From an uncultured virus (IMG/VR IMGVR_UViG_3300035696_000009) (Duplodnaviria; Heunggongvirae; Uroviricota; Caudoviricetes), in the IMG/VR virus record IMGVR_UViG_3300035696_000009: a DNA stretch of 64,000 nt; one strand, given 5' to 3'. A program made the position numbers and the translations under genes. Every line of letters begins with the position of its first letter. Position 1 is the stretch's first letter. Below, in pieces: positions 1-64,000 of the stretch. A model generated the notes under the pieces. That model was not told the origin of the DNA, ran no database searches, and was given only the letters and a program-made list of their open reading frames with translations.

Positions 1-46
1 AGAGCGGGGAGGGTTGCGGACGTGGCCGGGGGCGCGGGGGTGGTGC

Positions 47-171
47 GCGGGGGAGGGCGCGGAGGTATCCCGCTCTCGCTCGGTGTTCCTGCGGGCGAGG
101 GGTGGAGCGCCGCGGCGGGGGAGGGCGCGCGGAGCGCGCGTTCCCGACGTTCTTGCGGGCAAGGGGTGGAG
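47..171. repeat. G-rich imperfect tandem duplication (~64 bp period)
   Basis: GTTCCTGCGGGCGAGGGGTGGAG (85-107) vs GTTCTTGCGGGCAAGGGGTGGAG (149-171); each is preceded by a GCGGGGGAGGGCGCG block. Confidence 0.6.
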
Positions 172-521
172 GGTGGAGGCGTGCTTCTTTATTTGCGGTA
201 GCTCTTTACGCGCCGAGTGATCTTGACGCGGGATCCGGGCGAATAGCCGTAGCGCTCCGGCGTTTCGACAGCCGCAAGGTGGCGGGCATTGTCCATGGCG
301 TTGAGGAGGTCGATGTGCAGCGAGCCTACGTTGTGCACGAACATCTCGATGTCTTCGTCTGTCGTGCCGCTCTCTTCCGAGCCAGGGACTTCTTTGAGGT
401 GGATGCACTCATGGACACTCGCGCAAAACGACTATGGGCCATTCAAAAAGCGCTTGAGAGCGCCATCGAACCCGTCGAAGACGCCTTCAACGAATGAAAC
501 CAGAACACATTTCAAATCGCA

Positions 522-809
522 TCACAACGGTTTGGAATCTTTCGGCGCGAGGAGCGTTGGGTCGGTCGCCGGGTCGCCGACGAGGTCCGACTCGTCGATG
601 GGGATCGGCGGGATGCTGATGAGCACGGGGCTGCAGGTGGGGCACGTGATGAGAAGCTCGCCGCTCTCGGGCTTGCTCGAGGCCGCCCATCCGCCGGGCA
701 TCCTTAGGTGCATGTCGGTGTGAGGATGGAGCTTGGTGACGACGATTTTGAAGATGGTCTTGCGCGAACACTTCTCGCAGGTGGCCGTGGCGGGGAACTC
801 GAGCGGCAT
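522..809 (-). CDS. small Zn-ribbon protein
   Basis: CEKC...CPTC; ATG just after the stop of the upstream gene. Confidence 0.7.
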   Translation of the reverse strand: MPLEFPATATCEKCSRKTIFKIVVTKLHPHTDMHLRMPGGWAASSKPESGELLITCPTCSPVLISIPPIPIDESDLVGDPATDPTLLAPKDSKPL

Positions 810-812
810 CTG

Positions 813-1118
813 CTAATCGCGCTTTCCGAGCGACGAGATCTCGATGGCGACCCTGATCGCGAGCGCGAGGGGCCAGACCGATCCGAACATGAATCCGAAG
901 AGGAGCGGGAGCGCCGGCAGTAATAGGCGCATCTTCGTGCGGATCCCGTGGACGTTCCTCACGTAGTGCTCGGCGGCCTCGGGGTCATTCTCAATTTTTG
1001 AGAGTATTTTGGACTCCATGTCCTGGACGTCGCCTCGCCGGTACATCCCGACGACGAACCACGCCGAATAGAGGAACCATCCGGCGGTGTAGACCCAAGC
1101 GACGGTCGCGAGCGTCAT
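813..1118 (-). CDS. small membrane protein (2 TM)
   Basis: Start reassigned to MTLATVAW (ATG overlaps the upstream TGA); two hydrophobic segments. Confidence 0.7.
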   Translation of the reverse strand: MTLATVAWVYTAGWFLYSAWFVVGMYRRGDVQDMESKILSKIENDPEAAEHYVRNVHGIRTKMRLLLPALPLLFGFMFGSVWPLALAIRVAIEISSLGKRD

Positions 1119-1495
1119 GGGCGGCACCTCGGGACCAAGAGGATACACCCGTCGATGCTCACGAGACCCGCGCGCGACGGGTGCGGGTCGTGCGCGATGG
1201 ATTTGCCGAGGCCGACGACGACGTGCGGCCGGCCGCGCGGCGACCACCCCGTGAGGATGTAGTACCCGTCCGGGCACGCGTGCGCCGGGTGCATGACGTC
1301 CGTCGTGCAGTAGACGGCCTCGAGACCGACGGTCGCGAGCCACGCGTTGAGCTTGACCGGCTGGGGCGTGACGGGCCCGCTCAGTTCGCGGGTGAAGTCC
1401 GGGACCCACTCGATGGGGATCTCGAGCAGCGAAGCCACGCAGGCCGACAGGCAGTTGCCGCGGTCGCCCGTCTTGGTCTGCGTGACGGGGATCAC
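1115..1495 (-). CDS. papain-like (C39-like) cysteine peptidase
   Basis: Q...GNCLSACVASLL, HVVV and HDP give a Cys-His-Asp order; GTG overlaps the upstream stop. Confidence 0.6.
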   Translation of the reverse strand: MIPVTQTKTGDRGNCLSACVASLLEIPIEWVPDFTRELSGPVTPQPVKLNAWLATVGLEAVYCTTDVMHPAHACPDGYYILTGWSPRGRPHVVVGLGKSIAHDPHPSRAGLVSIDGCILLVPRCRP

Positions 1496-1686
1496 TGGCG
1501 CACCGTGGAGTCGGGGAGGTAGATGCAGGCCTCGGAGCCCGGGGAGCAGACGCACGTGGCGTGGAGGTGCGGCCTCTCGGGGTCGCAACCCTTCAAGCGT
1601 GGGTCACGCCTGGCCCTCGTGCAGCACCACTGCCGCATCTCCCTCCCGCAGGCGCCGCAAACGTTAACGACCGTGACGTTCATCAC
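1492..1686 (-). CDS. small Cys-rich protein
   Basis: 64 aa with 8 Cys; coupled to the polymerase stop. Confidence 0.55.
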   Translation of the reverse strand: MMNVTVVNVCGACGREMRQWCCTRARRDPRLKGCDPERPHLHATCVCSPGSEACIYLPDSTVRQ

Positions 1687-4031
1687 ATGTCGTCGAAGTT
1701 GTAGTCGACGTCGTCGTCGAAGAGGAGATCGTTCTCTTCGAGATCGCCGCCATCGGGCTGCTCCATGGCCTCAAGCTCCGCGGCCTTGAGCAGGAGCGCG
1801 TCGGGCGCGCGCTCGCCGACGGCGCGCGAGTAGGGAGCGGAGGAGACGTCGGGATCCATGGCCCTGACCGTGAGGATACCGTAGTCGGCGCCCCGGGGCC
1901 TCACGACTTTCGCGTCCCGCTTCGGCATCGGGTTGAGCGAGAGGTCCGTGGGCCGGGGGACCCAGCTTCCGTAGTTCGGCGAGCGCGTGTACGTCGGGTT
2001 CGCGGAGCTGGCGCCCGAGATCGTGATTTGGCTCTTCATGCCGCAGAACCGCTCGAGCTTGTCGTTCTCGATGTGGATCTCCTCCTTGCCCTGCGCGAAC
2101 GCGGTGGTCATCGCCTCCCACGCCTCGAACATCGCGGCGCGGCCGATGCCGCGCGCGCGGACGGTCTTCAGCTCCTCCTGGGTCGGGTTGAGCGGGAAGT
2201 AGATGCCGGGCCGCGCGAAGAAGACGCCCTTCTTCACGACCTTGCGCTCCCAGCCGCCGAGCGGTTTGTGCGCGAGGTCGCAGCCGATGGCGCCGCAGGC
2301 GGAGCACTTCTCGCCCTTCTTCTGCGCGGCCTCCGTCTCGGCGGGCGAGCGTCGTGCGTTCATCGTCCCGGTGTCCATCGGGGCCGGGGTCTTGATGTCC
2401 TCGCGGGTGTAGATGCCGTCGGTGGCGATGGAGAGCAGGTTCGAGAGGTCGTCGTGGAGCGACATCATCTCGAGGATCTGCGCGCGGCAGCCGGAGGTGA
2501 TCATGCCGGCCCAAATCCAGCTCTGGAACGGCGGGGTGCCGCCGACGCTCTGGGCGAGCTTGCCGTAGCACGAGTTGCAGCCGAGCTTGAGCGCGATGCC
2601 GGCGCCCTCCTTGCCGAGGCGGAGCCTGTTCATGTAGTAGCGCGAGATCATCCTGAACGGCTCGCACCGGCAGGGCCCGTCGAGGACCCACGCGCTCCGG
2701 AACTTGACGTACGGGAAGAGCTTCTCGCCGGCGAGGTACTCGTCGCGCCACACCCACCCGCCGCCGGACCTGTCGGGGAAGGTGATGCTGCCGTCCGCGT
2801 CGCGGTACGGGAACGGCGCCCACGGCAGCTTCTCCTTCGGCTCCTCCAGCCGGTACTGGACGAGCGCGGCCTTGGCCTTGAGCATGTCCTTCCTGCTCTT
2901 GGTCTTCGTCCAGGTGCCGTGCTCGAGGCATGGCAGGAAGCAACACTGATAGGGGTAGGCCGACGAGATGTCGAACGAGTAGACCGGCCCCTCGATCGGG
3001 CCGATCACGCTGTGCTCGAACCGGCCGCCGAAGAACGCGCTCGACACGGCCTCCTTCATCGCGTCGGGCGGCTCCTTGCGCTTCTCCTTGATGCCCATGA
3101 GGCCGAGCATGGCGGAGGCGGAGGATCCCGCGCCGTAGAAGTTCTTCAGCTCGAGGCCGGCGTCCGCGTGCGCGTCGACGAGTTTGCGCGCGAGCTGCCC
3201 GAGGTACATGCACTCGCTCCAGCAGTAGGCCTTGATGGCCTCGTCGTCGAGCCGGTCGAACTCGGAGCGCTTGTCCTTCATGACCTCGATCTGGCAGACC
3301 GGGCAGGCGGCGGAGAGGCACGGCTTGTTGTTGCTGCAGCCCTCGGCGGTGGCGACGCGCCAGTCGCGGAGCGCGACCGTGAACTTGCTCTGGTAGAACT
3401 TGAACGTGTCCCAGATGATCCGGCTCCGCGTGGCGACCTTGCCCTGGCGCGTCTTGTACCGGACCGCGACGGTGAACTTCGTTCCCTGCATGTTGAGGAG
3501 GTAGACCCTCTCGGTCCTCGGGTCCTTCCAGCGGACGGGGAAGGGCGCGGTCACCTTGCTGCCCGGCGGTCTCTGCCTGAGTTCGGGGCGGACGAGCCTG
3601 TAGAGCGCGTCGTTCGGCACGTCGGCGAGGAGCTTCGTGAGGTCGTAGTTGAACGAGAAGGCGAAGCACTTCACCGAGGCCGGCAGTTCGAGGAAGAAGT
3701 CGAGGCACGCGCTCGTGGAGAGGCCGGCGGGGTCCTCCACGCTCCAGCGGTTCTTGCCGAACTCGTCGGCGGCGCAGAGCATGACGTAGAGGTGGGGGTT
3801 CCTGCCCTTGCCCTCGCCGTCGACGCCGGCGAAGATCTCCCCCGGGGTCTCGTTCTCCTTGACCTGCTTGGCGCGCCTGCGCGGCGGGGGCCCGAGCGGC
3901 CCGAGCGGCTTGTCGGCCGGCCCCTCGATCGCCTTCTTGATCTCTTCCTGGAAGGCGACGGCGTCCTTCGCGCGTGCGATGGAGAGCTGGCGGCCGGTGA
4001 CGGGTTTCGCTTCTTTCTTGGGCTTCGACAT
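1683..4031 (-). CDS. polB: B-family DNA polymerase (protein-primed/piPolB-like), ~782 aa
   Basis: ExoI GVDGEG, ExoII FNYD, GGRFE, PolA FDISSAYP, PolB KLGCNSCYGKLAQ, PolC IATDG; start MSKPKK at a TGATG overlap. Confidence 0.92.
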   Translation of the reverse strand: MSKPKKEAKPVTGRQLSIARAKDAVAFQEEIKKAIEGPADKPLGPLGPPPRRRAKQVKENETPGEIFAGVDGEGKGRNPHLYVMLCAADEFGKNRWSVEDPAGLSTSACLDFFLELPASVKCFAFSFNYDLTKLLADVPNDALYRLVRPELRQRPPGSKVTAPFPVRWKDPRTERVYLLNMQGTKFTVAVRYKTRQGKVATRSRIIWDTFKFYQSKFTVALRDWRVATAEGCSNNKPCLSAACPVCQIEVMKDKRSEFDRLDDEAIKAYCWSECMYLGQLARKLVDAHADAGLELKNFYGAGSSASAMLGLMGIKEKRKEPPDAMKEAVSSAFFGGRFEHSVIGPIEGPVYSFDISSAYPYQCCFLPCLEHGTWTKTKSRKDMLKAKAALVQYRLEEPKEKLPWAPFPYRDADGSITFPDRSGGGWVWRDEYLAGEKLFPYVKFRSAWVLDGPCRCEPFRMISRYYMNRLRLGKEGAGIALKLGCNSCYGKLAQSVGGTPPFQSWIWAGMITSGCRAQILEMMSLHDDLSNLLSIATDGIYTREDIKTPAPMDTGTMNARRSPAETEAAQKKGEKCSACGAIGCDLAHKPLGGWERKVVKKGVFFARPGIYFPLNPTQEELKTVRARGIGRAAMFEAWEAMTTAFAQGKEEIHIENDKLERFCGMKSQITISGASSANPTYTRSPNYGSWVPRPTDLSLNPMPKRDAKVVRPRGADYGILTVRAMDPDVSSAPYSRAVGERAPDALLLKAAELEAMEQPDGGDLEENDLLFDDDVDYNFDDM

Positions 4032-4816
4032 CAGGCGGTCGCGGTCCCGAGCGACGGGGGGCTGATGCCGAGCGTGTAGATCTCGCGGGCGGTGAGCCCC
4101 GTGGCGGCGGCGATCCTGTCGTACTCGCTGTCGAACGTGCCGCGCCTGATCGCGTCGCGTATGAGCCTTTCGGCGCGCTGCCAGTCCTTCCAGGTTACCT
4201 TCACCGCGCCCGGTCTGGCGCCCTGGAGCGTGAGCCCGCGCTCGAACACCTCGCGCGGCGGGAGGCCGAGGACCTTCGCGATGACCTCCCACTCCATGAA
4301 GAACGACTTGCTCTGGATGGCCTGCTTGAGGAGCACGTCGGCCTTGGCCCAGTTCGCGCGAAGCTCCTCCATCCTCGCCCTCTCCTTCTCCTCCGCCCTC
4401 CGGGCGCGCTCCTCTTCCTTCTCGCGCCTCTCCTTCTCCTCGCGGCCGGCGGCGGCGATCCTCTCCTTGACCTCGCGCTGCTTGAGGACCTCGCGGCCGG
4501 CGGCCGAGAGGTTCTTGATGTACCGCTTCTGCACTTCGGGGGTGAGGTGGTTGCGGACGAGCGACTCGAGGATGAACGCGTCGCGCTCGGAGAGTTCCCC
4601 GGGGCGCCGGCGCGGCGCGGTCTTCTTCGCGGCCGGCTTCGCGGGTCTCTTCTTGGCGCGTTCGATGGCGGCGACGGCGCGCTCGAGCTTCTCCCTCGAG
4701 ATCGGCCGCCCGTCCTTGCGCGCGCGCCTGCCGCCGGCGTCGATCTTGATCCCGCGGCCGGCGAGCGCGCGCACGTGCCCGCGGGCGAGCGAGGCGATCG
4801 TCTTGCGCTTCTTCAC
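4031..4816 (-). CDS. basic helical protein, candidate terminal protein or DNA-binding protein
   Basis: K/R-rich with coiled coil; translationally coupled directly upstream of polB. Confidence 0.6.
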   Translation of the reverse strand: MKKRKTIASLARGHVRALAGRGIKIDAGGRRARKDGRPISREKLERAVAAIERAKKRPAKPAAKKTAPRRRPGELSERDAFILESLVRNHLTPEVQKRYIKNLSAAGREVLKQREVKERIAAAGREEKERREKEEERARRAEEKERARMEELRANWAKADVLLKQAIQSKSFFMEWEVIAKVLGLPPREVFERGLTLQGARPGAVKVTWKDWQRAERLIRDAIRRGTFDSEYDRIAAATGLTAREIYTLGISPPSLGTATA

Positions 4817-5236
4817 CGTGGCCCCTCTGGAAGAGTCGGGACGGTGTCAAGTTTAAAGCGCTTGCAATGAACGACAGAGCAGGTAAGCTTCTTGGTGCGC
4901 ATGGTTGGGATGCGCCGCCGACCAGACTTGTGAAGGAGCGCCGCCGAGGAGTCGAGACCTCAGGCGGCGCTTGGCGTTTGAGAGATTTAGAGAGCGCCCA
5001 TTCGTGCGGTCGGCAGTGGCAGGACCTCCTCATCGGGCTGGATGCCCCGACCGGCTCGCGCCGATCGCGGGGATTCAGGGCCGAGTTTTGGTTCTAACAC
5101 CGCGGCTCTGCCGCTTTCCAGAGGAAACGAGATCGTGCCGCTGCCGTGACGCAAGGGTGCGTAGGCACTGATGTATTGGGCGTGCGTGTTGCACGCAATT
5201 TTTCTGCGCTGGAAAGCCGTTGACACCAGGGGGCGG

Positions 5237-6022
5237 TCACGCCCCCGGGCCCGGCCCCCCATCAGTACTCTGATTTTGAGAATTGTCCGGCGGCGACCGC
5301 AGGAGCTGGTCCCGCATCTTCCCCGCGGGGGCGTGCGGCCTCCAGTACCAGCAGCCCTTGCACCGGAAGTCCCGGTAGTCGGAGAGGGCCCCCTCCTCGC
5401 CGGTCTCGAGGACGTCGCGACCGCCGGTCACTTCGCGCACTACGCGGAGGTCGTCCTCCATCGCGAGCTTCTCGGTGCGGTCGCAGGTCGCGCACCGAGT
5501 CTCGGGCCGCGCGAGCTGCGCCTCGCGCGTCCTCTTGGCCTCGATCGCGACGATGACGGGATCGCTCTTGGCCGCGCGGAACTCCTCGTACACGTGCTTG
5601 GCGTGCGCGAGCGTCGAGGCGAGCCCGGCGGTGACGGCCGTGATGTAGTTGTGCGCCTCGTCCTCGGCGTAGTGCTTGAGGAGCCTCTGGTCCTCGGTCT
5701 CGACGGGGACGGGCGGGGCGAACTCGTCCTTGTGCTTGCCGGCCATCTCGTGGACCGCGGGCCCGTGCACCCAGATGTCCCCGCGCTTGCCGAGCTTCTG
5801 GAACGGCAGCTCCTTGTGGACCAAGACGCGCAGGCGCATGGACGCGAGGGAACGGTAGCCGGGCAGGTGCTTGAGGAGCTGGTGGGCTTCCCGGAGCGGG
5901 ATCATGTCCTTGTCGGCCGGGGTTCGACGAACCTTGAACGGGAGGGGGTTCCTGAAACCCTTGGTGGACTTCCTGGGCTTGGGCTTCTTGCTGGTTTCGG
6001 GGATCGGGGTCGCGTTGGCCAT
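5237..6022 (-). CDS. putative DNA-binding regulator with Zn finger
   Basis: Basic N-terminus, excisionase-like segment (IPLREAHQLL...), CATC and CKGC. Confidence 0.6.
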   Translation of the reverse strand: MANATPIPETSKKPKPRKSTKGFRNPLPFKVRRTPADKDMIPLREAHQLLKHLPGYRSLASMRLRVLVHKELPFQKLGKRGDIWVHGPAVHEMAGKHKDEFAPPVPVETEDQRLLKHYAEDEAHNYITAVTAGLASTLAHAKHVYEEFRAAKSDPVIVAIEAKRTREAQLARPETRCATCDRTEKLAMEDDLRVVREVTGGRDVLETGEEGALSDYRDFRCKGCWYWRPHAPAGKMRDQLLRSPPDNSQNQSTDGGPGPGA

Positions 6023-6045
6023 CGATTATTTTGTGCTTTGTACGA

Positions 6046-6074
6046 AAGCTACGAGCGCGAGAATATCTTGTCCA
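6046..6074 (-). promoter_or_regulatory. sigma70-like leftward promoter
   Basis: TGGACA-N17-TAGCTT on the minus strand in the AT-rich divergent gap. Confidence 0.5.
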
Positions 6075-6199
6075 GAAAACCCTTTGTATTCTTTGTGTTA
6101 TCTGTGCAGCGCGCCAGTACTTTTTGACAATCGCTTTGAAAGCTGCTGCTCGTAGTTGGAGACCGTCCCGGCGCGATTTAGGCTGGGCTCCGAGGACAG

Positions 6200-7459
6200 A
6201 TGCCGACCTTTGATTTCGCAGTCGAGACTCGCCGCGAGGTGACCGTCGCGATCGCCGACCGGCTCCGCTACGACAAGCCCGCCTTCGAGGACAAGGGCGA
6301 CGAGGAGAGCCGGAAGATCGTGCGCATGAGCCTCCGGTTCCGCGACCCGCACGGGGGCCGGGAGGACGACATCACGGAATGGGACGAGCGCGACCTCTAC
6401 GGCAAGGGCATCGGGATCCCGACGATCGTGAGGGGCGTCGAGCTGGCCGCGTGCCGCGACGCCGCGTACCGCTTCGGCGGCGACTGCGTCTACACGCTCG
6501 CGTTCCACGCGAAGAGCTACAACAACCGATCGACGTTCGTGTTCAAGGTCCCGGGAGGGCAGGAGGTGCAGCACCTCGCGCTCGCGCCTGGTCGCGGCGG
6601 CCCGCACGGCGGGAGGGAGGAGGTCGGGATCGCGGAGCGGCTCATGCCGGACCTCCTGAAGTACGTGTCCGAGAAGGAGGCGCGCATCGAGCAGAAGGCC
6701 GAGCTGGTGTTCAACACGATCATGAAGCAGAACCAGCAGTACAGCGACGTCGTGCAGGGATACACCGACCGCGAGCTGAAGCTCCGCGAGGTCGCGCTGA
6801 ACGCCGAGGACCATCAGTACGAGCGGGACAAGAAGCGCAAGCAGGACGAGGAGGACGCGAAGACGAAGCGCGAGAGCTTCGAGTTCCTGAAGGAGAAGGT
6901 CGCGCCCGAGCTTCTCCCGCACGTGATCCGGGCCATCCAGCGTTTCAGCGGCGGTCCCGGTGGCTACGCGAACTCGCCGGATTTCCAGGCCTGGTACGCT
7001 GAGCAGAAGCGCACGAACGGGAAGGCGGAACGGCCAGAGGAGCACGCCAACGGCAGGAACGGGCACGGCAAGCCGCAGCCGCAGGGCGAGGGGGAGGACG
7101 GGCCGCCGGCGCCCGACCTCGGCGATCTCAAGATACGGGTCGCGCTGGACACGGCGCGCTTCGTGTCGCTCTGCCGGTCGCGTGGTAAATTCGAGGCCGT
7201 GCGCGACGTCCTCAGCGAGGAGCAACGGGCCCTGTTCGACGAGGTCGTCGCCGCGAGCGAGGCCCCCGACCTCGACGAGGAGGAGGGGGTGGAGCGGATC
7301 ACGGGCCTGGCGCTCATGTTCGGCGCCGCTATGCAGTCGGACCCCCTCACGGGCAAGAAGCTCCTCGACCTCCTCGACGGCATCAGCAAGCTCGCGCTCG
7401 TCGAGCTGTCGAACCTGCTCGAGATGTACTACAAGGCCGCGCAGTCGGCGGGAGCGTGA
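6200..7459 (+). CDS. hypothetical protein with coiled coil, 419 aa
   Basis: GAGGA RBS, typical codon usage, first gene of the plus block. Confidence 0.8.
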   Translation: MPTFDFAVETRREVTVAIADRLRYDKPAFEDKGDEESRKIVRMSLRFRDPHGGREDDITEWDERDLYGKGIGIPTIVRGVELAACRDAAYRFGGDCVYTLAFHAKSYNNRSTFVFKVPGGQEVQHLALAPGRGGPHGGREEVGIAERLMPDLLKYVSEKEARIEQKAELVFNTIMKQNQQYSDVVQGYTDRELKLREVALNAEDHQYERDKKRKQDEEDAKTKRESFEFLKEKVAPELLPHVIRAIQRFSGGPGGYANSPDFQAWYAEQKRTNGKAERPEEHANGRNGHGKPQPQGEGEDGPPAPDLGDLKIRVALDTARFVSLCRSRGKFEAVRDVLSEEQRALFDEVVAASEAPDLDEEEGVERITGLALMFGAAMQSDPLTGKKLLDLLDGISKLALVELSNLLEMYYKAAQSAGA

Positions 7460-8013
7460 CGATGGACTACACCGGGACACGGCTCGAGGGTCGCGAATCG
7501 GAGACATCTTTCTACCGCGAGGTGGGCGAGTGGCTCATCGCGAAGATTCACCCCACCAGCGGTTACCGCGAGCCCCCCTACCCAGAAGTCGTGAAGAGCT
7601 GGCGCCTCGGGGGCTACAGGCTCGCGGCACACCTGCTCCCGACGCGCCGCAGGCGCTACCCGGACGAGCTTCGCGCGTTCATCGACGGCATGCGCCAGCG
7701 CTTGCAGGAGTACGCGGAGGAGCACGCCGGCGAGATCACGCTCGAGCAGTTTGACGTGGGGGCGTGCGAGAAGATCGAGCTGAAGGCGCAGAAGTACCTG
7801 AAGCTCGCCACGCACCCGAACACGAACCCGCACGAGGCCGCGAGCGCCGCCACGAACCTCGCGAGGATGATCGCGGGCTCGGAGATGGTCCTCCTGTCCT
7901 TCGGGCGGGTGAGCCACTTCGCGCAGCGGCTCCAGCGCATGGAGGAGATGTTCGCCATGCTCAAGGAAGCGGATCCGTTCAGCTTTTTCTTCGGGCCGCA
8001 CGACCGTCACTGA
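7456..8013 (+). CDS. DUF2786-like domain protein
   Basis: KYLKLATHPNTNPHEAASAA resembles the DUF2786 signature. Confidence 0.6.
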   Translation: MTMDYTGTRLEGRESETSFYREVGEWLIAKIHPTSGYREPPYPEVVKSWRLGGYRLAAHLLPTRRRRYPDELRAFIDGMRQRLQEYAEEHAGEITLEQFDVGACEKIELKAQKYLKLATHPNTNPHEAASAATNLARMIAGSEMVLLSFGRVSHFAQRLQRMEEMFAMLKEADPFSFFFGPHDRH

Positions 8014-8038
8014 GCCGTCAAAATACCTCGTCACGCCC

Positions 8039-8067
8039 TTGCGCGGGGTGTGGAGGGGCGTTAGACT
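8039..8067 (+). promoter_or_regulatory. sigma70-like promoter giving a probably leaderless mRNA
   Basis: TTGCGC-N17-TAGACT with the ATG 7 nt after the -10. Confidence 0.55.
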
Positions 8068-8073
8068 GATGGC

Positions 8074-8250
8074 ATGAAGAGAGCGAAACTCCAGCGCCTC
8101 GAAGTCTACGTCGACCCCGCGCTCGCGAGGGCCCTCGGCGGGCTCGCCGACATGGAGGACCGAACGGTGTCAAACTACGTGGCGCGTGTCCTCGCCGAAC
8201 ACGTCGAGGCGCACGCCACGGGCCGGCGCAGACGCAAGGACGGTGACTGA
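8074..8250 (+). CDS. ribbon-helix-helix (CopG/Arc-like) regulator, 58 aa, not in the ORF track
   Basis: Hand translation MKRAKLQRLEVYVDPALARALGGLADMEDRTVSNYVARVLAEHV... Confidence 0.75.
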   Translation: MKRAKLQRLEVYVDPALARALGGLADMEDRTVSNYVARVLAEHVEAHATGRRRRKDGD

Positions 8251-8251
8251 C

Positions 8252-8986
8252 ATGCGCCACATTTATCTGATGTTGATTTTGGTCGGCTGCTCGGGTGCGA
8301 GCCCCGCGCTCACTTTTCCCGACGGCGGGGACGCCGCAGATCCCAGCGACGGGCCCCCCGTCGCGGACGCCGCCACGGACGCGCCCGTTGACCCTGACTC
8401 TGGCGACGCCGATGCGGGCCCGGCCGACTCCGGCAGCGGCGACGGCTACGACGGATACACGCTCCCGTCGTACCGGCGCGTCTTTCTCACGTCGAAGACT
8501 TTCGGGCCGAACTTCGGCGGGCTCGCGGTCGCCGACAAGGCGTGCGCCGACGCGGCGGCGGGCGCCGGCCTCGGCGGGAACTGGGCCGCTTGGCTCTCGA
8601 CGAAGGCGACGAGCGCGGCGTCGCGTCTCGAGCACGCGGCAGTGCCCTACAAGCTCCTTGACGGGACCGAGATCGCCGCGAACTGGTCGTCCCTGACGAC
8701 GGGGCCGCTCTCGGCCCCGATCGGCCTCGACGAGAACGGCAAGGCCGTTCCCATCGCGTACTACACGTCCGGCTTCGCCTGGACGGGCACGGCCGCGGAC
8801 GGCTCCACGAGCACGACGTACACCGACAGCACGTGCTCCGACTGGACGTACGCGAGCGGGTCGGACGACGCGGCGCACGAGGGCGCCTGCGGGATCGACA
8901 ACCAGACGGGCGCGGACTGGACCGACTACGTCTCCTACTGCGAGGCGGCGGCCACGCTCTCCTTCATCTGCATGGAGCAGCCGTGA
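8252..8986 (+). CDS. lipoprotein with DUF1554/endostatin-like domain
   Basis: Lipobox LVGC, D/A-rich linker, RRVFLTS...ADKAC...WAAWLS...AWTGT...CSDW...ICMEQ. Confidence 0.8.
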   Translation: MRHIYLMLILVGCSGASPALTFPDGGDAADPSDGPPVADAATDAPVDPDSGDADAGPADSGSGDGYDGYTLPSYRRVFLTSKTFGPNFGGLAVADKACADAAAGAGLGGNWAAWLSTKATSAASRLEHAAVPYKLLDGTEIAANWSSLTTGPLSAPIGLDENGKAVPIAYYTSGFAWTGTAADGSTSTTYTDSTCSDWTYASGSDDAAHEGACGIDNQTGADWTDYVSYCEAAATLSFICMEQP

Positions 8987-10065
8987 GCGGCGTCACGATC
9001 CACGTCTCGACGGCGCACGGCGGCGAGGGGTGGTGCGAGCACCTTGCGTCGAGGCTCTCGAGCATCCACGCAGGAGCGCACGTGCGGGTGAGCGAGGGCG
9101 CGGAGGACGACGTCTTCGTCTGGATGGACGAGATGGGCGACGTCGCCGAGGGCGCGGGGGCGAGCTGCGACGAGTGCGCGCCGGTGGGTGCGGACGCGGG
9201 TGAGCGCGGAAGCCTCGACCGCGTCATCAGCGCGGCGGACGACCTGGCGGCTCGCGTGCTCGGCGAGTGTAGGGTCATCCGCAAGGCTTGGGGTCGATCC
9301 GCGCGCCGGACGCCTTATCCGCTGCGGGCCTGGTTGTTCGCCCTCGTGGGAGCCTGTACGTCCCTGGCCACGGCGGGATGCTCCACCGACACCTTCCTGT
9401 ACCCTGACGGCGGCGATCCAGGGGACGCGCAGACGGATGCGGCGGTGGAGTCTGGTCGGGCGGACGCGGACGCTGCGGTCGATGGCCCCGTGACGGTGGA
9501 CGCCAGCACCGACTCCGCGGAGGCGGACGCGCATGTCCAGGCCTACAGGCGCGTCTTCATCACCTCGGGGGACTACTCGGCGAATTTTGGTGGTTCCTCC
9601 GGGGCCGATTCGACGTGCGGTTCTGTCGCGACGGGCGCGGGGCTCGGCGGCACGTGGGCCGCGTGGCTCTCCACGTCGACGTCGAGCGCCGCCTCGCGCC
9701 TCGAGCACGCGAGCGTCCCGTACCAGTTGCTCGACGGCACCGTCGTCGCGAACGATTGGACGGGCCTCGCGTCCGGATCGCTCCTCCACGCCATCGATCG
9801 GGACGAGCACAACACGCTCGTGCTGGTCAACGAAACCACGGCGCCTTTCTCCGGGGTCGCCTGGACGGGCACCGCGCCCGACGGCACGACGCTCGCCGGG
9901 TGCAACAGCTCGTCCGGTTGCACGTGCGCGAACTGGACCGAGGGCAGCGATAGTTACGCCGGCTCTTTCGGCCTCGGTTCCTCCACGAACTCGAGCTGGA
10001 CGGAGGAGAATTATCTCTACGTCTGCGGGCAGCAGTACTCGCTCTACTGCATCGAGCAGCCGTGA
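8983..10065 (+). CDS. paralogous DUF1554-like lipoprotein with N-terminal extension
   Basis: RRVFITS...WAAWLS...LYCIEQP; internal lipobox-like TAGC; GTG overlap. Confidence 0.75.
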   Translation: MSGVTIHVSTAHGGEGWCEHLASRLSSIHAGAHVRVSEGAEDDVFVWMDEMGDVAEGAGASCDECAPVGADAGERGSLDRVISAADDLAARVLGECRVIRKAWGRSARRTPYPLRAWLFALVGACTSLATAGCSTDTFLYPDGGDPGDAQTDAAVESGRADADAAVDGPVTVDASTDSAEADAHVQAYRRVFITSGDYSANFGGSSGADSTCGSVATGAGLGGTWAAWLSTSTSSAASRLEHASVPYQLLDGTVVANDWTGLASGSLLHAIDRDEHNTLVLVNETTAPFSGVAWTGTAPDGTTLAGCNSSSGCTCANWTEGSDSYAGSFGLGSSTNSSWTEENYLYVCGQQYSLYCIEQP

Positions 10066-10195
10066 TGACCGAGATCCTCGGTTAGTCGCAAACCGCCACG
10101 CGATCCCGCCACGCGAGGACATTGATTCGCCTCGTCTTTTCGGCTGGTCTTTTCGGGCGGGATGGAGCAAAATCCCTCTTGACTTAGAGCGACCG

Positions 10196-10251
10196 TAATA
10201 GGTGACGGGCGGTCTTCGTCGTGGCTGCTGCATTTCGACGGACCCGTCACC
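10196..10251 (+). promoter_or_regulatory. AATAGGTG element variant plus downstream hairpin
   Basis: TAATAGGTGA; inverted repeat GGTGACGGG...CCCGTCACC. Confidence 0.45.
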
Positions 10252-10304
10252 ATGAACACACAAGCCGCCCCGCGAGCTGTCCCTCAATTTATGAGGATTG
10301 CGCC

Positions 10305-11573
10305 TTGAACGGCCAAGGCCCGCACTCGCAGCAGCACGGGTACGTCCCGGGCCTGCCGGAGTACTTCACCCACAACCAGTACGGGCAGGTCGCCCCGTTC
10401 GGTTACGCGTTCAACCGCCAGGGCGAACTCGTCCAGCTCCCTTACGCGCCGTACGCCGAGGGGCCGCAGATCGCGTGGGAGTCGCCCGACAACCCCGACT
10501 ACCTCCAGTACGCCCAGGGCCGATCGACGATCGAGAACCAGCCCAGCCCAGACCCGCGCCTGCCCGCTCGCTACGGCAAGCAGGACTCCGTCGGGCACCG
10601 CGCGCCGATCACGCACCAGGACGTCGCCATCGTCCCGCTGAGCGAGAGGCTCAGGCGCCGGGACGGCGACGACATCGCGCAGCAGGAGGAAGGGACCTGG
10701 AGCCCAGCGACCTTCGACACGCCGGCCTCGCCGGTGCGCATCCGCTGGGAACTCGGGCGCGAGATCCTCGGCGTCGTGCAGGTCGACCCGCCTGCGCCCA
10801 GCAGCAACTCCCCGCTCCTCGTCGTGCCGGTGGGTTCGAGCGAACCCGCGACGCCGTTCTTCGGCGGGGCCGTCTCGATCGCCGTCGCGGCGTTCGGGCA
10901 CCTCGGCACCCAGCGCCAGATGGCGTTCGACGTGCGGCCGGGCACCATGGTGAAGCTCCCGACGGTCGATTCGTTCCTCCGGATCGCCGGGCGCATCGTC
11001 CCGCGCTACTTCGCCCACGCGGACACCGGCGCGGAGCCGGACATTCTCCGGACGTACCTCCTCTACCCCGGCGGCCCCGAACTCACGAACGATTCGTTCT
11101 CGGACCTGCCCCCGAACATCATGGAGCTTCAGGGGAACATCCCAGGCACGATCGTGAACGCCGGGGCGCAGCAGGTCCCCGTGATCTTCTCGGGGTGGCC
11201 CGCCGAGGGCCTCTCCCCGACGCCCGACCAGGAGACGCTCCCGACGCGCATCTTTAACGGCAGCGTGCCGTCGAGCGGTCCCTCGCCTGCGCCCTTCACG
11301 AACCGCGCGCGGATCCCCATCCCGCACGGCGCGATCTCGGTCGCGATCTTCGGGGGGTTCTACAACCCCGCGGACACGCCCGCCGCGGTCACGGTCGAGT
11401 GGACGCAGAACCTCGACATCCCTGGGGCGACTGTCGGGCCGTTCCCGTCCGACCCGGAGTCGCCCGTGCCGATCGTGCCCGGCGCCACGTCCATCGACGT
11501 CTTCGGCGGCAACAGCGCCGCCGCGGGGTCCATCGAGATCCCGTTCTTCGCGTTCTTCTATATCAATGTTTGA
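10305..11573 (+). CDS. putative structural protein (beta-rich C-terminus)
   Basis: TTG start after GAGGA; Pro-rich, beta-strand pattern. Confidence 0.7.
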   Translation: MNGQGPHSQQHGYVPGLPEYFTHNQYGQVAPFGYAFNRQGELVQLPYAPYAEGPQIAWESPDNPDYLQYAQGRSTIENQPSPDPRLPARYGKQDSVGHRAPITHQDVAIVPLSERLRRRDGDDIAQQEEGTWSPATFDTPASPVRIRWELGREILGVVQVDPPAPSSNSPLLVVPVGSSEPATPFFGGAVSIAVAAFGHLGTQRQMAFDVRPGTMVKLPTVDSFLRIAGRIVPRYFAHADTGAEPDILRTYLLYPGGPELTNDSFSDLPPNIMELQGNIPGTIVNAGAQQVPVIFSGWPAEGLSPTPDQETLPTRIFNGSVPSSGPSPAPFTNRARIPIPHGAISVAIFGGFYNPADTPAAVTVEWTQNLDIPGATVGPFPSDPESPVPIVPGATSIDVFGGNSAAAGSIEIPFFAFFYINV

Positions 11574-11605
11574 TTTTTGACCGAGAAAGAGAAAGAGGAC
11601 AACCC

Positions 11606-12547
11606 ATGCGTTCCGAAGAACTGTACATGAACCTCACGCCGCACGTGCTCTCTGCCTGCGTGAGCAAGGCGGGCGCGAGTAGCGACATGGCGAGCGTCAA
11701 GCAGATGGCCGACGCCATCGTGCGCGAGTGCGTCGGCGAGTGCGCCCGCCTCGGGCTGCTCGAGGACGTGGAGGCCGCGCCGGCGGAGCCGCTCGCGCAG
11801 CAGCCGCGTCAGTTCGGCACGCTGGAAACGACGGGGGCGCCCGCGCCGGCCCAGGACGTCGGGCATGGCCCGCAGGGCTTGCCCCGTTTCGTCGAGGCCG
11901 AGGTGCACGGCAACGGGGGCATCCCGATCGTCCCGGTTGGGCAGCCGCACCAGCCGGCGCAGCACTACAATGTCGTCGGGGGCCCGGGCGGGATGCAGCC
12001 GCCGGCCCAGGCCGCGGCGCCGGCCGCGCCGTGGTACCCGCCGCACCTCGCGCATCTCCACCAGCCGCAGCCGATGGCGCAGGCCGCTGTCCCGCCGCCG
12101 GTCACGAGCCCCGCTCAGGCGCAGGTCCAGGTAGGGCAGGACGTGCCCTGGTACCCGCCGCACCTCGCGCATCTCCATCGCCAGCAGCCGCCCCCCGCGG
12201 CAGCCGTGCCGGTCGTGGGGCAACCCAGCCAGGTGCCGCAGGCCCAGGTGGCGACCGGCGCCGGGGTCGTCGCGTCGCAGATGCGCCCGTACGACGTCGG
12301 CGGGACGAAGATCGTGCCGCCCACGGGCAGCACGTTCCAGCCGCCGAACCAGGCGGGCGTCATGAACAACGTCGTTCACGTGGCGACGCCGCAGGGGCAC
12401 TCGGCGCTCGGGACCGACGGCGTCATCGCGCAGCCGATCCAGCGGCCGAACAGCCAGGACACGATCGTCGCGCCGGGCAACCAGGCCGTGATCACGCAGG
12501 CCGGCGGGGCCGGGACACAGTACGTCCCCGAGCGCATCTCGCACTGA
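11606..12547 (+). CDS. Pro/Gln-rich protein
   Basis: GAGGA RBS; PWYPPHLAHLH occurs twice. Confidence 0.75.
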   Translation: MRSEELYMNLTPHVLSACVSKAGASSDMASVKQMADAIVRECVGECARLGLLEDVEAAPAEPLAQQPRQFGTLETTGAPAPAQDVGHGPQGLPRFVEAEVHGNGGIPIVPVGQPHQPAQHYNVVGGPGGMQPPAQAAAPAAPWYPPHLAHLHQPQPMAQAAVPPPVTSPAQAQVQVGQDVPWYPPHLAHLHRQQPPPAAAVPVVGQPSQVPQAQVATGAGVVASQMRPYDVGGTKIVPPTGSTFQPPNQAGVMNNVVHVATPQGHSALGTDGVIAQPIQRPNSQDTIVAPGNQAVITQAGGAGTQYVPERISH

Positions 12548-12591
12548 CGTTCCTCTGAATCAGAGATTACTCACGGAGGCAGGTCATCCCG

Positions 12592-12852
12592 ATGCCGAGA
12601 GAGAGCGAGCGCGAGCGGAGCCCCGATTACGCCAAACTCTCGCTCTACCTCGGCGCGGTGTCGATTGTGGGCGCCGGCCTCTACGCCTACTGGCAGATCC
12701 GGAGAGCGGAGACCGAGATGCGATACCGCGCCAAATACGAGGAGGCGAAGAACGCCATCCGGCAAGTGCAGCAGGCTTACGGCCTGCAGCCGACCGGGAA
12801 GCTCGACGAGCCGACCCGCGCGCTCTTCTCGAGACTCGGGGCGGCGCAGTGA
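12592..12852 (+). CDS. TM-anchored peptidoglycan-binding protein
   Basis: N-terminal TM; AIRQVQQAYGLQPTGKLDEPT. Confidence 0.75.
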   Translation: MPRESERERSPDYAKLSLYLGAVSIVGAGLYAYWQIRRAETEMRYRAKYEEAKNAIRQVQQAYGLQPTGKLDEPTRALFSRLGAAQ

Positions 12853-13148
12853 CGGCGCTCGCCCGGTGCAAGTGCGGGGCGGTGCTCCAGCCGTACAACC
12901 GTTCCGGGCTCTGCTCGGCCTGCTACCACGAGCGCGCGAGGGAGAGGCGCGAGGGGTCGCTCGCGCAGAAGAAGGGCCGGAAATGCGAGTGGTGCCTCGA
13001 GCGCGGCCACTCGCAGGACACCTGCGAGATGAAGAGGGCGGGCATGCGCCCCACGTTCATCGACTACGTCCCGCCGGAACCAGTGCCGCGCTACAGCGAA
13101 CTCTTCCAGCTCTACGTGAGGCGCGTCCCCCAGAGACAAGAAGGATGA
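12849..13148 (+). CDS. Zn-finger/knuckle protein
   Basis: CKC...CSAC and CEWC-x4-H-x4-C. Confidence 0.65.
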   Translation: MTALARCKCGAVLQPYNRSGLCSACYHERARERREGSLAQKKGRKCEWCLERGHSQDTCEMKRAGMRPTFIDYVPPEPVPRYSELFQLYVRRVPQRQEG

Positions 13149-13501
13149 TGAGAATGAACCAGGCCGCGATGCCCAACGAGATCACGATCCAGGCGCCCCA
13201 GGACACCCAGAGGCGCCTCATCCACTTTGTGACTGAGTTCCTGAACCGCGGCTACCGCGTCCGCGACGCGGTCGCGGCCGGTTTCAAGGCTCTGAGCGAT
13301 TCGTTCGGCGTGGGCAGCGAGGTGCGCGTCACCGAGGAGGCGTTCGAGAAGACGGTCGCGTACTTCGAGAAGGCCGTCGAGACGTACCGCGCGCAGCAGG
13401 AGGCGGGACGCCAGGCCGTCGGCGGCGGGCTCTACGTCGAGACGGTCCCCGAAGACGAGTACCGCGAGCGCCTCGGATCGCTCGAGCGGCTCCCGAAATG
13501 A
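13145..13501 (+). CDS. hypothetical protein
   Basis: Start at ATGATG overlapping the upstream stop. Confidence 0.65.
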   Translation: MMRMNQAAMPNEITIQAPQDTQRRLIHFVTEFLNRGYRVRDAVAAGFKALSDSFGVGSEVRVTEEAFEKTVAYFEKAVETYRAQQEAGRQAVGGGLYVETVPEDEYRERLGSLERLPK

Positions 13502-13683
13502 GCGGCCACGCTTGGCGGGAGCGCCGGTGGGGCGCGCGCCGCCAAGCGTTCGGTGTAGGCCTTGTTGGCGCAGGAACCTACTGCGATCCCCACGCATGGA
13601 AAAACGCGTTCGGGGGTCGTCAAGAGATTTCCGGAAAATTTGAAAACGCTTCTCTTGTGGTAGGCTTGCCTGGACTGCGGCGT

Positions 13684-13693
13684 GAATAGGTGC
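13684..13693 (+). promoter_or_regulatory. GAATAGGTGC candidate late promoter element
   Basis: Identical 10-mer at 29567 and 45248, each 62-76 nt upstream of an operon start. Confidence 0.65.
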
Positions 13694-13755
13694 ACGGCGC
13701 TTTCGATTCTGAGTTTCGGTTCTCGTCAACAACTCACATCGAGAGGAATGCACCC

Positions 13756-14253
13756 ATGACTGATTACGCAGCGGCTGCCGTGCAGCCCATCGTCCAGGGC
13801 CTCATCACCGTGTCCGCCCTCGGCGGGGTGGTGTCTTTCACGGGAAGAGGAGCGCTCCTCGTGCCGAGCGCGCAAGCATCTCCGAACGGCGTTGGGCGCG
13901 ACAACACGCACCCGCAGGGCGTCTTCGTCCTGACGCTCGACCAAGGACTGCCGGGCAACGCGGGCGAGGTCGAACCGACCCCCGATGGCGCGCTCACCCC
14001 AGCAGCCCCGCTCCCGCGCACGCTCGTCGATGTGAGGGCTCCCATCGTCGCGGGTGCGCCCACGGTGACGACTCTCATCTCCGTGTCGGTGGCCTACGGC
14101 AACTTCACGGTGCCAGCTCCCGCAGACGGCGGGCTCAGGCAGGTCATGATCGTGGTCTCGACGTCCGGCGTCGTCGGCGGCCTCGCGGACCCCTTTACCC
14201 CGAACGCGAACGGCCTCGAAGTCGTCGTGTGGGCCGGCGTGGAGTCGCCATGA
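13756..14253 (+). CDS. MTDYA-family paralog 1
   Basis: MTDYAAAAVQPIVQG...LTLDQGLPG...EVVVW. Confidence 0.85.
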   Translation: MTDYAAAAVQPIVQGLITVSALGGVVSFTGRGALLVPSAQASPNGVGRDNTHPQGVFVLTLDQGLPGNAGEVEPTPDGALTPAAPLPRTLVDVRAPIVAGAPTVTTLISVSVAYGNFTVPAPADGGLRQVMIVVSTSGVVGGLADPFTPNANGLEVVVWAGVESP

Positions 14254-14714
14254 CGGACTACGCAGCAGCCCCGGTGCAGCCGATCGTTCAAGGGCTCATC
14301 TCGTTCGTGAACCCGGATGTCCCCGGGGACGGGATCTCCTTCTTCGGGATCGGCGTGATTCAGACTGGTCCGAACGGGCCCTCCTACGTGGGCCCGGGCC
14401 ATTACATCCTCACGCTCGATCCGGGGCTCCCGGGCGACGTCGCCATCGACCCGGCCGCCGGGCTCTTCCAGATGACGGTCCGCGGGCCGTCAGGCATCGT
14501 GGCCGGCGCCCCCACCGCCATCGATTCGAAGGCGGTCAACTACATCCTCTCGCCGGTCCGGGGCGTGGGCGCGACGAAGATCGAGATCTTCCTCGCGGCC
14601 GGCGCCACGCCGACAGACTTCGAGACGGGGCTCGAGATCGTCCTCCGGCGCGGGGACGCGGGCGTCGAGCTGGTGAACGCGAACCTCATCGGCCCGCTCT
14701 TCCCGAACAACTAA
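14250..14714 (+). CDS. MTDYA-family paralog 2
   Basis: MTDYAAAPVQPIVQG...LTLDPGLPG. Confidence 0.85.
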   Translation: MTDYAAAPVQPIVQGLISFVNPDVPGDGISFFGIGVIQTGPNGPSYVGPGHYILTLDPGLPGDVAIDPAAGLFQMTVRGPSGIVAGAPTAIDSKAVNYILSPVRGVGATKIEIFLAAGATPTDFETGLEIVLRRGDAGVELVNANLIGPLFPNN

Positions 14715-14787
14715 CGACGGGCGCCCGGAGCGGCGACGATCTTCTTGTCGAAATCGTCGCCGCGACGGCGCCTCACGAAGGAGTGCC

Positions 14788-15228
14788 ATGACCGACTACG
14801 CAGCAGCGCCGATCCAACCGATCGTCCAGGGCCTCCTCACGGTGGACCCCGTGACGCTCGTACCGACGTTCGAGGGCAAGGGCGTTGCGTCGGTGACGCG
14901 CACCGTCGCTGGGACGTCGATCCTCTACACCCTCACGCTCGACGAGGGCCTTCCCGGAAACGCCGGCGAACTTCAACCAGGACCCACCTTTGCCCTCATC
15001 CTCCAGCAGCCGGACGCGCGCACGCTCGTCACCGCCAGGGGGAGCATCACGAACGCAGTGCCGGGCGCGACATCGGTCGCGGGCATCGGCGTTGCCTACG
15101 GGCAGATCGGGGAGGACGGTGGATTCAAGGCCGTACTGATCGTGTTCACGGACGCGACGCACACGGCGGTCGACCCGACAGGAGCCGTCGCGAACGGCGC
15201 GGAGATCATCGTCTGGAAGGGGTTGTGA
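14788..15228 (+). CDS. MTDYA-family paralog 3
   Basis: MTDYAAAPIQPIVQG...LTLDEGLPG...EIIVW. Confidence 0.85.
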   Translation: MTDYAAAPIQPIVQGLLTVDPVTLVPTFEGKGVASVTRTVAGTSILYTLTLDEGLPGNAGELQPGPTFALILQQPDARTLVTARGSITNAVPGATSVAGIGVAYGQIGEDGGFKAVLIVFTDATHTAVDPTGAVANGAEIIVWKGL

Positions 15229-15231
15229 CCG

Positions 15232-15756
15232 GTGACTGATTACGCCGCCGCCCCGTCCGAGCCCATCGTTCAGGGGCTCATCACGATCGTCTCGGTCCAG
15301 ACGGTTCCGACCCCCTCGTTCAGCGGGCGCGGCGTCTCGTCTATCGTGCGTACCCCCGCGGGCGCACCCTTCATGGGGCAGCCAGCCGGTGACTACCTCC
15401 TCACGCTCGACGAGGGCCTGCCGGGAGACGTCGCCATCGACCCCATCTTCGGGAGGTCATTCATCACAATCAGAGGATCGTTGCCGAATCCGGTCCACGG
15501 CTCCACGACGATCGACCAGAAGTCGATCTCCTACGCCGCGAGCCCGTCGCCCGGGGTCTACGTCCTCAACCCGGTGCCCGGCATCGGCTCGAACGTGGTG
15601 CGTGTCACCCTCGTCGCGTCCGTCACGGGCCTCGCGACCGACCCGATCGGCACCGACGGCAACGGGTGCGAGATCGTGATCTGGCGCGGCAACGCCGGAC
15701 CCGACAGCTACTCGACGAACCTCGTGGGACCGCTCTTCGCGCCTATCGAAACCTGA
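15232..15756 (+). CDS. MTDYA-family paralog 4
   Basis: TDYAAAPSEPIVQG...LTLDEGLPG...EIVIW. Confidence 0.85.
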   Translation: MTDYAAAPSEPIVQGLITIVSVQTVPTPSFSGRGVSSIVRTPAGAPFMGQPAGDYLLTLDEGLPGDVAIDPIFGRSFITIRGSLPNPVHGSTTIDQKSISYAASPSPGVYVLNPVPGIGSNVVRVTLVASVTGLATDPIGTDGNGCEIVIWRGNAGPDSYSTNLVGPLFAPIET

Positions 15757-15760
15757 CATC

Positions 15761-16216
15761 ATGCCCGACTACGCAGCAGCACCCATCCAACCGATCGTCG
15801 AGGGGATCGTCACGTTCCCGGGAGGCCCGGGAACGCAGCCGTTCTTCGACGGCAAGGGCGTCTCCGCGATCACGCGCGCCGCGGGCTTCCCGTTGGGCGT
15901 GTACATCTTGACGCTTGATGCCGGTCTGCCGGGCAACGCGGGCGCCGTCCCTTTCGCAGCGTCCTCCCTTCAGCCACCGGCGCCGGCGTTTCCGCCGGAC
16001 CCCGATGTGCGGACGATGGTCACGCCGATCACCACTTTCCCGGCGGTCGCCTTCGTCCAGTCGATCGGGGTGAGCTACATCCCGAGCGCGCTGTCCGGCG
16101 TCGGCGCACCGCAGATCGAGATCGTGATCACGGAGGCCGTCTTCCTGCCGTTCGATCCCGCCAACGGGTTCCAAGTCGTCGTCTGGAGAGGGCTTGGAGG
16201 AGGGCCAGTGCCATGA
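15761..16216 (+). CDS. MTDYA-family paralog 5
   Basis: MPDYAAAPIQPIVEG...LTLDAGLPG. Confidence 0.85.
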   Translation: MPDYAAAPIQPIVEGIVTFPGGPGTQPFFDGKGVSAITRAAGFPLGVYILTLDAGLPGNAGAVPFAASSLQPPAPAFPPDPDVRTMVTPITTFPAVAFVQSIGVSYIPSALSGVGAPQIEIVITEAVFLPFDPANGFQVVVWRGLGGGPVP

Positions 16217-16635
16217 CCGATTACGCTGTCACTCCTTTCCAACCCATCGTCCAGGGCGTCGTGACGTTCCCGAACGGCGTCGGCCCCTCGACGCCGGTCG
16301 AGTTCACCGGCGTTGGAGTGTCGGCGATCTCGCGGGCCGTAGGCTTCCCGCTCGGAGCGTACGTGCTCGACCTCGACGAAGGGCTCCCCGGCAACGCGGG
16401 GGCCGTGCAGCCCGGCGCCTCGCCGATCAGCGACCCGAACGTCCGCACGATGGTGACGGTGCGCGGGAGCGGCGCCCCGCCGATCTCGATCATCTCCACC
16501 ACGGCCGTCCTCTACCTCCTCAGCCCGACCCCGGGCGTCGGAGCCGACCAGGTGCTCATCGTGATGCAGACGTTCCCGGTCGCGCTGGCAGACCCGCCGG
16601 CGGGCTTCGAAATCATCATCTGGGTGGTGCAGTAA
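16213..16635 (+). CDS. MTDYA-family paralog 6
   Basis: MTDYAVTPFQPIVQG...LDEGLPG...EIIIW. Confidence 0.85.
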   Translation: MTDYAVTPFQPIVQGVVTFPNGVGPSTPVEFTGVGVSAISRAVGFPLGAYVLDLDEGLPGNAGAVQPGASPISDPNVRTMVTVRGSGAPPISIISTTAVLYLLSPTPGVGADQVLIVMQTFPVALADPPAGFEIIIWVVQ

Positions 16636-17153
16636 TGGCCGACTACGCCGGAGTCCCCGTTCAGCCAGTCGCGCAGGCGCTCCTCACGATCGACGCCGCC
16701 AACAACCCCCAGATCACGGGTCGGGGGTTCTCCACCGTGGTTCGCGCGTCGGCGAACCCCGGCGATTTCCTCATCACGATGGACGAGGGCACCGGCGCCG
16801 CCGACGTTGGATCGGGTCCCGACTTCACCGTGGGCGTCATCGGGCCGAACGGCCTCGACCCGAGGTTCGCGAGGGTGAGCCTCACGATGCGTGGCGGCAC
16901 GAATCCTCCGGGGACCACGTCCATTCAGGAGCGCAGCGTGTCGATTACGTCGACGCCCGGGGAGGGCGCGACGCAGATCCGCGTCTCGCTGCGCGACGCG
17001 GGTAACGCGCCCACCGATCCGATGGGCGCAGGCGTCCCGAACGCGAACGGCAGCGGGCTCGAGATCATGGTGTGGAACGGCAACGCGGGTCCCGACAACG
17101 CGCAGGCGGTGCTCGTCGGGCCGCTCTTCCAGGGGGCGATGCAGTTCCCATGA
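16635..17153 (+). CDS. MTDYA-family paralog 7
   Basis: MADYAGVPVQPVAQ...ITMDEG...EIMVW; start at TAATG overlap. Confidence 0.85.
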   Translation: MADYAGVPVQPVAQALLTIDAANNPQITGRGFSTVVRASANPGDFLITMDEGTGAADVGSGPDFTVGVIGPNGLDPRFARVSLTMRGGTNPPGTTSIQERSVSITSTPGEGATQIRVSLRDAGNAPTDPMGAGVPNANGSGLEIMVWNGNAGPDNAQAVLVGPLFQGAMQFP

Positions 17154-17488
17154 ACCGCACCCACTATTATCCTCACTGGGATTGGTACGGCGACGAGAGG
17201 TCGGGCCTCGATGTCTCGCTCCCGCCGTGGTGGACCGCGATCCCGATGGCGACCCCGTTCGGGCTCGGGAAATGGGGCGCGGACACGCTCAAGCAGAACA
17301 TCGGGAGCGGCGGCAGCCGCGCCCCGGGGTCGCACTCGCTCACGGACTGGTCGACGCTCCTCAAAGTGGGGTTCGTCGTGGGCGTCGGGCTCACCGCGTA
17401 TCTCATTTATCGAGGATTGCGCACGTCGGCGGTCATGTCGCGCGAGTCGATCCGCGGCGCGCTCAGCAGCGAGGGGGGAGGCGCCTGA
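17150..17488 (+). CDS. small membrane protein
   Basis: MNRTHYYPHWDWYG; C-terminal TM. Confidence 0.7.
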   Translation: MNRTHYYPHWDWYGDERSGLDVSLPPWWTAIPMATPFGLGKWGADTLKQNIGSGGSRAPGSHSLTDWSTLLKVGFVVGVGLTAYLIYRGLRTSAVMSRESIRGALSSEGGGA

Positions 17489-17931
17489 TGGGATACTTTA
17501 CCTCGGGCCCGTACTACGGGAGCGACGTCGCCGGAGCGCCGCTCGGGATCGCGCAGGCGTTCGAGAACGCCATCAAGTCGTACGGGCGCCCGAGCGCCGC
17601 GAGCACCGCGCCGCCGATCGCGCCCGCCCCGCCCCCGGGCGCCCCGCCGCAAACAACCTTCCCGTGGCTCGGCGTCGCGATGATCGTCGGGGCCGGCGCG
17701 CTCGGGGCCTTCCTGATCTACCGCGCCTCGAGCGCCGCGGAGAAATACGCCGGCCCGATCCACAAGTACGCCGGCCGAGCCGCGGGGGTCATGGCCGGCG
17801 CTCGTTACGGGAAAAGCCTGGGCGCGATCGCGGCGCTGACTCCCGGGCGCAACGGCGAGAAGAAACTTCTTCCGGAGAAGGGCGGCGAGATCGTCGTTTC
17901 TCCGGGAGACTACAAACTACTCACGGCATAG
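17488..17931 (+). CDS. small membrane protein
   Basis: MGYFTSGPYYGSDVAG; central TM. Confidence 0.7.
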   Translation: MGYFTSGPYYGSDVAGAPLGIAQAFENAIKSYGRPSAASTAPPIAPAPPPGAPPQTTFPWLGVAMIVGAGALGAFLIYRASSAAEKYAGPIHKYAGRAAGVMAGARYGKSLGAIAALTPGRNGEKKLLPEKGGEIVVSPGDYKLLTA

Positions 17932-17942
17932 AAGGAGACATC

Positions 17943-20663
17943 ATGTACGAATTCGCAGGCGCCGGTCCTTGCCCCTTCCCGGGTCAGCTCCAATATCGCG
18001 TCGTCAACCCGCGCGGCGCAGGCGTGTACTTCGACAAGAGCTTCTCGAGCCCCGTCGGGCCGGCGCTCCGGCCCGGGTCGATCGTCTGCGGCACGCCGCG
18101 GACGGATCCCTCGGGCATGTCGTCCTACGTCGTCGAGCTTGCGAACGGCTACGCCAGCGCGCTCGACTTCGAGCAGCTCACGTCGGCCACGCCCGGCCCG
18201 GTGCTCGCGACGGGCTACTACGAGTACGTGGGAGACGAGTACGTGGGAGACGAGTACGCCGGCGACGGCGCGCCGCCGATCGTGCCGCCGACCTCGCCGA
18301 CCGTGGATTGCCCGCCCGGGATGCAGTGGGACGCGGCGCGCGGCTACTGCCTGCCGACGGCCACGCAGCCGCTCCCGCCGGCCGTCCACCACGCCGGCTA
18401 CCACGATGAGTTCGCTGGAGCAGGCCCCTGCCCGTTCCCGGGACAGCTCCAGTACCGCGTCGTGAACCCGCGCGGCGCGGGCGTCTTCTTCGACAAGTCC
18501 TTCTCGAGCCCGGTTGGGCCAGCGCTCCGGCCCGGCTCGATCGTGTGCGGCACGCCGCGCACGGACCCGTCGGGCATGTCGTCGTACGTCGTCGAGCTTG
18601 GCAACGGTTACGCGAACGCGCTCGACTTCGAGCAGCTCACGTCCGCCGCGCCGAGCCCGGTGCTCGCGTCCGGTGGGTACTACGCGGGTGACGGCGTCTC
18701 GTCGCTCGGCCCGCGCATCATGCCGGCGACGGGCTGCCCGGTCGGAACCTACTGGGATGACTTTCACGGCAAATGCACGCCCGTCATCCCGCCGCCCCCG
18801 CAGCCGGTGCCGCTCACGAGCGGCTACTACGCAGGAGTCGCGCAGCCCCAGATGCCGTGCGGCCCAGGCGAGTACCGCGACCCGCACACGAACACGTGCG
18901 TGCCGACGATCCCGATGCCGCCGCCGCAGGCGCCGACTTTCACGGGCCAGGGCGGCGACATCCCGCCGGACCTCTACGGCGCCGACGCGATCAAGAAGGG
19001 CTGCATGCCGGGCACCTACTGGGACGGCTGGTACCAGAAGTGCGTCGCGCTCGGCCGGCCAATCGCGCCGCCGCCGGACCCGTTCCCGCCGACGATCGAG
19101 GAGTGGCGCAAGCTCCACCGCACCGGCCATTACGTCGGGGACGCGCGCGACGTCGGGATGACGCTCGCCGACATCTTTTCCCTCGGAGCCACGGCGCCGG
19201 CGCACGCCGCGATGGAGGCAGCGAAGCACTTCGACGAGCACCACGGCGAGCACTGGCACGAGCACCACGAGCACCACGATCCGCATTGTCATTTCGTCGG
19301 CGCGGCGGAGTTCGTCGGGGCGGCCGTGAACGAGGGCGTCGCCGCGGCCAACAACGCAGCGCTGCAGGCTCAGTCGGCACAGCTCGCGGCCACGCACCCC
19401 GACGCGAAGGGGACGACGGCGGCCGACTCCGCGCAGGCGGCGACGGATCACGCCGAGCAGGCAGCGTCTCACGCGCAGGCGGCGATGACCCACCCGTCCC
19501 CGCAGGGCGCGGTGGCGCACGCCCAGAAGGCTGGCGCCCACGCCCAGCAGGCGGCGCTCCACGCCGCGAAGACGCACGCGGCGTGCGGGAACTTCGAGGC
19601 CGTCGGGTCTTACTACGTCGGGGCCGCGGCCGGGGCGCAGCCGCCCCAGCACAAGGCCGCCGCGCACGCCGAGAACGCGACCAAGCAAGCCGCCTCCGCG
19701 CACGCGGCGGCGCAGCACCCGGCGGCGCAGAAGACACCCGCCGCCCATGAGGCTGCGCACGCAGCGACAGCGCACGCGGCGCTCGCCCAGAAACACGCGC
19801 AGGCGACGCGCTCGCAACCGACAGCTCGCGCCGCGGAGCACCATGCCCGAGCAGCCGAGAGGCACACCCAGGCAGCGGCGGCGCACGCGATGCGCGCGCA
19901 CGGGGAGGCGAGGCGCGGGCTCGGTCGTGGTCGCGAGGGTTTCGGCCGCGGGCACGAGGGTTTCGGCCGCGGTCGCGGCTTCGGGCGTGGGTTCGGTCGC
20001 GCGCGCGGGTTCCGCGACGCCTACGGCCGTTTCCACGGTCGTCGCTTCCACGGAGAGTGGCGCGGGTTCGGCCACCCGGGCTGGCGCCACGGGATCGCCG
20101 AGCGCTGGCGCCGCCACCGCGCGGAGTGCTTCCAGTGGGGCGAGTGGGCATGCCTCACGGAGCGGATCTTCGATCCCATGGGGAACATCGCCTACCGCGT
20201 GACGCCGGCGGGCGAGATGGAGGGCATCGAGCTTTCCCCCGAGCAGCAGCAGGCGAACGTCATCTACGTGCAGGCGACGGGCGAGCAGCCGCCGTCGAAC
20301 GACGACGGGCCGCTCCCGGGGAGCGACCAGTCCTCGAGCGGGGCTGGCGCGCCCGCCGACGAGGACACCGACGCAGGGACGGCGGATCAGGACGCATCGG
20401 CGGCTCAGGACACCGGCGTGGACCAAGCGGCGGACCAGGCTGACCAAGCCACGGCCGACGCGAACCAAGCGACGGCCGACGCCGTGGCCACGACGAACGG
20501 GGACAGCGGGGACACGATCACGCAGGGCGACTTCACCGGCTGGCAGATGCAGTTCACGGACCCGTACGGGTACTTCAACATGGCGACGGTCCCGGCGTGG
20601 GACTCGGCGTACGCGTACATGCCGGCGGACTACCCGCCGTGGTACCCCATGAACTGGTGGTGA
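17943..20663 (+). CDS. 906-aa modular, polyprotein-like protein
   Basis: AAGGAG RBS, start MYEFAG; duplicated ~88-aa domain, Cys-Pro-x-Gly minirepeats, His/Ala-, GR- and Asp-rich blocks. Confidence 0.85.
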   Translation: MYEFAGAGPCPFPGQLQYRVVNPRGAGVYFDKSFSSPVGPALRPGSIVCGTPRTDPSGMSSYVVELANGYASALDFEQLTSATPGPVLATGYYEYVGDEYVGDEYAGDGAPPIVPPTSPTVDCPPGMQWDAARGYCLPTATQPLPPAVHHAGYHDEFAGAGPCPFPGQLQYRVVNPRGAGVFFDKSFSSPVGPALRPGSIVCGTPRTDPSGMSSYVVELGNGYANALDFEQLTSAAPSPVLASGGYYAGDGVSSLGPRIMPATGCPVGTYWDDFHGKCTPVIPPPPQPVPLTSGYYAGVAQPQMPCGPGEYRDPHTNTCVPTIPMPPPQAPTFTGQGGDIPPDLYGADAIKKGCMPGTYWDGWYQKCVALGRPIAPPPDPFPPTIEEWRKLHRTGHYVGDARDVGMTLADIFSLGATAPAHAAMEAAKHFDEHHGEHWHEHHEHHDPHCHFVGAAEFVGAAVNEGVAAANNAALQAQSAQLAATHPDAKGTTAADSAQAATDHAEQAASHAQAAMTHPSPQGAVAHAQKAGAHAQQAALHAAKTHAACGNFEAVGSYYVGAAAGAQPPQHKAAAHAENATKQAASAHAAAQHPAAQKTPAAHEAAHAATAHAALAQKHAQATRSQPTARAAEHHARAAERHTQAAAAHAMRAHGEARRGLGRGREGFGRGHEGFGRGRGFGRGFGRARGFRDAYGRFHGRRFHGEWRGFGHPGWRHGIAERWRRHRAECFQWGEWACLTERIFDPMGNIAYRVTPAGEMEGIELSPEQQQANVIYVQATGEQPPSNDDGPLPGSDQSSSGAGAPADEDTDAGTADQDASAAQDTGVDQAADQADQATADANQATADAVATTNGDSGDTITQGDFTGWQMQFTDPYGYFNMATVPAWDSAYAYMPADYPPWYPMNWW
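17949..18670 (+). repeat. intragenic duplication of an SH3-like ~88-aa domain
   Basis: EFAGAGPCPFPGQLQYRVVNPRGAGV...PVLA at ~17949 and ~18408. Confidence 0.9.
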
Positions 20664-20728
20664 CCGTTTCATCATAATTGAGAATTCAATCGCATCAACC
20701 TCACAACCAACAACCAAGGAGAAGCAAC

Positions 20729-20836
20729 ATGGCACGTTACGTTTTCACCAAGGCCCGCCGCGCGGCGCTGAAGAAGGCCCAGAGGGCGTCCGCCCGCAAG
20801 CGCCACCGCCACGCGCATCACCGCCGTCATCGCTAA
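20729..20836 (+). CDS. 35-aa protamine-like basic microprotein, not in the ORF track
   Basis: AAGGAG RBS; MARYVFTKARRAALKKAQRASARKRHRHAHHRRHR. Confidence 0.75.
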   Translation: MARYVFTKARRAALKKAQRASARKRHRHAHHRRHR

Positions 20837-20901
20837 CGGCACGACGGCGGCACTAGCGTCGCTTGGAGGAGTGGCGCTAGTGCCCCGTCACGGCGGTGCC
20901 G
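20837..20901 (+). other. long stem-loop after the microprotein gene
   Basis: GACGG-C-GGCACTAGCG...CGCTAGTGCC-CCGTC with outer CGGCAC/GTGCCG; no U-tract. Confidence 0.6.
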
Positions 20902-20953
20902 CGGCGCCGCCCCGAACCAAGAACCAGAAACCTAGAACCAGGGAACGAAGAAC

Positions 20954-21760
20954 ATGCCCGCAGATCCCCTCGCACTCGTGCCGGCGCCGGCCGCGGCGGA
21001 CTACGACCCGCGCGTGCGCAACCACCAGGAGAAGTTCGCCCAGGCGAACGGTTTTGGTCTGCCGGAGAGCTTCGAGCGCGCTCCCGCGATGTACGACGTC
21101 TCGACGGGCTGCTACGTGGACGAGCTGGTCGGGGCCCCGCGCCACATGGCGCCCCGCGGCGGCAGGCGAGGCGGTGGGTTCCGCGGTCGCCGCGGCTTCC
21201 CGCAGGCGCCCGGTTACGGCGACCAAGGACCGCCGCCCGACATGGGCGGACCGCTCGACATGGGCCCGCCGCAGCCTGACCCCGCGATGCTGATGCTCCA
21301 GCAGCAGCTCCTCGCGCAGCAGCAGCTCGCGCAACCACAAATTCAGATCGTGCAGCAACCACAAGTGCAGGACGCCGGCGACGCCGGCGACGGAGACGCG
21401 ATGACGCAAGGATTCTTCACGGGACGTGGCGGCGGAGGTGGCGGGGGCCATGGCGGCGGGGGTGGTCACGGCGGCTTCGGAGGAGGCCATGGCTTCGGAG
21501 GAGGCCACGGTTTCGGAGGAGGCCACGGGTTTGGCCGCGGTCGTGGCTTCGGCGGCTGGGGTGGCTGGGGCGGAGGCTGGGGTTGGGGCGGATGGCCCTG
21601 GTACGGCTGGTATGACTGGCCTTACGGTTGGGGTTGGGACGGCAACTACCCGGGATGGTGGGGATATCCAGGCGTCTGGGGGACGGGACCTTGGGGTTGG
21701 GATTACCCCTTCAACCCGGCGTTCGGCTACGACGCGCTCCCGCCTTGGGTCGTTTACTGA
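20954..21760 (+). CDS. low-complexity protein (Q-rich, GGHGF repeats, GW-rich tail)
   Basis: 268-aa ORF with TQGFFTG before the Gly/Trp block. Confidence 0.8.
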   Translation: MPADPLALVPAPAAADYDPRVRNHQEKFAQANGFGLPESFERAPAMYDVSTGCYVDELVGAPRHMAPRGGRRGGGFRGRRGFPQAPGYGDQGPPPDMGGPLDMGPPQPDPAMLMLQQQLLAQQQLAQPQIQIVQQPQVQDAGDAGDGDAMTQGFFTGRGGGGGGGHGGGGGHGGFGGGHGFGGGHGFGGGHGFGRGRGFGGWGGWGGGWGWGGWPWYGWYDWPYGWGWDGNYPGWWGYPGVWGTGPWGWDYPFNPAFGYDALPPWVVY

Positions 21761-21776
21761 TCCCGAAGCAGGTCCC

Positions 21777-22151
21777 ATGACCATCTCCGAAAAACTCGAG
21801 CGCATGGCTCGCGACGTCACGAGCGGGCCCGGCCTCGTCCCGATGCTCGAGATCGCGGTCGTGGGCGCGGTTGTGGGCGGCGCGGTCGGGTACGCGAAGG
21901 AGCGCGACAAGAGCGGCGCGAAGACGGGCGCGCTCTGGGGCCTGGGCCTCGGCGTCGCCGGTCAATACTTGCTCTTCCAGATGCTGAGACCGGTGCGGAG
22001 CGCCGCCGCAGCTCCGAGGGCGATGCCGCCGCGCCCGGCGGCGCCGCACCTAAGACCGCGTTTCGCGGCGCACGGCGACATGGCTGGGTGGGGGCACGGC
22101 GAGATGATGGGCGCGGTCCCCTGGCCGCACTATTGGGCTTGGTGGGAGTGA
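21777..22151 (+). CDS. small membrane protein with W-rich tail
   Basis: Two GxxxG TM segments; HGDMAGWGHGEM...YWAWWE. Confidence 0.8.
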   Translation: MTISEKLERMARDVTSGPGLVPMLEIAVVGAVVGGAVGYAKERDKSGAKTGALWGLGLGVAGQYLLFQMLRPVRSAAAAPRAMPPRPAAPHLRPRFAAHGDMAGWGHGEMMGAVPWPHYWAWWE

Positions 22152-22167
22152 CGAGGAGAACGAAGAC

Positions 22168-22728
22168 ATGGCATCCGAACTCAAATTTGGTTCTCCCGAG
22201 TGGCGCGTGAAGTACATGAAGACGAAAGCGCGCCGGTCGACGCCGATTCTGCCGAAGGGGGCGACGGAGCACCGGGCATCGCTCCACGCGCGGGACCTTC
22301 ACCGGGAAGCGCAGGGCCCCGGAGACGCGGAGCCGTTCTTGGGCGGGATCGGGCGCAGGCTCGGTAACCTCAAAACTTGGCAAATCGCGCTCCTCGCCGC
22401 TGGCGGCGCGCTCGGTCTCCAGCACCTCCTCGCGCCGAAGGGCACGTCCATCGTGTCGAAGATCCTCGGCGGCAGCGCGGGCGGCCACCGCGTCGGAGCC
22501 GTGAACCGCGGCGGCTTCAAGGGCGGGGCAGGCATGCCCTTCGGTCCTGGCCCGTGGCCGACTCAGAACGCCGCGGCGCCGGCCGAGAACGGCCAGGGCG
22601 CGAGCCGCCCGACCATCATGACGAATGAGAACGGCGAGCTTCAGATGACCGGCTGGGGCCACGGCGAGATGCCGGTGCCCTACGGCCGCGAGCACTACGG
22701 CTACTCCTACACGCCCTGGTGGGTCTGA
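22168..22728 (+). CDS. membrane protein, paralog of 24664
   Basis: FLGGIGRR..L.TWQ...HLLAPKG; MTGWGHGEM...PWWV. Confidence 0.8.
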   Translation: MASELKFGSPEWRVKYMKTKARRSTPILPKGATEHRASLHARDLHREAQGPGDAEPFLGGIGRRLGNLKTWQIALLAAGGALGLQHLLAPKGTSIVSKILGGSAGGHRVGAVNRGGFKGGAGMPFGPGPWPTQNAAAPAENGQGASRPTIMTNENGELQMTGWGHGEMPVPYGREHYGYSYTPWWV

Positions 22729-23486
22729 TGGCTGACTTCTCCGAGGAGATCGCCAGGAAGATCGCTGCCAAGAAGGCCAGCCTCTACTGGCCGGAGGGCG
22801 AGCCCGGCGACAAGCGCCGCGGCAAGCGCGGGGCCGGGGGCGAGAAGCCGCCGCGCGACCCGAAGGCCAAGCGCAAGGAGAAGACCGAGGAGGAGACGGG
22901 CACGTTCGAGCCCATCTCGGAGTTCGTCAAGAAGGAGCGGACCCGCCGGCTCGAGCGGGCCCTCAAGGCCATGGAGACGCGACGGCAAATCCCGAAGGAA
23001 GTGCCGTTCAAGAAGTGGCTCTCGGAGCCCGGCAACCTCGACCGCGCGCTCAAGCGCGGCATGGTGAAGATGATCGCGAGCCAGGCTAACCCGAAGTCGA
23101 AGGACACCGAGGACGTCGCGACGGTCGGCGGGCGCCGCTACGCGAAGACGGACCTCTACCAGGCCCCGATCCGCGAGAGGGTCAAAGAGGCCACGACGAG
23201 GACGAAGTACGAGACCGCGCTCTGGTGGGACTCGAACAAGCGCGTCGTCGTCGTCGCGGCCGTCTCGCTCGTCGCGGGCTGGATGATCTACAGCGTGTGG
23301 AAGAACGCGCAGCTCGAGAAGGACCTCGCGCGCCAGCGCGCCCGCCGGCACGCCGCGCACAAGACCGGCTGGTTCGTGGACCCCCACTTCGACGAGCGCT
23401 CGCGCCTGCTCGCCGGGGGCCGCGAGCCCCACGCGTGGGAGTTCGAGGAGTTCGCCGCGAGGCCCTCGGGGTACTCGTGGTGGTGA
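22728..23486 (+). CDS. basic protein with C-terminal TM
   Basis: MADFSEE; TM; HKTGWF...YSWW. Confidence 0.8.
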   Translation: MADFSEEIARKIAAKKASLYWPEGEPGDKRRGKRGAGGEKPPRDPKAKRKEKTEEETGTFEPISEFVKKERTRRLERALKAMETRRQIPKEVPFKKWLSEPGNLDRALKRGMVKMIASQANPKSKDTEDVATVGGRRYAKTDLYQAPIRERVKEATTRTKYETALWWDSNKRVVVVAAVSLVAGWMIYSVWKNAQLEKDLARQRARRHAAHKTGWFVDPHFDERSRLLAGGREPHAWEFEEFAARPSGYSWW

Positions 23487-23503
23487 GCGATCGAGGAGAA
23501 CAC

Positions 23504-23932
23504 ATGAGACAATCAGACGTCGATTACATCCGCGGGCCCGCTCAAGAAGAGGAGGAAGCGCTGGCCGCTATCCACAAGCTCGCTGGGATGAAGCCCAATT
23601 ATCTCGAAGGCGCGATCCAGGGCGCGACGCTCGCGTGGATCTTCGGCTTCCTCGCGAACAAGCCCGCGAAGGGCAACCGCCTGAAGTACGGCGCCTGGGG
23701 CGCCGGCCTCTACATGCTCGCGCAGTTCGGGTGGCACAAATTCGTCGGTGGAACGGACGTGTGGATGCACGAGTACGCGAGCACGCACCCGCTCCGCGCC
23801 CCCCGATCACCCGTCGTGACTTCTGGCTATTTTGCCGGGTCGCCGCGACCCCTCTATCATGCTGTCGGGGCCCCGCCCTCGAGCGACTACTCGTTCACGC
23901 GCCGCCCGGGCTTCAACAGCAAAGACTACTGA
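23504..23932 (+). CDS. small membrane protein
   Basis: GAGGAG RBS; 2 TM; VTSGYFAG. Confidence 0.8.
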   Translation: MRQSDVDYIRGPAQEEEEALAAIHKLAGMKPNYLEGAIQGATLAWIFGFLANKPAKGNRLKYGAWGAGLYMLAQFGWHKFVGGTDVWMHEYASTHPLRAPRSPVVTSGYFAGSPRPLYHAVGAPPSSDYSFTRRPGFNSKDY

Positions 23933-23956
23933 GCAGCAACGATCGGGAGAACAGCC

Positions 23957-24331
23957 ATGTCGATGTCGAAAAAGACCACGAACTTCGCGCTCGTCGCGGG
24001 CGGCGTCGCGCTCTGGTGGGTCGGCGCCAAGACGTTCGCCGACTACCACGAGGCAGTCGCGACCGGCAAGCACGACACCTTCCAGCAGCGGCACGCGACC
24101 GCCATCGGCACCACGATGACGCTCGGCGGACTCGCCCTCGCGGTGTACGGCGCCTACCGGGTCAACAAGACCTTCGGAACGGGCCTCGGCGCGATCCTCG
24201 GCGCGGTCATCGCGTACAACGTCGTCAAGCACAAGAAGGGCGAGCCGCTCATCTCGCTCTCGCCGTTTTCGCCGAAGTTCCAGGTCTTCGCCGGCTACGG
24301 CATGCCGGGTTACGTGGAGCCGCTCCAATGA
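23957..24331 (+). CDS. small membrane protein (3 TM)
   Basis: Hydrophobic Gly-rich helices; VFAGYG. Confidence 0.8.
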   Translation: MSMSKKTTNFALVAGGVALWWVGAKTFADYHEAVATGKHDTFQQRHATAIGTTMTLGGLALAVYGAYRVNKTFGTGLGAILGAVIAYNVVKHKKGEPLISLSPFSPKFQVFAGYGMPGYVEPLQ

Positions 24332-24609
24332 GAATGACGACGCCCCTCCTCGGCGCCGCGATCGGCGGCGGCATCGGCCTGCTCAAGCGCGACCCAGCGA
24401 AGTACGCGCTCTGGGGCGCGGGCATCGGTTTCCTAGTCACGCTCGTCGGCGGGGCGGCGGTCTCGGTGGGCGGCATCTCCGTCCGCGTCGGGGCCGACGA
24501 CGACGGGCCGCCGGAAGGGATGTTCCGGACGTGGACCGGCACGCAACCGGTCGTCGTGGAGGGGCAGACGGGTCCCGCCATCGTGGGCACCCCATACTCT
24601 TGGTACTGA
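24328..24609 (+). CDS. small membrane protein
   Basis: 2 TM; GQTGPAIVGTPYSWY. Confidence 0.75.
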   Translation: MRMTTPLLGAAIGGGIGLLKRDPAKYALWGAGIGFLVTLVGGAAVSVGGISVRVGADDDGPPEGMFRTWTGTQPVVVEGQTGPAIVGTPYSWY

Positions 24610-24663
24610 TCTCGGGCAAAAACGAAGACTGCAAACCGCAGCACTCACAAGGAAGAAAACATC

Positions 24664-25158
24664 ATGGCAATGGATGATCTCGGACACGAAACGGTCGGAT
24701 CGCGCGAGTCGTTCGCCGCTCGCATGGCCCGCCTCCGCGCGCTCAAGAGCGGCGGCAACGGCAAGGGCTTCCTCGGCGGCATCGAGCGGCGCATCCGCGG
24801 GCTCGAGACATGGCAACTCGTGCTCGGCGGCGCCGTCGTCGTGCTCGTGGGCGACCACCTGATCGCCCCGAAGGGCATGTCCTTCGCCTCGAAGATGATG
24901 GACAAGCTCGGGGTCGGTAAAGCCCCGGCGCTCCCGCCGCCCCCGCCGCCGCCGGCGCTCTCGCCCGCGGCGATCGCGGCGAAGGGCGACTACGCAGGAG
25001 CGAACCTCCAGGCGGGCTGGAACCGCGGCATGAGCCCGTACGGGCCGTGGGCGGTCGCGAACCCGATGGTCCAGTACGCGCACGCCGCGCAGCGCCAGCA
25101 CCAGTGGGCGACGAGCGAGCCGTGGGCGTTCGCGGCGGAGTACCCCTGGTCGTACTGA
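24664..25158 (+). CDS. membrane protein, paralog of 22168
   Basis: FLGGIERR..LETWQ...HLIAPKG; KGDYAG...YPWSY. Confidence 0.8.
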   Translation: MAMDDLGHETVGSRESFAARMARLRALKSGGNGKGFLGGIERRIRGLETWQLVLGGAVVVLVGDHLIAPKGMSFASKMMDKLGVGKAPALPPPPPPPALSPAAIAAKGDYAGANLQAGWNRGMSPYGPWAVANPMVQYAHAAQRQHQWATSEPWAFAAEYPWSY

Positions 25159-25171
25159 GGAGGACGCGGCC

Positions 25172-25471
25172 ATGACGCGCACCGAACTCAGCGACCTCGA
25201 CAGACGCCTCGCCCAAGGGCCCCAGCTCGTCACGAGCGCGGTCCTCGGGGCGGGCGTCGGCGCGGTGATCGGCTGGCTCAGCGGGCGCGGCATAGCCGCG
25301 TCAGCGGGGCAAGGGGTCGTGGGCGGCGTGGTCGTGGGGCTCCTCGTCTACGGGGCCGGGCAATGGCAATCCTCAGAATCCCACAAACGCAGCGAGGGTC
25401 ACCTCGCGGGGTTCCTCGCGCCCTTCCCGCTCCACTCGCGCTCCGTCACCTACCCCTGGTCCGCGCACTGA
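25172..25471 (+). CDS. small membrane protein
   Basis: Two GxxxG helices; EGHLAGF...YPWSAH. Confidence 0.8.
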   Translation: MTRTELSDLDRRLAQGPQLVTSAVLGAGVGAVIGWLSGRGIAASAGQGVVGGVVVGLLVYGAGQWQSSESHKRSEGHLAGFLAPFPLHSRSVTYPWSAH

Positions 25472-25485
25472 GAGACAACTAGGAC

Positions 25486-25860
25486 ATGTCCATCGTCGAC
25501 AAGATGAAGAAGCACCCCGCCCTGAGCGCCGTCGGGCTCGGCGGGGGCGCGCTCGCGATCGACTACCTCGTGCGAGGCGACCGATCGCTCGCGTCGTCGT
25601 TCCTCCGGAGCCTCGCCGGCGGCGGGACAGCGCCTTCCCGAGAGGCGCCGCAGCGGGCGGCGAGGCCGACGCGCGGAGTCGTTCCAGGAGCCACGTTGTT
25701 GCCCGCGATGATGGGGTACTCGCGCCGGTTCTACTACCCGGCGTACCCGCCCTCCTACTACTGGGGTCGTTGGGGAGCGCACCCGCACGAGCATTGGTTC
25801 GGCCATGGCCACGAGCACGGTCGCGGGTTCGGGCATGGTTTTCACCACGGGAGGTTCTGA
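25486..25860 (+). CDS. small membrane protein with Y/W/H-rich tail
   Basis: N-terminal TM; MMGY then aromatic tail. Confidence 0.75.
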   Translation: MSIVDKMKKHPALSAVGLGGGALAIDYLVRGDRSLASSFLRSLAGGGTAPSREAPQRAARPTRGVVPGATLLPAMMGYSRRFYYPAYPPSYYWGRWGAHPHEHWFGHGHEHGRGFGHGFHHGRF

Positions 25861-26051
25861 TGCCGGACGACGACGAGAGCACCAGCGCAGCGCCGCTCGT
25901 GCTGGCCATCCTTGTGGTTGGCGCCGGGATCGTGCTCATGAACCACGCCGCGTCGAGGCCAGGCGAGTCGTGGCTCGCGCAGGCAAGACGGAAGTTCGGC
26001 CCAGGTTTCAAGGTGAGCGGTCATGAACGCATGGACGGAGAACGCCGATGA
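25860..26051 (+). CDS. 63-aa membrane protein, copy of the 26048 N-terminus
   Basis: TM + NH..S.PGESW shared with the next gene. Confidence 0.7.
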   Translation: MPDDDESTSAAPLVLAILVVGAGIVLMNHAASRPGESWLAQARRKFGPGFKVSGHERMDGERR

Positions 26052-27223
26052 GTGACAACGCAGGCCCCGCGGCGGTCGCACTCGGCATCGTCGCCACGGG
26101 CGTCGGGATCGTGGCGGTCAACCACATGATCTCGAAGCCGGGCGAGTCGTGGTACGACCGCATCAAGCACAAGCTCACGTCGAGGGGAGACGAGGAGGCG
26201 CCGGCGCTCCCCGAAAGGACGACGCCGGAGGCGCACGAGGACAGGCGGGCCGCGCCGCCCGCGCGCCGCGTCCCGCAGCCTCCCCCGACGCTCGGCCCGA
26301 GGAGGCCCACGCAGGTGCCAAGCATGACCGCGCAGATCCCGCGTCGCCCGATCCTGCCCCGCGGCGGCCCTGTCGCGCCGCCGCTCACCGTGACGCCGGA
26401 GATGGTGCGCGAGGCCGCGCGGCAGATCAACGCAGTGTTCGGTACCAGTCTCCGCGCCGACGGGATCATCAGCCCGGAGATGCAGCAGATCGTTAAACAG
26501 GTGCAGCAGCAGGCCGGCCTCCCGGCGACGGGCTACCCGGACGCGCGGCTCATCTCCGCGCTGGGGACGCTCTTCGCGCGCGCCGGGCGCGCGCACCCCG
26601 GCGGGCAGACGAAGCCCGCCGCGAAGCCGACTGTCATCGCCGACGCCGCGAACATGATCTCGAAGACGTTCGGAGGTCCAGCGTCGACCGCGTCGACGGG
26701 CCCCGACGAGGGCGTGAAGAAGGCGCAGCAGCTCCTCAACGCGTACTTCAAGGGCCACATCCTCGACGAGGACGGGATCATGGGTCCGAAGACCATCGGC
26801 GCCATCACGGAATTCCAGCAGGCGCTCGGCCTGCCCACGACCGGCAAGATGGACGACAAGACGCACGACATGCTCGTCCGGCTGACGAGCGAGAGCGGTT
26901 CCCTGCTCCACGACATCGGGTCATGGTTTGGCCACGCCGGCGACCACGCGACGGGGGCAGGCTCCCCCGGCTGGGCGACCGAGACGATCAAGCTCGGGCA
27001 GGCCGCGCAGGCGGTGATCGACAGGGCGATCTCGGAGAACGACCCGAGGACGCTCACGGGCCTCTCGAGGGCCCTCAAGGCTGCCGGGTTCCCGCAGGCC
27101 GCGGCGGCGACAGCCCCGAAGAGCGGCGCGACCGCGACGACGGGCGGTCCCGGGTATTTCCCCGACCCGTTCTTCGGTTGGTACGGCTCGTGGGCGGACC
27201 CCTACACGTTCGGTCCCTGGTGA
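26048..27223 (+). CDS. TM-anchored protein with two peptidoglycan-binding domains
   Basis: ADGIISPE..VQQQAGLPATG and EDGIMGPKT..FQQALGLPTTG. Confidence 0.85.
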   Translation: MSDNAGPAAVALGIVATGVGIVAVNHMISKPGESWYDRIKHKLTSRGDEEAPALPERTTPEAHEDRRAAPPARRVPQPPPTLGPRRPTQVPSMTAQIPRRPILPRGGPVAPPLTVTPEMVREAARQINAVFGTSLRADGIISPEMQQIVKQVQQQAGLPATGYPDARLISALGTLFARAGRAHPGGQTKPAAKPTVIADAANMISKTFGGPASTASTGPDEGVKKAQQLLNAYFKGHILDEDGIMGPKTIGAITEFQQALGLPTTGKMDDKTHDMLVRLTSESGSLLHDIGSWFGHAGDHATGAGSPGWATETIKLGQAAQAVIDRAISENDPRTLTGLSRALKAAGFPQAAAATAPKSGATATTGGPGYFPDPFFGWYGSWADPYTFGPW

Positions 27224-27229
27224 TCGAGC

Positions 27230-29458
27230 ATGTACGGTTACTACGGCCACCCGCTCGGTGAGTTCTACGAGGGCGCCCAGCCCTCGGGGGAATTCCCCTG
27301 GCACCTGCACGAGCACATCCTCAGTTGCACGCTCGAGCAGCTCTTCGACATGGTGGAGGCGATCGCGCACGAGTTCGTCTGCCGCCACGCCCGCCCCGAG
27401 CCGCCGCGCCCGATCGCCCTGGTCTTCCAGTCCGGGACGCTCGCCGGCTGGGCCCAGCCGCCGCGGCCGGCCGACGTCGTCGTGAGCTTCGACCCGAAGG
27501 CCAGCAAGCGCGACCAGGCGCGCATGGTCCTCTACGACTACTACCACGACGACCCGCTGCGCTATTGGTCGGACAACGAGGCGGTCAAGCGCTGCTTCGG
27601 CGTGAAGACCAAAGAGGACCACGACCCGCTCCACCTCATCGCGGCCTACGAGAACCGGAAGGACAAAGTCTGGAGCTGCCACGGCACCGGGATGTCATGG
27701 GCCGAGATGAACAAGGCCGTGCAGCAGGCCATCGCGCACCGGACGAAGCTCGGCCCGCTCCCGCGCTCGTCGTACGACACCAACCCGGTCGTCATCTACT
27801 ACTACGACAACGACAAGATGAAGCGGATCACGTACCCGGGGATGAGTATCCCCGCGGCGCTGAACCCGAACAACGTGCGCTGGTGGGCCTGGGGGCAGGG
27901 CGACCAGAGCGACGCCGGCAAGGCCGCCGGGCTCGACGACGTCCACACGCGCGAGGCGGACGACCCGAAGAAGATCAAGGTCGAGCGCGAACACCCAGGG
28001 TGGACGACGAAGCAGAAGAAGCAAGCGCTCAAATCTCAATATCCGTGGATCTCCGACATGGACTCGGGGAGCGCGGGCGACTGGGGCAACGAGCAGTTCA
28101 CGTGGGACAAGGACGTCGCCGGCACCGGCGTGATCGGCTCCATCACGGGCGCCATCCTCGCCGTGATCTCGGCGGTGCTCGACGCGACGGGCATCGGCGC
28201 GATCGTCGGCGTGCCGCTCGGGATCGCGACGCCGTTCATCGTCGCGGCCATCAACGCGACGGACACGGCCCTCCACGCCGGCGACTTCGGCGCGGCGCTC
28301 GCGAACCTCGGCCCCGCGCTCATCCAGGCCTCGGTGAGCGCCGCGAGCAAGGGCATGGGCGCGGCGGGGATCAACATCCCGCAGGGCGCGATGCAGGCGC
28401 TCGGCGGCACCGTGAGCAGCATCGCCAAGAGCGTCATCGCCGGCCAACAGAAGAAGCTCGACTTCGGGCAGATCTGGTCGGAGGTGGCGAAGAAGGCCCA
28501 GAGCTTCGGCAAGATCGGCGACGCCGAGGCGCAGGCCATCGGCGTCGTGCTCGGCGGCCCGGGCGGGCAGAGCGGGACCGCGGGCCACGTCTTCACCCAG
28601 GGCTACCTCGCGGGCAAGTTCCTCGACATGCCCTCGCTCGCGGGCCTCGCGAAGATCCTCTCGGCGTACGCGCAGTTCGCGGACCCGCGGATCATCAACA
28701 TCGCGCTCCTCGGCATGGGGATCGGGCACATCTCCGGCACGCAGGCCGGGACGGTGCCGAACGCCCCGCCCGCGAGCGCCAAGCCCGCAGCCGCGCCCGC
28801 GGCAGGCCCCGTCGCGACGCACGGGGCATGGGACGACGCCGTCGGGCAGATCATCACACGCGGCGACCCGCACTCCGACCTCGCCGCGTTCGTGCACCTC
28901 TTCCTCGCGCCGCGCTACGGTCTCGGGACTGGCCACGGAGCCCACCTCACAGGCCTCTCCTGCCCAGAGGGGTACGATCTCGTTGCAACCGATCACCAGA
29001 TCGCCTGCGCGTACAGGAGAAAATCCGCGTGCCTCGCGGGTTTCACGAGCGAGCTTGGGACGTTCGTGTGTACGGACTGGGACTTCCCGCCGTGCCCGCA
29101 GGGGATGGGACACGTCCGAGGCTCGCCGAAGAACTGGTGCTTCCCGCAGGTTCCCGACGTCCACGTCGGCCAAGCCGCGCCGCCCGTCGATCCCCACCCC
29201 GACTACGGGCCGCTATCGCGCGGCTGCCCGCAAGGGTACTACTGGGACCCGATCGACAACGTGTGCAAATACGCGACGCCGCTGCCTGGCGGCCACTACC
29301 CGCTCCCACGCCCGCCCCCGCCGCCGCCCCACACGGGCCTCGACCTCGACCCGTCCCTCGGGTGGGAAACCGCGAAGAGAGCCGCAGAGGGCCTCACGCA
29401 CATGCCCGGGGCGTGGCAGCTCGGGTTCCACGTCGAGCGGTACTTCGACCCGCCGTGA
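27230..29458 (+). CDS. 742-aa protein with long hydrophobic hairpin and Cys minirepeats
   Basis: GVIGSITGAILAVISAVLDATGIGAIVGVPLGIA; CPxG repeats near the C-terminus. Confidence 0.85.
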   Translation: MYGYYGHPLGEFYEGAQPSGEFPWHLHEHILSCTLEQLFDMVEAIAHEFVCRHARPEPPRPIALVFQSGTLAGWAQPPRPADVVVSFDPKASKRDQARMVLYDYYHDDPLRYWSDNEAVKRCFGVKTKEDHDPLHLIAAYENRKDKVWSCHGTGMSWAEMNKAVQQAIAHRTKLGPLPRSSYDTNPVVIYYYDNDKMKRITYPGMSIPAALNPNNVRWWAWGQGDQSDAGKAAGLDDVHTREADDPKKIKVEREHPGWTTKQKKQALKSQYPWISDMDSGSAGDWGNEQFTWDKDVAGTGVIGSITGAILAVISAVLDATGIGAIVGVPLGIATPFIVAAINATDTALHAGDFGAALANLGPALIQASVSAASKGMGAAGINIPQGAMQALGGTVSSIAKSVIAGQQKKLDFGQIWSEVAKKAQSFGKIGDAEAQAIGVVLGGPGGQSGTAGHVFTQGYLAGKFLDMPSLAGLAKILSAYAQFADPRIINIALLGMGIGHISGTQAGTVPNAPPASAKPAAAPAAGPVATHGAWDDAVGQIITRGDPHSDLAAFVHLFLAPRYGLGTGHGAHLTGLSCPEGYDLVATDHQIACAYRRKSACLAGFTSELGTFVCTDWDFPPCPQGMGHVRGSPKNWCFPQVPDVHVGQAAPPVDPHPDYGPLSRGCPQGYYWDPIDNVCKYATPLPGGHYPLPRPPPPPPHTGLDLDPSLGWETAKRAAEGLTHMPGAWQLGFHVERYFDPP

Positions 29459-29566
29459 CGGAAAAGAATTCGGCGAAGTCGAGCGACGACGCCGAGGATG
29501 GTATCCTCACTGCGAGGTGTTTTTGATGGCGTGACGACGAGTCACCAGCAGCGACGAAGACGGGCT

Positions 29567-29576
29567 GAATAGGTGC
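29567..29576 (+). promoter_or_regulatory. GAATAGGTGC candidate late promoter element
   Basis: 73 nt upstream of 29650. Confidence 0.65.
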
Positions 29577-29649
29577 AGCGCGTCTCCTTCCGAAGTCCGC
29601 GGGACGCGCGCGAGCGCCCCCGCCGTTTCTCGAACGGAGATAGCTCACC

Positions 29650-31332
29650 ATGGCGGTCACTTTCAACACGGGAACAGTCACTCCGGTCGCCGGAGCCGAG
29701 CAGGACGTCGTCGCGATCGCGCCGGGGTCGCCCCTGGACATCCTCACGGTCTACGTAGAGGGAGGCACGGGCGGCGCGGGAGGCCCGCTCGAGTTCGCGC
29801 TCTACGCGACCGTCGGCGGGTTCCGGACGCGCGTGGCGCAGAAGAAGATCCTGGGCTCGGATACGCCGTCCATCATCGACTTCGACACGGGCCTCGGACC
29901 CCTGTCGGGCGGGAGCGGCGGGGCGGGGCAGACGGAGCAGATCGATGCCGGCGGCACGGCGTACACCCTCACGGTCATCGACCTCTCGGGGAGCTTCGCG
30001 ACGTCGCCGCGCAACCCGGTCACAGCGACGATCGCGGCGGTCAACAAGTTCGACACGGTGGCGGACCAGAACTTCGGGATGACGTTCGGGCTCGCCGGCG
30101 GCGCGACGGGCACGCTGCCGCTCTTCAACGGCTACGCGCAGTTCATGGACGTCGCGATCGACCAAACGAACTTGCCCCCCGTCACGGTGGAGGTCGTCGC
30201 AGACTGCGGCCCCGGCAGCGTGCAGGCCGTCGTCGTCTCCGTGAACATGACGGGCCAGGACGAGGACATCGCGTCCGTGTTCCGCGGGATCCAGCTCCCG
30301 GCTGCGACCCGCTATTTCGTGAGTGTCACGAACAACACCAAGGGCGGGATCTCGACGACGCTCACCGCGATCACGTACTCGGTGGCAGTGACGGCGGGCG
30401 GCGTCGTGGTGCTGAACGGCGACGTCATCGGGCCGTCGAACGCGAACACCGTCATCAAATGGGACAACGTCCCGCTCCTGCTCGGCGCGGCGCCGGGCTT
30501 CGGCGCGCCGGTCGACGCGGCGATCCCGATCTACGACGCCGGGCTGAACGAGTGGCGGACGTTCGCGCTCTCCGGCGCCATCACGATGAATGACGCGGGC
30601 GTCACGACGCTCACGCCGGGCGCAATCATCACGCTGAACGGCGACGTCACCGGCCCGTCGAACGCCAACGACGTCGTCGCGTGGTCCCACGTGCCGCTCA
30701 CGCAGGCCGGCCCCGGCAACTTCGTCGCGCCCGCGGACGCGACGATCCCGATCTACAACATCGGAACCAACAAGTGGTCCGCGCTCCCGTTCACCGGCGA
30801 CGTGACCATCACGGACGCCGGGCTCACCAAGGTCGTGGCCTGGGAAGGCGTGCCGCTCGACCCCGCCTCGATGAGCGCGCCAGCGATCGGATCGGTCCCC
30901 GTCTTCACGGCGAACGCGCCAAACCACTGGGTCGCGACGCCGGCGGGCTCGCTCGTCATCACGCTCGCGGGCAACGCCAACGGCCCGTCGAACGCGAACC
31001 ACGTCGAGGACTTCGGCATAGAGTCGGTCAACACGCCCGTCACGGCACCCCAGTTCACACCCATCGCCGCGGGCGAGTGGTACGTCGGGATCTCGGGCGC
31101 GAAGGGCGACATCCCCGTGCAGCTCCAGGACACGTTCCCGCCCGGCGCGAAGGTCACGGTCAAGGACGAGGATGGCTCGCTCGCGAGCTTCGACTTCATC
31201 GTCACCGGGTCGACGGGAAAGACCATCGACGGCGCCCCGAGCTTCATCATGAACCTCGCGACGCCAGGGCCGAAGGGCTCGATCACCTTCGAGAAGAACT
31301 TCGACGCGAACAACGAGTGGGCGGTGGTGTAG
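29650..31332 (+). CDS. putative spike/fibre protein
   Basis: LNGDV(I/T)GPSNAN-type shaft repeats; C-terminal VTVKD..G.....TIDG fibre-like domain. Confidence 0.7.
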   Translation: MAVTFNTGTVTPVAGAEQDVVAIAPGSPLDILTVYVEGGTGGAGGPLEFALYATVGGFRTRVAQKKILGSDTPSIIDFDTGLGPLSGGSGGAGQTEQIDAGGTAYTLTVIDLSGSFATSPRNPVTATIAAVNKFDTVADQNFGMTFGLAGGATGTLPLFNGYAQFMDVAIDQTNLPPVTVEVVADCGPGSVQAVVVSVNMTGQDEDIASVFRGIQLPAATRYFVSVTNNTKGGISTTLTAITYSVAVTAGGVVVLNGDVIGPSNANTVIKWDNVPLLLGAAPGFGAPVDAAIPIYDAGLNEWRTFALSGAITMNDAGVTTLTPGAIITLNGDVTGPSNANDVVAWSHVPLTQAGPGNFVAPADATIPIYNIGTNKWSALPFTGDVTITDAGLTKVVAWEGVPLDPASMSAPAIGSVPVFTANAPNHWVATPAGSLVITLAGNANGPSNANHVEDFGIESVNTPVTAPQFTPIAAGEWYVGISGAKGDIPVQLQDTFPPGAKVTVKDEDGSLASFDFIVTGSTGKTIDGAPSFIMNLATPGPKGSITFEKNFDANNEWAVV

Positions 31333-31335
31333 CCC

Positions 31336-33144
31336 GTGAGCTTCGATGCGATCCTCGCGCGCTCTCCCTCGATCATCTACCAGCCCGGCGGTACGCCCAG
31401 CGGGCTCATCGTCACGAAGTGGTCGGCGGTCCAAAAGTTCATTGCGGCGAGACAGGGCGCGGTCACCGTCCTCGTGGACGACTCGATCGCCCCGGCCACG
31501 GCCGACGTCGGCACCACCGACTGCGAGAGCCGTGTCACGTTCACGAGCGCGTTCCAGCACGAGAAGCCGTCGACATGCACGCTCGTGCTGCCCGACGGCG
31601 CGATTCTCAAAGACGTGCGGCGGATCGACGGGCTCCTGACCGTCAAGACGCAGGGAACGACGCAGCCGAACTTGCAGTTCACGAACGACCGCGTGTTGAC
31701 ATGCCACGACGGGGCCGTCATCGAGAACACGGGAACGCAACCCGTTTGCCGCCTCGGCGCAGGCGGATTCCTCGTCATCATGCTCTGCGAGAACAGCACG
31801 TTCTCGAACACGGGCGCGGGCGCGGGACCGCTCGTGGACATGCCCGCGGCCGGTGCGCAAGCCGTCCTCTATTCCGTCACGGGAGGCGGGTACACCGGGG
31901 ACAACGTCGTCACCGGCATCGCGGGCACCAGCGCGATTTTCCAATACGACGCATCGATCGGCGCGGTCCCCACAAACCCCGGCTTTGCGGGCTCGACGAC
32001 GAACTTCGCGCTCGACGAGGCCCCCTTCGTCGAATACGCGCCAGCAGTCCCCGCGAACTGGGCCGTGCCGCCCACCCAAGTTGCGCAGGCCCTTGACGAG
32101 CTGGCGTCGGGCTCCGTCCTGATCTTAGGAGCGATCATTTACCAACCGGGCGGCGTTTCGTCCGGGGACACGGTGGCGACTTGGGCCGAGGTGCAGAGCT
32201 TCATTGCCCGGGCCCACGGCAAGTGCATCGTCTACGTCGACGACAGCATCGTGTCGCCCGCGCTCGTTCCCGGCGCATCGGGGGTCACGGAGTGCTTCGG
32301 GCGCGTCGAGCTGAGGCCGTTCAAGATCGACGCGATCAATTTCTCCGTGCTCGAGATCGAGGATGGCGCGACCCTCTCGAACCTCTACCAGGTGACCGAC
32401 CTCGAGCTGCGCATGAACTGCCAGAGCGCGACCAAATCCCTCTCGTGGACGGGGACGCCGAACGGCGGATTCCTCATGCTCTGGCAGTTTGGTTACCTCT
32501 CGCAGGCGACGACAGCAACGCAACCAGGCATCCAAGTCGCGGCGGGCCAGACCGTCCTCATCCAGTGCGACAACGGCGCGATCATCGCAGGTCAGGGATT
32601 CAACGACATCACCGTTCCGCCCGTCACTGTCGCGGCCGGCGGCAACTTTCAGGTCGCCGCCTACAACAACTCCGACGTCTTCCCGAACTACGCCGAGGGA
32701 GCGGGAGACGTCCTCTTCGAGTACGACGACTCGTCGGCGGACTTCTTCTTCCCCACGGCGACGCCCCCGTCGCTCCCGGCGCTGACCGGCACGTACACGA
32801 CCGAACGCAACGGCCTCACGACGATCGCCTTGTCGGTCGGCTTCGCGTTCAACACGGCCTCGCCGCTCATCCTCATCCCGGTCAACACCGGGTCGATCGT
32901 CACGCGGGCGCAGATCCAGATCGCGACTCCGTTCAACGACCCGGCCGCGACGGTGCTCTTCGGCACATCGGCGACCCCGAATCTCATCATGGGCGCCGGG
33001 GACTCGGATCCGGCCGCGGCGAACACCTACGACAAGCCGGACATGGTGACCATCCCGGCCAACGACAAGCTCCAGATCACGATCAGCCCCGGGGCGTCCA
33101 CGCAGGGCACCGGGGTCCTCTACTACGAAATCAGAACCACCTAA
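31336..33144 (+). CDS. ILARSP-family beta-rich spike-like protein (2 domain copies)
   Basis: IIYQPGG..T.W..VQ.FIA occurs twice. Confidence 0.75.
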   Translation: MSFDAILARSPSIIYQPGGTPSGLIVTKWSAVQKFIAARQGAVTVLVDDSIAPATADVGTTDCESRVTFTSAFQHEKPSTCTLVLPDGAILKDVRRIDGLLTVKTQGTTQPNLQFTNDRVLTCHDGAVIENTGTQPVCRLGAGGFLVIMLCENSTFSNTGAGAGPLVDMPAAGAQAVLYSVTGGGYTGDNVVTGIAGTSAIFQYDASIGAVPTNPGFAGSTTNFALDEAPFVEYAPAVPANWAVPPTQVAQALDELASGSVLILGAIIYQPGGVSSGDTVATWAEVQSFIARAHGKCIVYVDDSIVSPALVPGASGVTECFGRVELRPFKIDAINFSVLEIEDGATLSNLYQVTDLELRMNCQSATKSLSWTGTPNGGFLMLWQFGYLSQATTATQPGIQVAAGQTVLIQCDNGAIIAGQGFNDITVPPVTVAAGGNFQVAAYNNSDVFPNYAEGAGDVLFEYDDSSADFFFPTATPPSLPALTGTYTTERNGLTTIALSVGFAFNTASPLILIPVNTGSIVTRAQIQIATPFNDPAATVLFGTSATPNLIMGAGDSDPAAANTYDKPDMVTIPANDKLQITISPGASTQGTGVLYYEIRTT

Positions 33145-33165
33145 CCTCAAGAAAAGAGAAAAATC

Positions 33166-33981
33166 ATGGGCCTCTTCTCACGCCTCGCCGGCACGATGTC
33201 GCAGTTCTTCCAGATCGGGGGTCCCGGCGGAGCGGGCTGGGCCGACGTCGGTGCCACGGCCATCGAAGCCAAGGACCCGACGAACACCACGGACGTCAAC
33301 GTGCGCGGCGCCGCGCCAGTCGTGCCGAAGGATCTCACGACCAAGCAGTACGTCGACACGAACTTCACGCCGATCATCGTCTCAGCGCAGTTCAACGGCG
33401 GGACCGCCCTCCCGGCCAACAGCGCCGCCGAGCACTTTTACGTCGTGACGACCACGGGCGCGACCGCGTCGATCGGAGACCTCGTCTGGGACAACGGTAC
33501 GGGAGTGGGCACTGCCACGGTGATCCCGGCACCGTCGGGCGGAGAAATCGTCCCGAACGCGAACTTCTCGGGCGGGACCATCTCGTTCACTGCGTTCCAG
33601 AACTACATCTGGAACGGCACCGCATGGGTGAATCCCGCAACGGCGACGCCCGGTGCGGTGCAGGTGATCCAGTTCGGGGTTGCGACCGCTGCCACCACCG
33701 ACTCGGTGACGAGCATCCCTGTCGGAGCTACCATCCTGCGCGCCACGCTCAACGTGACGACGGCCTACTCGCCGGGCGCCACGATCCAGATCGGATCGAC
33801 CACGATCCCGAACCTCATGATGTCGGCGACGGACAACGATCCGCAGGTCGTCGCCACGTATGACGCGCCGCAGGTGACGAACAACAACGCCACGAGCGTC
33901 GTGCAGGTCACGATCGCGGGGGCCCCGGTGGCGGGCACCGCCACCGTGACGGTCCAGTACGTCGCGACCCCGAACCCGTGA
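33166..33981 (+). CDS. LFSR-family structural protein 1
   Basis: MGLFSRLAG..QFFQIGGPGG; DLTTKQYVD fibre-like motif. Confidence 0.75.
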   Translation: MGLFSRLAGTMSQFFQIGGPGGAGWADVGATAIEAKDPTNTTDVNVRGAAPVVPKDLTTKQYVDTNFTPIIVSAQFNGGTALPANSAAEHFYVVTTTGATASIGDLVWDNGTGVGTATVIPAPSGGEIVPNANFSGGTISFTAFQNYIWNGTAWVNPATATPGAVQVIQFGVATAATTDSVTSIPVGATILRATLNVTTAYSPGATIQIGSTTIPNLMMSATDNDPQVVATYDAPQVTNNNATSVVQVTIAGAPVAGTATVTVQYVATPNP

Positions 33982-34003
33982 CGATGGAGCCACCGGCCAG
34001 ACG

Positions 34004-34966
34004 ATGAGCTTGTTCTCGCGCATCGCCGGCGCCGTCGCGTCCTTCTTTCAATTCGGAGGGCCTGGCGGCGCCGGCATCAATAACAACGGAGGGGCGCTCG
34101 AGGCGAAGAACTCGACGAACAGCGCCTTCGCGATCCTCCGTGCGGCCGACCCCGTGGGGGCGAACGACGTCGTCACGCTCGAGTACCTGCAGAACCAGCC
34201 GCTCGTCGCGGGCCTCGCCTACGCGAACTTCCAGAACCACAAGGTCATCTTCTTCAACGGATCGGGCGTGACGTCGGCGCCCGGCGCCGCCTCCGGTTTC
34301 GGCACGATATCGGTCGCGGGAACGGAGACCCTGCCGAATCCCGCGGGGACGACCAAGCTCGCGGCGACGCGCCGGCTCCGGACCTCCGTCAGCTCCGGCA
34401 ACACCTCGCAGCTCGGCGTCTGGGAAGGGTCGACCGCTTTCTACATGTGGCGCGGCAACGCCCCCGGGGTCGGCGGATTCAAATGCGTCCTGCGCTTCGC
34501 GCTCACGTCCCTCATCAGCGGCGCGACCATCTTCTTCCACGTCGGCGCGGGGAACTTCGCCGGGTCGCCCGGCTTCGTCGACTACACGGTCGACGCCACC
34601 GTCTCGCGCGTCATGGCGGTGCAGAGCTTCACCGCGACAGCCGCGGGCGGCGTCCCGGCGGGGACGAACTGGCTCATCTCGGCGTGCAACGGCGCCGCGA
34701 ACAACCTCACGAACACGGGGATGCCGGTCAACCTCAACGACTACATGGAGCTGATCCTTTACTGCGCGGGCGCCGGCGCGAACATCACGTGGACGCTGAA
34801 CGACTTGACGCTCGGCACAACGGCCTCCGGGACCGTCACGGTCGACGAGCCCGCCGCGGCGACGCTGATGGTCCCGGCGATCCACGCGGCCTCGGACACC
34901 GCGGGCACGAGCGGCACGACGCAGTGGGAAGTCTCGAACCTCTACGTCGAACTCTTCGACGGATGA
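34004..34966 (+). CDS. LFSR-family structural protein 2 (lectin-like beta-sandwich?)
   Basis: MSLFSRIAG..FFQFGGPGG; WRGNA.G.GGF. Confidence 0.75.
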   Translation: MSLFSRIAGAVASFFQFGGPGGAGINNNGGALEAKNSTNSAFAILRAADPVGANDVVTLEYLQNQPLVAGLAYANFQNHKVIFFNGSGVTSAPGAASGFGTISVAGTETLPNPAGTTKLAATRRLRTSVSSGNTSQLGVWEGSTAFYMWRGNAPGVGGFKCVLRFALTSLISGATIFFHVGAGNFAGSPGFVDYTVDATVSRVMAVQSFTATAAGGVPAGTNWLISACNGAANNLTNTGMPVNLNDYMELILYCAGAGANITWTLNDLTLGTTASGTVTVDEPAAATLMVPAIHAASDTAGTSGTTQWEVSNLYVELFDG

Positions 34967-34970
34967 AACC

Positions 34971-35924
34971 ATGAGCCTCTTCTCGCGCATAGCCGGCGTC
35001 GTCACATCGTTCTTCCAGATCGGAGGGCCGAGCGGCTCCGGCTGGAACGACAACGCCGGGGCGCTCGAGGGGAAGAACTCCACGAACAGCGCCTTCGTCA
35101 ACGTGCGCGGCGCAGACCCAGCCGGCCTGAACGACTTCGTCACGCTCGAGTCGCTCTCGAACTTCGCCGCGTCGCCGGTGAAGACGCTCGGCCGCTTCGA
35201 GTACTGGGGCGGCACGACGAACGGCGCGACGCTCATCGAGGGGATGTGCAACTGCACCCTCGACCAATCGGGCAGCGTGGTCGCCACGGGCCCGTCGGCA
35301 GGATCGCTGCTCACGTCGACCAAGAGCATGAAGTTCCGCAACGCGATCGGCTCAGGCGCGACGACGAACGGCGTCTTCGACGGGACAGGGTTCTTGACCG
35401 TGTGGCGCGGCAATGCGGCGGGGCTCGGCGGGTTCAACATGCGCCTCAAGTTCGGGTTCGAGGCTGCCCCGGCAAACACACTCGTCCGCATGCTCGCGGG
35501 CCTCATCGCCCAGAGCGGCGTAGGCGCCGCGCAGGATTGGACCACGCAGCTCACGATCGCGTCCATCGGCGTCGGGTTCACGCAGACGCCCGCGGCGCCC
35601 GGCGTGTTCGCCGGCAACTGGCAGCTCATTCACTCCACCGGCAACGGCGCTACGCCGCCCACGGTGCTCGACCTCGGCCCGACGATGGCTCTCGACACGA
35701 CGAGTCTCTGGCAGCTCGATCTCACCGCGGTCCCAAACGGCGCGAGCATCAACGTGGTCCTCACGAATCTCTCCACCGGCGCGAGCGTCACGCAAGTGGT
35801 GAACGCGAACTTCCCGGCGAACAATGCGTTCCTCGCGATGTGGTGCGCGTACGCGGTTGGCAACGGGGCGACGACCATCGGCCAGATCGACATCGCCGAG
35901 TACGCCTACCAGCAGAACAACTGA
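34971..35924 (+). CDS. LFSR-family structural protein 3
   Basis: MSLFSRIAG..FFQIGGP; WRGNAAGLGGF. Confidence 0.75.
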   Translation: MSLFSRIAGVVTSFFQIGGPSGSGWNDNAGALEGKNSTNSAFVNVRGADPAGLNDFVTLESLSNFAASPVKTLGRFEYWGGTTNGATLIEGMCNCTLDQSGSVVATGPSAGSLLTSTKSMKFRNAIGSGATTNGVFDGTGFLTVWRGNAAGLGGFNMRLKFGFEAAPANTLVRMLAGLIAQSGVGAAQDWTTQLTIASIGVGFTQTPAAPGVFAGNWQLIHSTGNGATPPTVLDLGPTMALDTTSLWQLDLTAVPNGASINVVLTNLSTGASVTQVVNANFPANNAFLAMWCAYAVGNGATTIGQIDIAEYAYQQNN

Positions 35925-35935
35925 CGAGAGCTATC

Positions 35936-36805
35936 GTGACGAACAACATCTTCCCCCCGCCACCCATCATCGAGCAAGGAGTCGTGCCGGGCCAGGACTA
36001 CTGGCCCACGGTCCCTGGTTTGCCCCAGGCCGCGATCGTCGCGAACCTGATCTGGCGCCCCGGCGGGGTCGCGCGCGGCAACGTCGTGACGACGGCCGCC
36101 GCCGTGCGCGACGTTCTCAACGCGGCGCAGGGGGCCGTCAACATCTTCATCGACCCGTCTATCGCCCCCGCGAACGTGGACGTCGACTGGAACGGCTTTG
36201 GGTGCGCGAGCCTCTACCCCTTCAACGCGGGGGCCGGGTTCGTCTTCACCATCCTGGATGGATCCACCCTGCACGACTTCGCCGAGATGCAGAACCTCAC
36301 GGCCGTCTGCCAGTGCGCGACGACGCAGGCGTTCTCCTTCGACGAGTTCAGCTCGTTCCTGCTCCTCAACTTCGCCTCGATCAGCCTCGCCGCAGGCGCG
36401 CTCGTCCCGGCGATCAGGATCACGGCCGCCGACCAGAGCTTCGCGCTCTTCTCGCTCCTCGGGGCGCTCGACAACTCGAACGCGCCCACGGTCCCGGTTA
36501 TCGCGACCGACGCCGGCGCGACGACCACCATCTACCCGCACTCGGCCGCGCCAAACTTCACGTTCCTCGTCACGGGCAACGAGATCGGCGGCGGCCCGGG
36601 CTCGAGGGTCTTCTGGGAGAACGACGACACGGTCCCGCCGCTCGCGAGCGCGCTCTTCACGGGCACGTTGGTCCAGTCACCGTGCTCGGACGCGGGCAAC
36701 GCGTCGTACGAGCCCGCGAACCTCGCGAATTGGTCCGGCGTCGCACCGATGAGCGTGGCGAACGCGCTCGACCGCATCGCGGCGAAGATCGGGCCGATCC
36801 CGTAA
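35936..36805 (+). CDS. divergent ILARSP-family protein
   Basis: LIWRPGGVARGNVVTT; C-terminal ANW..P.SVANALD like 31336. Confidence 0.7.
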   Translation: MTNNIFPPPPIIEQGVVPGQDYWPTVPGLPQAAIVANLIWRPGGVARGNVVTTAAAVRDVLNAAQGAVNIFIDPSIAPANVDVDWNGFGCASLYPFNAGAGFVFTILDGSTLHDFAEMQNLTAVCQCATTQAFSFDEFSSFLLLNFASISLAAGALVPAIRITAADQSFALFSLLGALDNSNAPTVPVIATDAGATTTIYPHSAAPNFTFLVTGNEIGGGPGSRVFWENDDTVPPLASALFTGTLVQSPCSDAGNASYEPANLANWSGVAPMSVANALDRIAAKIGPIP

Positions 36806-36823
36806 GGCATTGAAAGGAAGAAC

Positions 36824-39800
36824 ATGAGCTTCGAATCCATCCTCGCGCGATCGCCGTACGTCATCTACCAACCCGGCGGCACCGCGGGCGGCCTCGTCGT
36901 CACGACGTGGGCGCAGGTCCAGAAGTTCATCGCGGCGCGGCAGGGAACGGTGATCGTCTACGTCGACGACAGCATCACGTCGCCGGCGCTCGTCCCGGGC
37001 GCTAGCGGGATCACGGACTGCGAGGGACGCGTCGAGCTTCGGCCGTTCGCTTCCGACTCCATCAACTATACGGTCCTGCAAATCGAGGACGGCGCGACGC
37101 TCCGCAACCTCATGACAGTGAACGGCATGGAGCTGCGCTCGAACTGCCAGAGCGCGACGCCCTCGCTCGACTGGACGGCGACCGCGAACGGCCCGTTCCT
37201 CGAGTTCGAGAACGAGGCCATCCTCTCGAACGCGGCGACCGCAACGCAACCGGCCGTCGTCGTGCCCCTCGGCGGGACGTGGGGGTTCTTCGCGGCGACG
37301 GGATTCTTCATCGAACTCAACGCGCCCGCAGTGCCGCTCGTCAGCCTGCCGACCGCGACGTCCACGCTCAACATCAACGCGTACGCGAACAGCGACATCC
37401 CGAGCGGGTTCGTGTCGGGAGTAGGGATTCTGAACGTCGTCTACGACAACACGACGGCGAACGAGCTTCAGCAACCGTTCGTGTTCCCGGCGCAGCCGGC
37501 CTTCACCGGCACGACGCAGCTCTTCCCCTTCGGCTCGAACCCGCAGACCGTGGGCTCCATCATCTACCGGCCGGGCGCGCCGTCGTCGGGGGACTTCGTG
37601 GCGACGTGGCCCGAGGTGGCGGCCCTCATCAAGGCGTACAACGGTATCGCGGCGAACTCCGCCCAAGGGACGACCGGCAAATTCGTCCTCTACGTGGACG
37701 ACGGGACCGCGCCAGCCCACGTCCCCGCGTCGAGCGGCGTGACCGACGGGTTCGGGCGTCTCGAGATCCGGCCGTACCGGCCGGACGCGCAGAACTTCTC
37801 GCAGCTCCAGATCGACGCGGGCGCGACGCTCAAGGGCATCGCCAAGCTCTCCGGTACGATCGGGGTCATCGGCAACCCTACCACGGCGGTCCCGTCGATC
37901 GATTTCGACTACACCGCGAACGTCGTGGGAACGCCATTTCCCACGCTCATCATCGAAGACCAAGCGGTCCTTGGAACGGCCGCGACGGCGACGCAGCCGA
38001 TGTGTGTCGTGCCCGCGGGCAACCAGCTCGACGTGCTCATGAAAGACTTCGGTACGATCATCGCCGAGTCGACTTCGGCCGTGTTCCAGCTCGCCGCAGC
38101 GTCGTCGACCCTCGAAGTCTTCGCGCGGTCGGGCATCTTCGAGAGCGCGCTGGGCGGCATCCCGTCCACGTGGGTCCAGGGAACGGGCCGGTTCGAGATG
38201 AACTTCGACGCCTCGACCGCGCAATTCTCGAACGCCAACGCGTCCGGCGCCGTCCTCGCACCGGGCGTGGCCTTCACGAACGCCGGCACGGAGATCCTCT
38301 TCGCCGGTGACGGCTTCCCGGACAATTACCCAGGAACGAACGTGACGGTCCAGACCGTCTACGTCAATGCGAGCGGCGGCAGCGACGTCAACGGCAACGG
38401 CTCGCAGAACTTCCCGTTCGCTTCGATCCAGAAGGCCCTCGGCGCCATCACGGACGCGTCATCCGCGAAGAAGTACATCGTAGCCGTGGCCCCAGGCGAG
38501 TACGCGGGAGCGTTCAACGTCAAGCCATGGGTCGCCATCACCGGCATGCCGAACAGCTCCGGCTTCGAGGGCACGACCGAGATCACGGCGGCGGCCGGGG
38601 CGGTCGGCCTCGACCCGTCGTTCGCGACGAGCGGGTACTCGGTCTTCTGGATGAGCCACCTCGTCTTCTCGAACCAGCTCACGCTCAACTACTCGGCCCT
38701 CGCCAACCAACTGATCCAAGGCACCTTCTTCGACTGCAACTTTAACAGCGGCTTCCAGTTCATCGGAGCCGGCACGGGAGGCGTCGACAACTGGACGCTC
38801 GACGACTGCCTCGTCTACGGTGGCGGGCTCGCGCAGGGCGTGCAGTTCCTCTTCACGATCGGCGGCACGCAGTTCTTGGGCGGCACCGTCACGATCCAAG
38901 CGGCGCCGTCAGCCGGCGCGACGCAATCGACGACGTGGCTCGCGCAGAACACGGCCGTCGGCGCAGCCTTCTCGCCCACGAACGTGCACGTGCTCTGGGC
39001 CGCGCCGACGCCCGCAGTTCACCTCTCGGCGCTCGACTGGTGCAACTCGAACTGCGTCGGACAGATCAATCTCGACGGCGCGAGCGCGCAGGCGAAGATC
39101 GCGGGCCTGAGGCCCGCGAGCGTCATCCAGTCGAACGGCGCGTCGCCAGCGGTCGTGCAACCGCTCCTGATCGAGATGACGTTCCTCACGACAGCGACGA
39201 ACGTCCTCTCGTCGCTTCAGGCCGCCGGCACGATCCCGACGACGGGCACGATGAGGATGACGCTCGACGGCTGCGGCGGGGGCGGCGGCGGAGGAGGGGG
39301 CCAAGGCCTCGCGGCCGGCAACGGTGCTGGTGGCGGCGGTGGGGCGCTCTACCATAACCTCGGGTTCGATCACAACCTCGCGGACCGCCTCGACGTCGTC
39401 GTCGGTCCGGGCGGGACCGGCGGAACGGGCGGCACGCCCGCAACGCCGAACGGGACGATCGGCAACGACGGGGGGCCAACCTACGCGCTAGACTTCACGA
39501 CGAACACCGTGCTCGCTTCGCTCCACGCGGCGAGCGGCGGGTACTTTGACCAGGCCGCCGGCGGGCGCGGCGGCGCGAGCTACCCCGGGCAAGCTCTCTA
39601 CGCGGCGCCGAGCCCGAACCCTGCGCTCGTCCCGCAACACTCAGGAGGGCTGCCCTTCTCGAGCGGCTTCCCGGCATCAGGCGGTCAAGCCGCGGCGGGC
39701 GGAGGGGTGCCGGGTTTCCAGGGACAGTTCGGCCTCGTCTCGTTCGGCGTCACGGGCGGCGGCGTGATGTGGGCGGGCGGTGCAGGCGGCACCCCGGTCG

Positions 39801-40024
39801 CGGGCAACGGCGCGCCTGGAGGCGGCGGAGGCCCGGGCCCGTTCGGGACGGGCGGCGCGGGAGGCAACTCGACCGCGACGGACGGCGGGGCAGGCGCCAC
39901 GCCCGCGGCGAACACGGGCGCGGGCGGGGGTGGTGGAGCCGGCGCCAACACCGGCACGAACAACGGCGGCCCGGGCGGGAGCGGCGGGTCAGGCCTGGGC
40001 AAGCTCACGATCGTCGTCCAGTGA
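36824..40024 (+). CDS. 1066-aa spike-like protein (2 ILARSP domains, DUF1565-like beta-helix, Gly-rich tail)
   Basis: YVNASGGSDVNGNGSQNFPFASIQKAL..VAPGEY; Gly-rich C-terminus. Confidence 0.8.
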   Translation: MSFESILARSPYVIYQPGGTAGGLVVTTWAQVQKFIAARQGTVIVYVDDSITSPALVPGASGITDCEGRVELRPFASDSINYTVLQIEDGATLRNLMTVNGMELRSNCQSATPSLDWTATANGPFLEFENEAILSNAATATQPAVVVPLGGTWGFFAATGFFIELNAPAVPLVSLPTATSTLNINAYANSDIPSGFVSGVGILNVVYDNTTANELQQPFVFPAQPAFTGTTQLFPFGSNPQTVGSIIYRPGAPSSGDFVATWPEVAALIKAYNGIAANSAQGTTGKFVLYVDDGTAPAHVPASSGVTDGFGRLEIRPYRPDAQNFSQLQIDAGATLKGIAKLSGTIGVIGNPTTAVPSIDFDYTANVVGTPFPTLIIEDQAVLGTAATATQPMCVVPAGNQLDVLMKDFGTIIAESTSAVFQLAAASSTLEVFARSGIFESALGGIPSTWVQGTGRFEMNFDASTAQFSNANASGAVLAPGVAFTNAGTEILFAGDGFPDNYPGTNVTVQTVYVNASGGSDVNGNGSQNFPFASIQKALGAITDASSAKKYIVAVAPGEYAGAFNVKPWVAITGMPNSSGFEGTTEITAAAGAVGLDPSFATSGYSVFWMSHLVFSNQLTLNYSALANQLIQGTFFDCNFNSGFQFIGAGTGGVDNWTLDDCLVYGGGLAQGVQFLFTIGGTQFLGGTVTIQAAPSAGATQSTTWLAQNTAVGAAFSPTNVHVLWAAPTPAVHLSALDWCNSNCVGQINLDGASAQAKIAGLRPASVIQSNGASPAVVQPLLIEMTFLTTATNVLSSLQAAGTIPTTGTMRMTLDGCGGGGGGGGGQGLAAGNGAGGGGGALYHNLGFDHNLADRLDVVVGPGGTGGTGGTPATPNGTIGNDGGPTYALDFTTNTVLASLHAASGGYFDQAAGGRGGASYPGQALYAAPSPNPALVPQHSGGLPFSSGFPASGGQAAAGGGVPGFQGQFGLVSFGVTGGGVMWAGGAGGTPVAGNGAPGGGGGPGPFGTGGAGGNSTATDGGAGATPAANTGAGGGGGAGANTGTNNGGPGGSGGSGLGKLTIVVQ

Positions 40025-40046
40025 GCAGGAATACGGAGAACCAACG

Positions 40047-42506
40047 ATGAGCCACGATTCCATCCTCGCACGGTCACCGTCGATCATCTTCCAGGCCGGC
40101 GGCGTGGCGAGCGACCTCGTCGTCACGTCCTGGGCGCAGGTCCAGAAGTTCATCGCCGCGCGCGACAGCGCGGTCATCGTGTACGTCGACGACAGCATCG
40201 CGCCGTGCAACGTCCCGGCGTCGACCGGCGTGACGGACTGCCAGGGGCGCGTTGAGATCCGCCCGCGCAGGCAGGACGGCGCGAACTTCTCGACGCTCAC
40301 CATCGACCCGGGTGCGACGCTCAAGGGCCTCTACAAGCTCTCGGGGACGATCTTCCTCCAGTGCAACCCCACGGGCGCCGTCCCCTCGCTCGACTTCGAC
40401 TACTCGGTGGGGGCCTTCGGCGACAACGCCATCCCGATCCTCTTCGTCGAGGACAACGCCGCCATCGGCACCGCGACGACGGCGACCACGCCCGCCTGCG
40501 TCGTCCCCGCGGGCCAGCAGCTCAACATGTTCATGGAGAACTTCGCCGAGGTCTTCATTCAGTCCGCCTCGGCACTCTTCAGCCTCTCCGCCGGGGCCAT
40601 CATGATCGTCTCCGCGAGAGACAGTGTCTTCGAGACGGCGACCGGCGTGATCCCGCCCACCTGGGTCCAAGGACCGGGCCGGTTCGAACTCTCGTACGAC
40701 GCTGGGACTGCAGGCTACACGAATCAGGCCGCGGGAGGGCCCGTCCTCGCCCCCGGCGTCGCCTTCACGAACGCCGGATCGGAAATCCTCGGCGCGGTCG
40801 ACGGGTTCCCCGACAGGTTCAACACCGCGTTCTTCGCCATCCAGGACCTCTACGTCAACCAGAACGGCAGCGACACGGCAGGCAACGGCACCGAGGCGTG
40901 GCCGTTCGCGACGATCCAGAAGGCGCTCTCCTCGATCACGGACGCGTCATCCGCGAAGCGGTACATCGTCCACGTCGCCCCAGGCGAGTACCCGGGAGCC
41001 TTCAACGTCAAACCGTGGGTGGCGATCACCGGGGGAGCGAACACCTCCGAGTTCGAGGGCGTCGTCGAGATCACGGCGGCGGTGAACTCGATCGGCTTTG
41101 ATCCGTCATGGGCGACGTCGGGCTTCGCGACGTTCTGGATGAGCCACCTCGTCGTCGGGAACGCCCAGACGCTCAACTACTCGGCGAGCGCGAACCAGCA
41201 CGTCCAGGGGACGTTCTTCGACTGCGACCTCAACGGCGGCATCACCATCATGGGTGCCGGCACGGGTGGCAACGACGATTGGACGTTCGACAACTGCACC
41301 ATCTACGGCGGCTTGACCGCGCAGGGCGTGAACCTGTTGATCACGATCGGCGGCACACAGTTCTTCGGCGGCACGGTGACTGTGCAGGCCGCGCCGAGCG
41401 CCGCGGCGACGAATTCCACGACATGGATCGCGCAGAACACGGCCGTCGGCGCGAACACGAACCGAACGCTCGTGCACTTGCTCTGGGGGGCACCGACGCC
41501 CGCGGTCGTCGAGGCCGTGCTCGACTGGAACAACGTGAACTGCACGGGCACGATCACCCTCGACGGCGCGAGCACGAGCGCCACCATCGCGGGCCTCCGG
41601 CCTGCGGACGTCGTGCAGGCGAACGGCGCCTCGCCGGCCGTGGTCCAACCACTCTCGATCGAACTCGTGTTCAACACGCCCGGCACCACGCTGAACGTGC
41701 TCGGTGCGCTCCAGGCAGCCGGCACGATCCCGACGACGGGCACCATCCGGATCGACTGCGAGGGCTACGGCTCGACGGGTGGTGGCGGAGGCGGCGCGGC
41801 CGGCGGGGCCGCCCCGGGATCCGGGGGCGGCGGTTCAGGCGGCGCGCTCTACCAGTTCGGGAGCTTCGACTTCAACCTCTCGCACGCCCTGAGCATCACG
41901 GTCCCGGCGGGGGGCGCAGGAGGATCGGCCGGCGTCGCACCAGCCGGGGCAGGCGGCAACGGCGTCGACGGCTCGCCCGCGTTCGCGGAGGACACGACCG
42001 CAGGGATCATCGTAGGCACGTTCACGGGCTCGAGCGCCGGCGGAGGCACTGGCGCGACGGGCGCGAACCACGGCGGCGCGAACTACGGTCCCGGCGTGTT
42101 CATCCCGAAATTGACCGACATCGCAGCGCCCTATGGGTCTGGATTCCCAGCCGGTGGAGGCCTCGGGGGCCTTCAAGCCACAAGCGGCACCGCCGGCCAA
42201 GGATCGTATTTCCAATCAGGCCCAGCGCCGCTGCCGACGGGTCGCTTCGCGGGAGGCGTTGGCGGCGCGAGCGCGGCGGGCGAGGGTGGCGGTGGCGGCG
42301 GAGGCGGCGCAGGCCCGCTCGGCTTAGCGGGGGCCGGGGGCAACGCGAACCCCGCAGGTTCGCCAGGGAGCCCGGGCGGGAACGCGAACCCGAACTCGGG
42401 CGCGGGTGCCGGCGGAGGCGCGGGTGGCTCGGGCTTGACCGACAACGGTGGCGCGGGTGGCACCGGTGATGGCGGATACTTCAAGATGCGACTCGTCGTG
42501 CAGTGA
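40047..42506 (+). CDS. 819-aa paralog of 36824
   Basis: MSHDSILARSP; YVNQNGSD..PFATIQKAL; Gly-rich tail ending VVQ. Confidence 0.8.
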   Translation: MSHDSILARSPSIIFQAGGVASDLVVTSWAQVQKFIAARDSAVIVYVDDSIAPCNVPASTGVTDCQGRVEIRPRRQDGANFSTLTIDPGATLKGLYKLSGTIFLQCNPTGAVPSLDFDYSVGAFGDNAIPILFVEDNAAIGTATTATTPACVVPAGQQLNMFMENFAEVFIQSASALFSLSAGAIMIVSARDSVFETATGVIPPTWVQGPGRFELSYDAGTAGYTNQAAGGPVLAPGVAFTNAGSEILGAVDGFPDRFNTAFFAIQDLYVNQNGSDTAGNGTEAWPFATIQKALSSITDASSAKRYIVHVAPGEYPGAFNVKPWVAITGGANTSEFEGVVEITAAVNSIGFDPSWATSGFATFWMSHLVVGNAQTLNYSASANQHVQGTFFDCDLNGGITIMGAGTGGNDDWTFDNCTIYGGLTAQGVNLLITIGGTQFFGGTVTVQAAPSAAATNSTTWIAQNTAVGANTNRTLVHLLWGAPTPAVVEAVLDWNNVNCTGTITLDGASTSATIAGLRPADVVQANGASPAVVQPLSIELVFNTPGTTLNVLGALQAAGTIPTTGTIRIDCEGYGSTGGGGGGAAGGAAPGSGGGGSGGALYQFGSFDFNLSHALSITVPAGGAGGSAGVAPAGAGGNGVDGSPAFAEDTTAGIIVGTFTGSSAGGGTGATGANHGGANYGPGVFIPKLTDIAAPYGSGFPAGGGLGGLQATSGTAGQGSYFQSGPAPLPTGRFAGGVGGASAAGEGGGGGGGGAGPLGLAGAGGNANPAGSPGSPGGNANPNSGAGAGGGAGGSGLTDNGGAGGTGDGGYFKMRLVVQ

Positions 42507-42522
42507 CGAAGGAGGACGGAAG

Positions 42523-42786
42523 ATGGGAACAGCAAACATCTGCGGGGCAGTGCTCGGGAAGATGGTCATCGGCGGCACCGAGATGCCGATGGTGTGCGGC
42601 AAGCCGAAAGGCCACCCCGAGAAAGAAGGACACACGCCGGCGGCGCCGACCGCGAAGACCGGCGAACCCTCGACGGACACGCTCAAGAGGTTCGGCAGAG
42701 GGGCGCCGCGCCCGGCCCCGCAGCCCGCGCCCACCAAGCCGCAACAGATCCCCGGGCTGAGGGTGCGCAAGAAATTGGGCCGATGA
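42523..42786 (+). CDS. small basic protein
   Basis: GGAGG RBS; C...C...H...H. Confidence 0.6.
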   Translation: MGTANICGAVLGKMVIGGTEMPMVCGKPKGHPEKEGHTPAAPTAKTGEPSTDTLKRFGRGAPRPAPQPAPTKPQQIPGLRVRKKLGR

Positions 42787-42831
42787 CGCAGATCGCCCAG
42801 GCCCGTAGTAACTTGTGACGAGAGGACTCCC

Positions 42832-44520
42832 ATGACGATCTGGATCGGTCACGACGGCACGCTGAACGACGACGAGGGCGACGGACCGGCCGTCGGCTAC
42901 GATCCGGTCGAAGCGATCAACGAAGAAGTGACGGGACGCTTCGGCGGATACCCTGGAGCCTACCCCGGACACTTCCGCGGCTACCCGGGCCACTACGCCG
43001 GCGACTACTACGTCGGTGATTTCGGCAGCGACTTCGGCAGCGCCATGGGCTCGATCGGGAGCGCGCTCGGCAGCGCGTTCGGCGGGAGCGGTGGCGGCGG
43101 CGGAGGAGGCGGAGGAGGGGGAGGCGGCGGAGGCGGATTCGACTTCAGCTCGCTCGCAAGCTCGTTCGGCAGCGCGTTCGGCGGGGGGAGCGGTGGCGCC
43201 GCGCCGGGAGGCGGCGGGAGCAGCGATCTCGGCTCCACGCTCGGCAACATCTTCGGCCAGGTCGCGAAAGTCGCGGTCCCGGCGGCGACGCAGGCGATCT
43301 CGCAGGCAACGCAGCAGCACCCCGCGCAGCAGCAAGCCCCGGCAACGCAGCAGCAAGCCCCAGCGGCGCAGCAGCAAATCCCAGCGGCGCAGCCGCAAGC
43401 ACCAACCACGCAACCGCAGCCGCCCGCGAAGAAGCCGCCCGTGAAGCGCGTCAGCCACGCGACGCCCGACGTGACGCTCAACATCCTGCTTAGCCACCTC
43501 GCGAAGAAGTACGGGATGGCGGAGCCGGAGCACCCCGGCGGCAAGGCCGGCGTCGTCCAGAACATGATGGGCGGCCCGAAGACCACGACGTCGGGGAGCT
43601 TCGTCGGGGAGGACCTCGTCGACATCCTGAAGGAGGGCGCCGAGGACCTCGGAGCGTCGATCTTCGGCTCGCGCAGGCCGTCCTACGGTCGGAGGAGCGC
43701 GCCGAGGTTCGAGGCCCGCCCCTTCCAGCTCCCGCGCGTGCAGATCAACGTGCCGCAGATCAGCATTGGGCCGCGCCGCCAGGCGATCCCGTACGCGCAA
43801 TATGGTCAATACGGGCAATACGGCACTAGCTCATATGATCAACAAGCGGCGTACGACCAATATGGTCAATATGGGCAATATGCTGATCAAGGATACCAAA
43901 CTACGCAGCAGCCCCCGGTGACGTACCGCCCGCAGCCGATGCCGCAGCCGGTCACCTACCAACCGTACCCGATGCCGCAGCCGAGGCCGCCGGCCCAGAA
44001 GGCCGCGCCGAAGGCGACGCAGAGACCCGGGGGCGTGAAGGACTTCACGACGAAGATGATGGCGCCGAAGAAGAACGGGTTCGCCCAGGCGAGCTACGTC
44101 CAGCCCACGGGGGGCGGAGGCAGCGCGGACGTCAAGGACATCCAGCGCCTGCTCAACGCGTACTGGCACACGAAGGTCGTCGCGGAGGACGGCGTCATCG
44201 GGCCGGAGACGACGCGCTACCTCACGGAGTTCCAGCGCCAGCAGCAGCTCCCGACGAGCGGCAAGCCGGACGCGGCCACGCGCTGGCTCCTCGCGAGGAC
44301 CCCGCCGGCGTGGCCGCCGGGCGGCGAGGAGGCGCTCGCGGCGGTCGCCGAAGGCAAGAGGCCCGACGGGGGCATCTGGGCGAGCCTCTTCGGCCACGGC
44401 GACGACACTGGCGACGTCCGCGCTGGCATCCAGTCGACGTCGATGTACTGGCCCGAGAGCCACTACACCGACAGCTACGGCGCGTGGGTCCTGCCTTATC
44501 CCCAGTGGTGTTATTATTGA
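42832..44520 (+). CDS. low-complexity protein with peptidoglycan-binding domain
   Basis: Poly-Gly, QQAPA and QYGQY repeats; IQRLLN..EDGVIGPET..FQ..LPTSG. Confidence 0.85.
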   Translation: MTIWIGHDGTLNDDEGDGPAVGYDPVEAINEEVTGRFGGYPGAYPGHFRGYPGHYAGDYYVGDFGSDFGSAMGSIGSALGSAFGGSGGGGGGGGGGGGGGGGFDFSSLASSFGSAFGGGSGGAAPGGGGSSDLGSTLGNIFGQVAKVAVPAATQAISQATQQHPAQQQAPATQQQAPAAQQQIPAAQPQAPTTQPQPPAKKPPVKRVSHATPDVTLNILLSHLAKKYGMAEPEHPGGKAGVVQNMMGGPKTTTSGSFVGEDLVDILKEGAEDLGASIFGSRRPSYGRRSAPRFEARPFQLPRVQINVPQISIGPRRQAIPYAQYGQYGQYGTSSYDQQAAYDQYGQYGQYADQGYQTTQQPPVTYRPQPMPQPVTYQPYPMPQPRPPAQKAAPKATQRPGGVKDFTTKMMAPKKNGFAQASYVQPTGGGGSADVKDIQRLLNAYWHTKVVAEDGVIGPETTRYLTEFQRQQQLPTSGKPDAATRWLLARTPPAWPPGGEEALAAVAEGKRPDGGIWASLFGHGDDTGDVRAGIQSTSMYWPESHYTDSYGAWVLPYPQWCYY

Positions 44521-44633
44521 CGGCACCATAACGGCATATCAACGGCAATATGCGAGTTCGAACTCCACAATCCGGTCACGGCGCTGGCCGAAAAACCAGG
44601 CTATTTCGGCCCGGATCCCACCGAGCGGTCCAG

Positions 44634-44674
44634 GATTTCACGAAATTTGTTGCAAGTTTCGCGTGTGATAGATT
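44634..44674 (+). promoter_or_regulatory. extended -10 promoter with upstream GATTTC..GAAATTTG box
   Basis: TGTGA-TAGATT; same layout at 13626-13666. Confidence 0.45.
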
Positions 44675-44689
44675 CGTGGAGAACAGCAG

Positions 44690-45163
44690 ATGATCCTGTC
44701 CGACAACACCATCCGCGACTGGCACGAGCGCTTCCCGCGCATGTCCCATATCGTCGAGGGCGCAGGGGGCGAGAAGACGTTCGGGGCCGTCCTGCAGGCC
44801 ATCGAGGTCGTCGGCGTCGCCGGCACGATGAGCTACATGAACTCACGGCACGCCGCCGCCGGCCGCCGGGCCTACGAGGTCGCCGGAGTTCCCGCTGACC
44901 TGGCGCTCGGCTTGCTCTTCTCGGGGCTCGCGACCTTCACGGGGTACTTCGGCTCGCAAGCCAGCCACGTGAACAACATCGGCTCCGGGTTCCTCTGCGC
45001 CTACGCGTGCCGCATGGGCACGATGTGGGGCAGCGCCGCGCGCGACGCGAAGGACCAAGCGCTCGCCGGCGGCGTCGTCCGCGGCGCGTTCGCACCCCCG
45101 GCGTCGCCGTATGCAGCCCAGCCCCAGCAGCAGACCGCGGGAAGCTACCCGTGGGCCGCCTGA
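44690..45163 (+). CDS. membrane protein
   Basis: GGAG RBS; hydrophobic helices; ends YPWAA. Confidence 0.8.
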   Translation: MILSDNTIRDWHERFPRMSHIVEGAGGEKTFGAVLQAIEVVGVAGTMSYMNSRHAAAGRRAYEVAGVPADLALGLLFSGLATFTGYFGSQASHVNNIGSGFLCAYACRMGTMWGSAARDAKDQALAGGVVRGAFAPPASPYAAQPQQQTAGSYPWAA

Positions 45164-45247
45164 TCCCCGCCCGAACCACAACCCACCACCGGTGAAGATC
45201 CAAAGACGATAACGAAAGAGTCGAAAAACTAGAGAAGGCGCGAGTCG

Positions 45248-45257
45248 GAATAGGTGC
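45248..45257 (+). promoter_or_regulatory. GAATAGGTGC candidate late promoter element
   Basis: 76 nt upstream of the candidate capsid gene. Confidence 0.65.
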
Positions 45258-45333
45258 CGCTTCAAGCTTTCCAAAATTTCAGGCGCGGATCCATCGTGGT
45301 TCCGCGCCCTGAGAAGAAGGAAGCGCGGTCATC

Positions 45334-46008
45334 ATGTACGAATTCGCAAATCTGGATCGAGTCGGCTACGGCGCAGCGCCGGGCGGCTACGATCGCGTGG
45401 GCTTCGGCCCGCAGCTCGTGGGAGTGCAGTCGGGCCCCGCCATCGTCGGCGCAGGACCCGCGGGCGCAGGCCCGATGATGGGCCCCGGTCCCGGCGGCCC
45501 CATGGCAGGCCCGCCCCCCGGCCACCCGGCTCACCACCGCGGTCGCCACCCGTGGGCGCCCCCCGGCTTCCCCTGGTCGCCGATCGGCTACGGCCCGTAC
45601 GGCTACGCCGCGTCGACGCCGTACCCGTACAGCGGGTACCCGCACGTGGTCAACACGCCCCCGACGCAGGTCCGCGAGTTCGTCATCGGCTTCGGCCCGA
45701 CGGTCATCCTCGCGAACTCGACTGCGATCTTCCAGGCGCAGCCGCAGCTCATCTTCCGCGGATCGCGACTCATCGTCCCGAGCGCGCTCGCGAACAACTT
45801 CTCGATCAACGACATCCGCGTCGGCAAGGACTCGCAGGCCGTGTCTGCGAACCCGATCCCCGCGGCGGCGTTCAGCGAGTTGGCCGTCGGAGTCAACCTC
45901 GGCCTCGACACCGCGACCCCGGGCATCATCATCACGATCAGCGTCTCGAACACGACGGCTGCGCAGCAGACGTTCTCGGCGGCGCTCATCGGAACCTCGA
46001 TGCAGTGA
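45334..46008 (+). CDS. candidate single-jelly-roll major capsid protein with Gly/Pro-rich leader
   Basis: ~115-aa beta-rich C-terminal domain; own promoter element; downstream hairpin; fold inferred only. Confidence 0.5.
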   Translation: MYEFANLDRVGYGAAPGGYDRVGFGPQLVGVQSGPAIVGAGPAGAGPMMGPGPGGPMAGPPPGHPAHHRGRHPWAPPGFPWSPIGYGPYGYAASTPYPYSGYPHVVNTPPTQVREFVIGFGPTVILANSTAIFQAQPQLIFRGSRLIVPSALANNFSINDIRVGKDSQAVSANPIPAAAFSELAVGVNLGLDTATPGIIITISVSNTTAAQQTFSAALIGTSMQ

Positions 46009-46015
46009 AAGGGCG

Positions 46016-46046
46016 GGCGCATTCCTCGGATTCCGAGGAGTGCGCC
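46016..46046 (+). terminator. stem-loop after the candidate capsid gene
   Basis: GGCGCATTCCTCGG-ATT-CCGAGGAGTGCGCC; second 13-bp inverted repeat at 46140-46183. Confidence 0.55.
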
Positions 46047-46238
46047 ATTGCTCGCGCATCGAGCAAGGAATCCGGTTAGGCCGTTACACTCTTTCTGCCT
46101 ACCTAGCCCCGGCCAGGGGGTCCGGATATCTGGCCCGAACGCCCGCCTCCTCTCCCCCTCATCGCGGGATGAGGAGGCGGGCGTCCTCGGTTTTAGAGCT
46201 TTGATTTTCTTCCACGGTCCGAACGCAGCGAGGTCTCC

Positions 46239-47087
46239 ATGAGTGCCGGCAAAATGGTGGCGCAGTACCCGAACCACCCGAGCGACATGTCCCCGGACGC
46301 CCCCAGGGGACCAAAGTGCAGCTCGGTGCGTTCGAGCGCCGTGCTCGGGAGCGCGCGCAAGCCGAAGGGTGAATACGCCCTGCCGTTCGCGACGCGCGAC
46401 AACGAACGCGAAGACGCACGGCTCTTCGTCGAGACGATGCCCCAGCTCCCCTGCAGGGTGACCGGCTTCTACGTCGCCGGCGAGACGTTCCAAGTCGAGC
46501 CCGAGATCGTGCTGCCCGGCCAATGGGCGCGCCTTGAGATCCCCGAGCACGTCGCGAGGAGGATCATGGCGACGACCACGGAGATCACCTGCGGCGTGCT
46601 CGCGCAGGTCGAGGGCGAGCGGGCGGGCATGATGCGGCTCCAGTGGAAGCTCCCCATGGGGGCGCACGTGGCGCGAGAGCAGGTCCCGACCGCGCTCGCC
46701 GTCCCGCCCAACTCGACGGTCATTGTCCAATGGCAGCCCGAGGTCGCGAGCCGCTTCAAGCGCTTCGCCGCCGAGATCATCGGGGACAAGGACGCTCTCT
46801 TCATCAACGACTTCCGCCTCGGCAAGGACTCGTTCTTCCTGTCGAGCACGCCCGTCCCGATGGCCGTCGCCATGGTGCCCGGCGCATTCGAGGTCCCGGA
46901 CATGATCGTCCCGGGGATCATCATGACGGTGAGCCTCTCGAACCGCTCCGCCGAGGCGGTGGAGATTGGCGGCGGGATCGTCCTCGTGAACGTCGAGGAG
47001 GAGTTCGCCGTCCTCCAGAAGAAGTACGAGGAGGAGACCCGCGCGCGCATCGAGGCGATCGAGAAGGCCGCCGAGGGGACGAAGTAG
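46239..47087 (+). CDS. paralog of the candidate capsid domain (second/minor capsid protein?)
   Basis: NSTVIVQWQP..INDFRLGKDS..PGIIMTVSLSN aligns by eye with 45334; start uncertain. Confidence 0.6.
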   Translation: MSAGKMVAQYPNHPSDMSPDAPRGPKCSSVRSSAVLGSARKPKGEYALPFATRDNEREDARLFVETMPQLPCRVTGFYVAGETFQVEPEIVLPGQWARLEIPEHVARRIMATTTEITCGVLAQVEGERAGMMRLQWKLPMGAHVAREQVPTALAVPPNSTVIVQWQPEVASRFKRFAAEIIGDKDALFINDFRLGKDSFFLSSTPVPMAVAMVPGAFEVPDMIVPGIIMTVSLSNRSAEAVEIGGGIVLVNVEEEFAVLQKKYEEETRARIEAIEKAAEGTK

Positions 47088-47090
47088 GCG

Positions 47091-47546
47091 ATGTACACGC
47101 CGAAGTTCGAACTCCTCTCGTTCTCGTCGCTGCCCGTGCAGCGAAAGCAGATCGTCCTGCGCGCGGCGCTCGAGTTCCTGATCGTCGCGGACTGGAACTA
47201 CATCATCGAGAACCCGGGGCTGCCGTCGCTCTACGAATTCGCGCCGCAGTACGTCCTCAAGGTTCGACCGTCCGGTCTGGACTCATGGCAGGATATACCT
47301 CAAACAATCGCGCTAGGTAGCGGAGATTGCAAGGATTTTGCCTGTTGGAGAATCGCGGAATTGCGCCACCAGGGCTTCGACGACGTCTACCCGCACATCA
47401 AGGTGACCTACCACCCAGACCCGCGCGGCCTCGAGCCGCCGATGACCGTCTACCACATCCAAGTGCGCATCCACGAGCAGATCGAGGACCCTTCGGCCAT
47501 CCTCGGGATGCCGCAGCACGTCACCTACGAACAGCTCCGCGGATGA
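47091..47546 (+). CDS. transglutaminase-like Cys-His-Asp enzyme (candidate maturation protease)
   Basis: GDCKD...YHIQV...EDPS. Confidence 0.75.
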   Translation: MYTPKFELLSFSSLPVQRKQIVLRAALEFLIVADWNYIIENPGLPSLYEFAPQYVLKVRPSGLDSWQDIPQTIALGSGDCKDFACWRIAELRHQGFDDVYPHIKVTYHPDPRGLEPPMTVYHIQVRIHEQIEDPSAILGMPQHVTYEQLRG

Positions 47547-47562
47547 AAGAAAGAGACCAGAC

Positions 47563-48084
47563 ATGAGCGATCTCGGAACAATCCTCACCATCGCGGCCGT
47601 CGGCATCGGCGGCTACGCGGTGTACCGTTGGCTCGAGGACGACAAAGGCGAGCGCTGGAAGCGCCGCGAGTCGAAGAACCTTCGCGAGGCGCACGCGACG
47701 GGTTACTTCGCCGGCGTCCAGTCGGGCCCCGCGATCGTCGGGCACTACGGTTACGTGGGAGACGGCAGGACGCCCCCGCCGCCACCGGACCCACGCAACT
47801 GCCTCTGCCCGATGAGCCTCGACCCGCTCGACCCGACGCTCCCTGTCTACAAGTGCCCGTGCAACGTCCCGGGCGCGGTCCACCCGCCGTACGCCGGCTA
47901 CATGGCCGTCGGTCGCGGGGGAGGCGGGGGGCATTTCCACCCGCACCACCACTACCAGCAGCAGTTCGGCGACGAGGGCGGTGGCGGGGGCTTCGGCGGC
48001 GACGGTGGGCAGCAGCCTTTCATGCCGCCGCAGTACCAGCCGCACCCGCACTTCGGCGGGCCCCACGGCGGACGGCGGAGGTGA
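47563..48084 (+). CDS. TM-anchored low-complexity protein
   Basis: ATGYFAGVQSGPAIVGHYGYVG. Confidence 0.8.
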   Translation: MSDLGTILTIAAVGIGGYAVYRWLEDDKGERWKRRESKNLREAHATGYFAGVQSGPAIVGHYGYVGDGRTPPPPPDPRNCLCPMSLDPLDPTLPVYKCPCNVPGAVHPPYAGYMAVGRGGGGGHFHPHHHYQQQFGDEGGGGGFGGDGGQQPFMPPQYQPHPHFGGPHGGRRR

Positions 48085-48086
48085 AC

Positions 48087-49724
48087 ATGGGACCGATCCC
48101 GATCCTGATCCTCGGCGGCGTCGTCTTCTACCTCTACGAGAAGGACAAGAACCCGGCGTGGTCGCCCTTCGCCCGCCTCCTCGCGACGCCGGCCGACAAG
48201 GTCGTCGCGCTCGAGAAGGTCAAGGTGACGAGCGTGCCGACACCGAGTCCCACGGTGGCGCTCGACCCGCACATGTCGACCGACCAGGTCAAGCAGGTGA
48301 ACACCCTGCTCACGACCGAGACGGACCCGAAGAAGATCGCGGCGCACGCGGTCGCGCAGAGCGCGCTCGGCAACGAGAACAGCGCGCTCGCGCTCGCCGC
48401 GAAGGCGAACGCCGTCGGCGAGGCGATGGCGACCGGAGCCAGCGACGTCGACCTCCACAAGAAGCAGATCGAAGGGGTCGCAGCCGCCGCACCGCCGGCA
48501 GGCGCTGTCCCGATCGACTCGCCCATGACGCCGTGCGAGGCGCAGGTGCTCCTCAACGTGCTCGCGACGCGCCAGGGGCACCTCCACGTCGAGGGCGTCC
48601 CGCTGCCGCTCCCCATCACCAACGTGCTCGACGCGGAGACCGCGCACCTCATCACCATCTTCCAGGCCGAGGTGCACCTGCCGACGTCGGGGATGCTCGA
48701 CCAGGAGACCGCGAAGGCGCTCCGCATGGAGGCGCTCGGCCAAGGCGCGGCGCCCCACGTGGTCGGCTACTGGGACGAGTTCGGACGCTGGCGCCATCAT
48801 CATCACCACCACTGGCACCCGCCCGTCGTCGATGAAGTCGTCGTGCCCGAGGTTGTCGGTTACTGGGACGAGTTCGGACGCTGGCGCCACCACCATCACC
48901 ACCACTGGCACCCGCCCGTCGTCGAGGAAGTCGTCGTGCCTGAAGCCGCAGGCTGGGGACCCATCGCTACGGGCTGGAACGGCCACGAGCACGGGCGCGG
49001 GCACGAACAGTTTGGCCGCGGACACGAGCAGTTCGGCCACGGTGGACGCGGGCACGAGCAATTCGGCCACGGCCACCCACAATTCGGTCGTGGGCGTGAG
49101 CACGAACATTTTGGCCGCGGACGCGAGCACGAACATTTCGGCCGTGGTCGCGGGATGATGCCGCAGCAGGGTTTCCCGGGCGAGATGGAGGAGGAGATGC
49201 CTCCCATGCACCGTCGCCATCACCGGCGTCACCTGACGCCGGAGCAGCTCGCTGAGCAACAGCAGGCCGAGATGATGCGACACCACCACCGCCGCCACCA
49301 TCATCGGCACCCGATGCAGCAGCCGATGCAGCAGCCGCAGCCGCCGATGGACCAAGACGACCAGTCAATGGAAGCGCAGACGCCCGTCGGGATACCCATC
49401 GGCGGTGGGGGCGCGATGGCGGCGACAGCGCTACCGGGCGCCGCGGGGACCGATGCCGCCACGGACGCCGGAGCGCAAGCAGGCACCGAAGTCGCGCAAG
49501 GTTGGTGGCCCGCGCCAGGAGACGAGTATTCGTACTTCCCGCAGCAAGGGCTCCAGGGGGGCGCGTACTACCCGCCGCACGAGCCGTCGGGCGGCAGCGC
49601 CTACTACCCGATGCAGCCCACCGGCGACTACGGCGGCTACGGCTACATCGGCGAGGGCGGCCTCGGTGGGCTCGGCGGCTACGGGAGCTGGGGGAGCTTC
49701 GGCGGCTGGGGACACGGGCTCTGA
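48087..49724 (+). CDS. TM protein with PG-binding-like domain and His-rich repeats
   Basis: FQAEVHLPTSGMLDQET; two 31-aa VVGYWDEFGRWRHHHHHHW repeats. Confidence 0.8.
   Translation: MGPIPILILGGVVFYLYEKDKNPAWSPFARLLATPADKVVALEKVKVTSVPTPSPTVALDPHMSTDQVKQVNTLLTTETDPKKIAAHAVAQSALGNENSALALAAKANAVGEAMATGASDVDLHKKQIEGVAAAAPPAGAVPIDSPMTPCEAQVLLNVLATRQGHLHVEGVPLPLPITNVLDAETAHLITIFQAEVHLPTSGMLDQETAKALRMEALGQGAAPHVVGYWDEFGRWRHHHHHHWHPPVVDEVVVPEVVGYWDEFGRWRHHHHHHWHPPVVEEVVVPEAAGWGPIATGWNGHEHGRGHEQFGRGHEQFGHGGRGHEQFGHGHPQFGRGREHEHFGRGREHEHFGRGRGMMPQQGFPGEMEEEMPPMHRRHHRRHLTPEQLAEQQQAEMMRHHHRRHHHRHPMQQPMQQPQPPMDQDDQSMEAQTPVGIPIGGGGAMAATALPGAAGTDAATDAGAQAGTEVAQGWWPAPGDEYSYFPQQGLQGGAYYPPHEPSGGSAYYPMQPTGDYGGYGYIGEGGLGGLGGYGSWGSFGGWGHGL
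48759..48944 (+). repeat. 93-bp tandem duplication encoding a His6 module
   Basis: Two copies with synonymous differences. Confidence 0.85.
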
Positions 49725-49725
49725 C

Positions 49726-49914
49726 ATGGGATTCACGCTCCAAGAGGCCCAGTGGCTCGTGAAGTTCTACCGGCACCTCCCGGGCGGCGGCGCCGCGACC
49801 GCGGACGCGCAATACGGGGACGCCGACGCGCAGTACCACGAGGACGCCCCAGCCGAGGCGCAGCGCGGCTACAGCGACCACCAGGCCGCCGGCTACTACG
49901 ACGACTACCGATAA
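49726..49914 (+). CDS. 62-aa hypothetical protein
   Basis: MGFTLQEAQW; fills the gap between coupled genes. Confidence 0.55.
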   Translation: MGFTLQEAQWLVKFYRHLPGGGAATADAQYGDADAQYHEDAPAEAQRGYSDHQAAGYYDDYR

Positions 49915-49950
49915 TCTCAAATTGCGAGGAAAGAGAAAGAGGACCCGACC

Positions 49951-50481
49951 ATGGACGAGAAAGACAAGACCGCAGTCACCGCCTCGGACGTGCTCCCCGG
50001 CGTGAAGTTCCAGGACCCGCGGCCGACGGACCTCCAGGTCTTCTTCAGCCTTCTGCCCACGGTGCTCGGCGGGCTCGCGAGCCGCTCGGACACGCGCTCG
50101 GCGAACCCGACCGCCTTCATCCTCATCCGCGAGTGCCTCGGGCAGTGCGCCGCGATGGGCACGCTCCGCGCGACGTTCGTGTGCAACGATGGCTCGACGC
50201 TCGCGCTGATGCCGCAGAACCAGGTCGGGGTGGGAGTCCAGGCCCCGATCCAGCACCAGCCGGGGAGCCAGGGCGTGATGGTCCAGCAGTACCCGAACCA
50301 GCCGGGCCAGGGCCAGCCGAGCCAGCAAGCCTACGCCGGGGGCGGGGGCGCCGTGCAGCAGTACCCGAACCAAGCGCCGCCTCCGCAGCACGGGATGCCG
50401 TTCGGCGACGGGAGCAAGGGAGTGATGGTCGCCATGTTCCCAAACCAGCAACCGCCGCCGCAACAGCCGCCGCAGCTCTGA
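49951..50481 (+). CDS. Gln/Pro-rich protein
   Basis: GAGGA RBS; RECLGQCA echoes RECVGECA of 11606. Confidence 0.75.
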   Translation: MDEKDKTAVTASDVLPGVKFQDPRPTDLQVFFSLLPTVLGGLASRSDTRSANPTAFILIRECLGQCAAMGTLRATFVCNDGSTLALMPQNQVGVGVQAPIQHQPGSQGVMVQQYPNQPGQGQPSQQAYAGGGGAVQQYPNQAPPPQHGMPFGDGSKGVMVAMFPNQQPPPQQPPQL

Positions 50482-50482
50482 G

Positions 50483-51004
50483 ATGTCGATGATCGAGTGG
50501 ACCCCAGCGAAGAAAGCCGTGGTGGCGGGCGCCGCCATCGGCATGGGTCTGCTCATTTTCTCGTCGCGGAGGCGCTACAAAGACCACAACGGCTCCGCGC
50601 TCGCCCACTCGCTCGACCCGGAGCTTGACGCTCCGACGCGCTCGGCCGTGCTGACCGCGCTCGCGGGCGAGCACGACCCCGCGGTCCTCTCGGTGCTCGG
50701 GGCCAAGCTCGCCGCCGCGGGGTTCGACCAGACCGCCGCGACGGTGGGCAAGCGCGCCGCCGAAGTCTCGCGGGCGAACTCGCCGCACCACGTCGGGCAA
50801 GCCTTCGGGCACTCGGCCATGGTGTGGCACGCCCAGAGGATGCTCCGGCAGCTCGGCTACGCGGTGCCGCTCACGGGCGTACAGGACGACGCGACGACCC
50901 TCGCGGTGAAGCGCTTCCAGTCGCTCCACGATCTCGACATCGACGGGATCATCGACCCGAGGACCAACGCCGCGCTCGCCGCGGCCGTGGCGGGGAGCAC
51001 CTGA
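50483..51004 (+). CDS. TM-anchored peptidoglycan-binding protein
   Basis: AQRMLRQLGY..TGVQDDAT..AVKRFQ..LDIDGIIDPRT. Confidence 0.85.
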   Translation: MSMIEWTPAKKAVVAGAAIGMGLLIFSSRRRYKDHNGSALAHSLDPELDAPTRSAVLTALAGEHDPAVLSVLGAKLAAAGFDQTAATVGKRAAEVSRANSPHHVGQAFGHSAMVWHAQRMLRQLGYAVPLTGVQDDATTLAVKRFQSLHDLDIDGIIDPRTNAALAAAVAGST

Positions 51005-51005
51005 C

Positions 51006-51602
51006 ATGCCGCTCCTCTTCTGGCTCCTCCCCGGCGGCTTCCTGATCTGGATCCTCGCCCAGCGCCACGCCGAGGCGCGGATCGCGCGCGAGCGGCAGAT
51101 GACGGGGCCCGCGGGGCCGGTCACGGGCGCCCATTATCCCTTTCCGCGCCCGCCCGCGCGCGAGCGTCTTCTTCTCCCGCGGCGCCCGGCGCCCGCGACG
51201 ACGGCCGACTACCTCCAGCACCTCCACGAAGCGACGGTCGCCGCGCAGATCCTCGACACGTACAAGCCCCAGGCCCTCGCCGCCGACATCGTCTCGCTCA
51301 TGCAGGCGCCGGCGGAGGTCGTGCAGGCATTCCGCGTGCTCTCGGCGCCGCTCGACGTGCTCTCCGCGCAGAAGGACCTGAACGTCCTCGGCGCGCAGCC
51401 GCCGCTCGCGGAGGACGGCGTCCCGGGCCCAGAGACGCGCGCGGCTGTGAGGAGCCTGCAGGCGCGCTTCGGCGAGCCGGCGACGGGCAGGATGGACGGC
51501 CGGACGGCGCTGCTCGTCCGGTACTCGATCGGGTGCATCAACGCGCAGGATCGCGCGCACATGGGCGCCGTGGCCGCGCAGGCAGCGCAGACAGGAGCAT
51601 GA
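51006..51602 (+). CDS. TM-anchored peptidoglycan-binding protein
   Basis: AQKDLNVLG..LAEDGVPGPETRAAVRSLQ. Confidence 0.8.
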   Translation: MPLLFWLLPGGFLIWILAQRHAEARIARERQMTGPAGPVTGAHYPFPRPPARERLLLPRRPAPATTADYLQHLHEATVAAQILDTYKPQALAADIVSLMQAPAEVVQAFRVLSAPLDVLSAQKDLNVLGAQPPLAEDGVPGPETRAAVRSLQARFGEPATGRMDGRTALLVRYSIGCINAQDRAHMGAVAAQAAQTGA

Positions 51603-51883
51603 CGATGGCGAGGAAGAAGAAGCGCCCGTACAAGTGGATCGGGCCGACCGGCGTCAAGAAGCACAAGGGAGCGCTCCACCGTGCGATGGGCTACGCCCCC
51701 GGCGAGCACATCCCGACGCGCGAACTCGAGAAGGAGGTCCACAAGGGCGGCCACGTCGGGCACATGGCCCAGTTCGCGCTCAACGTGCGCGGCCTCAAGC
51801 ACCACCACGGCCCGCTCTCGAGGACCTCTCTCGCGAGGCGCCGCCGCCGCATGCGTCACGCGCACCACACACGCACGCGTTGA
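51599..51883 (+). CDS. small basic (K/R/H-rich) protein
   Basis: KKHKGALHRAMG..IP; Arg-rich tail. Confidence 0.75.
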   Translation: MTMARKKKRPYKWIGPTGVKKHKGALHRAMGYAPGEHIPTRELEKEVHKGGHVGHMAQFALNVRGLKHHHGPLSRTSLARRRRRMRHAHHTRTR

Positions 51884-51894
51884 GGAGAAAGAAC

Positions 51895-52308
51895 ATGCTC
51901 GAAGAAAAAGACTTCCCGTTCATCAAGACAGGCATCGCGCTCAGCATCGCCGGCAGCATGATCGAGAGGCGCTCCTCGCAGGCCGTCGCGGCGACGCCGA
52001 GCGAAGCCCACAAGGCCGAGTTCCAGTCGTGGACGACCGGCGGCGCGCTCACGGCTGACCTCGGCGCGGGGCTCATCGTGTACGGCGTCTACAAGCGGAG
52101 CCCTTTCTGGGGAGGCGCGCTCGGCCTCGGGTGGCTCGCGCTCACGGTGATGGGCACGAAGAACCCCGAGAAGTCCCTGTCCATGCTGGACCGCCTCGAA
52201 GGGCCGCGCCCCCTGCCCGCGCCGAGGGCGGGCTGGGAACCGTGGGAGCGTCGCGAGGAGTGGCGCGAGCGCCCGTGGGAACGCCACCACGAGCGCCGCT
52301 GGTGGTAG
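51895..52308 (+). CDS. small membrane protein
   Basis: GAGGAG RBS; RAGW...ERRWW. Confidence 0.75.
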   Translation: MLEEKDFPFIKTGIALSIAGSMIERRSSQAVAATPSEAHKAEFQSWTTGGALTADLGAGLIVYGVYKRSPFWGGALGLGWLALTVMGTKNPEKSLSMLDRLEGPRPLPAPRAGWEPWERREEWRERPWERHHERRWW

Positions 52309-52347
52309 ACGAAACAATTCTCAAATCAAGAACAAGGAGAACTCATC

Positions 52348-52659
52348 ATGGTCGATTACAAGAAGGCAGCCCTCGTGGGCGCGGGCATCGGGACGGTCGC
52401 GAGCTTTATCTTCGGACGCAAGCGCGCGCGCGGCCTCGACTGGGGCAAGATCCTCAAGTACGCGGCCGTGGGCGGCGGCGCCACGATGGTGGCCGGGTAC
52501 GCGATGGCCGAGACCGGCAGGCCCATCGGGATGCTGGCCGCGAAGGGCGAGTTCACGGGCTGGGAGCACGGCGGCTGGGGCCGCGGCTGGGGCCACGAGC
52601 ACGAGCACGAGGGCTGGGGCCACGAGGGCCGCGAGCGCGAGCACTTCCGCCGCTGGTAA
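52348..52659 (+). CDS. small membrane protein
   Basis: 2 TM; KGEFTGW then H/W-rich tail. Confidence 0.8.
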   Translation: MVDYKKAALVGAGIGTVASFIFGRKRARGLDWGKILKYAAVGGGATMVAGYAMAETGRPIGMLAAKGEFTGWEHGGWGRGWGHEHEHEGWGHEGREREHFRRW

Positions 52660-52665
52660 CAGCGC

Positions 52666-53229
52666 ATGATGTACGGACCCTATGCCTATCCCTGCTACGC
52701 GCCCCCTGACGAGTGGGGGTGGGCGTTCGGGCACCCGTACGATCCCCAGCGGTACGTCCTCCACGACGGCCCACCGCCGCTCGAGTGGTGGAACGGCCCG
52801 GAGCACCCCGGGTGGAGCGCCGACTACGCCTGGCCCCACGGGCCGGAGTTCGCCGGCCTCGACCTCGGCTCCTTGCCGCAATACGGCCGGGAGTGGGCCG
52901 AGAAATTCGGGGAGAAGCTCGGGACGCTCGGAACCGCGGCGGAGGGCGCGTGGAAGAACTTGAGCCAGGGAGTCTCGAGCGGCTTGCCGAGCTTCAAGCC
53001 GTTCGGCGAGGTGACGCAGAAAGCGTCCACGGCCGCCGACGAGGCGACGCTGGCGGCGGCGGAGGCGCGGAGATCCATCGCGGCCGTGCGCGACAGGGCC
53101 ACGCGCACGCTCGACCAGGTCGACCGGACCGCGAAGGAGCACGAGGAGACGGTGAAGATCGCGAAGTACGTCCTCGTGGGGCTCGGCGTCCTCGGGGGAA
53201 CTGCGCTCCTGTATTCGATGGTTAAGTAA
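52666..53229 (+). CDS. membrane protein with aromatic N-terminal leader
   Basis: W/Y/P-rich leader ending EFAG, coiled coil, C-terminal TM. Confidence 0.75.
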   Translation: MMYGPYAYPCYAPPDEWGWAFGHPYDPQRYVLHDGPPPLEWWNGPEHPGWSADYAWPHGPEFAGLDLGSLPQYGREWAEKFGEKLGTLGTAAEGAWKNLSQGVSSGLPSFKPFGEVTQKASTAADEATLAAAEARRSIAAVRDRATRTLDQVDRTAKEHEETVKIAKYVLVGLGVLGGTALLYSMVK

Positions 53230-53236
53230 CGACGCC

Positions 53237-54793
53237 ATGATCGACCGGAGCAAACCCATCGGCCACCACTGCACGGCCTGCATGCGCGGCGTCGGCCCGG
53301 ACTGGGTCCCGTCCTGCCCGCACTGCGGCGCGTCCGGCACGATCGCGGTCGGCGACGTGACCTCAACCGGCAACCGCTGGATCGGCGCGGGCCAGAAGCC
53401 GCAGCTCCTCGCGGACGTGCCGGAGGCCGACTACGAGCGCATCTCGACCGGGACGCGCGAGTTCGACCGCGTGCTCGGCGGGGGCATCGTCACGGGCTCG
53501 ACGGTGCTGATCGCGGGCGACCCGGGCATCGGCAAGAGCACGCTGCTCCTCCAGGTCTGCATCGACCTCTCGGTGGCCCCGATGACGGACGACCAGACGG
53601 GCGAGCGGATCGACGACCTCGTCATCCTCTACGTTTCGGCCGAGGAGACGACCTCGCAGATCAAGGGCCGCGCGGTCCGCCTCTCGAGGGAGTCGAAGAA
53701 GCTCTACCTCCACAACGAGTCCGACGTCACGGAGGTCGGCAAGCAGATCGCCGAGCTTGACCCGGACATCCTCATCGTGGACAGCATCCAGACCATGGTG
53801 ATGCCGGGCGTCGACGGGGCCGCCGGCACCGTGACGCAGGTGCGGGAGTGCGCGCTCTACCTCCGCGACCTCTGCAAGCGGCGCGGCATCGGCTGTTTCT
53901 TCGTGGCCCACGTGACGAAGGACGGGACCATCGCGGGCCCGAAGGTCCTCGAGCACCTCGTCGACGCGACGCTCGAGTTCCACAAGGAGGGGCTCGGAGA
54001 CATCCGCTCCATCCGCGCGAACAAGAACCGCTTCGGCTCGACGGAGGAGATGGCCCTCTTCCGGATGACCCGCGAGGGCCTGCGCTCGATCGAGAACCCG
54101 AGCGAGCTGCTCCTGCAGCACCACAAGGACGGCAAGGAGGGCGTGTGCATTGGCCTCGTCGCGACGGGCCCGCGCCCGTACGCGGTCGAGTTCCAGACGC
54201 TCCTCGGCCCGTCCTCCTCGAACGGGGCGTCGAGCGCGCAGCACAAGCGCGTGATCACGGGCCTCTCGAGCCAGCGCGCGACGCAGATCATCGCGATCCT
54301 CCAGCGGCGGCTCGGCCTGGACTTGAACCGCGAGGTCTTCGTGAACCTGCCTGGAGGCCTCGACGACGTGAAGGACCCGGCGCTCGATCTGCCGCTAGCG
54401 CTCGCCCTCGCGTCGTTCGCGCTCGGCACTGCCTTGCCCCCGTCCTTTGTCGCCTTCGGCGAGGTCGGCCTCGCGGGCGAAGTCCGCCCGGTCACGTACA
54501 TCGACGCTCGCATCAAGACCGCGATGTCGATGCACTTCGACATGATCGTGGGCCCCAGGCGCCCGTCCTACGACTTCGGGCCCGAGGCGTCACAAGCACT
54601 GGCGATGCCGCTCTCGGACGAGGAGGTGAACCTCAACGAGAGGTATTATCCCGTCACGTCGCTCGAGGAGGCGTTCGACCTGCTCGAGGGCTTCGTGATC
54701 GTGCCGCCCGAGCCCAAGCAATCGAAAATCAAGAAAGACAAACGCAAGAGCCCCCTCCGCGAGGCCGAAGAGAACGAGAGCGAGATCCAATGA
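53237..54793 (+). CDS. radA: DNA repair protein RadA/Sms
   Basis: CTAC..CPHC Zn finger, GDPGIGKST, IVDSIQ, KNRFG, GEVGLAGEVR. Confidence 0.95.
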   Translation: MIDRSKPIGHHCTACMRGVGPDWVPSCPHCGASGTIAVGDVTSTGNRWIGAGQKPQLLADVPEADYERISTGTREFDRVLGGGIVTGSTVLIAGDPGIGKSTLLLQVCIDLSVAPMTDDQTGERIDDLVILYVSAEETTSQIKGRAVRLSRESKKLYLHNESDVTEVGKQIAELDPDILIVDSIQTMVMPGVDGAAGTVTQVRECALYLRDLCKRRGIGCFFVAHVTKDGTIAGPKVLEHLVDATLEFHKEGLGDIRSIRANKNRFGSTEEMALFRMTREGLRSIENPSELLLQHHKDGKEGVCIGLVATGPRPYAVEFQTLLGPSSSNGASSAQHKRVITGLSSQRATQIIAILQRRLGLDLNREVFVNLPGGLDDVKDPALDLPLALALASFALGTALPPSFVAFGEVGLAGEVRPVTYIDARIKTAMSMHFDMIVGPRRPSYDFGPEASQALAMPLSDEEVNLNERYYPVTSLEEAFDLLEGFVIVPPEPKQSKIKKDKRKSPLREAEENESEIQ

Positions 54794-55680
54794 ACCGAAA
54801 CTTTCCGCCGCCCCCGCCCCGCCCCATGGACGCGCGCCTCGGCCGCCAAGACATGGGCGCCTACGCCCCGCCGCGCCTGCTCATGGCGCTCATCGGCCAG
54901 AGCGAGAGGCGCTACATGTTCCAGCAGGAGGCGCTCATGAAGCTCGACGCGGGCCTCGGCGACCTCGCGCTGGCGTTCGAGGGCGAGCAGCTCCCTCCCG
55001 CCATGGGCGAGCACCTCGCCATCCTCTTCGCGAAGGGGGAGGCCAAGAAGCAGAACCTCGAGAACATCATGAAGGGCGAGCTTGACTGGCAGGACGAGCT
55101 GAAGCGGTTCCTCATGGGCCGCGGACCGAGGGCTCCGATGCGCCGCCCGCCGCCGCAGCTCGGGCCGGGCTACCCGCAGCAGCAGTACCCGCAGCAACCG
55201 GGCCAATACCCGCAGCAGCCGGGATACCCGCAGCAGGGCTCCTACCCGCAGCCCGGAGGCGGAGCCTACGGGCCGGGCCCCGCCGAGCAGCAGCGAGGAG
55301 GGCAGTATGCGCAGCCGCAGCAGCAGCAACCACTGCCCGAGATGCCGCAAGGCCCCGTCGACTACCGCGACCCGAAGCAGGCCGCAGCAGCGCTCCTTCG
55401 GGCGCAGCCCATGCCGCTCGGTCCTATGTCGAACCAGCCGAACCAACCGATGCAGCAGCCGCAGCAAGGCGGCGCGTACGTCCCCCCGTACGTGCCGGGC
55501 GCAGCTCCGGCCCAGGCTGCGTACGGCGTCCCGCCCGGCGCGTACGTCCCGCCGCCGTCGCAGGCGCCAGTGGTCCAGGCCGCGCCCGAGACCGCGACGC
55601 AAGTGATGCAGCAGTCGCAGCCGCAGCCGGCCGTGAACGTCTCGGCCCCGAACGGGGCCACGAAGAACGCGACGTCTTGA
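54790..55680 (+). CDS. Gln/Pro-rich protein (GYPQQ repeats)
   Basis: ATG overlaps the radA stop. Confidence 0.75.
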   Translation: MNRNFPPPPPRPMDARLGRQDMGAYAPPRLLMALIGQSERRYMFQQEALMKLDAGLGDLALAFEGEQLPPAMGEHLAILFAKGEAKKQNLENIMKGELDWQDELKRFLMGRGPRAPMRRPPPQLGPGYPQQQYPQQPGQYPQQPGYPQQGSYPQPGGGAYGPGPAEQQRGGQYAQPQQQQPLPEMPQGPVDYRDPKQAAAALLRAQPMPLGPMSNQPNQPMQQPQQGGAYVPPYVPGAAPAQAAYGVPPGAYVPPPSQAPVVQAAPETATQVMQQSQPQPAVNVSAPNGATKNATS

Positions 55681-55711
55681 CGCCGCGCGCATGAAGAAGG
55701 AGAAGAAGATC

Positions 55712-55861
55712 ATGGCAAAGAAACGCAAGACCCGTCGCCACCACGGCTCGCTCCGCGCGGCCTACACGGCAGCCAAACGCGAGTACCACCGCGCCGGCGA
55801 GGCGCTCAGGCGCGCCAGCGGCGGCCACAAGCGCAAGGCTAAGCACCGCCGGAGCCGCTGA
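55712..55861 (+). CDS. 49-aa basic microprotein, not in the ORF track
   Basis: AAGGAG RBS; MAKKRKTRRHH...HKRKAKHRRSR; TGATG coupling to the next gene. Confidence 0.7.
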   Translation: MAKKRKTRRHHGSLRAAYTAAKREYHRAGEALRRASGGHKRKAKHRRSR

Positions 55862-56055
55862 TGCCGAGGGACCTCGACCTCGACGTCGACCACCCGGACA
55901 AGGTGGCGCGGATCCTCCGCAACGCGGCTGCGACCTACTACGAGGCGGCGAGCGAGCTGGAGAGCGCCTGGCAGGACCCGGGCGCGGGCCGCCCCTGGGA
56001 GAAGATCGCGAAGATCCTCGAATCGGCCGCCGACAAGGTCGACAAGGTGGTCTGA
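55861..56055 (+). CDS. 64-aa helical protein
   Basis: Translationally coupled ORF. Confidence 0.65.
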   Translation: MPRDLDLDVDHPDKVARILRNAAATYYEAASELESAWQDPGAGRPWEKIAKILESAADKVDKVV

Positions 56056-56058
56056 GCG

Positions 56059-56559
56059 ATGCGGACCATCGACGCCAGCTTCATCTGCGACGGCCTCTGG
56101 GTGGGGAGCGCCCCGCCCACCGGCCACACGCTCGCCAGCACCGGGTTCTCCGTGCTCGCGCTCTGCGCGGAGGAGCACCAACCGCCGCACGAGGCGTTCC
56201 CCGGGATGTACGTCGTCCGGGTGCCGCTCATCGACGACGGCTCGCCGCTCACCCACGCGCAGATCGCGCGATCGATCGCGGCCTCCGAGGCTCTCACGAC
56301 CGCGCTCCGGAGGCACAAGGGCGTGCTCGTCACGTGCATGCAGGGCCGGAACCGATCCGGCTTCGTCGCGGCGCTCACCTTCGCGCGCATGACCGGCTGC
56401 GACGGCAGGACTGCGACGCGGGTCGTGCAGCAGCGGCGGCGCTCGCCGTTCGGGCCGGCGCTCACGAACCGCGAGTACAACAAGGCCCTCGCGCTCATCG
56501 GCCCCGCCCGCGAGCGCGGCGCGATTACGGCGCAGGCCGCCCACGCCGCGGGGGTGTGA
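56059..56559 (+). CDS. dual-specificity/PTP-like phosphatase
   Basis: LWVG..P, PLIDD, VLVTCMQGRNRS (CX5R). Confidence 0.85.
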   Translation: MRTIDASFICDGLWVGSAPPTGHTLASTGFSVLALCAEEHQPPHEAFPGMYVVRVPLIDDGSPLTHAQIARSIAASEALTTALRRHKGVLVTCMQGRNRSGFVAALTFARMTGCDGRTATRVVQQRRRSPFGPALTNREYNKALALIGPARERGAITAQAAHAAGV

Positions 56560-56560
56560 C

Positions 56561-57133
56561 GTGACCCCGTCCGACTTCGCGCACGCGGTCCTCGCGCGGC
56601 TCGGGCTCCCGGAGAGCGCGAATAACGTGGCCGCGCTCGTCGCGTTCCAGGCGAACGAGGGCGGGCACATGGCGAACGCCGCCGCCTACAACCCCATCAA
56701 CACGACGCTGAAGCTCCCCGGCAGCCACCCCGTGACGCCGGTCGGCGTGCAGGCATACTCGAGCTGGGACCAGGGGATCGAGGCGACCGCGAGGACGCTC
56801 GCGCAGTCGAACATGAGCGCCATCACGGCAGCCCTCAAGCGCAGCGCGCCGCCCGACGAGACGCTCCGCGCCGTCGCGGGCTCGCCTTGGGGCTGCACCA
56901 TCTGCAGCAAGACGCCGGCGGCGAGCCTCCAGCACTACGCGGACAAGCTCTTCCCCATCGGCAAGGGGATGCTCGACACGGGCGAGAGCACGCTCAAGGA
57001 ACTCTTCGCGTTCCGCTCCACGGCCTCGAAGGTCGGCGGGGCCGTGGTCGCGGCCTCCCTGCTCGCCGGGCTCGGCGTCGTCGGGTACCTGCTCGTGAGG
57101 AAGGTCAAGAGGGTCGAGGTGACGCCATCATGA
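56561..57133 (+). CDS. candidate lysozyme-fold muramidase with C-terminal TM
   Basis: ANEGG..YNPINTT..GVQAYSSWDQGIEAT. Confidence 0.55.
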   Translation: MTPSDFAHAVLARLGLPESANNVAALVAFQANEGGHMANAAAYNPINTTLKLPGSHPVTPVGVQAYSSWDQGIEATARTLAQSNMSAITAALKRSAPPDETLRAVAGSPWGCTICSKTPAASLQHYADKLFPIGKGMLDTGESTLKELFAFRSTASKVGGAVVAASLLAGLGVVGYLLVRKVKRVEVTPS

Positions 57134-57147
57134 AGGGATTTTGAGAA

Positions 57148-57444
57148 ATGCTCTACGTCGCTCCCGACGGGAGTATCCTCGACGACGGGTACGGGATGGC
57201 GACGGCGCCGGCCTACGCCGTGGACGAGCACGGCGCGCGGCTCGAGCTTTCGCCCGAGGACGCGCTCGGCCTCACGCGGCAGTACCAGGCCCAGTTCCGG
57301 AGCCGCCTCCCGCTCGGGGACGCGGTCGCGCGCGTGACGAAGGCCGTCGGCATCCAGCCGTGCACGCCGTGCGAGGCGCGCCAGCGCGCGATGAACCAGT
57401 TCGGCGACCGCCTCGCGGGTTACCTGCCCTGGCAGCGGCGCTGA
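57148..57444 (+). CDS. small CxxC protein
   Basis: LGDAVARVTKAVGIQPCTPCEARQ..MN. Confidence 0.7.
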   Translation: MLYVAPDGSILDDGYGMATAPAYAVDEHGARLELSPEDALGLTRQYQAQFRSRLPLGDAVARVTKAVGIQPCTPCEARQRAMNQFGDRLAGYLPWQRR

Positions 57445-57451
57445 CCGCGGG

Positions 57452-58008
57452 TCACTTGTAGAGCTTGCTCTCGAGTCGCCGGATCTTGACGGCCGACTCG
57501 CCGAGCGCGGCGCGCAGCTCCTTGATCTCCGCGTCCCTGTCGCCGAGCTGGTCGAGCGCCCTCGAGAGCCTCTCGTCGTAGCGCGGCTCGGCTTTGCCCG
57601 CCTCCCCGGCCTTCTTCGCGCGAAGCTCCTCCAGCTCGTGGACCTTGTCGAGCAGGTGGTACGCGAGTACGCGAGCGACTGGATCACGTCGCGGTGCACG
57701 GTGACGCCCTGCCCGTCGCCGACGTCGGGGCACTTGGCGATGAACCCGAGCACGTCGATGTTCGCCATGAGACCGGGCCTCTTGGTCCGGACGAAGAACG
57801 TGTGCGCCCTCGTCTCGGCCGAGAGCTTGTCGGGCGTGTCGCGCGAGACGCTCGCGGGCCAGTCGTCGTCGATGTCGAGGACGGAGGCGCGCTTGGCCTC
57901 CTCGCTCATGGTCTTGACCGGCTCGAGCGCGCTCGGCGGCACCGATATGTCCTCGACGCCGACGGGCCTCGGGGGAGCAGTCCTGTAGGGGTCGCGACCG
58001 ATGGTCAT
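57452..58008 (-). pseudogene. coiled-coil protein gene frameshifted by an 8-bp duplication
   Basis: TACGCGAG x2 at 57660-57675; removing one copy joins MTIGRD...QSLAY to HLLDK...LYK (182 aa). Confidence 0.7.
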
Positions 58009-58073
58009 CTCTTCCTCTTTCTTGCCGTTCGTCGGGAACTGGGCGACAAGCCTGCCGTTGATCGACCCGGGCA

Positions 58074-58304
58074 TCAGAGCGTCTCCGGGTCGACCTCGAG
58101 CACGATCGGCGGCGCGAACACCGGGTCGGCGGGCGACGGCGGCCCGAGTGGTACGGTCGTCTTCGAGGCGAGCGCGGGCGCGATGTCCTGGGGGACGAAG
58201 ACGGGGAGGCCGTCCTCGGTCGCGGGCGCGGCGATGCTGCCGGGGGCGCCCGGCTCGTTGATGGGCACGGGCGGGAAGATCTGGGGAGGTCCGAAGTTCG
58301 ACAT
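58074..58304 (-). CDS. Pro-rich hypothetical protein
   Basis: GGGAG RBS; 76 aa. Confidence 0.5.
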   Translation of the reverse strand: MSNFGPPQIFPPVPINEPGAPGSIAAPATEDGLPVFVPQDIAPALASKTTVPLGPPSPADPVFAPPIVLEVDPETL

Positions 58305-58331
58305 GGCTCCCAGCTTAACCCTTGCGCGGCG

Positions 58332-58601
58332 TCATGTCTGCGGGGCGGGCTCCTGGGCCGCGTCCCCCGCCTCCTCGGCCTCCTGCATCGCCTGGAACTG
58401 CGCCGCCTGGTTGCGGACGCTCTCGAGGAACTCGCGGCAGTAGTCGCATGCCGGGTTCTCGCCGCCGTGCTCGCCGAGGACGACCCCGAGGAGCAGGCCG
58501 TTCCGGATCGCCTCGGGCGGCGGGAGCTTCTTCTCGAACGCCTGCTGGGTCATCGTCATGGTCGACGCGCAGTACGCGCACGTGTCGGGCTGGAGGGACA
58601 T
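58332..58601 (-). CDS. small Zn-binding protein
   Basis: CAYC...H...CDYC; start uncertain. Confidence 0.55.
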   Translation of the reverse strand: MSLQPDTCAYCASTMTMTQQAFEKKLPPPEAIRNGLLLGVVLGEHGGENPACDYCREFLESVRNQAAQFQAMQEAEEAGDAAQEPAPQT

Positions 58602-58713
58602 GCGCGAAGCGTACACCGTCGGACTGACGGCACGCAATCACGACGTGATGAGCTTGCGCCAGATCGGGCCGAGCACGAGCCGGCTCGGCAGCGCCGCGAT
58701 CCTCCAGAAGAGC

Positions 58714-59307
58714 CTACGACTGATCCTCGCGGTCCGCGTCCCCATGGTCCGTCCTCCCTTCCGGCCCGAACTCGAGATCGAGCACCTCGTGGGCCTTCTT
58801 GAGCGCTTTGTTCGTGAACTTGTGCCCGCTCCTCCAATCGGAGATGACCTTCCTCGCCTGGTTCTTCCGGTTCTCCCAGGTGCTCGACAGGGTGCGCTGC
58901 TTCCTGGCGATTTTTTGTCCGGGCGCCCGGGAGTCGGCGTTCTTCTCTTCGCGTCCTTTCTGCCCATCGCTCGTCATGGCCTGGGTGGCGCGGAGATCGG
59001 CCAAGTGCTCCTCGTAGATCTCGAGATCGATCGAGTCGATCGCGCGGTCCGCGATCCCTCTTTTCTTGTGGTCGCTCGAGAGGACCGTGATGACGGCGGT
59101 GTCGCGGACGACGAGGTCGATCTCCTCGCCGCGCGCGGTGGACGCCACGTAGATGCGGGCGTCGCCGCTCAGCGTCCGCCGGCGGGTGGCAGCCGCGCCC
59201 TGGACGACGGCCTGAAGCTCGGCCTCGACCTCGGCCTCCGGCACCCCCGAGCGCCAGCGGGAGGCGAACTGCTCGATGGCGTGGTGGGTGAGGCCGAGCC
59301 GGCTCAT
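58714..59307 (-). CDS. hypothetical protein
   Basis: LTHHAIEQF..R N-terminus; follows the PurA-like stop. Confidence 0.65.
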   Translation of the reverse strand: MSRLGLTHHAIEQFASRWRSGVPEAEVEAELQAVVQGAAATRRRTLSGDARIYVASTARGEEIDLVVRDTAVITVLSSDHKKRGIADRAIDSIDLEIYEEHLADLRATQAMTSDGQKGREEKNADSRAPGQKIARKQRTLSSTWENRKNQARKVISDWRSGHKFTNKALKKAHEVLDLEFGPEGRTDHGDADREDQS

Positions 59308-59310
59308 CGC

Positions 59311-59712
59311 CTATGATTCTACCAGGCGCCGCACTTCCGTCTTCGACGACGCGGTCTTGCCGCCCGACGTGAGCGCGACGGGGGTCCCGAGGGCCTCGCC
59401 GATCACGAGCGCGTGCTCGGCGCGCACGCCGGCCTTCGTCATCTCGAGGATGGGCTCGACTTCCCACAGTATGCGCCCGAGCGCCTCCTGGGCGCGAAGG
59501 TCGTTCGGGATCGTCCTCTCGAGGTCCTTCAAGACGCGGCCCCCGTGCCGGTACTCCCAGCACACAGGCATCACGCCCCTCGAGACGAACTTGTCGACGT
59601 GCGTGACCGCAAGCCCGTCGCACCAGCCGATGACGCCGAGTGCGTAGCGGGCGAGCACGAGGTCCAGCGGGCCCGAGCGGAAGTTCTCCTGCCACGGGCC
59701 GGTCTTGTTGTG
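59311..59712 (-). pseudogene. adenylosuccinate synthetase-like C-terminal fragment
   Basis: HNKTGPWQENFRSGPLDL..RYA..DGLAVTHVD. Confidence 0.75.
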
Positions 59713-60048
59713 GACCACTCGGTCGTGGATGACGTCATCGCCGCCTACGAGGACTTCGCGGCGCGGGCGAACATCGTCGACGAGACCTTCCTCGCGCGCG
59801 AGCTTGCGGGGAGCGGCCACGTCGTCTTCGAGGGCGCGCAGGGGGTCCTCCTGGACGAGTGGTGGGGCTTCCACCCCCACACGACCTGGAGCACGTGCAC
59901 GTTCGAGAACGCGGAGAAGCTTCTTACCTCCGCGGGGTACAGGCGCCGCGCCGAGCGGCTCGGCGTCCTCAGGTCGTACTGCACGCGCCACGGGGCGGGT
60001 CCGATGCCGACCGATGGCTGGGAGTGGGACAACCTCTCGGCGGATGAC
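59713..60048 (+). pseudogene. inverted adenylosuccinate synthetase-like middle fragment
   Basis: VFEGAQGVLLD..HPHTTWS..RSYCTRHGAGPMPT on the opposite strand. Confidence 0.8.
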
Positions 60049-60380
60049 ACGACGTACTTGCGCTTCGGGGTCTGGATGACCTGCGGGGCCATCCTGGGCC
60101 GCGCGGGCGGCGGGTCGTGCGGCTTGTTGTCGCCGTAAGTCTTCCCGTTGATCTTCGACTCGGCCTTCGCCCGCCAGTCGGAGAGCTTGCCGAAGACCTC
60201 TGCGGCGAGAGCCGCCGCCTCGGCCTCCCCGTCGTACTTGTCCGGGTGCACGATGAGCGCGATGCGGTGGTAGGCCTTCCTGAGGGCCGCGAGCTTGTCG
60301 CCGGCGAGCTGCCCGAACACGTCCTCGGGGCACGCGGCGCGCGCGAGCACGGCCTCGACGGCCTTGAGGTCGCTCAGCAT
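60049..60380 (-). pseudogene. truncated J-domain protein
   Basis: LRKAYHRIALIVHPDK; reads into antisense PurA after KYVV. Confidence 0.7.
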
Positions 60381-60402
60381 GGTCCTCGACGTAGGGCGAT
60401 CA

Positions 60403-60597
60403 TCACGATTTGAGAACTCCCCAGGACGCCCCGACGGGCTCGGTGTCGAACCCGCACGAGCGGAGCTGTCTCGCGACCCAGGCGGCCTTCTCTTCCTGCG
60501 TCATCTTGGCGAACCCCTCGACGTACTCCGGGTCGAGGACCGTGAGGACGCACGTGAAGCAGATGTCGACGAGCTGCTGCTCCCTCCGCGCACTCAT
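60403..60597 (-). CDS. 64-aa hypothetical protein
   Basis: Coupled ORF. Confidence 0.65.
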   Translation of the reverse strand: MSARREQQLVDICFTCVLTVLDPEYVEGFAKMTQEEKAAWVARQLRSCGFDTEPVGASWGVLKS

Positions 60598-60848
60598 TTC
60601 AATCCTCGAATTTCGTCACAACTGTACCACTCCTCGGGTCGGCCCGGGAGCTTGCGGTAGAGCCTCTTGTCCGGCGGTGGGGGCTCGCCAATCTCGACGG
60701 GCTGGTGGACCGTCCAGTTGCATTTCTTGCACCGCCACGACGCGATCATGTCGGGCGCGTCTGGCGCGGTGAAGGGGACGTTCTCCACGTCCTCGATCCG
60801 TTCCCACTCATGGAGGTTGACGCCGCTCGTAGCTCCGCGTTCAGTCAT
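60594..60848 (-). CDS. small Zn-binding protein
   Basis: GGAGG RBS; HEW..WRCKKC..C. Confidence 0.65.
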   Translation of the reverse strand: MTERGATSGVNLHEWERIEDVENVPFTAPDAPDMIASWRCKKCNWTVHQPVEIGEPPPPDKRLYRKLPGRPEEWYSCDEIRGLK

Positions 60849-61279
60849 GGTTCCTCCTCGAGATCGCCGAGCGCGTAGACGAGCCGGCACCTCGGGCACT
60901 CGTCCCCGTCGCGCTTGCAGGAGTGCTCGTCCGAAAGGGAGTCCGCGAACTCGTACGCGGCCTCGATGACGACCTCCGTCTTCTGCCGCTCCTCCTCCCA
61001 GGCCTCCTGGGCCTTCCTGTACTTCTTGTGGATGGCGTCCCGCTCGCGGGCGAGGCGCTTGACGGCGTTCGTCATCGTCTCGGTGGGCTCGGCGCACGCG
61101 ACGCGCCGTACGGCCTCGATCTCGCTCGTCAGGTTCTCGGCGACCTTGGCGACCACGGCCTCGGCGATGCGCCAGACGACGTTGTCGGCTGCGTTGGCCT
61201 TGGCCTCGGTCGGATCCTTGACGAAGTCGAGGAGCGCGCGCGACGCGGCGTTCTCGAGGGTCTGCGTGCGCTCGCTCAT
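60845..61279 (-). CDS. coiled-coil protein with H-C..C..C motif
   Basis: MSERTQT; ATG overlaps the ABC ATPase stop. Confidence 0.65.
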   Translation of the reverse strand: MSERTQTLENAASRALLDFVKDPTEAKANAADNVVWRIAEAVVAKVAENLTSEIEAVRRVACAEPTETMTNAVKRLARERDAIHKKYRKAQEAWEEERQKTEVVIEAAYEFADSLSDEHSCKRDGDECPRCRLVYALGDLEEEP

Positions 61280-62142
61280 AGCTCCTGAAACCTCGCGCGG
61301 ACCTCGCGCATCGTCTCCGCGAACGCCGGCAGCGCCTGCGGGTCGTCGCGCCATGCGAGCCCGCGCTCGATGAGGTCGTAGTGGTGCTGGATGCGAGCGC
61401 CGAGCGAAGCGCCTTGGGCGTCGCGGTCGCGCCCGAGGAGCCACAGATGATCGGCGATCGTGAGGATGGCCGCGATGTCGTGCGTCACGACGAAGATCGT
61501 GTTCTCCTCCGAGATCGAAGCAACCTGCCGGACGAGGGCGCAGACCTTGTCCTTCATGAGCGGGTCGAGCCCCGTCGTCGGCTCGTCGAGGATGAGGAAG
61601 TGCTCCGAGCAGAGGAGCTGCTGCGCGATGGCGACGCGCTGCTGCTGGCCGCCAGAAAGCTCCGCCGGGTAGCTATCCCATTTGTCCGAGAGGTCGAAGC
61701 GCTTGAGGAAGTCCATCGACTTGTCCTTCGCCTCCGCCGCACTTGCGCCCGCGCGTCTCGATGCTGTGACGAGATTGCCGAGCACCGTGCGGTGTCGAAG
61801 GAGCGGATATTTTTGCGCGACGTAGCCGACGAGCCCCGCGTGCACTCTCTCGCTCTTGTCACCGGCTCCGACGCGGATCTCGCCAGACGTCGGCTCCTGC
61901 AAGCCCGTCATGATGCGCGAGAGCTGCGTCTTGCCAACACCCGACGGTCCGAGGATGCCGACGACCTGCCCCGTCACGCAACCCGGTCGAACGATGTCGC
62001 GAACCTCCGCCGAGAGGTTCGCGAGGATGGGCCTGCCACCGTACGCGAGTCCGATGTCCTTGATGCTGACGAGAACGTCCTTCAACTCGTAGGAGACGCG
62101 AGCACCGTTCTGCCCGATCGGATGAAAAGCCTCGATTTGCAC
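61276..62142 (-). CDS. ABC transporter ATPase (NitT/TauT-like)
   Basis: GPSGVGKT, LSGGQQQR, LILDEP, VTHD. Confidence 0.92.
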   Translation of the reverse strand: MQIEAFHPIGQNGARVSYELKDVLVSIKDIGLAYGGRPILANLSAEVRDIVRPGCVTGQVVGILGPSGVGKTQLSRIMTGLQEPTSGEIRVGAGDKSERVHAGLVGYVAQKYPLLRHRTVLGNLVTASRRAGASAAEAKDKSMDFLKRFDLSDKWDSYPAELSGGQQQRVAIAQQLLCSEHFLILDEPTTGLDPLMKDKVCALVRQVASISEENTIFVVTHDIAAILTIADHLWLLGRDRDAQGASLGARIQHHYDLIERGLAWRDDPQALPAFAETMREVRARFQEL

Positions 62143-62145
62143 TTG

Positions 62146-62520
62146 TCATCCGTGCGAGAGGAGCACCATCACGAACTGACCGTCGCCCGTGACGAAGAAC
62201 TCGTGGCAGATGACGTTCTCGACAGTGTCCGCTGTCTTGCTCATCATCTCCTCGATCTCCTCGGGATCGAGATCGAGAGAACCGAGCAAAACAGTCGTGA
62301 GCTTGACGGGATAACCCGTCTCGCCGTCGCGATAACCGAGTGACAGCACGAGCTGCTTCGAGCTTTCGAGGTACTCGACACCCACACTCTTGATCGCCGT
62401 AGTACCGGTACAAGAGAATTTCTCGACCTCGGTGGCGATCTTGTGCATCGCATCTCCGTACGGCATCCCGGCTTCTGAGATGAACACCTTGAACTTCGAA
62501 TGGACTTGACCCTTGATCAT
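62146..62520 (-). CDS. hypothetical protein
   Basis: AGGAGAG RBS; 124 aa. Confidence 0.75.
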   Translation of the reverse strand: MIKGQVHSKFKVFISEAGMPYGDAMHKIATEVEKFSCTGTTAIKSVGVEYLESSKQLVLSLGYRDGETGYPVKLTTVLLGSLDLDPEEIEEMMSKTADTVENVICHEFFVTGDGQFVMVLLSHG

Positions 62521-62547
62521 GTTCTCTCTCCTTCTCTTTCGTGATTC

Positions 62548-62955
62548 TCAACCCCAGCACTCGAGATAATTCTGTTCGGCATCCACGTCGTGAATCTCCT
62601 TCGCGGCGTCGAGCAGGTAGAGGAAAATGTTGCCGTCGGTCTGCGTGTCGACTGGGACGAGCACGTCGTTCCCGGCTCTCAGGATCCAGCAGTCGTGGTC
62701 GCGCTGGGTGTAGACGTGGCCGCTGTAGATCTCCTTACCTTCCTCGGCCATGGCCGACGTGATGGGTTTCGGCGAACGAACAATCGAGGAGCCCCTGCCA
62801 GTGAGCTTGTCACCACCGGCAACCATCCAGTAGGAATCGCGCTCATCCTCGAGCGGGATCACTTTCCAACTGTCGACCCACCCGAGAGCCTCTTTGATGG
62901 CTTTCTCGAGTGTGAAGTACTGGTCGATGGCGTCGTTGAGCTGCTTGGGATTCAT
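62548..62955 (-). CDS. hypothetical protein
   Basis: 135 aa; coupled to the upstream ORF. Confidence 0.7.
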   Translation of the reverse strand: MNPKQLNDAIDQYFTLEKAIKEALGWVDSWKVIPLEDERDSYWMVAGGDKLTGRGSSIVRSPKPITSAMAEEGKEIYSGHVYTQRDHDCWILRAGNDVLVPVDTQTDGNIFLYLLDAAKEIHDVDAEQNYLECWG

Positions 62956-63176
62956 CTGGACTTCGCCTTCTTCTCTGCCCGGTCAAGGAGGATGGATTTG
63001 GCGAGATTGTCGAGAAGCATGACGAGATCGCAGCCGTATTCTTCTTGGATGGAAGAGCGGTCGGGTCTCATCTCTTTCACGCGAGCCTCCAGCCACCCGG
63101 CGATTGTGAGTAGTTCAGTCGGGAGCATCGAGTCGAGTGCGTCAGCGCCGTGTGTCTTTTTCGACGGTTCCGTCAT
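62952..63176 (-). CDS. 74-aa hypothetical protein
   Basis: MTEPSKK; ATG overlaps the permease stop. Confidence 0.6.
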   Translation of the reverse strand: MTEPSKKTHGADALDSMLPTELLTIAGWLEARVKEMRPDRSSIQEEYGCDLVMLLDNLAKSILLDRAEKKAKSR

Positions 63177-63952
63177 TGTCGCTCCAGCGTGAGGCTCGCA
63201 TACGGGCAGAGGATGCGCCGAAGCCACGAGAGCGCGAGATCCTGGAGCACGCCGACGACGAGGACAAGGAGCTGGATCGCGAAGACGGCATCGAGCGCGA
63301 CGTGTTTGTCCTCGGCGAGCATCATCGAGCCGAGGCCGCCCTCGAAGCGGACGAGACCCTCGACGAGCGTGAGCATCACCCAGCCCATCGCCGCGTTCTG
63401 CCTGACGGCGTCGAGCACCGCGTCGAGATGGCCGAGCACGACGATCTCGACGACGGCGCCCCACGGCGACATGCGGAGCGTGCGCGCGTGGTCGAACTCT
63501 TCCTTCGGGATGGCCTCGACGACGTCGTAGAGGCTCGTCACGAGAAAGACGCCCATGCCGAACACGAGGAGCGCGACCTTGAGCGCGTGGCCGCCGCCAA
63601 AGGCGAGCGTGAAGGCGACCGTGAGGCCCGTGAGTCCCAAAAAACGCATCTTCGAGAGCGTGCGCACGAAGGGCCTCGCGGCTGGGAGCACCGTGAGGTA
63701 CGCGAGCGGAATCGTGAGCAGACACGAAAGACCGATGGCCTGGAAATTTGTCGTGAGGCTCACGAAGAGCTGCTGAGCGAGTCCCTGGTCCGCGAGCCGC
63801 GGGTACGCGCGAAGAACGTCCATAGGTCCGGGCATGAACGTCGGTCGCAGGCCCCACGCGATGAAGAAGAGCGCAACGGTGCCAGCACCGAGAATGAAGT
63901 GCACGCGCTTCGAGACGCGACCGTTGGGGATCCAGGCGTCGCGGAAGGCCAT
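63173..63952 (-). CDS. ABC transporter permease (NitT/TauT-like)
   Basis: Multiple TMs; EAA-like IPKEEFDHARTLR; VEGL..GGLG. Confidence 0.88.
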   Translation of the reverse strand: MAFRDAWIPNGRVSKRVHFILGAGTVALFFIAWGLRPTFMPGPMDVLRAYPRLADQGLAQQLFVSLTTNFQAIGLSCLLTIPLAYLTVLPAARPFVRTLSKMRFLGLTGLTVAFTLAFGGGHALKVALLVFGMGVFLVTSLYDVVEAIPKEEFDHARTLRMSPWGAVVEIVVLGHLDAVLDAVRQNAAMGWVMLTLVEGLVRFEGGLGSMMLAEDKHVALDAVFAIQLLVLVVGVLQDLALSWLRRILCPYASLTLERQ

Positions 63953-64000
63953 TAGGAAAGGTCCTTTAACAAGATGATCTCGAACCCATCGTGCTCTTCT

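Follow-up and report, generated by a model that had tools for sequence, protein, structure and literature searches.

Two neighbouring genes of an uncultured virus with a bacterial host, found in a peat-soil metagenome, encode paralogous proteins that share a jelly-roll domain, and they are followed by a gene for a small cysteine enzyme. These genes, 45334, 46239 and 47091, are designated by their first position in the window, i.e. the whole 64-kb stretch of DNA that was analysed (Table 1). We see an even chance that 45334 and 46239 are single-jelly-roll subunits of the virion and 47091 a maturation-type cysteine protease. The features reported in the initial annotation are confirmed and exceed chance expectation. 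A Thermoanaerobaculia (Acidobacteriota) bacterium is the probable host, and the element, a virus or provirus of at least ~58 kb, is probably tailless and membrane-containing.

Table 1. Features of the 64,000-nt window, with position, strand and basis of assignment
Feature	Position	Strand	Basis
Protein-primed family B polymerase	1683..5033	-	DNA_pol_B_2 1.8e-8; phrog_11768 1.2e-29
Small membrane protein ending ...EGQTGPAIVGTPYSWY	24337..24609	+	Tag GQTGPAIVG near C-terminus
157-aa protein, three hydrophobic segments, YPWAA tail	44690..45163	+	Conserved neighbour upstream of jelly-roll gene
Upstream control region of 45334	45164..45333	+	Conserved blocks, 13 aligned orthologous regions
224-aa protein, Gly/Pro leader and C-terminal jelly roll	45334..46008	+	Homologues and AF2 model
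Disordered Gly/Pro leader of 45334	45334-45648	+	Composition, AF2
GVQSGPAIVG tag, residues 30-39 of 45334 leader	45421..45450	+	Sequence
Jelly-roll domain of 45334, ~115 aa	45646-46005	+	AF2
Two hairpins, then U-rich run; terminator or attenuator	46011..46215	+	Folding versus shuffles
282-aa second paralogue	46239..47087	+	BLASTP, domain HMM
Jelly-roll domain of 46239	46695-47003	+	Domain HMM 2.9e-26
151-aa transglutaminase-fold cysteine enzyme, LapG/BTLCP-like	47091..47546	+	Profiles, invariant residues
Triad codons of 47091	Cys80 47328-47330, His122 47454-47456, Asp133 47487-47489	+	
173-aa protein, N-terminal membrane helix, Gly/His/Pro-rich tail	47563..48084	+	Sequence
Identical GVQSGPAIVG in 47563, residues 51-60	47713-47742	+	Sequence
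RadA/Sms-like ATPase (RecA-type ATPase and Lon-like domain)	53237..54793	+	Same neighbourhood, conserved

Residues 128–209 of 45334 and residues 158–238 of 46239 share 32 identities over 83 positions (39%, E-value = 4e-11, BLASTP). Every string from which the initial annotation had deduced paralogy of 45334 with the C-terminal half of 46239 (NST..Q.QP, IND.R.GKDS, P.P and PGII.T.S.SN) is visible in this alignment. 46239 consists of a short leader, a beta-rich N-terminal half (approximately residues 40–125), the jelly roll and a C-terminal helix. The N-terminal half is itself weakly similar to the jelly-roll domain (hhalign probability 15.8%; 0.4–4.4 bits). The AF2 model of 46239 is poor (mean pLDDT 53) and its top VIA match, with Z 7.4, is a GOLD domain. 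The 13 homologues of 46239, at 51–67% identity, all end in Lys, the final residue K282 being invariant.

The leader of 45334 (residues 1–105) is 43% Gly plus Pro (24 G, 21 P), is predicted to be disordered (AF2 pLDDT <50 across most of residues 1–97) and carries phi-Val-Gly sites at positions 9–11 (RVG), 21–23 (RVG), 28–30 (LVG) and 37–39 (IVG), so that the Gly/Pro leader of ~105 aa described from the sequence is confirmed in each respect. The domain that follows gives a pLDDT of 87–97. There are 117 homologues of 45334, the close ones showing 84–98% conservation of the domain, and among close loci the domain is 84–100% identical; 47091 shows 72–97% identity in the same loci, and the fibre-like and membrane genes 35–65%. 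Within the block no gene is more strongly conserved than the jelly-roll gene.

The domain family comprises 3862 clusters at E ≤ 1e-3 but is without a Pfam or PHROG model, and a scan of 45 larger family representatives showed no Pfam matches. A tblastn search of 50,697 GenBank phage records found no match, and the two virus collections searched for the pair of jelly-roll and cysteine-enzyme genes returned nothing. 45334 displays no signal peptide in its sequence. Some family members carry N-terminal membrane anchors, and others with a signal-like start display tandem domains (two copies in 23/273, three in 2/273, four in 2/273). Because of these anchored and tandem forms, an adhesin or binding module would also fit the family.

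With Z values of 7–8.7 lying in the range typical of models without a true match, sequential VIA superimposes 102–111 of the ~115 domain residues on single-jelly-roll capsid proteins at an rmsd of 2.6–3.1 Å. These include the SPV1 capsid chain 6oj0_T (Z 8.5, rmsd 2.6, 111 aa) and HCIV-1 VP4 6h9c_Z (Z 7.4, rmsd 3.1, 107 aa); P23-77 VP17 3zmn_A gives Z 6.4, the STIV turret 7.3, and nanovirus and satellite-virus capsids 6.7–7.3. HHIV-2 chain 6h82_b scores Z 8.7 with an rmsd of 6.3 Å. Together with the SPV1 chain this is the best structural match, and both come from membrane-containing viruses of archaea. This chain is most likely penton VP9, since the accessible part of the HHIV-2 paper labels the MCP subunits A–X and a, and describes a penton whose first 40 residues are disordered (PMC6414509). 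Other proteins score alike: GOLD 8.4, PHM 7.7–7.9, turret chain 8qpg_TD of HFTV1, a tailed virus, 8.0 and a KP1 phage baseplate domain 7.8; jelly-roll carbohydrate- and collagen-binding modules are also among the matches. As GOLD, PHM and phage decoration domains have approximately the same scores (Z 7.3–8.7), the fold alone shows no shell role. An eight-stranded jelly roll, the fold on which the initial annotation had made its proposal depend, is predicted with confidence. Of the capsid module proposed there, the viral setting and the fold stand, but the scores do not separate capsids from these other domains. A Foldseek search of the PDB gave nothing at E ≤ 1e-3.

Sphaerolipoviruses build the capsid from two single-jelly-roll proteins; the barrels are upright in pseudo-hexameric capsomers, which overlie an inner membrane. 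In the Helvetiavirae (Sphaerolipoviridae, Matshushitaviridae) the two MCP genes are always found together and adjoin an A32-like ATPase gene. Following the initial annotation, 45334 and 46239 would be the small and large MCPs of such a capsid, forming vertical heterodimers, with the leader a cleavable scaffold. The adjacency of two jelly-roll genes for 224- and 282-aa products, the presence of two or more domain copies in 22 loci, the VIA matches to HCIV-1, P23-77 and SPV1, and the small membrane proteins encoded downstream, as in sphaerolipovirus-type viruses, agree with it. In the part of PMC6414509 available, the VP7 N-terminal residues of HHIV-2 define the heterodimer, which also agrees. 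However, many relatives have one jelly-roll gene only: 46239-type genes are found in just 7 close loci, and seven loci (L007, L009, L010, L013, L014, L019 and L020) show just one domain within ±10 kb by HMM search. VP16/VP17 and VP4/VP7 give no sequence or profile match in the PDB, the structural Z of 6.4–7.4 for VP17 and VP4 falls in the background range, and the best HHIV-2 chain is, from the accessible part of its description, probably a penton and not an MCP. The two-MCP model is supported in part only and is unlikely.

The ATPase of that model is also absent from the window. A six-frame Walker-A scan found no FtsK/HerA (A32-like) packaging ATPase beside the jelly-roll genes or elsewhere in the window, nor does the window show a Pfam, PHROG or NCBIfam match to one. 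In high-GC3 frames, all six being scanned, the Walker-A proteins are the RadA-like 53237 and a flanking ABC ATPase, and 53237 is the only one of the element itself. It scores 380.3 bits with TIGR00416, under the cut-off of 403, and 6.8e-87 with phrog_26214; the gene is syntenic in 14 loci and adjoins the jelly-roll gene in a distant one (L058). The polymerase, a protein-primed family B enzyme as in tectiviruses, also points away from sphaerolipoviruses and to tectivirus-like (double-jelly-roll) viruses. It is closest to those of actinobacterial phages, among them the tectivirus Toil of Rhodococcus (29% identity over 501 aa, E-value = 1.3e-40). Seven distant loci, with their phage-type genes (DUF5131, Dam, NADAR, QueD, collagen tail-fibre-like and LysM endolysin), likewise indicate a viral setting.

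The jelly-roll proteins might instead be accessory parts of a tailed phage, either a head decoration or turret, or a fibre knob with a Gly/Pro stalk, the head and tail genes lying outside the window or being too diverged. The HFTV1 turret and KP1 baseplate matches are in line with this, and in BFVD matches collagen-like fibre proteins are paired with both the leader and the domain of 45334. A genuine G-X-Y run is found in the leader of homologue P0033, but the 45334 leader shows no regular collagen repeat. Many fibre-like genes are situated upstream, and the distant locus L048 encodes collagen tail-fibre proteins. Because the window encodes seven fibre- or spike-like proteins and the Atlas look-alikes of 45334 and 46239 are mostly labelled Uroviricota, a tailed phage keeps some likelihood. 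Against it, no terminase, portal or HK97 capsid families were found among the searched open reading frames of the 64-kb window or the 148 open reading frames of the seven distant loci, nor did the ~58 kb of the window and the seven relatives of 14–20 kb yield tube, sheath or tape-measure families. Moreover conservation of the domain greatly exceeds that of the adjoining fibres, unlike in receptor-binding tips, and the GenBank phage records gave no match. Overall the accessory role appears rather improbable.

Sequences like the tag in the 45334 leader are found in several membrane proteins. Homologues of 47563 in three loci (L003, L005 and L008) retain the tag, tandem QSGPAIVG copies are displayed by 48090-type membrane proteins of five (L011, L013, L014, L019 and L020), and distant 44690-family members have GGPELVG in the C-terminal tail. 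The 24337..24609 frame is coding (GC3 0.92) from ~24385, with a putative start codon. Among 129 family representatives, 65 have leaders with [ILV]VG versus 12.9 expected, and the motif occurs 105 times versus 13.5 expected. The consensus in the wider family is [DE][IL]VG[AGD][DE]. The initial annotation had taken the leader for a cleavable, scaffold-like segment. The tag is indeed conserved and over-represented, but its place is the arm tip, with ~70 residues between it and the domain, and a docking tag is the other reading of it. This distance, together with the placement of tags at the C-terminal tails of membrane proteins, suits docking better than removal of a propeptide.

The 170-bp gap upstream of 45334 holds the 8-mer AATAGGTG (45249–45256), a conserved stem loop and the ribosome-binding stretch GAAGAAGGAAG; in 6 loci the region upstream of the jelly-roll gene shows TAGGTGCCGC..AGCTTTCC. 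AATAGGTG is found 4 times in the window (0.18 expected; 4 copies reached in 0/100 shuffles), at 10197, 13685, 29568 and 45249, in all cases on the + strand upstream of + strand genes. Of the promoter element claimed for 45334, the conserved blocks and this 8-mer are borne out, but a sigma-70 consensus scan upstream of the gene gave no site. The single hairpin noted downstream of 45334 proved to be two strong ones. The first (46011–46053) has a delta G = −33.6 kcal/mol (z −6.0) and the second (46135–46190) a delta G = −44.5 (z −5.2) and is followed by the U-rich run; for each, 0/200 shuffles fold as well. A strong hairpin is found at most 220 nt from the jelly-roll stop codon in most loci, both arms co-vary in L009, L019 and L020, and T-runs are found in distant loci. 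The strong terminator combined with the gene's own upstream element suggests very high expression of the jelly-roll gene.

A 47091-type gene is situated directly downstream of the jelly-roll gene in 57/80 loci. Where a locus has at least 1.8 kb of room it follows in 41 of 46 cases, even at 30–46% identity. Relatives of 44690, which has no Pfam or PHROG match, lie just upstream in 30/80 loci (31 at E 1e-4) and are traced by tblastn down to 27–35% identity. The three genes form a conserved neighbourhood. The 47091-type enzyme family numbers 1118 proteins. The Cys-His-Asp order read from the sequence is sound: D79, C80, D82, A89, E90, H122, V125, D133, P134 and S135 are invariant in 26/26 aligned relatives, and the triad Cys80, His122 and Asp133 appears in the order of the G.C..FA / H / D-P core of the transglutaminase-like superfamily (PF01841). 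In four loci (L017, L018, L019 and L025) the insertion point of an intein is the catalytic Cys itself, residue 80.

Of the 26 relatives, 5 give a Transglut_core match (best 5.8e-4) and 47091 itself gives none at E ≤ 1, but the PF01841 gathering cut-off of 23 bits is exceeded by two more distant proteins, P0301 (25.0 bits) and P0307 (29.5 bits). The BTLCP family (PF06035) gives at best 17 bits (P0279) against a cut-off of 27, with one member at E 0.13. Searched against the PDB, the 47091 profile aligns with LapG over the GDCEDFA stretch (4fgo E 0.12, 4u65_E E 0.4), and the Atlas look-alike clusters are named transglutaminase-like or BTLCP. The N-terminus, MYTPKFELLSFSSLPVQRKQ, shows no hydrophobic signal segment, unlike secreted BTLCP/LapG. 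From its sequence, 47091 appears closest to LapG-type transglutaminase-fold proteases, as opposed to cross-linking transglutaminases, and its activity is a predicted one. The earlier label of a transglutaminase-like enzyme is therefore kept as regards triad, fold signals and conserved partner gene, and narrowed as regards the nearest relatives.

47091 could alternatively, in the same structural setting, be a true transglutaminase that hardens the shell by cross-linking particle proteins, the Gln of VQSGP to a Lys such as the C-terminal one of 46239. Transglut_core is the best Pfam signal, the window-clade tag keeps a Gln in a flexible Gly/Pro context, and the terminal Lys is found in all 13 members of the 46239 family. 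Across most of the wider family, however, the tag has no Gln; by profile the nearest solved structures are those of LapG proteases, and 46239 is missing from many loci. Cross-linking is accordingly quite improbable as the function of this enzyme.

The block could also be a lysis or envelope cassette, with 44690 holin-like, 47091 a peptidoglycan endopeptidase of transglutaminase/papain fold, the jelly rolls wall-binding, and the membrane and PG_binding_1 neighbours spanin-like. Methanogen viruses have transglutaminase-fold endoisopeptidases, the block is placed after fibre genes, where lysis genes often sit, and PG_binding_1 domains are found in 26048, 42832, 50483 and 51006. The carbohydrate- and collagen-binding matches and the tandem domain arrays would fit as well. 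Such a cassette is very improbable given the very high expression suggested for the jelly-roll gene, its conservation above all others of the block, its lack of a signal peptide, and an enzyme nearest to LapG-type proteases and not to lysins.

According to the favoured reading, of virion subunits and a maturation protease, 45334 would be an abundant, strongly conserved particle subunit with its own upstream element, the terminator insulating the genes downstream. Its ~115-aa barrel would build the shell or, as a penton-type protein, the vertices, and its flexible ~105-aa Gly/Pro arm would be tipped with phi-Val-Gly tags, which it has in common with several viral membrane proteins. 47091 may be a minimal LapG-like cysteine protease, made in lower amounts by read-through of the terminator, that, most likely, recognises tagged proteins as the particle assembles and trims them in a maturation or release step. 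Replication would be by the tectivirus-like protein-primed polymerase. We know of no particle maturation role described for transglutaminase-fold proteases.

More tentatively, the window may represent tailless viruses of soil and peat that form a very large group not yet described. These would have shells or vertices of ~115-aa jelly rolls, a [DE][IL]VG tag at the arm tip common to their own membrane proteins, a LapG-like transglutaminase-fold protease as maturation enzyme, a tectivirus-like polymerase, and no ATPase other than a RadA-type hexameric one, which could be a stand-in for the absent FtsK-type packaging motor. If this is true, part of soil viral dark matter would receive a name as a widespread family of jelly-roll particle proteins, and a new protease fold would join the short list of virion maturation enzymes. 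The pair of jelly-roll and cysteine-enzyme genes would be a handle for finding tailless viruses of Acidobacteria. The family, with single, paired and tandem-fused forms, also bears on the origin of double-barrel capsids from single barrels.

The element can be compared with several known systems. In Toil the polymerase gene is likewise on the left arm, on the minus strand and within a few kb of the end, with + strand late genes following; for the window element we infer the distance from the contig end. As in Tectiviridae, LysM or PG-binding proteins and lytic enzymes are found among the late genes. The vertex of PRD1 is built with paralogous jelly rolls, penton P31 and the N-terminal domain of spike P5, and in size and fold the 45334 domain would suit a penton protein; its top VIA chain is probably the HHIV-2 penton as far as the accessible description goes, but at an rmsd of 6.3 Å. 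However, of the 35 Toil proteins only the polymerase matches the window; the Toil ATPase and double-barrel coat protein have no counterpart in the window by sequence or family search, the Toil record lists no transglutaminase-fold enzyme, and the element has over three times the length. The gene at 10221–11573 is among the candidates for a double-jelly-roll capsid protein.

With HHIV-2/HCIV-1, P23-77 and SPV1 the likeness consists of a small eight-stranded jelly roll, adjacent paralogous genes and surrounding membrane-protein genes. The second paralogue is not universal here, unlike in HHIV-2-type capsids, no FtsK/HerA ATPase accompanies it, and at ~58 kb or more the element exceeds the sphaerolipovirus genomes, given as about 30 kbp in the excerpt of the ICTV profile. 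In HHIV-2 and HCIV-1, short N-terminal segments clamp adjacent subunits and spike strands dock on the penton barrel; the long Gly/Pro arm with phi-Val-Gly tags and the transglutaminase-fold partner are not described in the accessible part of that paper (PMC6414509).

The similarity of 47091 to LapG/BTLCP (C93) consists of the Cys-His-Asp order and a W...G.GDCEDFA stretch aligned by profile. 47091 differs in scoring under the family cut-offs and in being a virus-encoded protein of 151 aa with no signal peptide, LapG being periplasmic. LapG cleaves a short motif near the N-terminus of a protein, thereby releasing the substrate from a membrane-held state. Its site in LapA is a di-alanine, versus the candidate motif [DE][IL]VG here.

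Adenain, a cysteine protease of adenovirus virion maturation, cuts at phi-x-Gly-Gly-type sites and the C39 enzymes are double-glycine leader peptidases. 47091 has a transglutaminase-like fold, which is neither clan CE nor C39, its cleavage is a proposal, and the tags here, unlike the sites of those enzymes, are often tandem and sometimes at C-terminal tails. The resemblance to both systems is in the combination of a short hydrophobic-x-Gly-(Gly/Ala) signal, several particle proteins that would carry it and a virus-encoded putative cysteine protease.

The window has a G+C content of ~68%, and third-position G+C delineates a single long stretch of + strand genes between ~6 kb and 58 kb. Within it lie 45334 (a Gly/Pro leader followed by a jelly-roll domain), 46239 (a second jelly-roll paralogue) and 47091 (a transglutaminase-fold cysteine enzyme). 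BLASTP aligns residues 128–209 of 45334 with residues 158–238 of 46239 (32/83 identities, E = 4e-11), and the alignment contains all the strings on which the initial annotation had based the paralogy of 45334 and the C-terminal half of 46239. The ~105 aa leader described for 45334 is present as well: Gly and Pro make up 43% of residues 1–105, and there are four hydrophobic-Val-Gly (phi-VG) sites, RVG at positions 9–11 and 21–23, LVG at 28–30 and IVG at 37–39. AlphaFold2 leaves the leader unstructured, with pLDDT <50 across most of residues 1–97. One downstream hairpin had been reported, and two are found beyond the 45334 stop codon. Most related loci carry a strong hairpin 3′ of the jelly-roll gene; its arms covary in L009, L019 and L020, and T-runs are found in several distant loci. 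The second gene probably begins at the ATG at 46239, since homologues can be aligned over the initial 30 residues. The earlier observation of paralogues, leader, hairpins and enzyme is confirmed.

Coordinates of genes and signals in the window and of intein-split genes in related loci
Feature	Coordinates	Strand	Remarks
45334, leader and jelly-roll domain	45334–46008	+	224 aa
46239, jelly-roll paralogue	46239–47087	+	282 aa
47091, cysteine enzyme	47091–47546	+	151 aa
Hairpin 1, 3′ of 45334 stop codon	46011–46053		−33.6 kcal/mol, z −6.0
Hairpin 2, 3′ of 45334 stop codon	46135–46190		−44.5 kcal/mol, z −5.2; then U-rich run
Copies of AATAGGTG	10197, 13685, 29568, 45249	+	just upstream of 10221, 13690, 29650, 45334
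Protein-primed family B polymerase	1683–5033	−	family matches
Genes with Trp/Tyr-rich tails (end coordinates)	20663, 22728, 23486, 24609, 25158, 27223, 44520, 45163, 52308, 52659
Intein-split 47091-type genes	L017:780–1628; L018:11366–12847; L019:11056–12204; L025:386–1258

Conserved blocks are common to 13 orthologous regions upstream of 45334. The core 8-mer AATAGGTG has 4 copies in the window versus 0.18 expected, a count reached in 0 of 100 shuffles. This enrichment, with all four copies on the + strand and upstream of genes, supports the claim that 45334 has its own promoter element. Only the 8-mer core is over-represented; GGAATAGGTGCCGC with ≤3 mismatches is found 8 times in the window versus 6.9 expected, not above chance, and a consensus scan showed no sigma-70 promoter 5′ of 45334. 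AATAGGTG is a candidate for a shared late promoter core and suggests a small set of co-regulated genes, probably late. The AATAGGTG-preceded 10221 (450 aa, beta-rich) is a candidate additional capsid protein.

Residues 111–224 of 45334 are predicted to form a beta sandwich (AlphaFold2, pLDDT 87–97), and the single jelly-roll fold proposed for this protein is borne out by the model. Foldseek gives no PDB match to the model at E ≤ 1e-3; beyond that threshold the weak hits are to jelly-roll proteins (furin P domain, nucleoplasmin, IBDV VP2, RDV P8). When the domain is compared by VIA-align with 48,161 representative chains, three reach Z ≥ 8, namely HHIV-2 chain 6h82_b (Z 8.7, rmsd 6.3 Å), SPV1 chain 6oj0_T (Z 8.5, rmsd 2.6 Å, 111 residues) and a GOLD domain (Z 8.4). 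Lower matches are PHM (Z 7.7), HCIV-1 VP4 (Z 7.4, rmsd 3.1, 107 residues), the STIV turret protein (Z 7.3), nanovirus and satellite-virus capsids (Z 6.7–7.3), P23-77 VP17 (Z 6.4) and PRD1 P3 (Z 6.2). Foldseek's best 1000 chains also include a phage baseplate domain (Z 7.8) and the turret protein of HFTV1, a tailed archaeal virus (Z 8.0). The HHIV-2 chain is most likely the penton protein VP9, we infer, since the available text of PMC6414509 labels the MCP subunits A–X and a and describes the penton protein as disordered over its first 40 residues, and chain b is modelled from residue 39. A best Z of 7–8 is usual in VIA-align for models with no true match. Because non-viral jelly rolls score the same and such values are background, the predicted fold alone does not assign a capsid role to 45334. 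BFVD gives 11 matches at E ≤ 1e-3, mostly collagen-like proteins with large rmsd, which are read as aligning to the Gly/Pro leader. Searches of the PDB by sequence gave no match for 45334, 46239 or the domain profile.

AlphaFold2 models 46239 poorly, with a mean pLDDT of 53 from an alignment of 13 rows, and the C-terminal domain of this protein gives only generic structural matches, the best with Z 7.4. Heterodimer prediction for the 45334 domain with 46239 residues 40–282 has a median score of 0.22 (mark 0.32) and speaks neither for nor against a pair. A second domain copy in the N-terminal half of 46239 was considered and is not established (weak signals only: BLAST E = 0.055; hhalign probability 15.8%; a separate comparison, 0.4–4.4 bits). 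Each of the 13 proteins in the 46239 family has a C-terminal Lys, preceded by a conserved LQKKYEEE helix (last window codon 47082–47084); a cross-link acceptor is one possibility for this residue. The initial annotation took 45334 and 46239 for a capsid module with a cleavable scaffold-like leader, built of two single-jelly-roll proteins as in sphaerolipoviruses. In line with such a pair, at least two domain copies are found in 22 loci, including two tandem 45334-type genes in other lineages (e.g. L029, L039, L048, L051) and a distant copy ~8 kb off in L001, L018 and L022. Several loci show one copy within reach, and 46239-type genes occur in 7 close loci. A strict sphaerolipovirus model with two major capsid proteins is considered unlikely.

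The Cys-His-Asp order noticed in 47091 corresponds to C80, H122 and D133. These are invariant in 26 aligned relatives, together with D79, D82, A89, E90, V125, P134, S135, L138, G139 and M140. The window's 47091 protein has no Pfam match. Transglut_core matches 5 of the 26 relatives (best 5.8e-4) and Peptidase_C93 one (0.13), and the distant relatives P0301 and P0307 lie above the Transglut_core cut-off (25.0 and 29.5 bits versus 23). A profile search of PDB sequences places LapG first (4fgo, E = 0.12; 4u65_E, 0.4), with the W...G.GDCEDFA stretch aligned. Language-model look-alikes belong to transglutaminase-like and BTLCP clusters, on contigs mostly labelled viral, and 1118 family members are found at E ≤ 1e-5. 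The triad and membership of the transglutaminase-like superfamily are supported by these sequence comparisons. The designation transglutaminase-like stands to that extent, but the nearest characterised relatives appear to be proteases and not cross-linking enzymes. An intein (Intein_splicing/Hint) interrupts the 47091-type gene from residue 80, the catalytic Cys, in four related loci and in protein P0388.

The neighbourhood was compared across 80 loci, 79 from metagenomes and one from a MAG. One of them, L002, matches the window with 100% identity; by its coordinates, the window start would lie ~645 bp inside one end of a contig of 218,816 bp. A 47091-type gene is found directly 3′ of the jelly-roll gene in 57 of the 80 loci, with gaps of 6–1330 bp and identity down to 30% (tblastn). 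Where the sequence extends ≥1.8 kb downstream (46 loci), the gene is present in 41, L048 and L057 included; L058, L060, L064, L077 and L080 lack it. Identity is 84–100% for the jelly-roll domain and 72–97% for 47091, versus 35–65% for surrounding genes. The linked downstream enzyme gene, the strong conservation and the hairpin in between form the pattern that would be expected of an abundant structural subunit followed by a scarcer enzyme. A protein of the 44690 type (157 aa in the window, with three membrane segments) is encoded upstream in 30–31 loci. A RadA/Sms-like ATPase is syntenic in 14 loci and adjoins the jelly-roll gene in the distant L058; the window copy, 53237–54793, scores 380 bits, slightly below the TIGR00416 cut-off. 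This protein and the flanking ABC ATPase are the window's sole Walker-A proteins. A role of the RadA-like protein in DNA packaging is conceivable, since it is the element's only ATPase.

The phi-VG sites of the leader are not confined to 45334. The 10-mer GVQSGPAIVG is shared by the 45334 leader and 47563, whose product has a membrane helix at its N-terminus, and GQTGPAIVG is situated six residues before the C-terminus of the small membrane protein ending at 24609. Membrane proteins of the 48090 type in L011, L013, L014, L019 and L020 carry two to five tandem QSGPAIVG units. The tag is present on at least one protein besides the jelly-roll protein in 10 of 14 close loci. The 46239 family shows G-x-VVGM near the N-terminus (KMVAQ in the window copy), and in distant proteins of the 44690 type the tail contains GGPELVG. 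Among 129 representatives with leaders of at least 20 residues, [ILV]VG occurs in 65 versus 12.9 expected from shuffled leaders, and in total 105 times versus 13.5. The consensus in the wider family is [DE][IL]VG[AGD][DE], often in tandem and often within the first 10–40 residues. The tag is genuine and ancient. One possible function is that of a cut site, a reading favoured because of the invariably linked cysteine enzyme; in form the tag resembles double-glycine leaders and the phi-x-Gly-Gly/Ala sites that adenovirus protease cleaves. It could also be a short strand docking on the barrel, which is favoured because tags sit at the tips of long arms and in C-terminal tails. In the 45334 monomer model the tag-bearing leader remains disordered and is not placed on the domain with any confidence. 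As far as the available text of PMC6414509 goes, the N-termini of VP7 and VP9 and spike strands dock on the barrel in HHIV-2 and HCIV-1.

The jelly-roll family is large. At E ≤ 1e-3 the domain profile retrieves 3862 clusters from 1.84 billion representatives, and 1795 remain at ≤ 1e-10. Homologues of 45334 number 117, on contigs of up to 763 kb, with one labelled as coming from a Thermoanaerobaculia MAG; those of 46239 number only 13. In 273 collected proteins the domain is present once in 246, twice in 23, three times in 2 and four times in 2, and it ends ≤12 residues from the C-terminus in 217. None of 45 larger representatives shows a Pfam family. Some members have a membrane helix in place of the Gly/Pro leader, and one four-domain member begins with a signal-like segment. 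The leader of the 45334 homologue P0033 has some eight consecutive, regular Gly-X-Y triplets (GPMGPAGHIGVPGHAGPVGPMGPAGG); the arm is therefore truly collagen-like in some lineages. A pattern scan of IMG/VR gave 36 matches, none confirmed, and tblastn of GenBank phages showed no match for 45334, 47091 or 10221. At the level of abstracts, no published description of the jelly-roll and cysteine-enzyme pair was found.

Many small membrane proteins surround the jelly-roll/enzyme cassette, and seven fibre- or spike-like proteins are encoded at 29.6–42.5 kb (29650–42506). Of these, GPSNAN-type repeats are found in 29650, an N-terminal domain is common to 31336, 36824 and 40047 (36824 and 40047 with long Gly-rich C-terminal regions), and 33166, 34004 and 34971 share the start MSLFSRIAG..FFQ.GGPGG. 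The 48090–49724 product contains a His-rich direct repeat, VVGYWDEFGRWRHHHHHHWHPPVV, twice, as well as GHEQFGRG-type repeats. The 17211–20663 product shows an internal duplication, one copy starting MYEFAGAGPCPFPG; its first five residues (MYEFA) are shared with 45334. At least 10 proteins of the block have short Trp/Tyr-rich ends (NWW, PWWV, YSWW, YSWY, YPWSY, FGPW, WCYY, YPWAA, RRWW, FRRW), which look like a second shared terminal signature.

PG_binding_1 domains are found in four proteins. Apart from the polymerase, the fibre- or spike-like proteins, the PG_binding_1 domains and the ATPases, the window's ~58 kb yields no informative family assignment, the few remaining matches being weak or below cut-off. 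No integrase was found among the scanned ORFs, and the window shows no tRNA genes and no convincing terminal inverted repeats. All four short-read assemblies break within the ABC ATPase gene, at 61567–61652, and for this reason the join of the element to the cellular-looking flank is not bridged independently. Depth left versus right of the break is 22–26 versus 13.9 in X1, 154–168 versus 137–140 in X2, 98–110 versus 86–87 in X5 and 7.6–9.3 versus 6.5–6.8 in X6; copy numbers of element and flank may differ.

Seven distant loci (148 ORFs) carry phage-type genes (DUF5131, Dam, NADAR, QueD, collagen fibre, LysM endolysin), and no terminase, portal or capsid family was found in them. Polymerase relatives among 50,697 GenBank phage records are confined to 15 phages (Microbacterium, Streptomyces, Rhodococcus, Vibrio), and the closest are those of actinobacterial phages, tectivirus Toil among them. 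A strict first look in the incomplete relative genome G001 gave no polymerase match. Taken together, these features of the window and of the distant loci point to a large virus or provirus whose replication gene is related to that of tailless membrane-containing phages. A diverged tailed phage is a less likely alternative. The best-supported reading, given an even chance, is a tectivirus-related group, so far undescribed, with virion jelly-roll subunits, a conserved transglutaminase-fold cysteine protease and a shared phi-VG tag. Compared with Rhodococcus phage Toil, the polymerase (29% identity over 501 aa, E = 1.3e-40) is the sole shared protein. The layout is similar: as in Toil, a minus-strand polymerase in the left arm lies ahead of + strand late genes, and as in the linear Toil genome the polymerase is close to an end, by coordinates ~2.3 kb from the apparent end of the contig.
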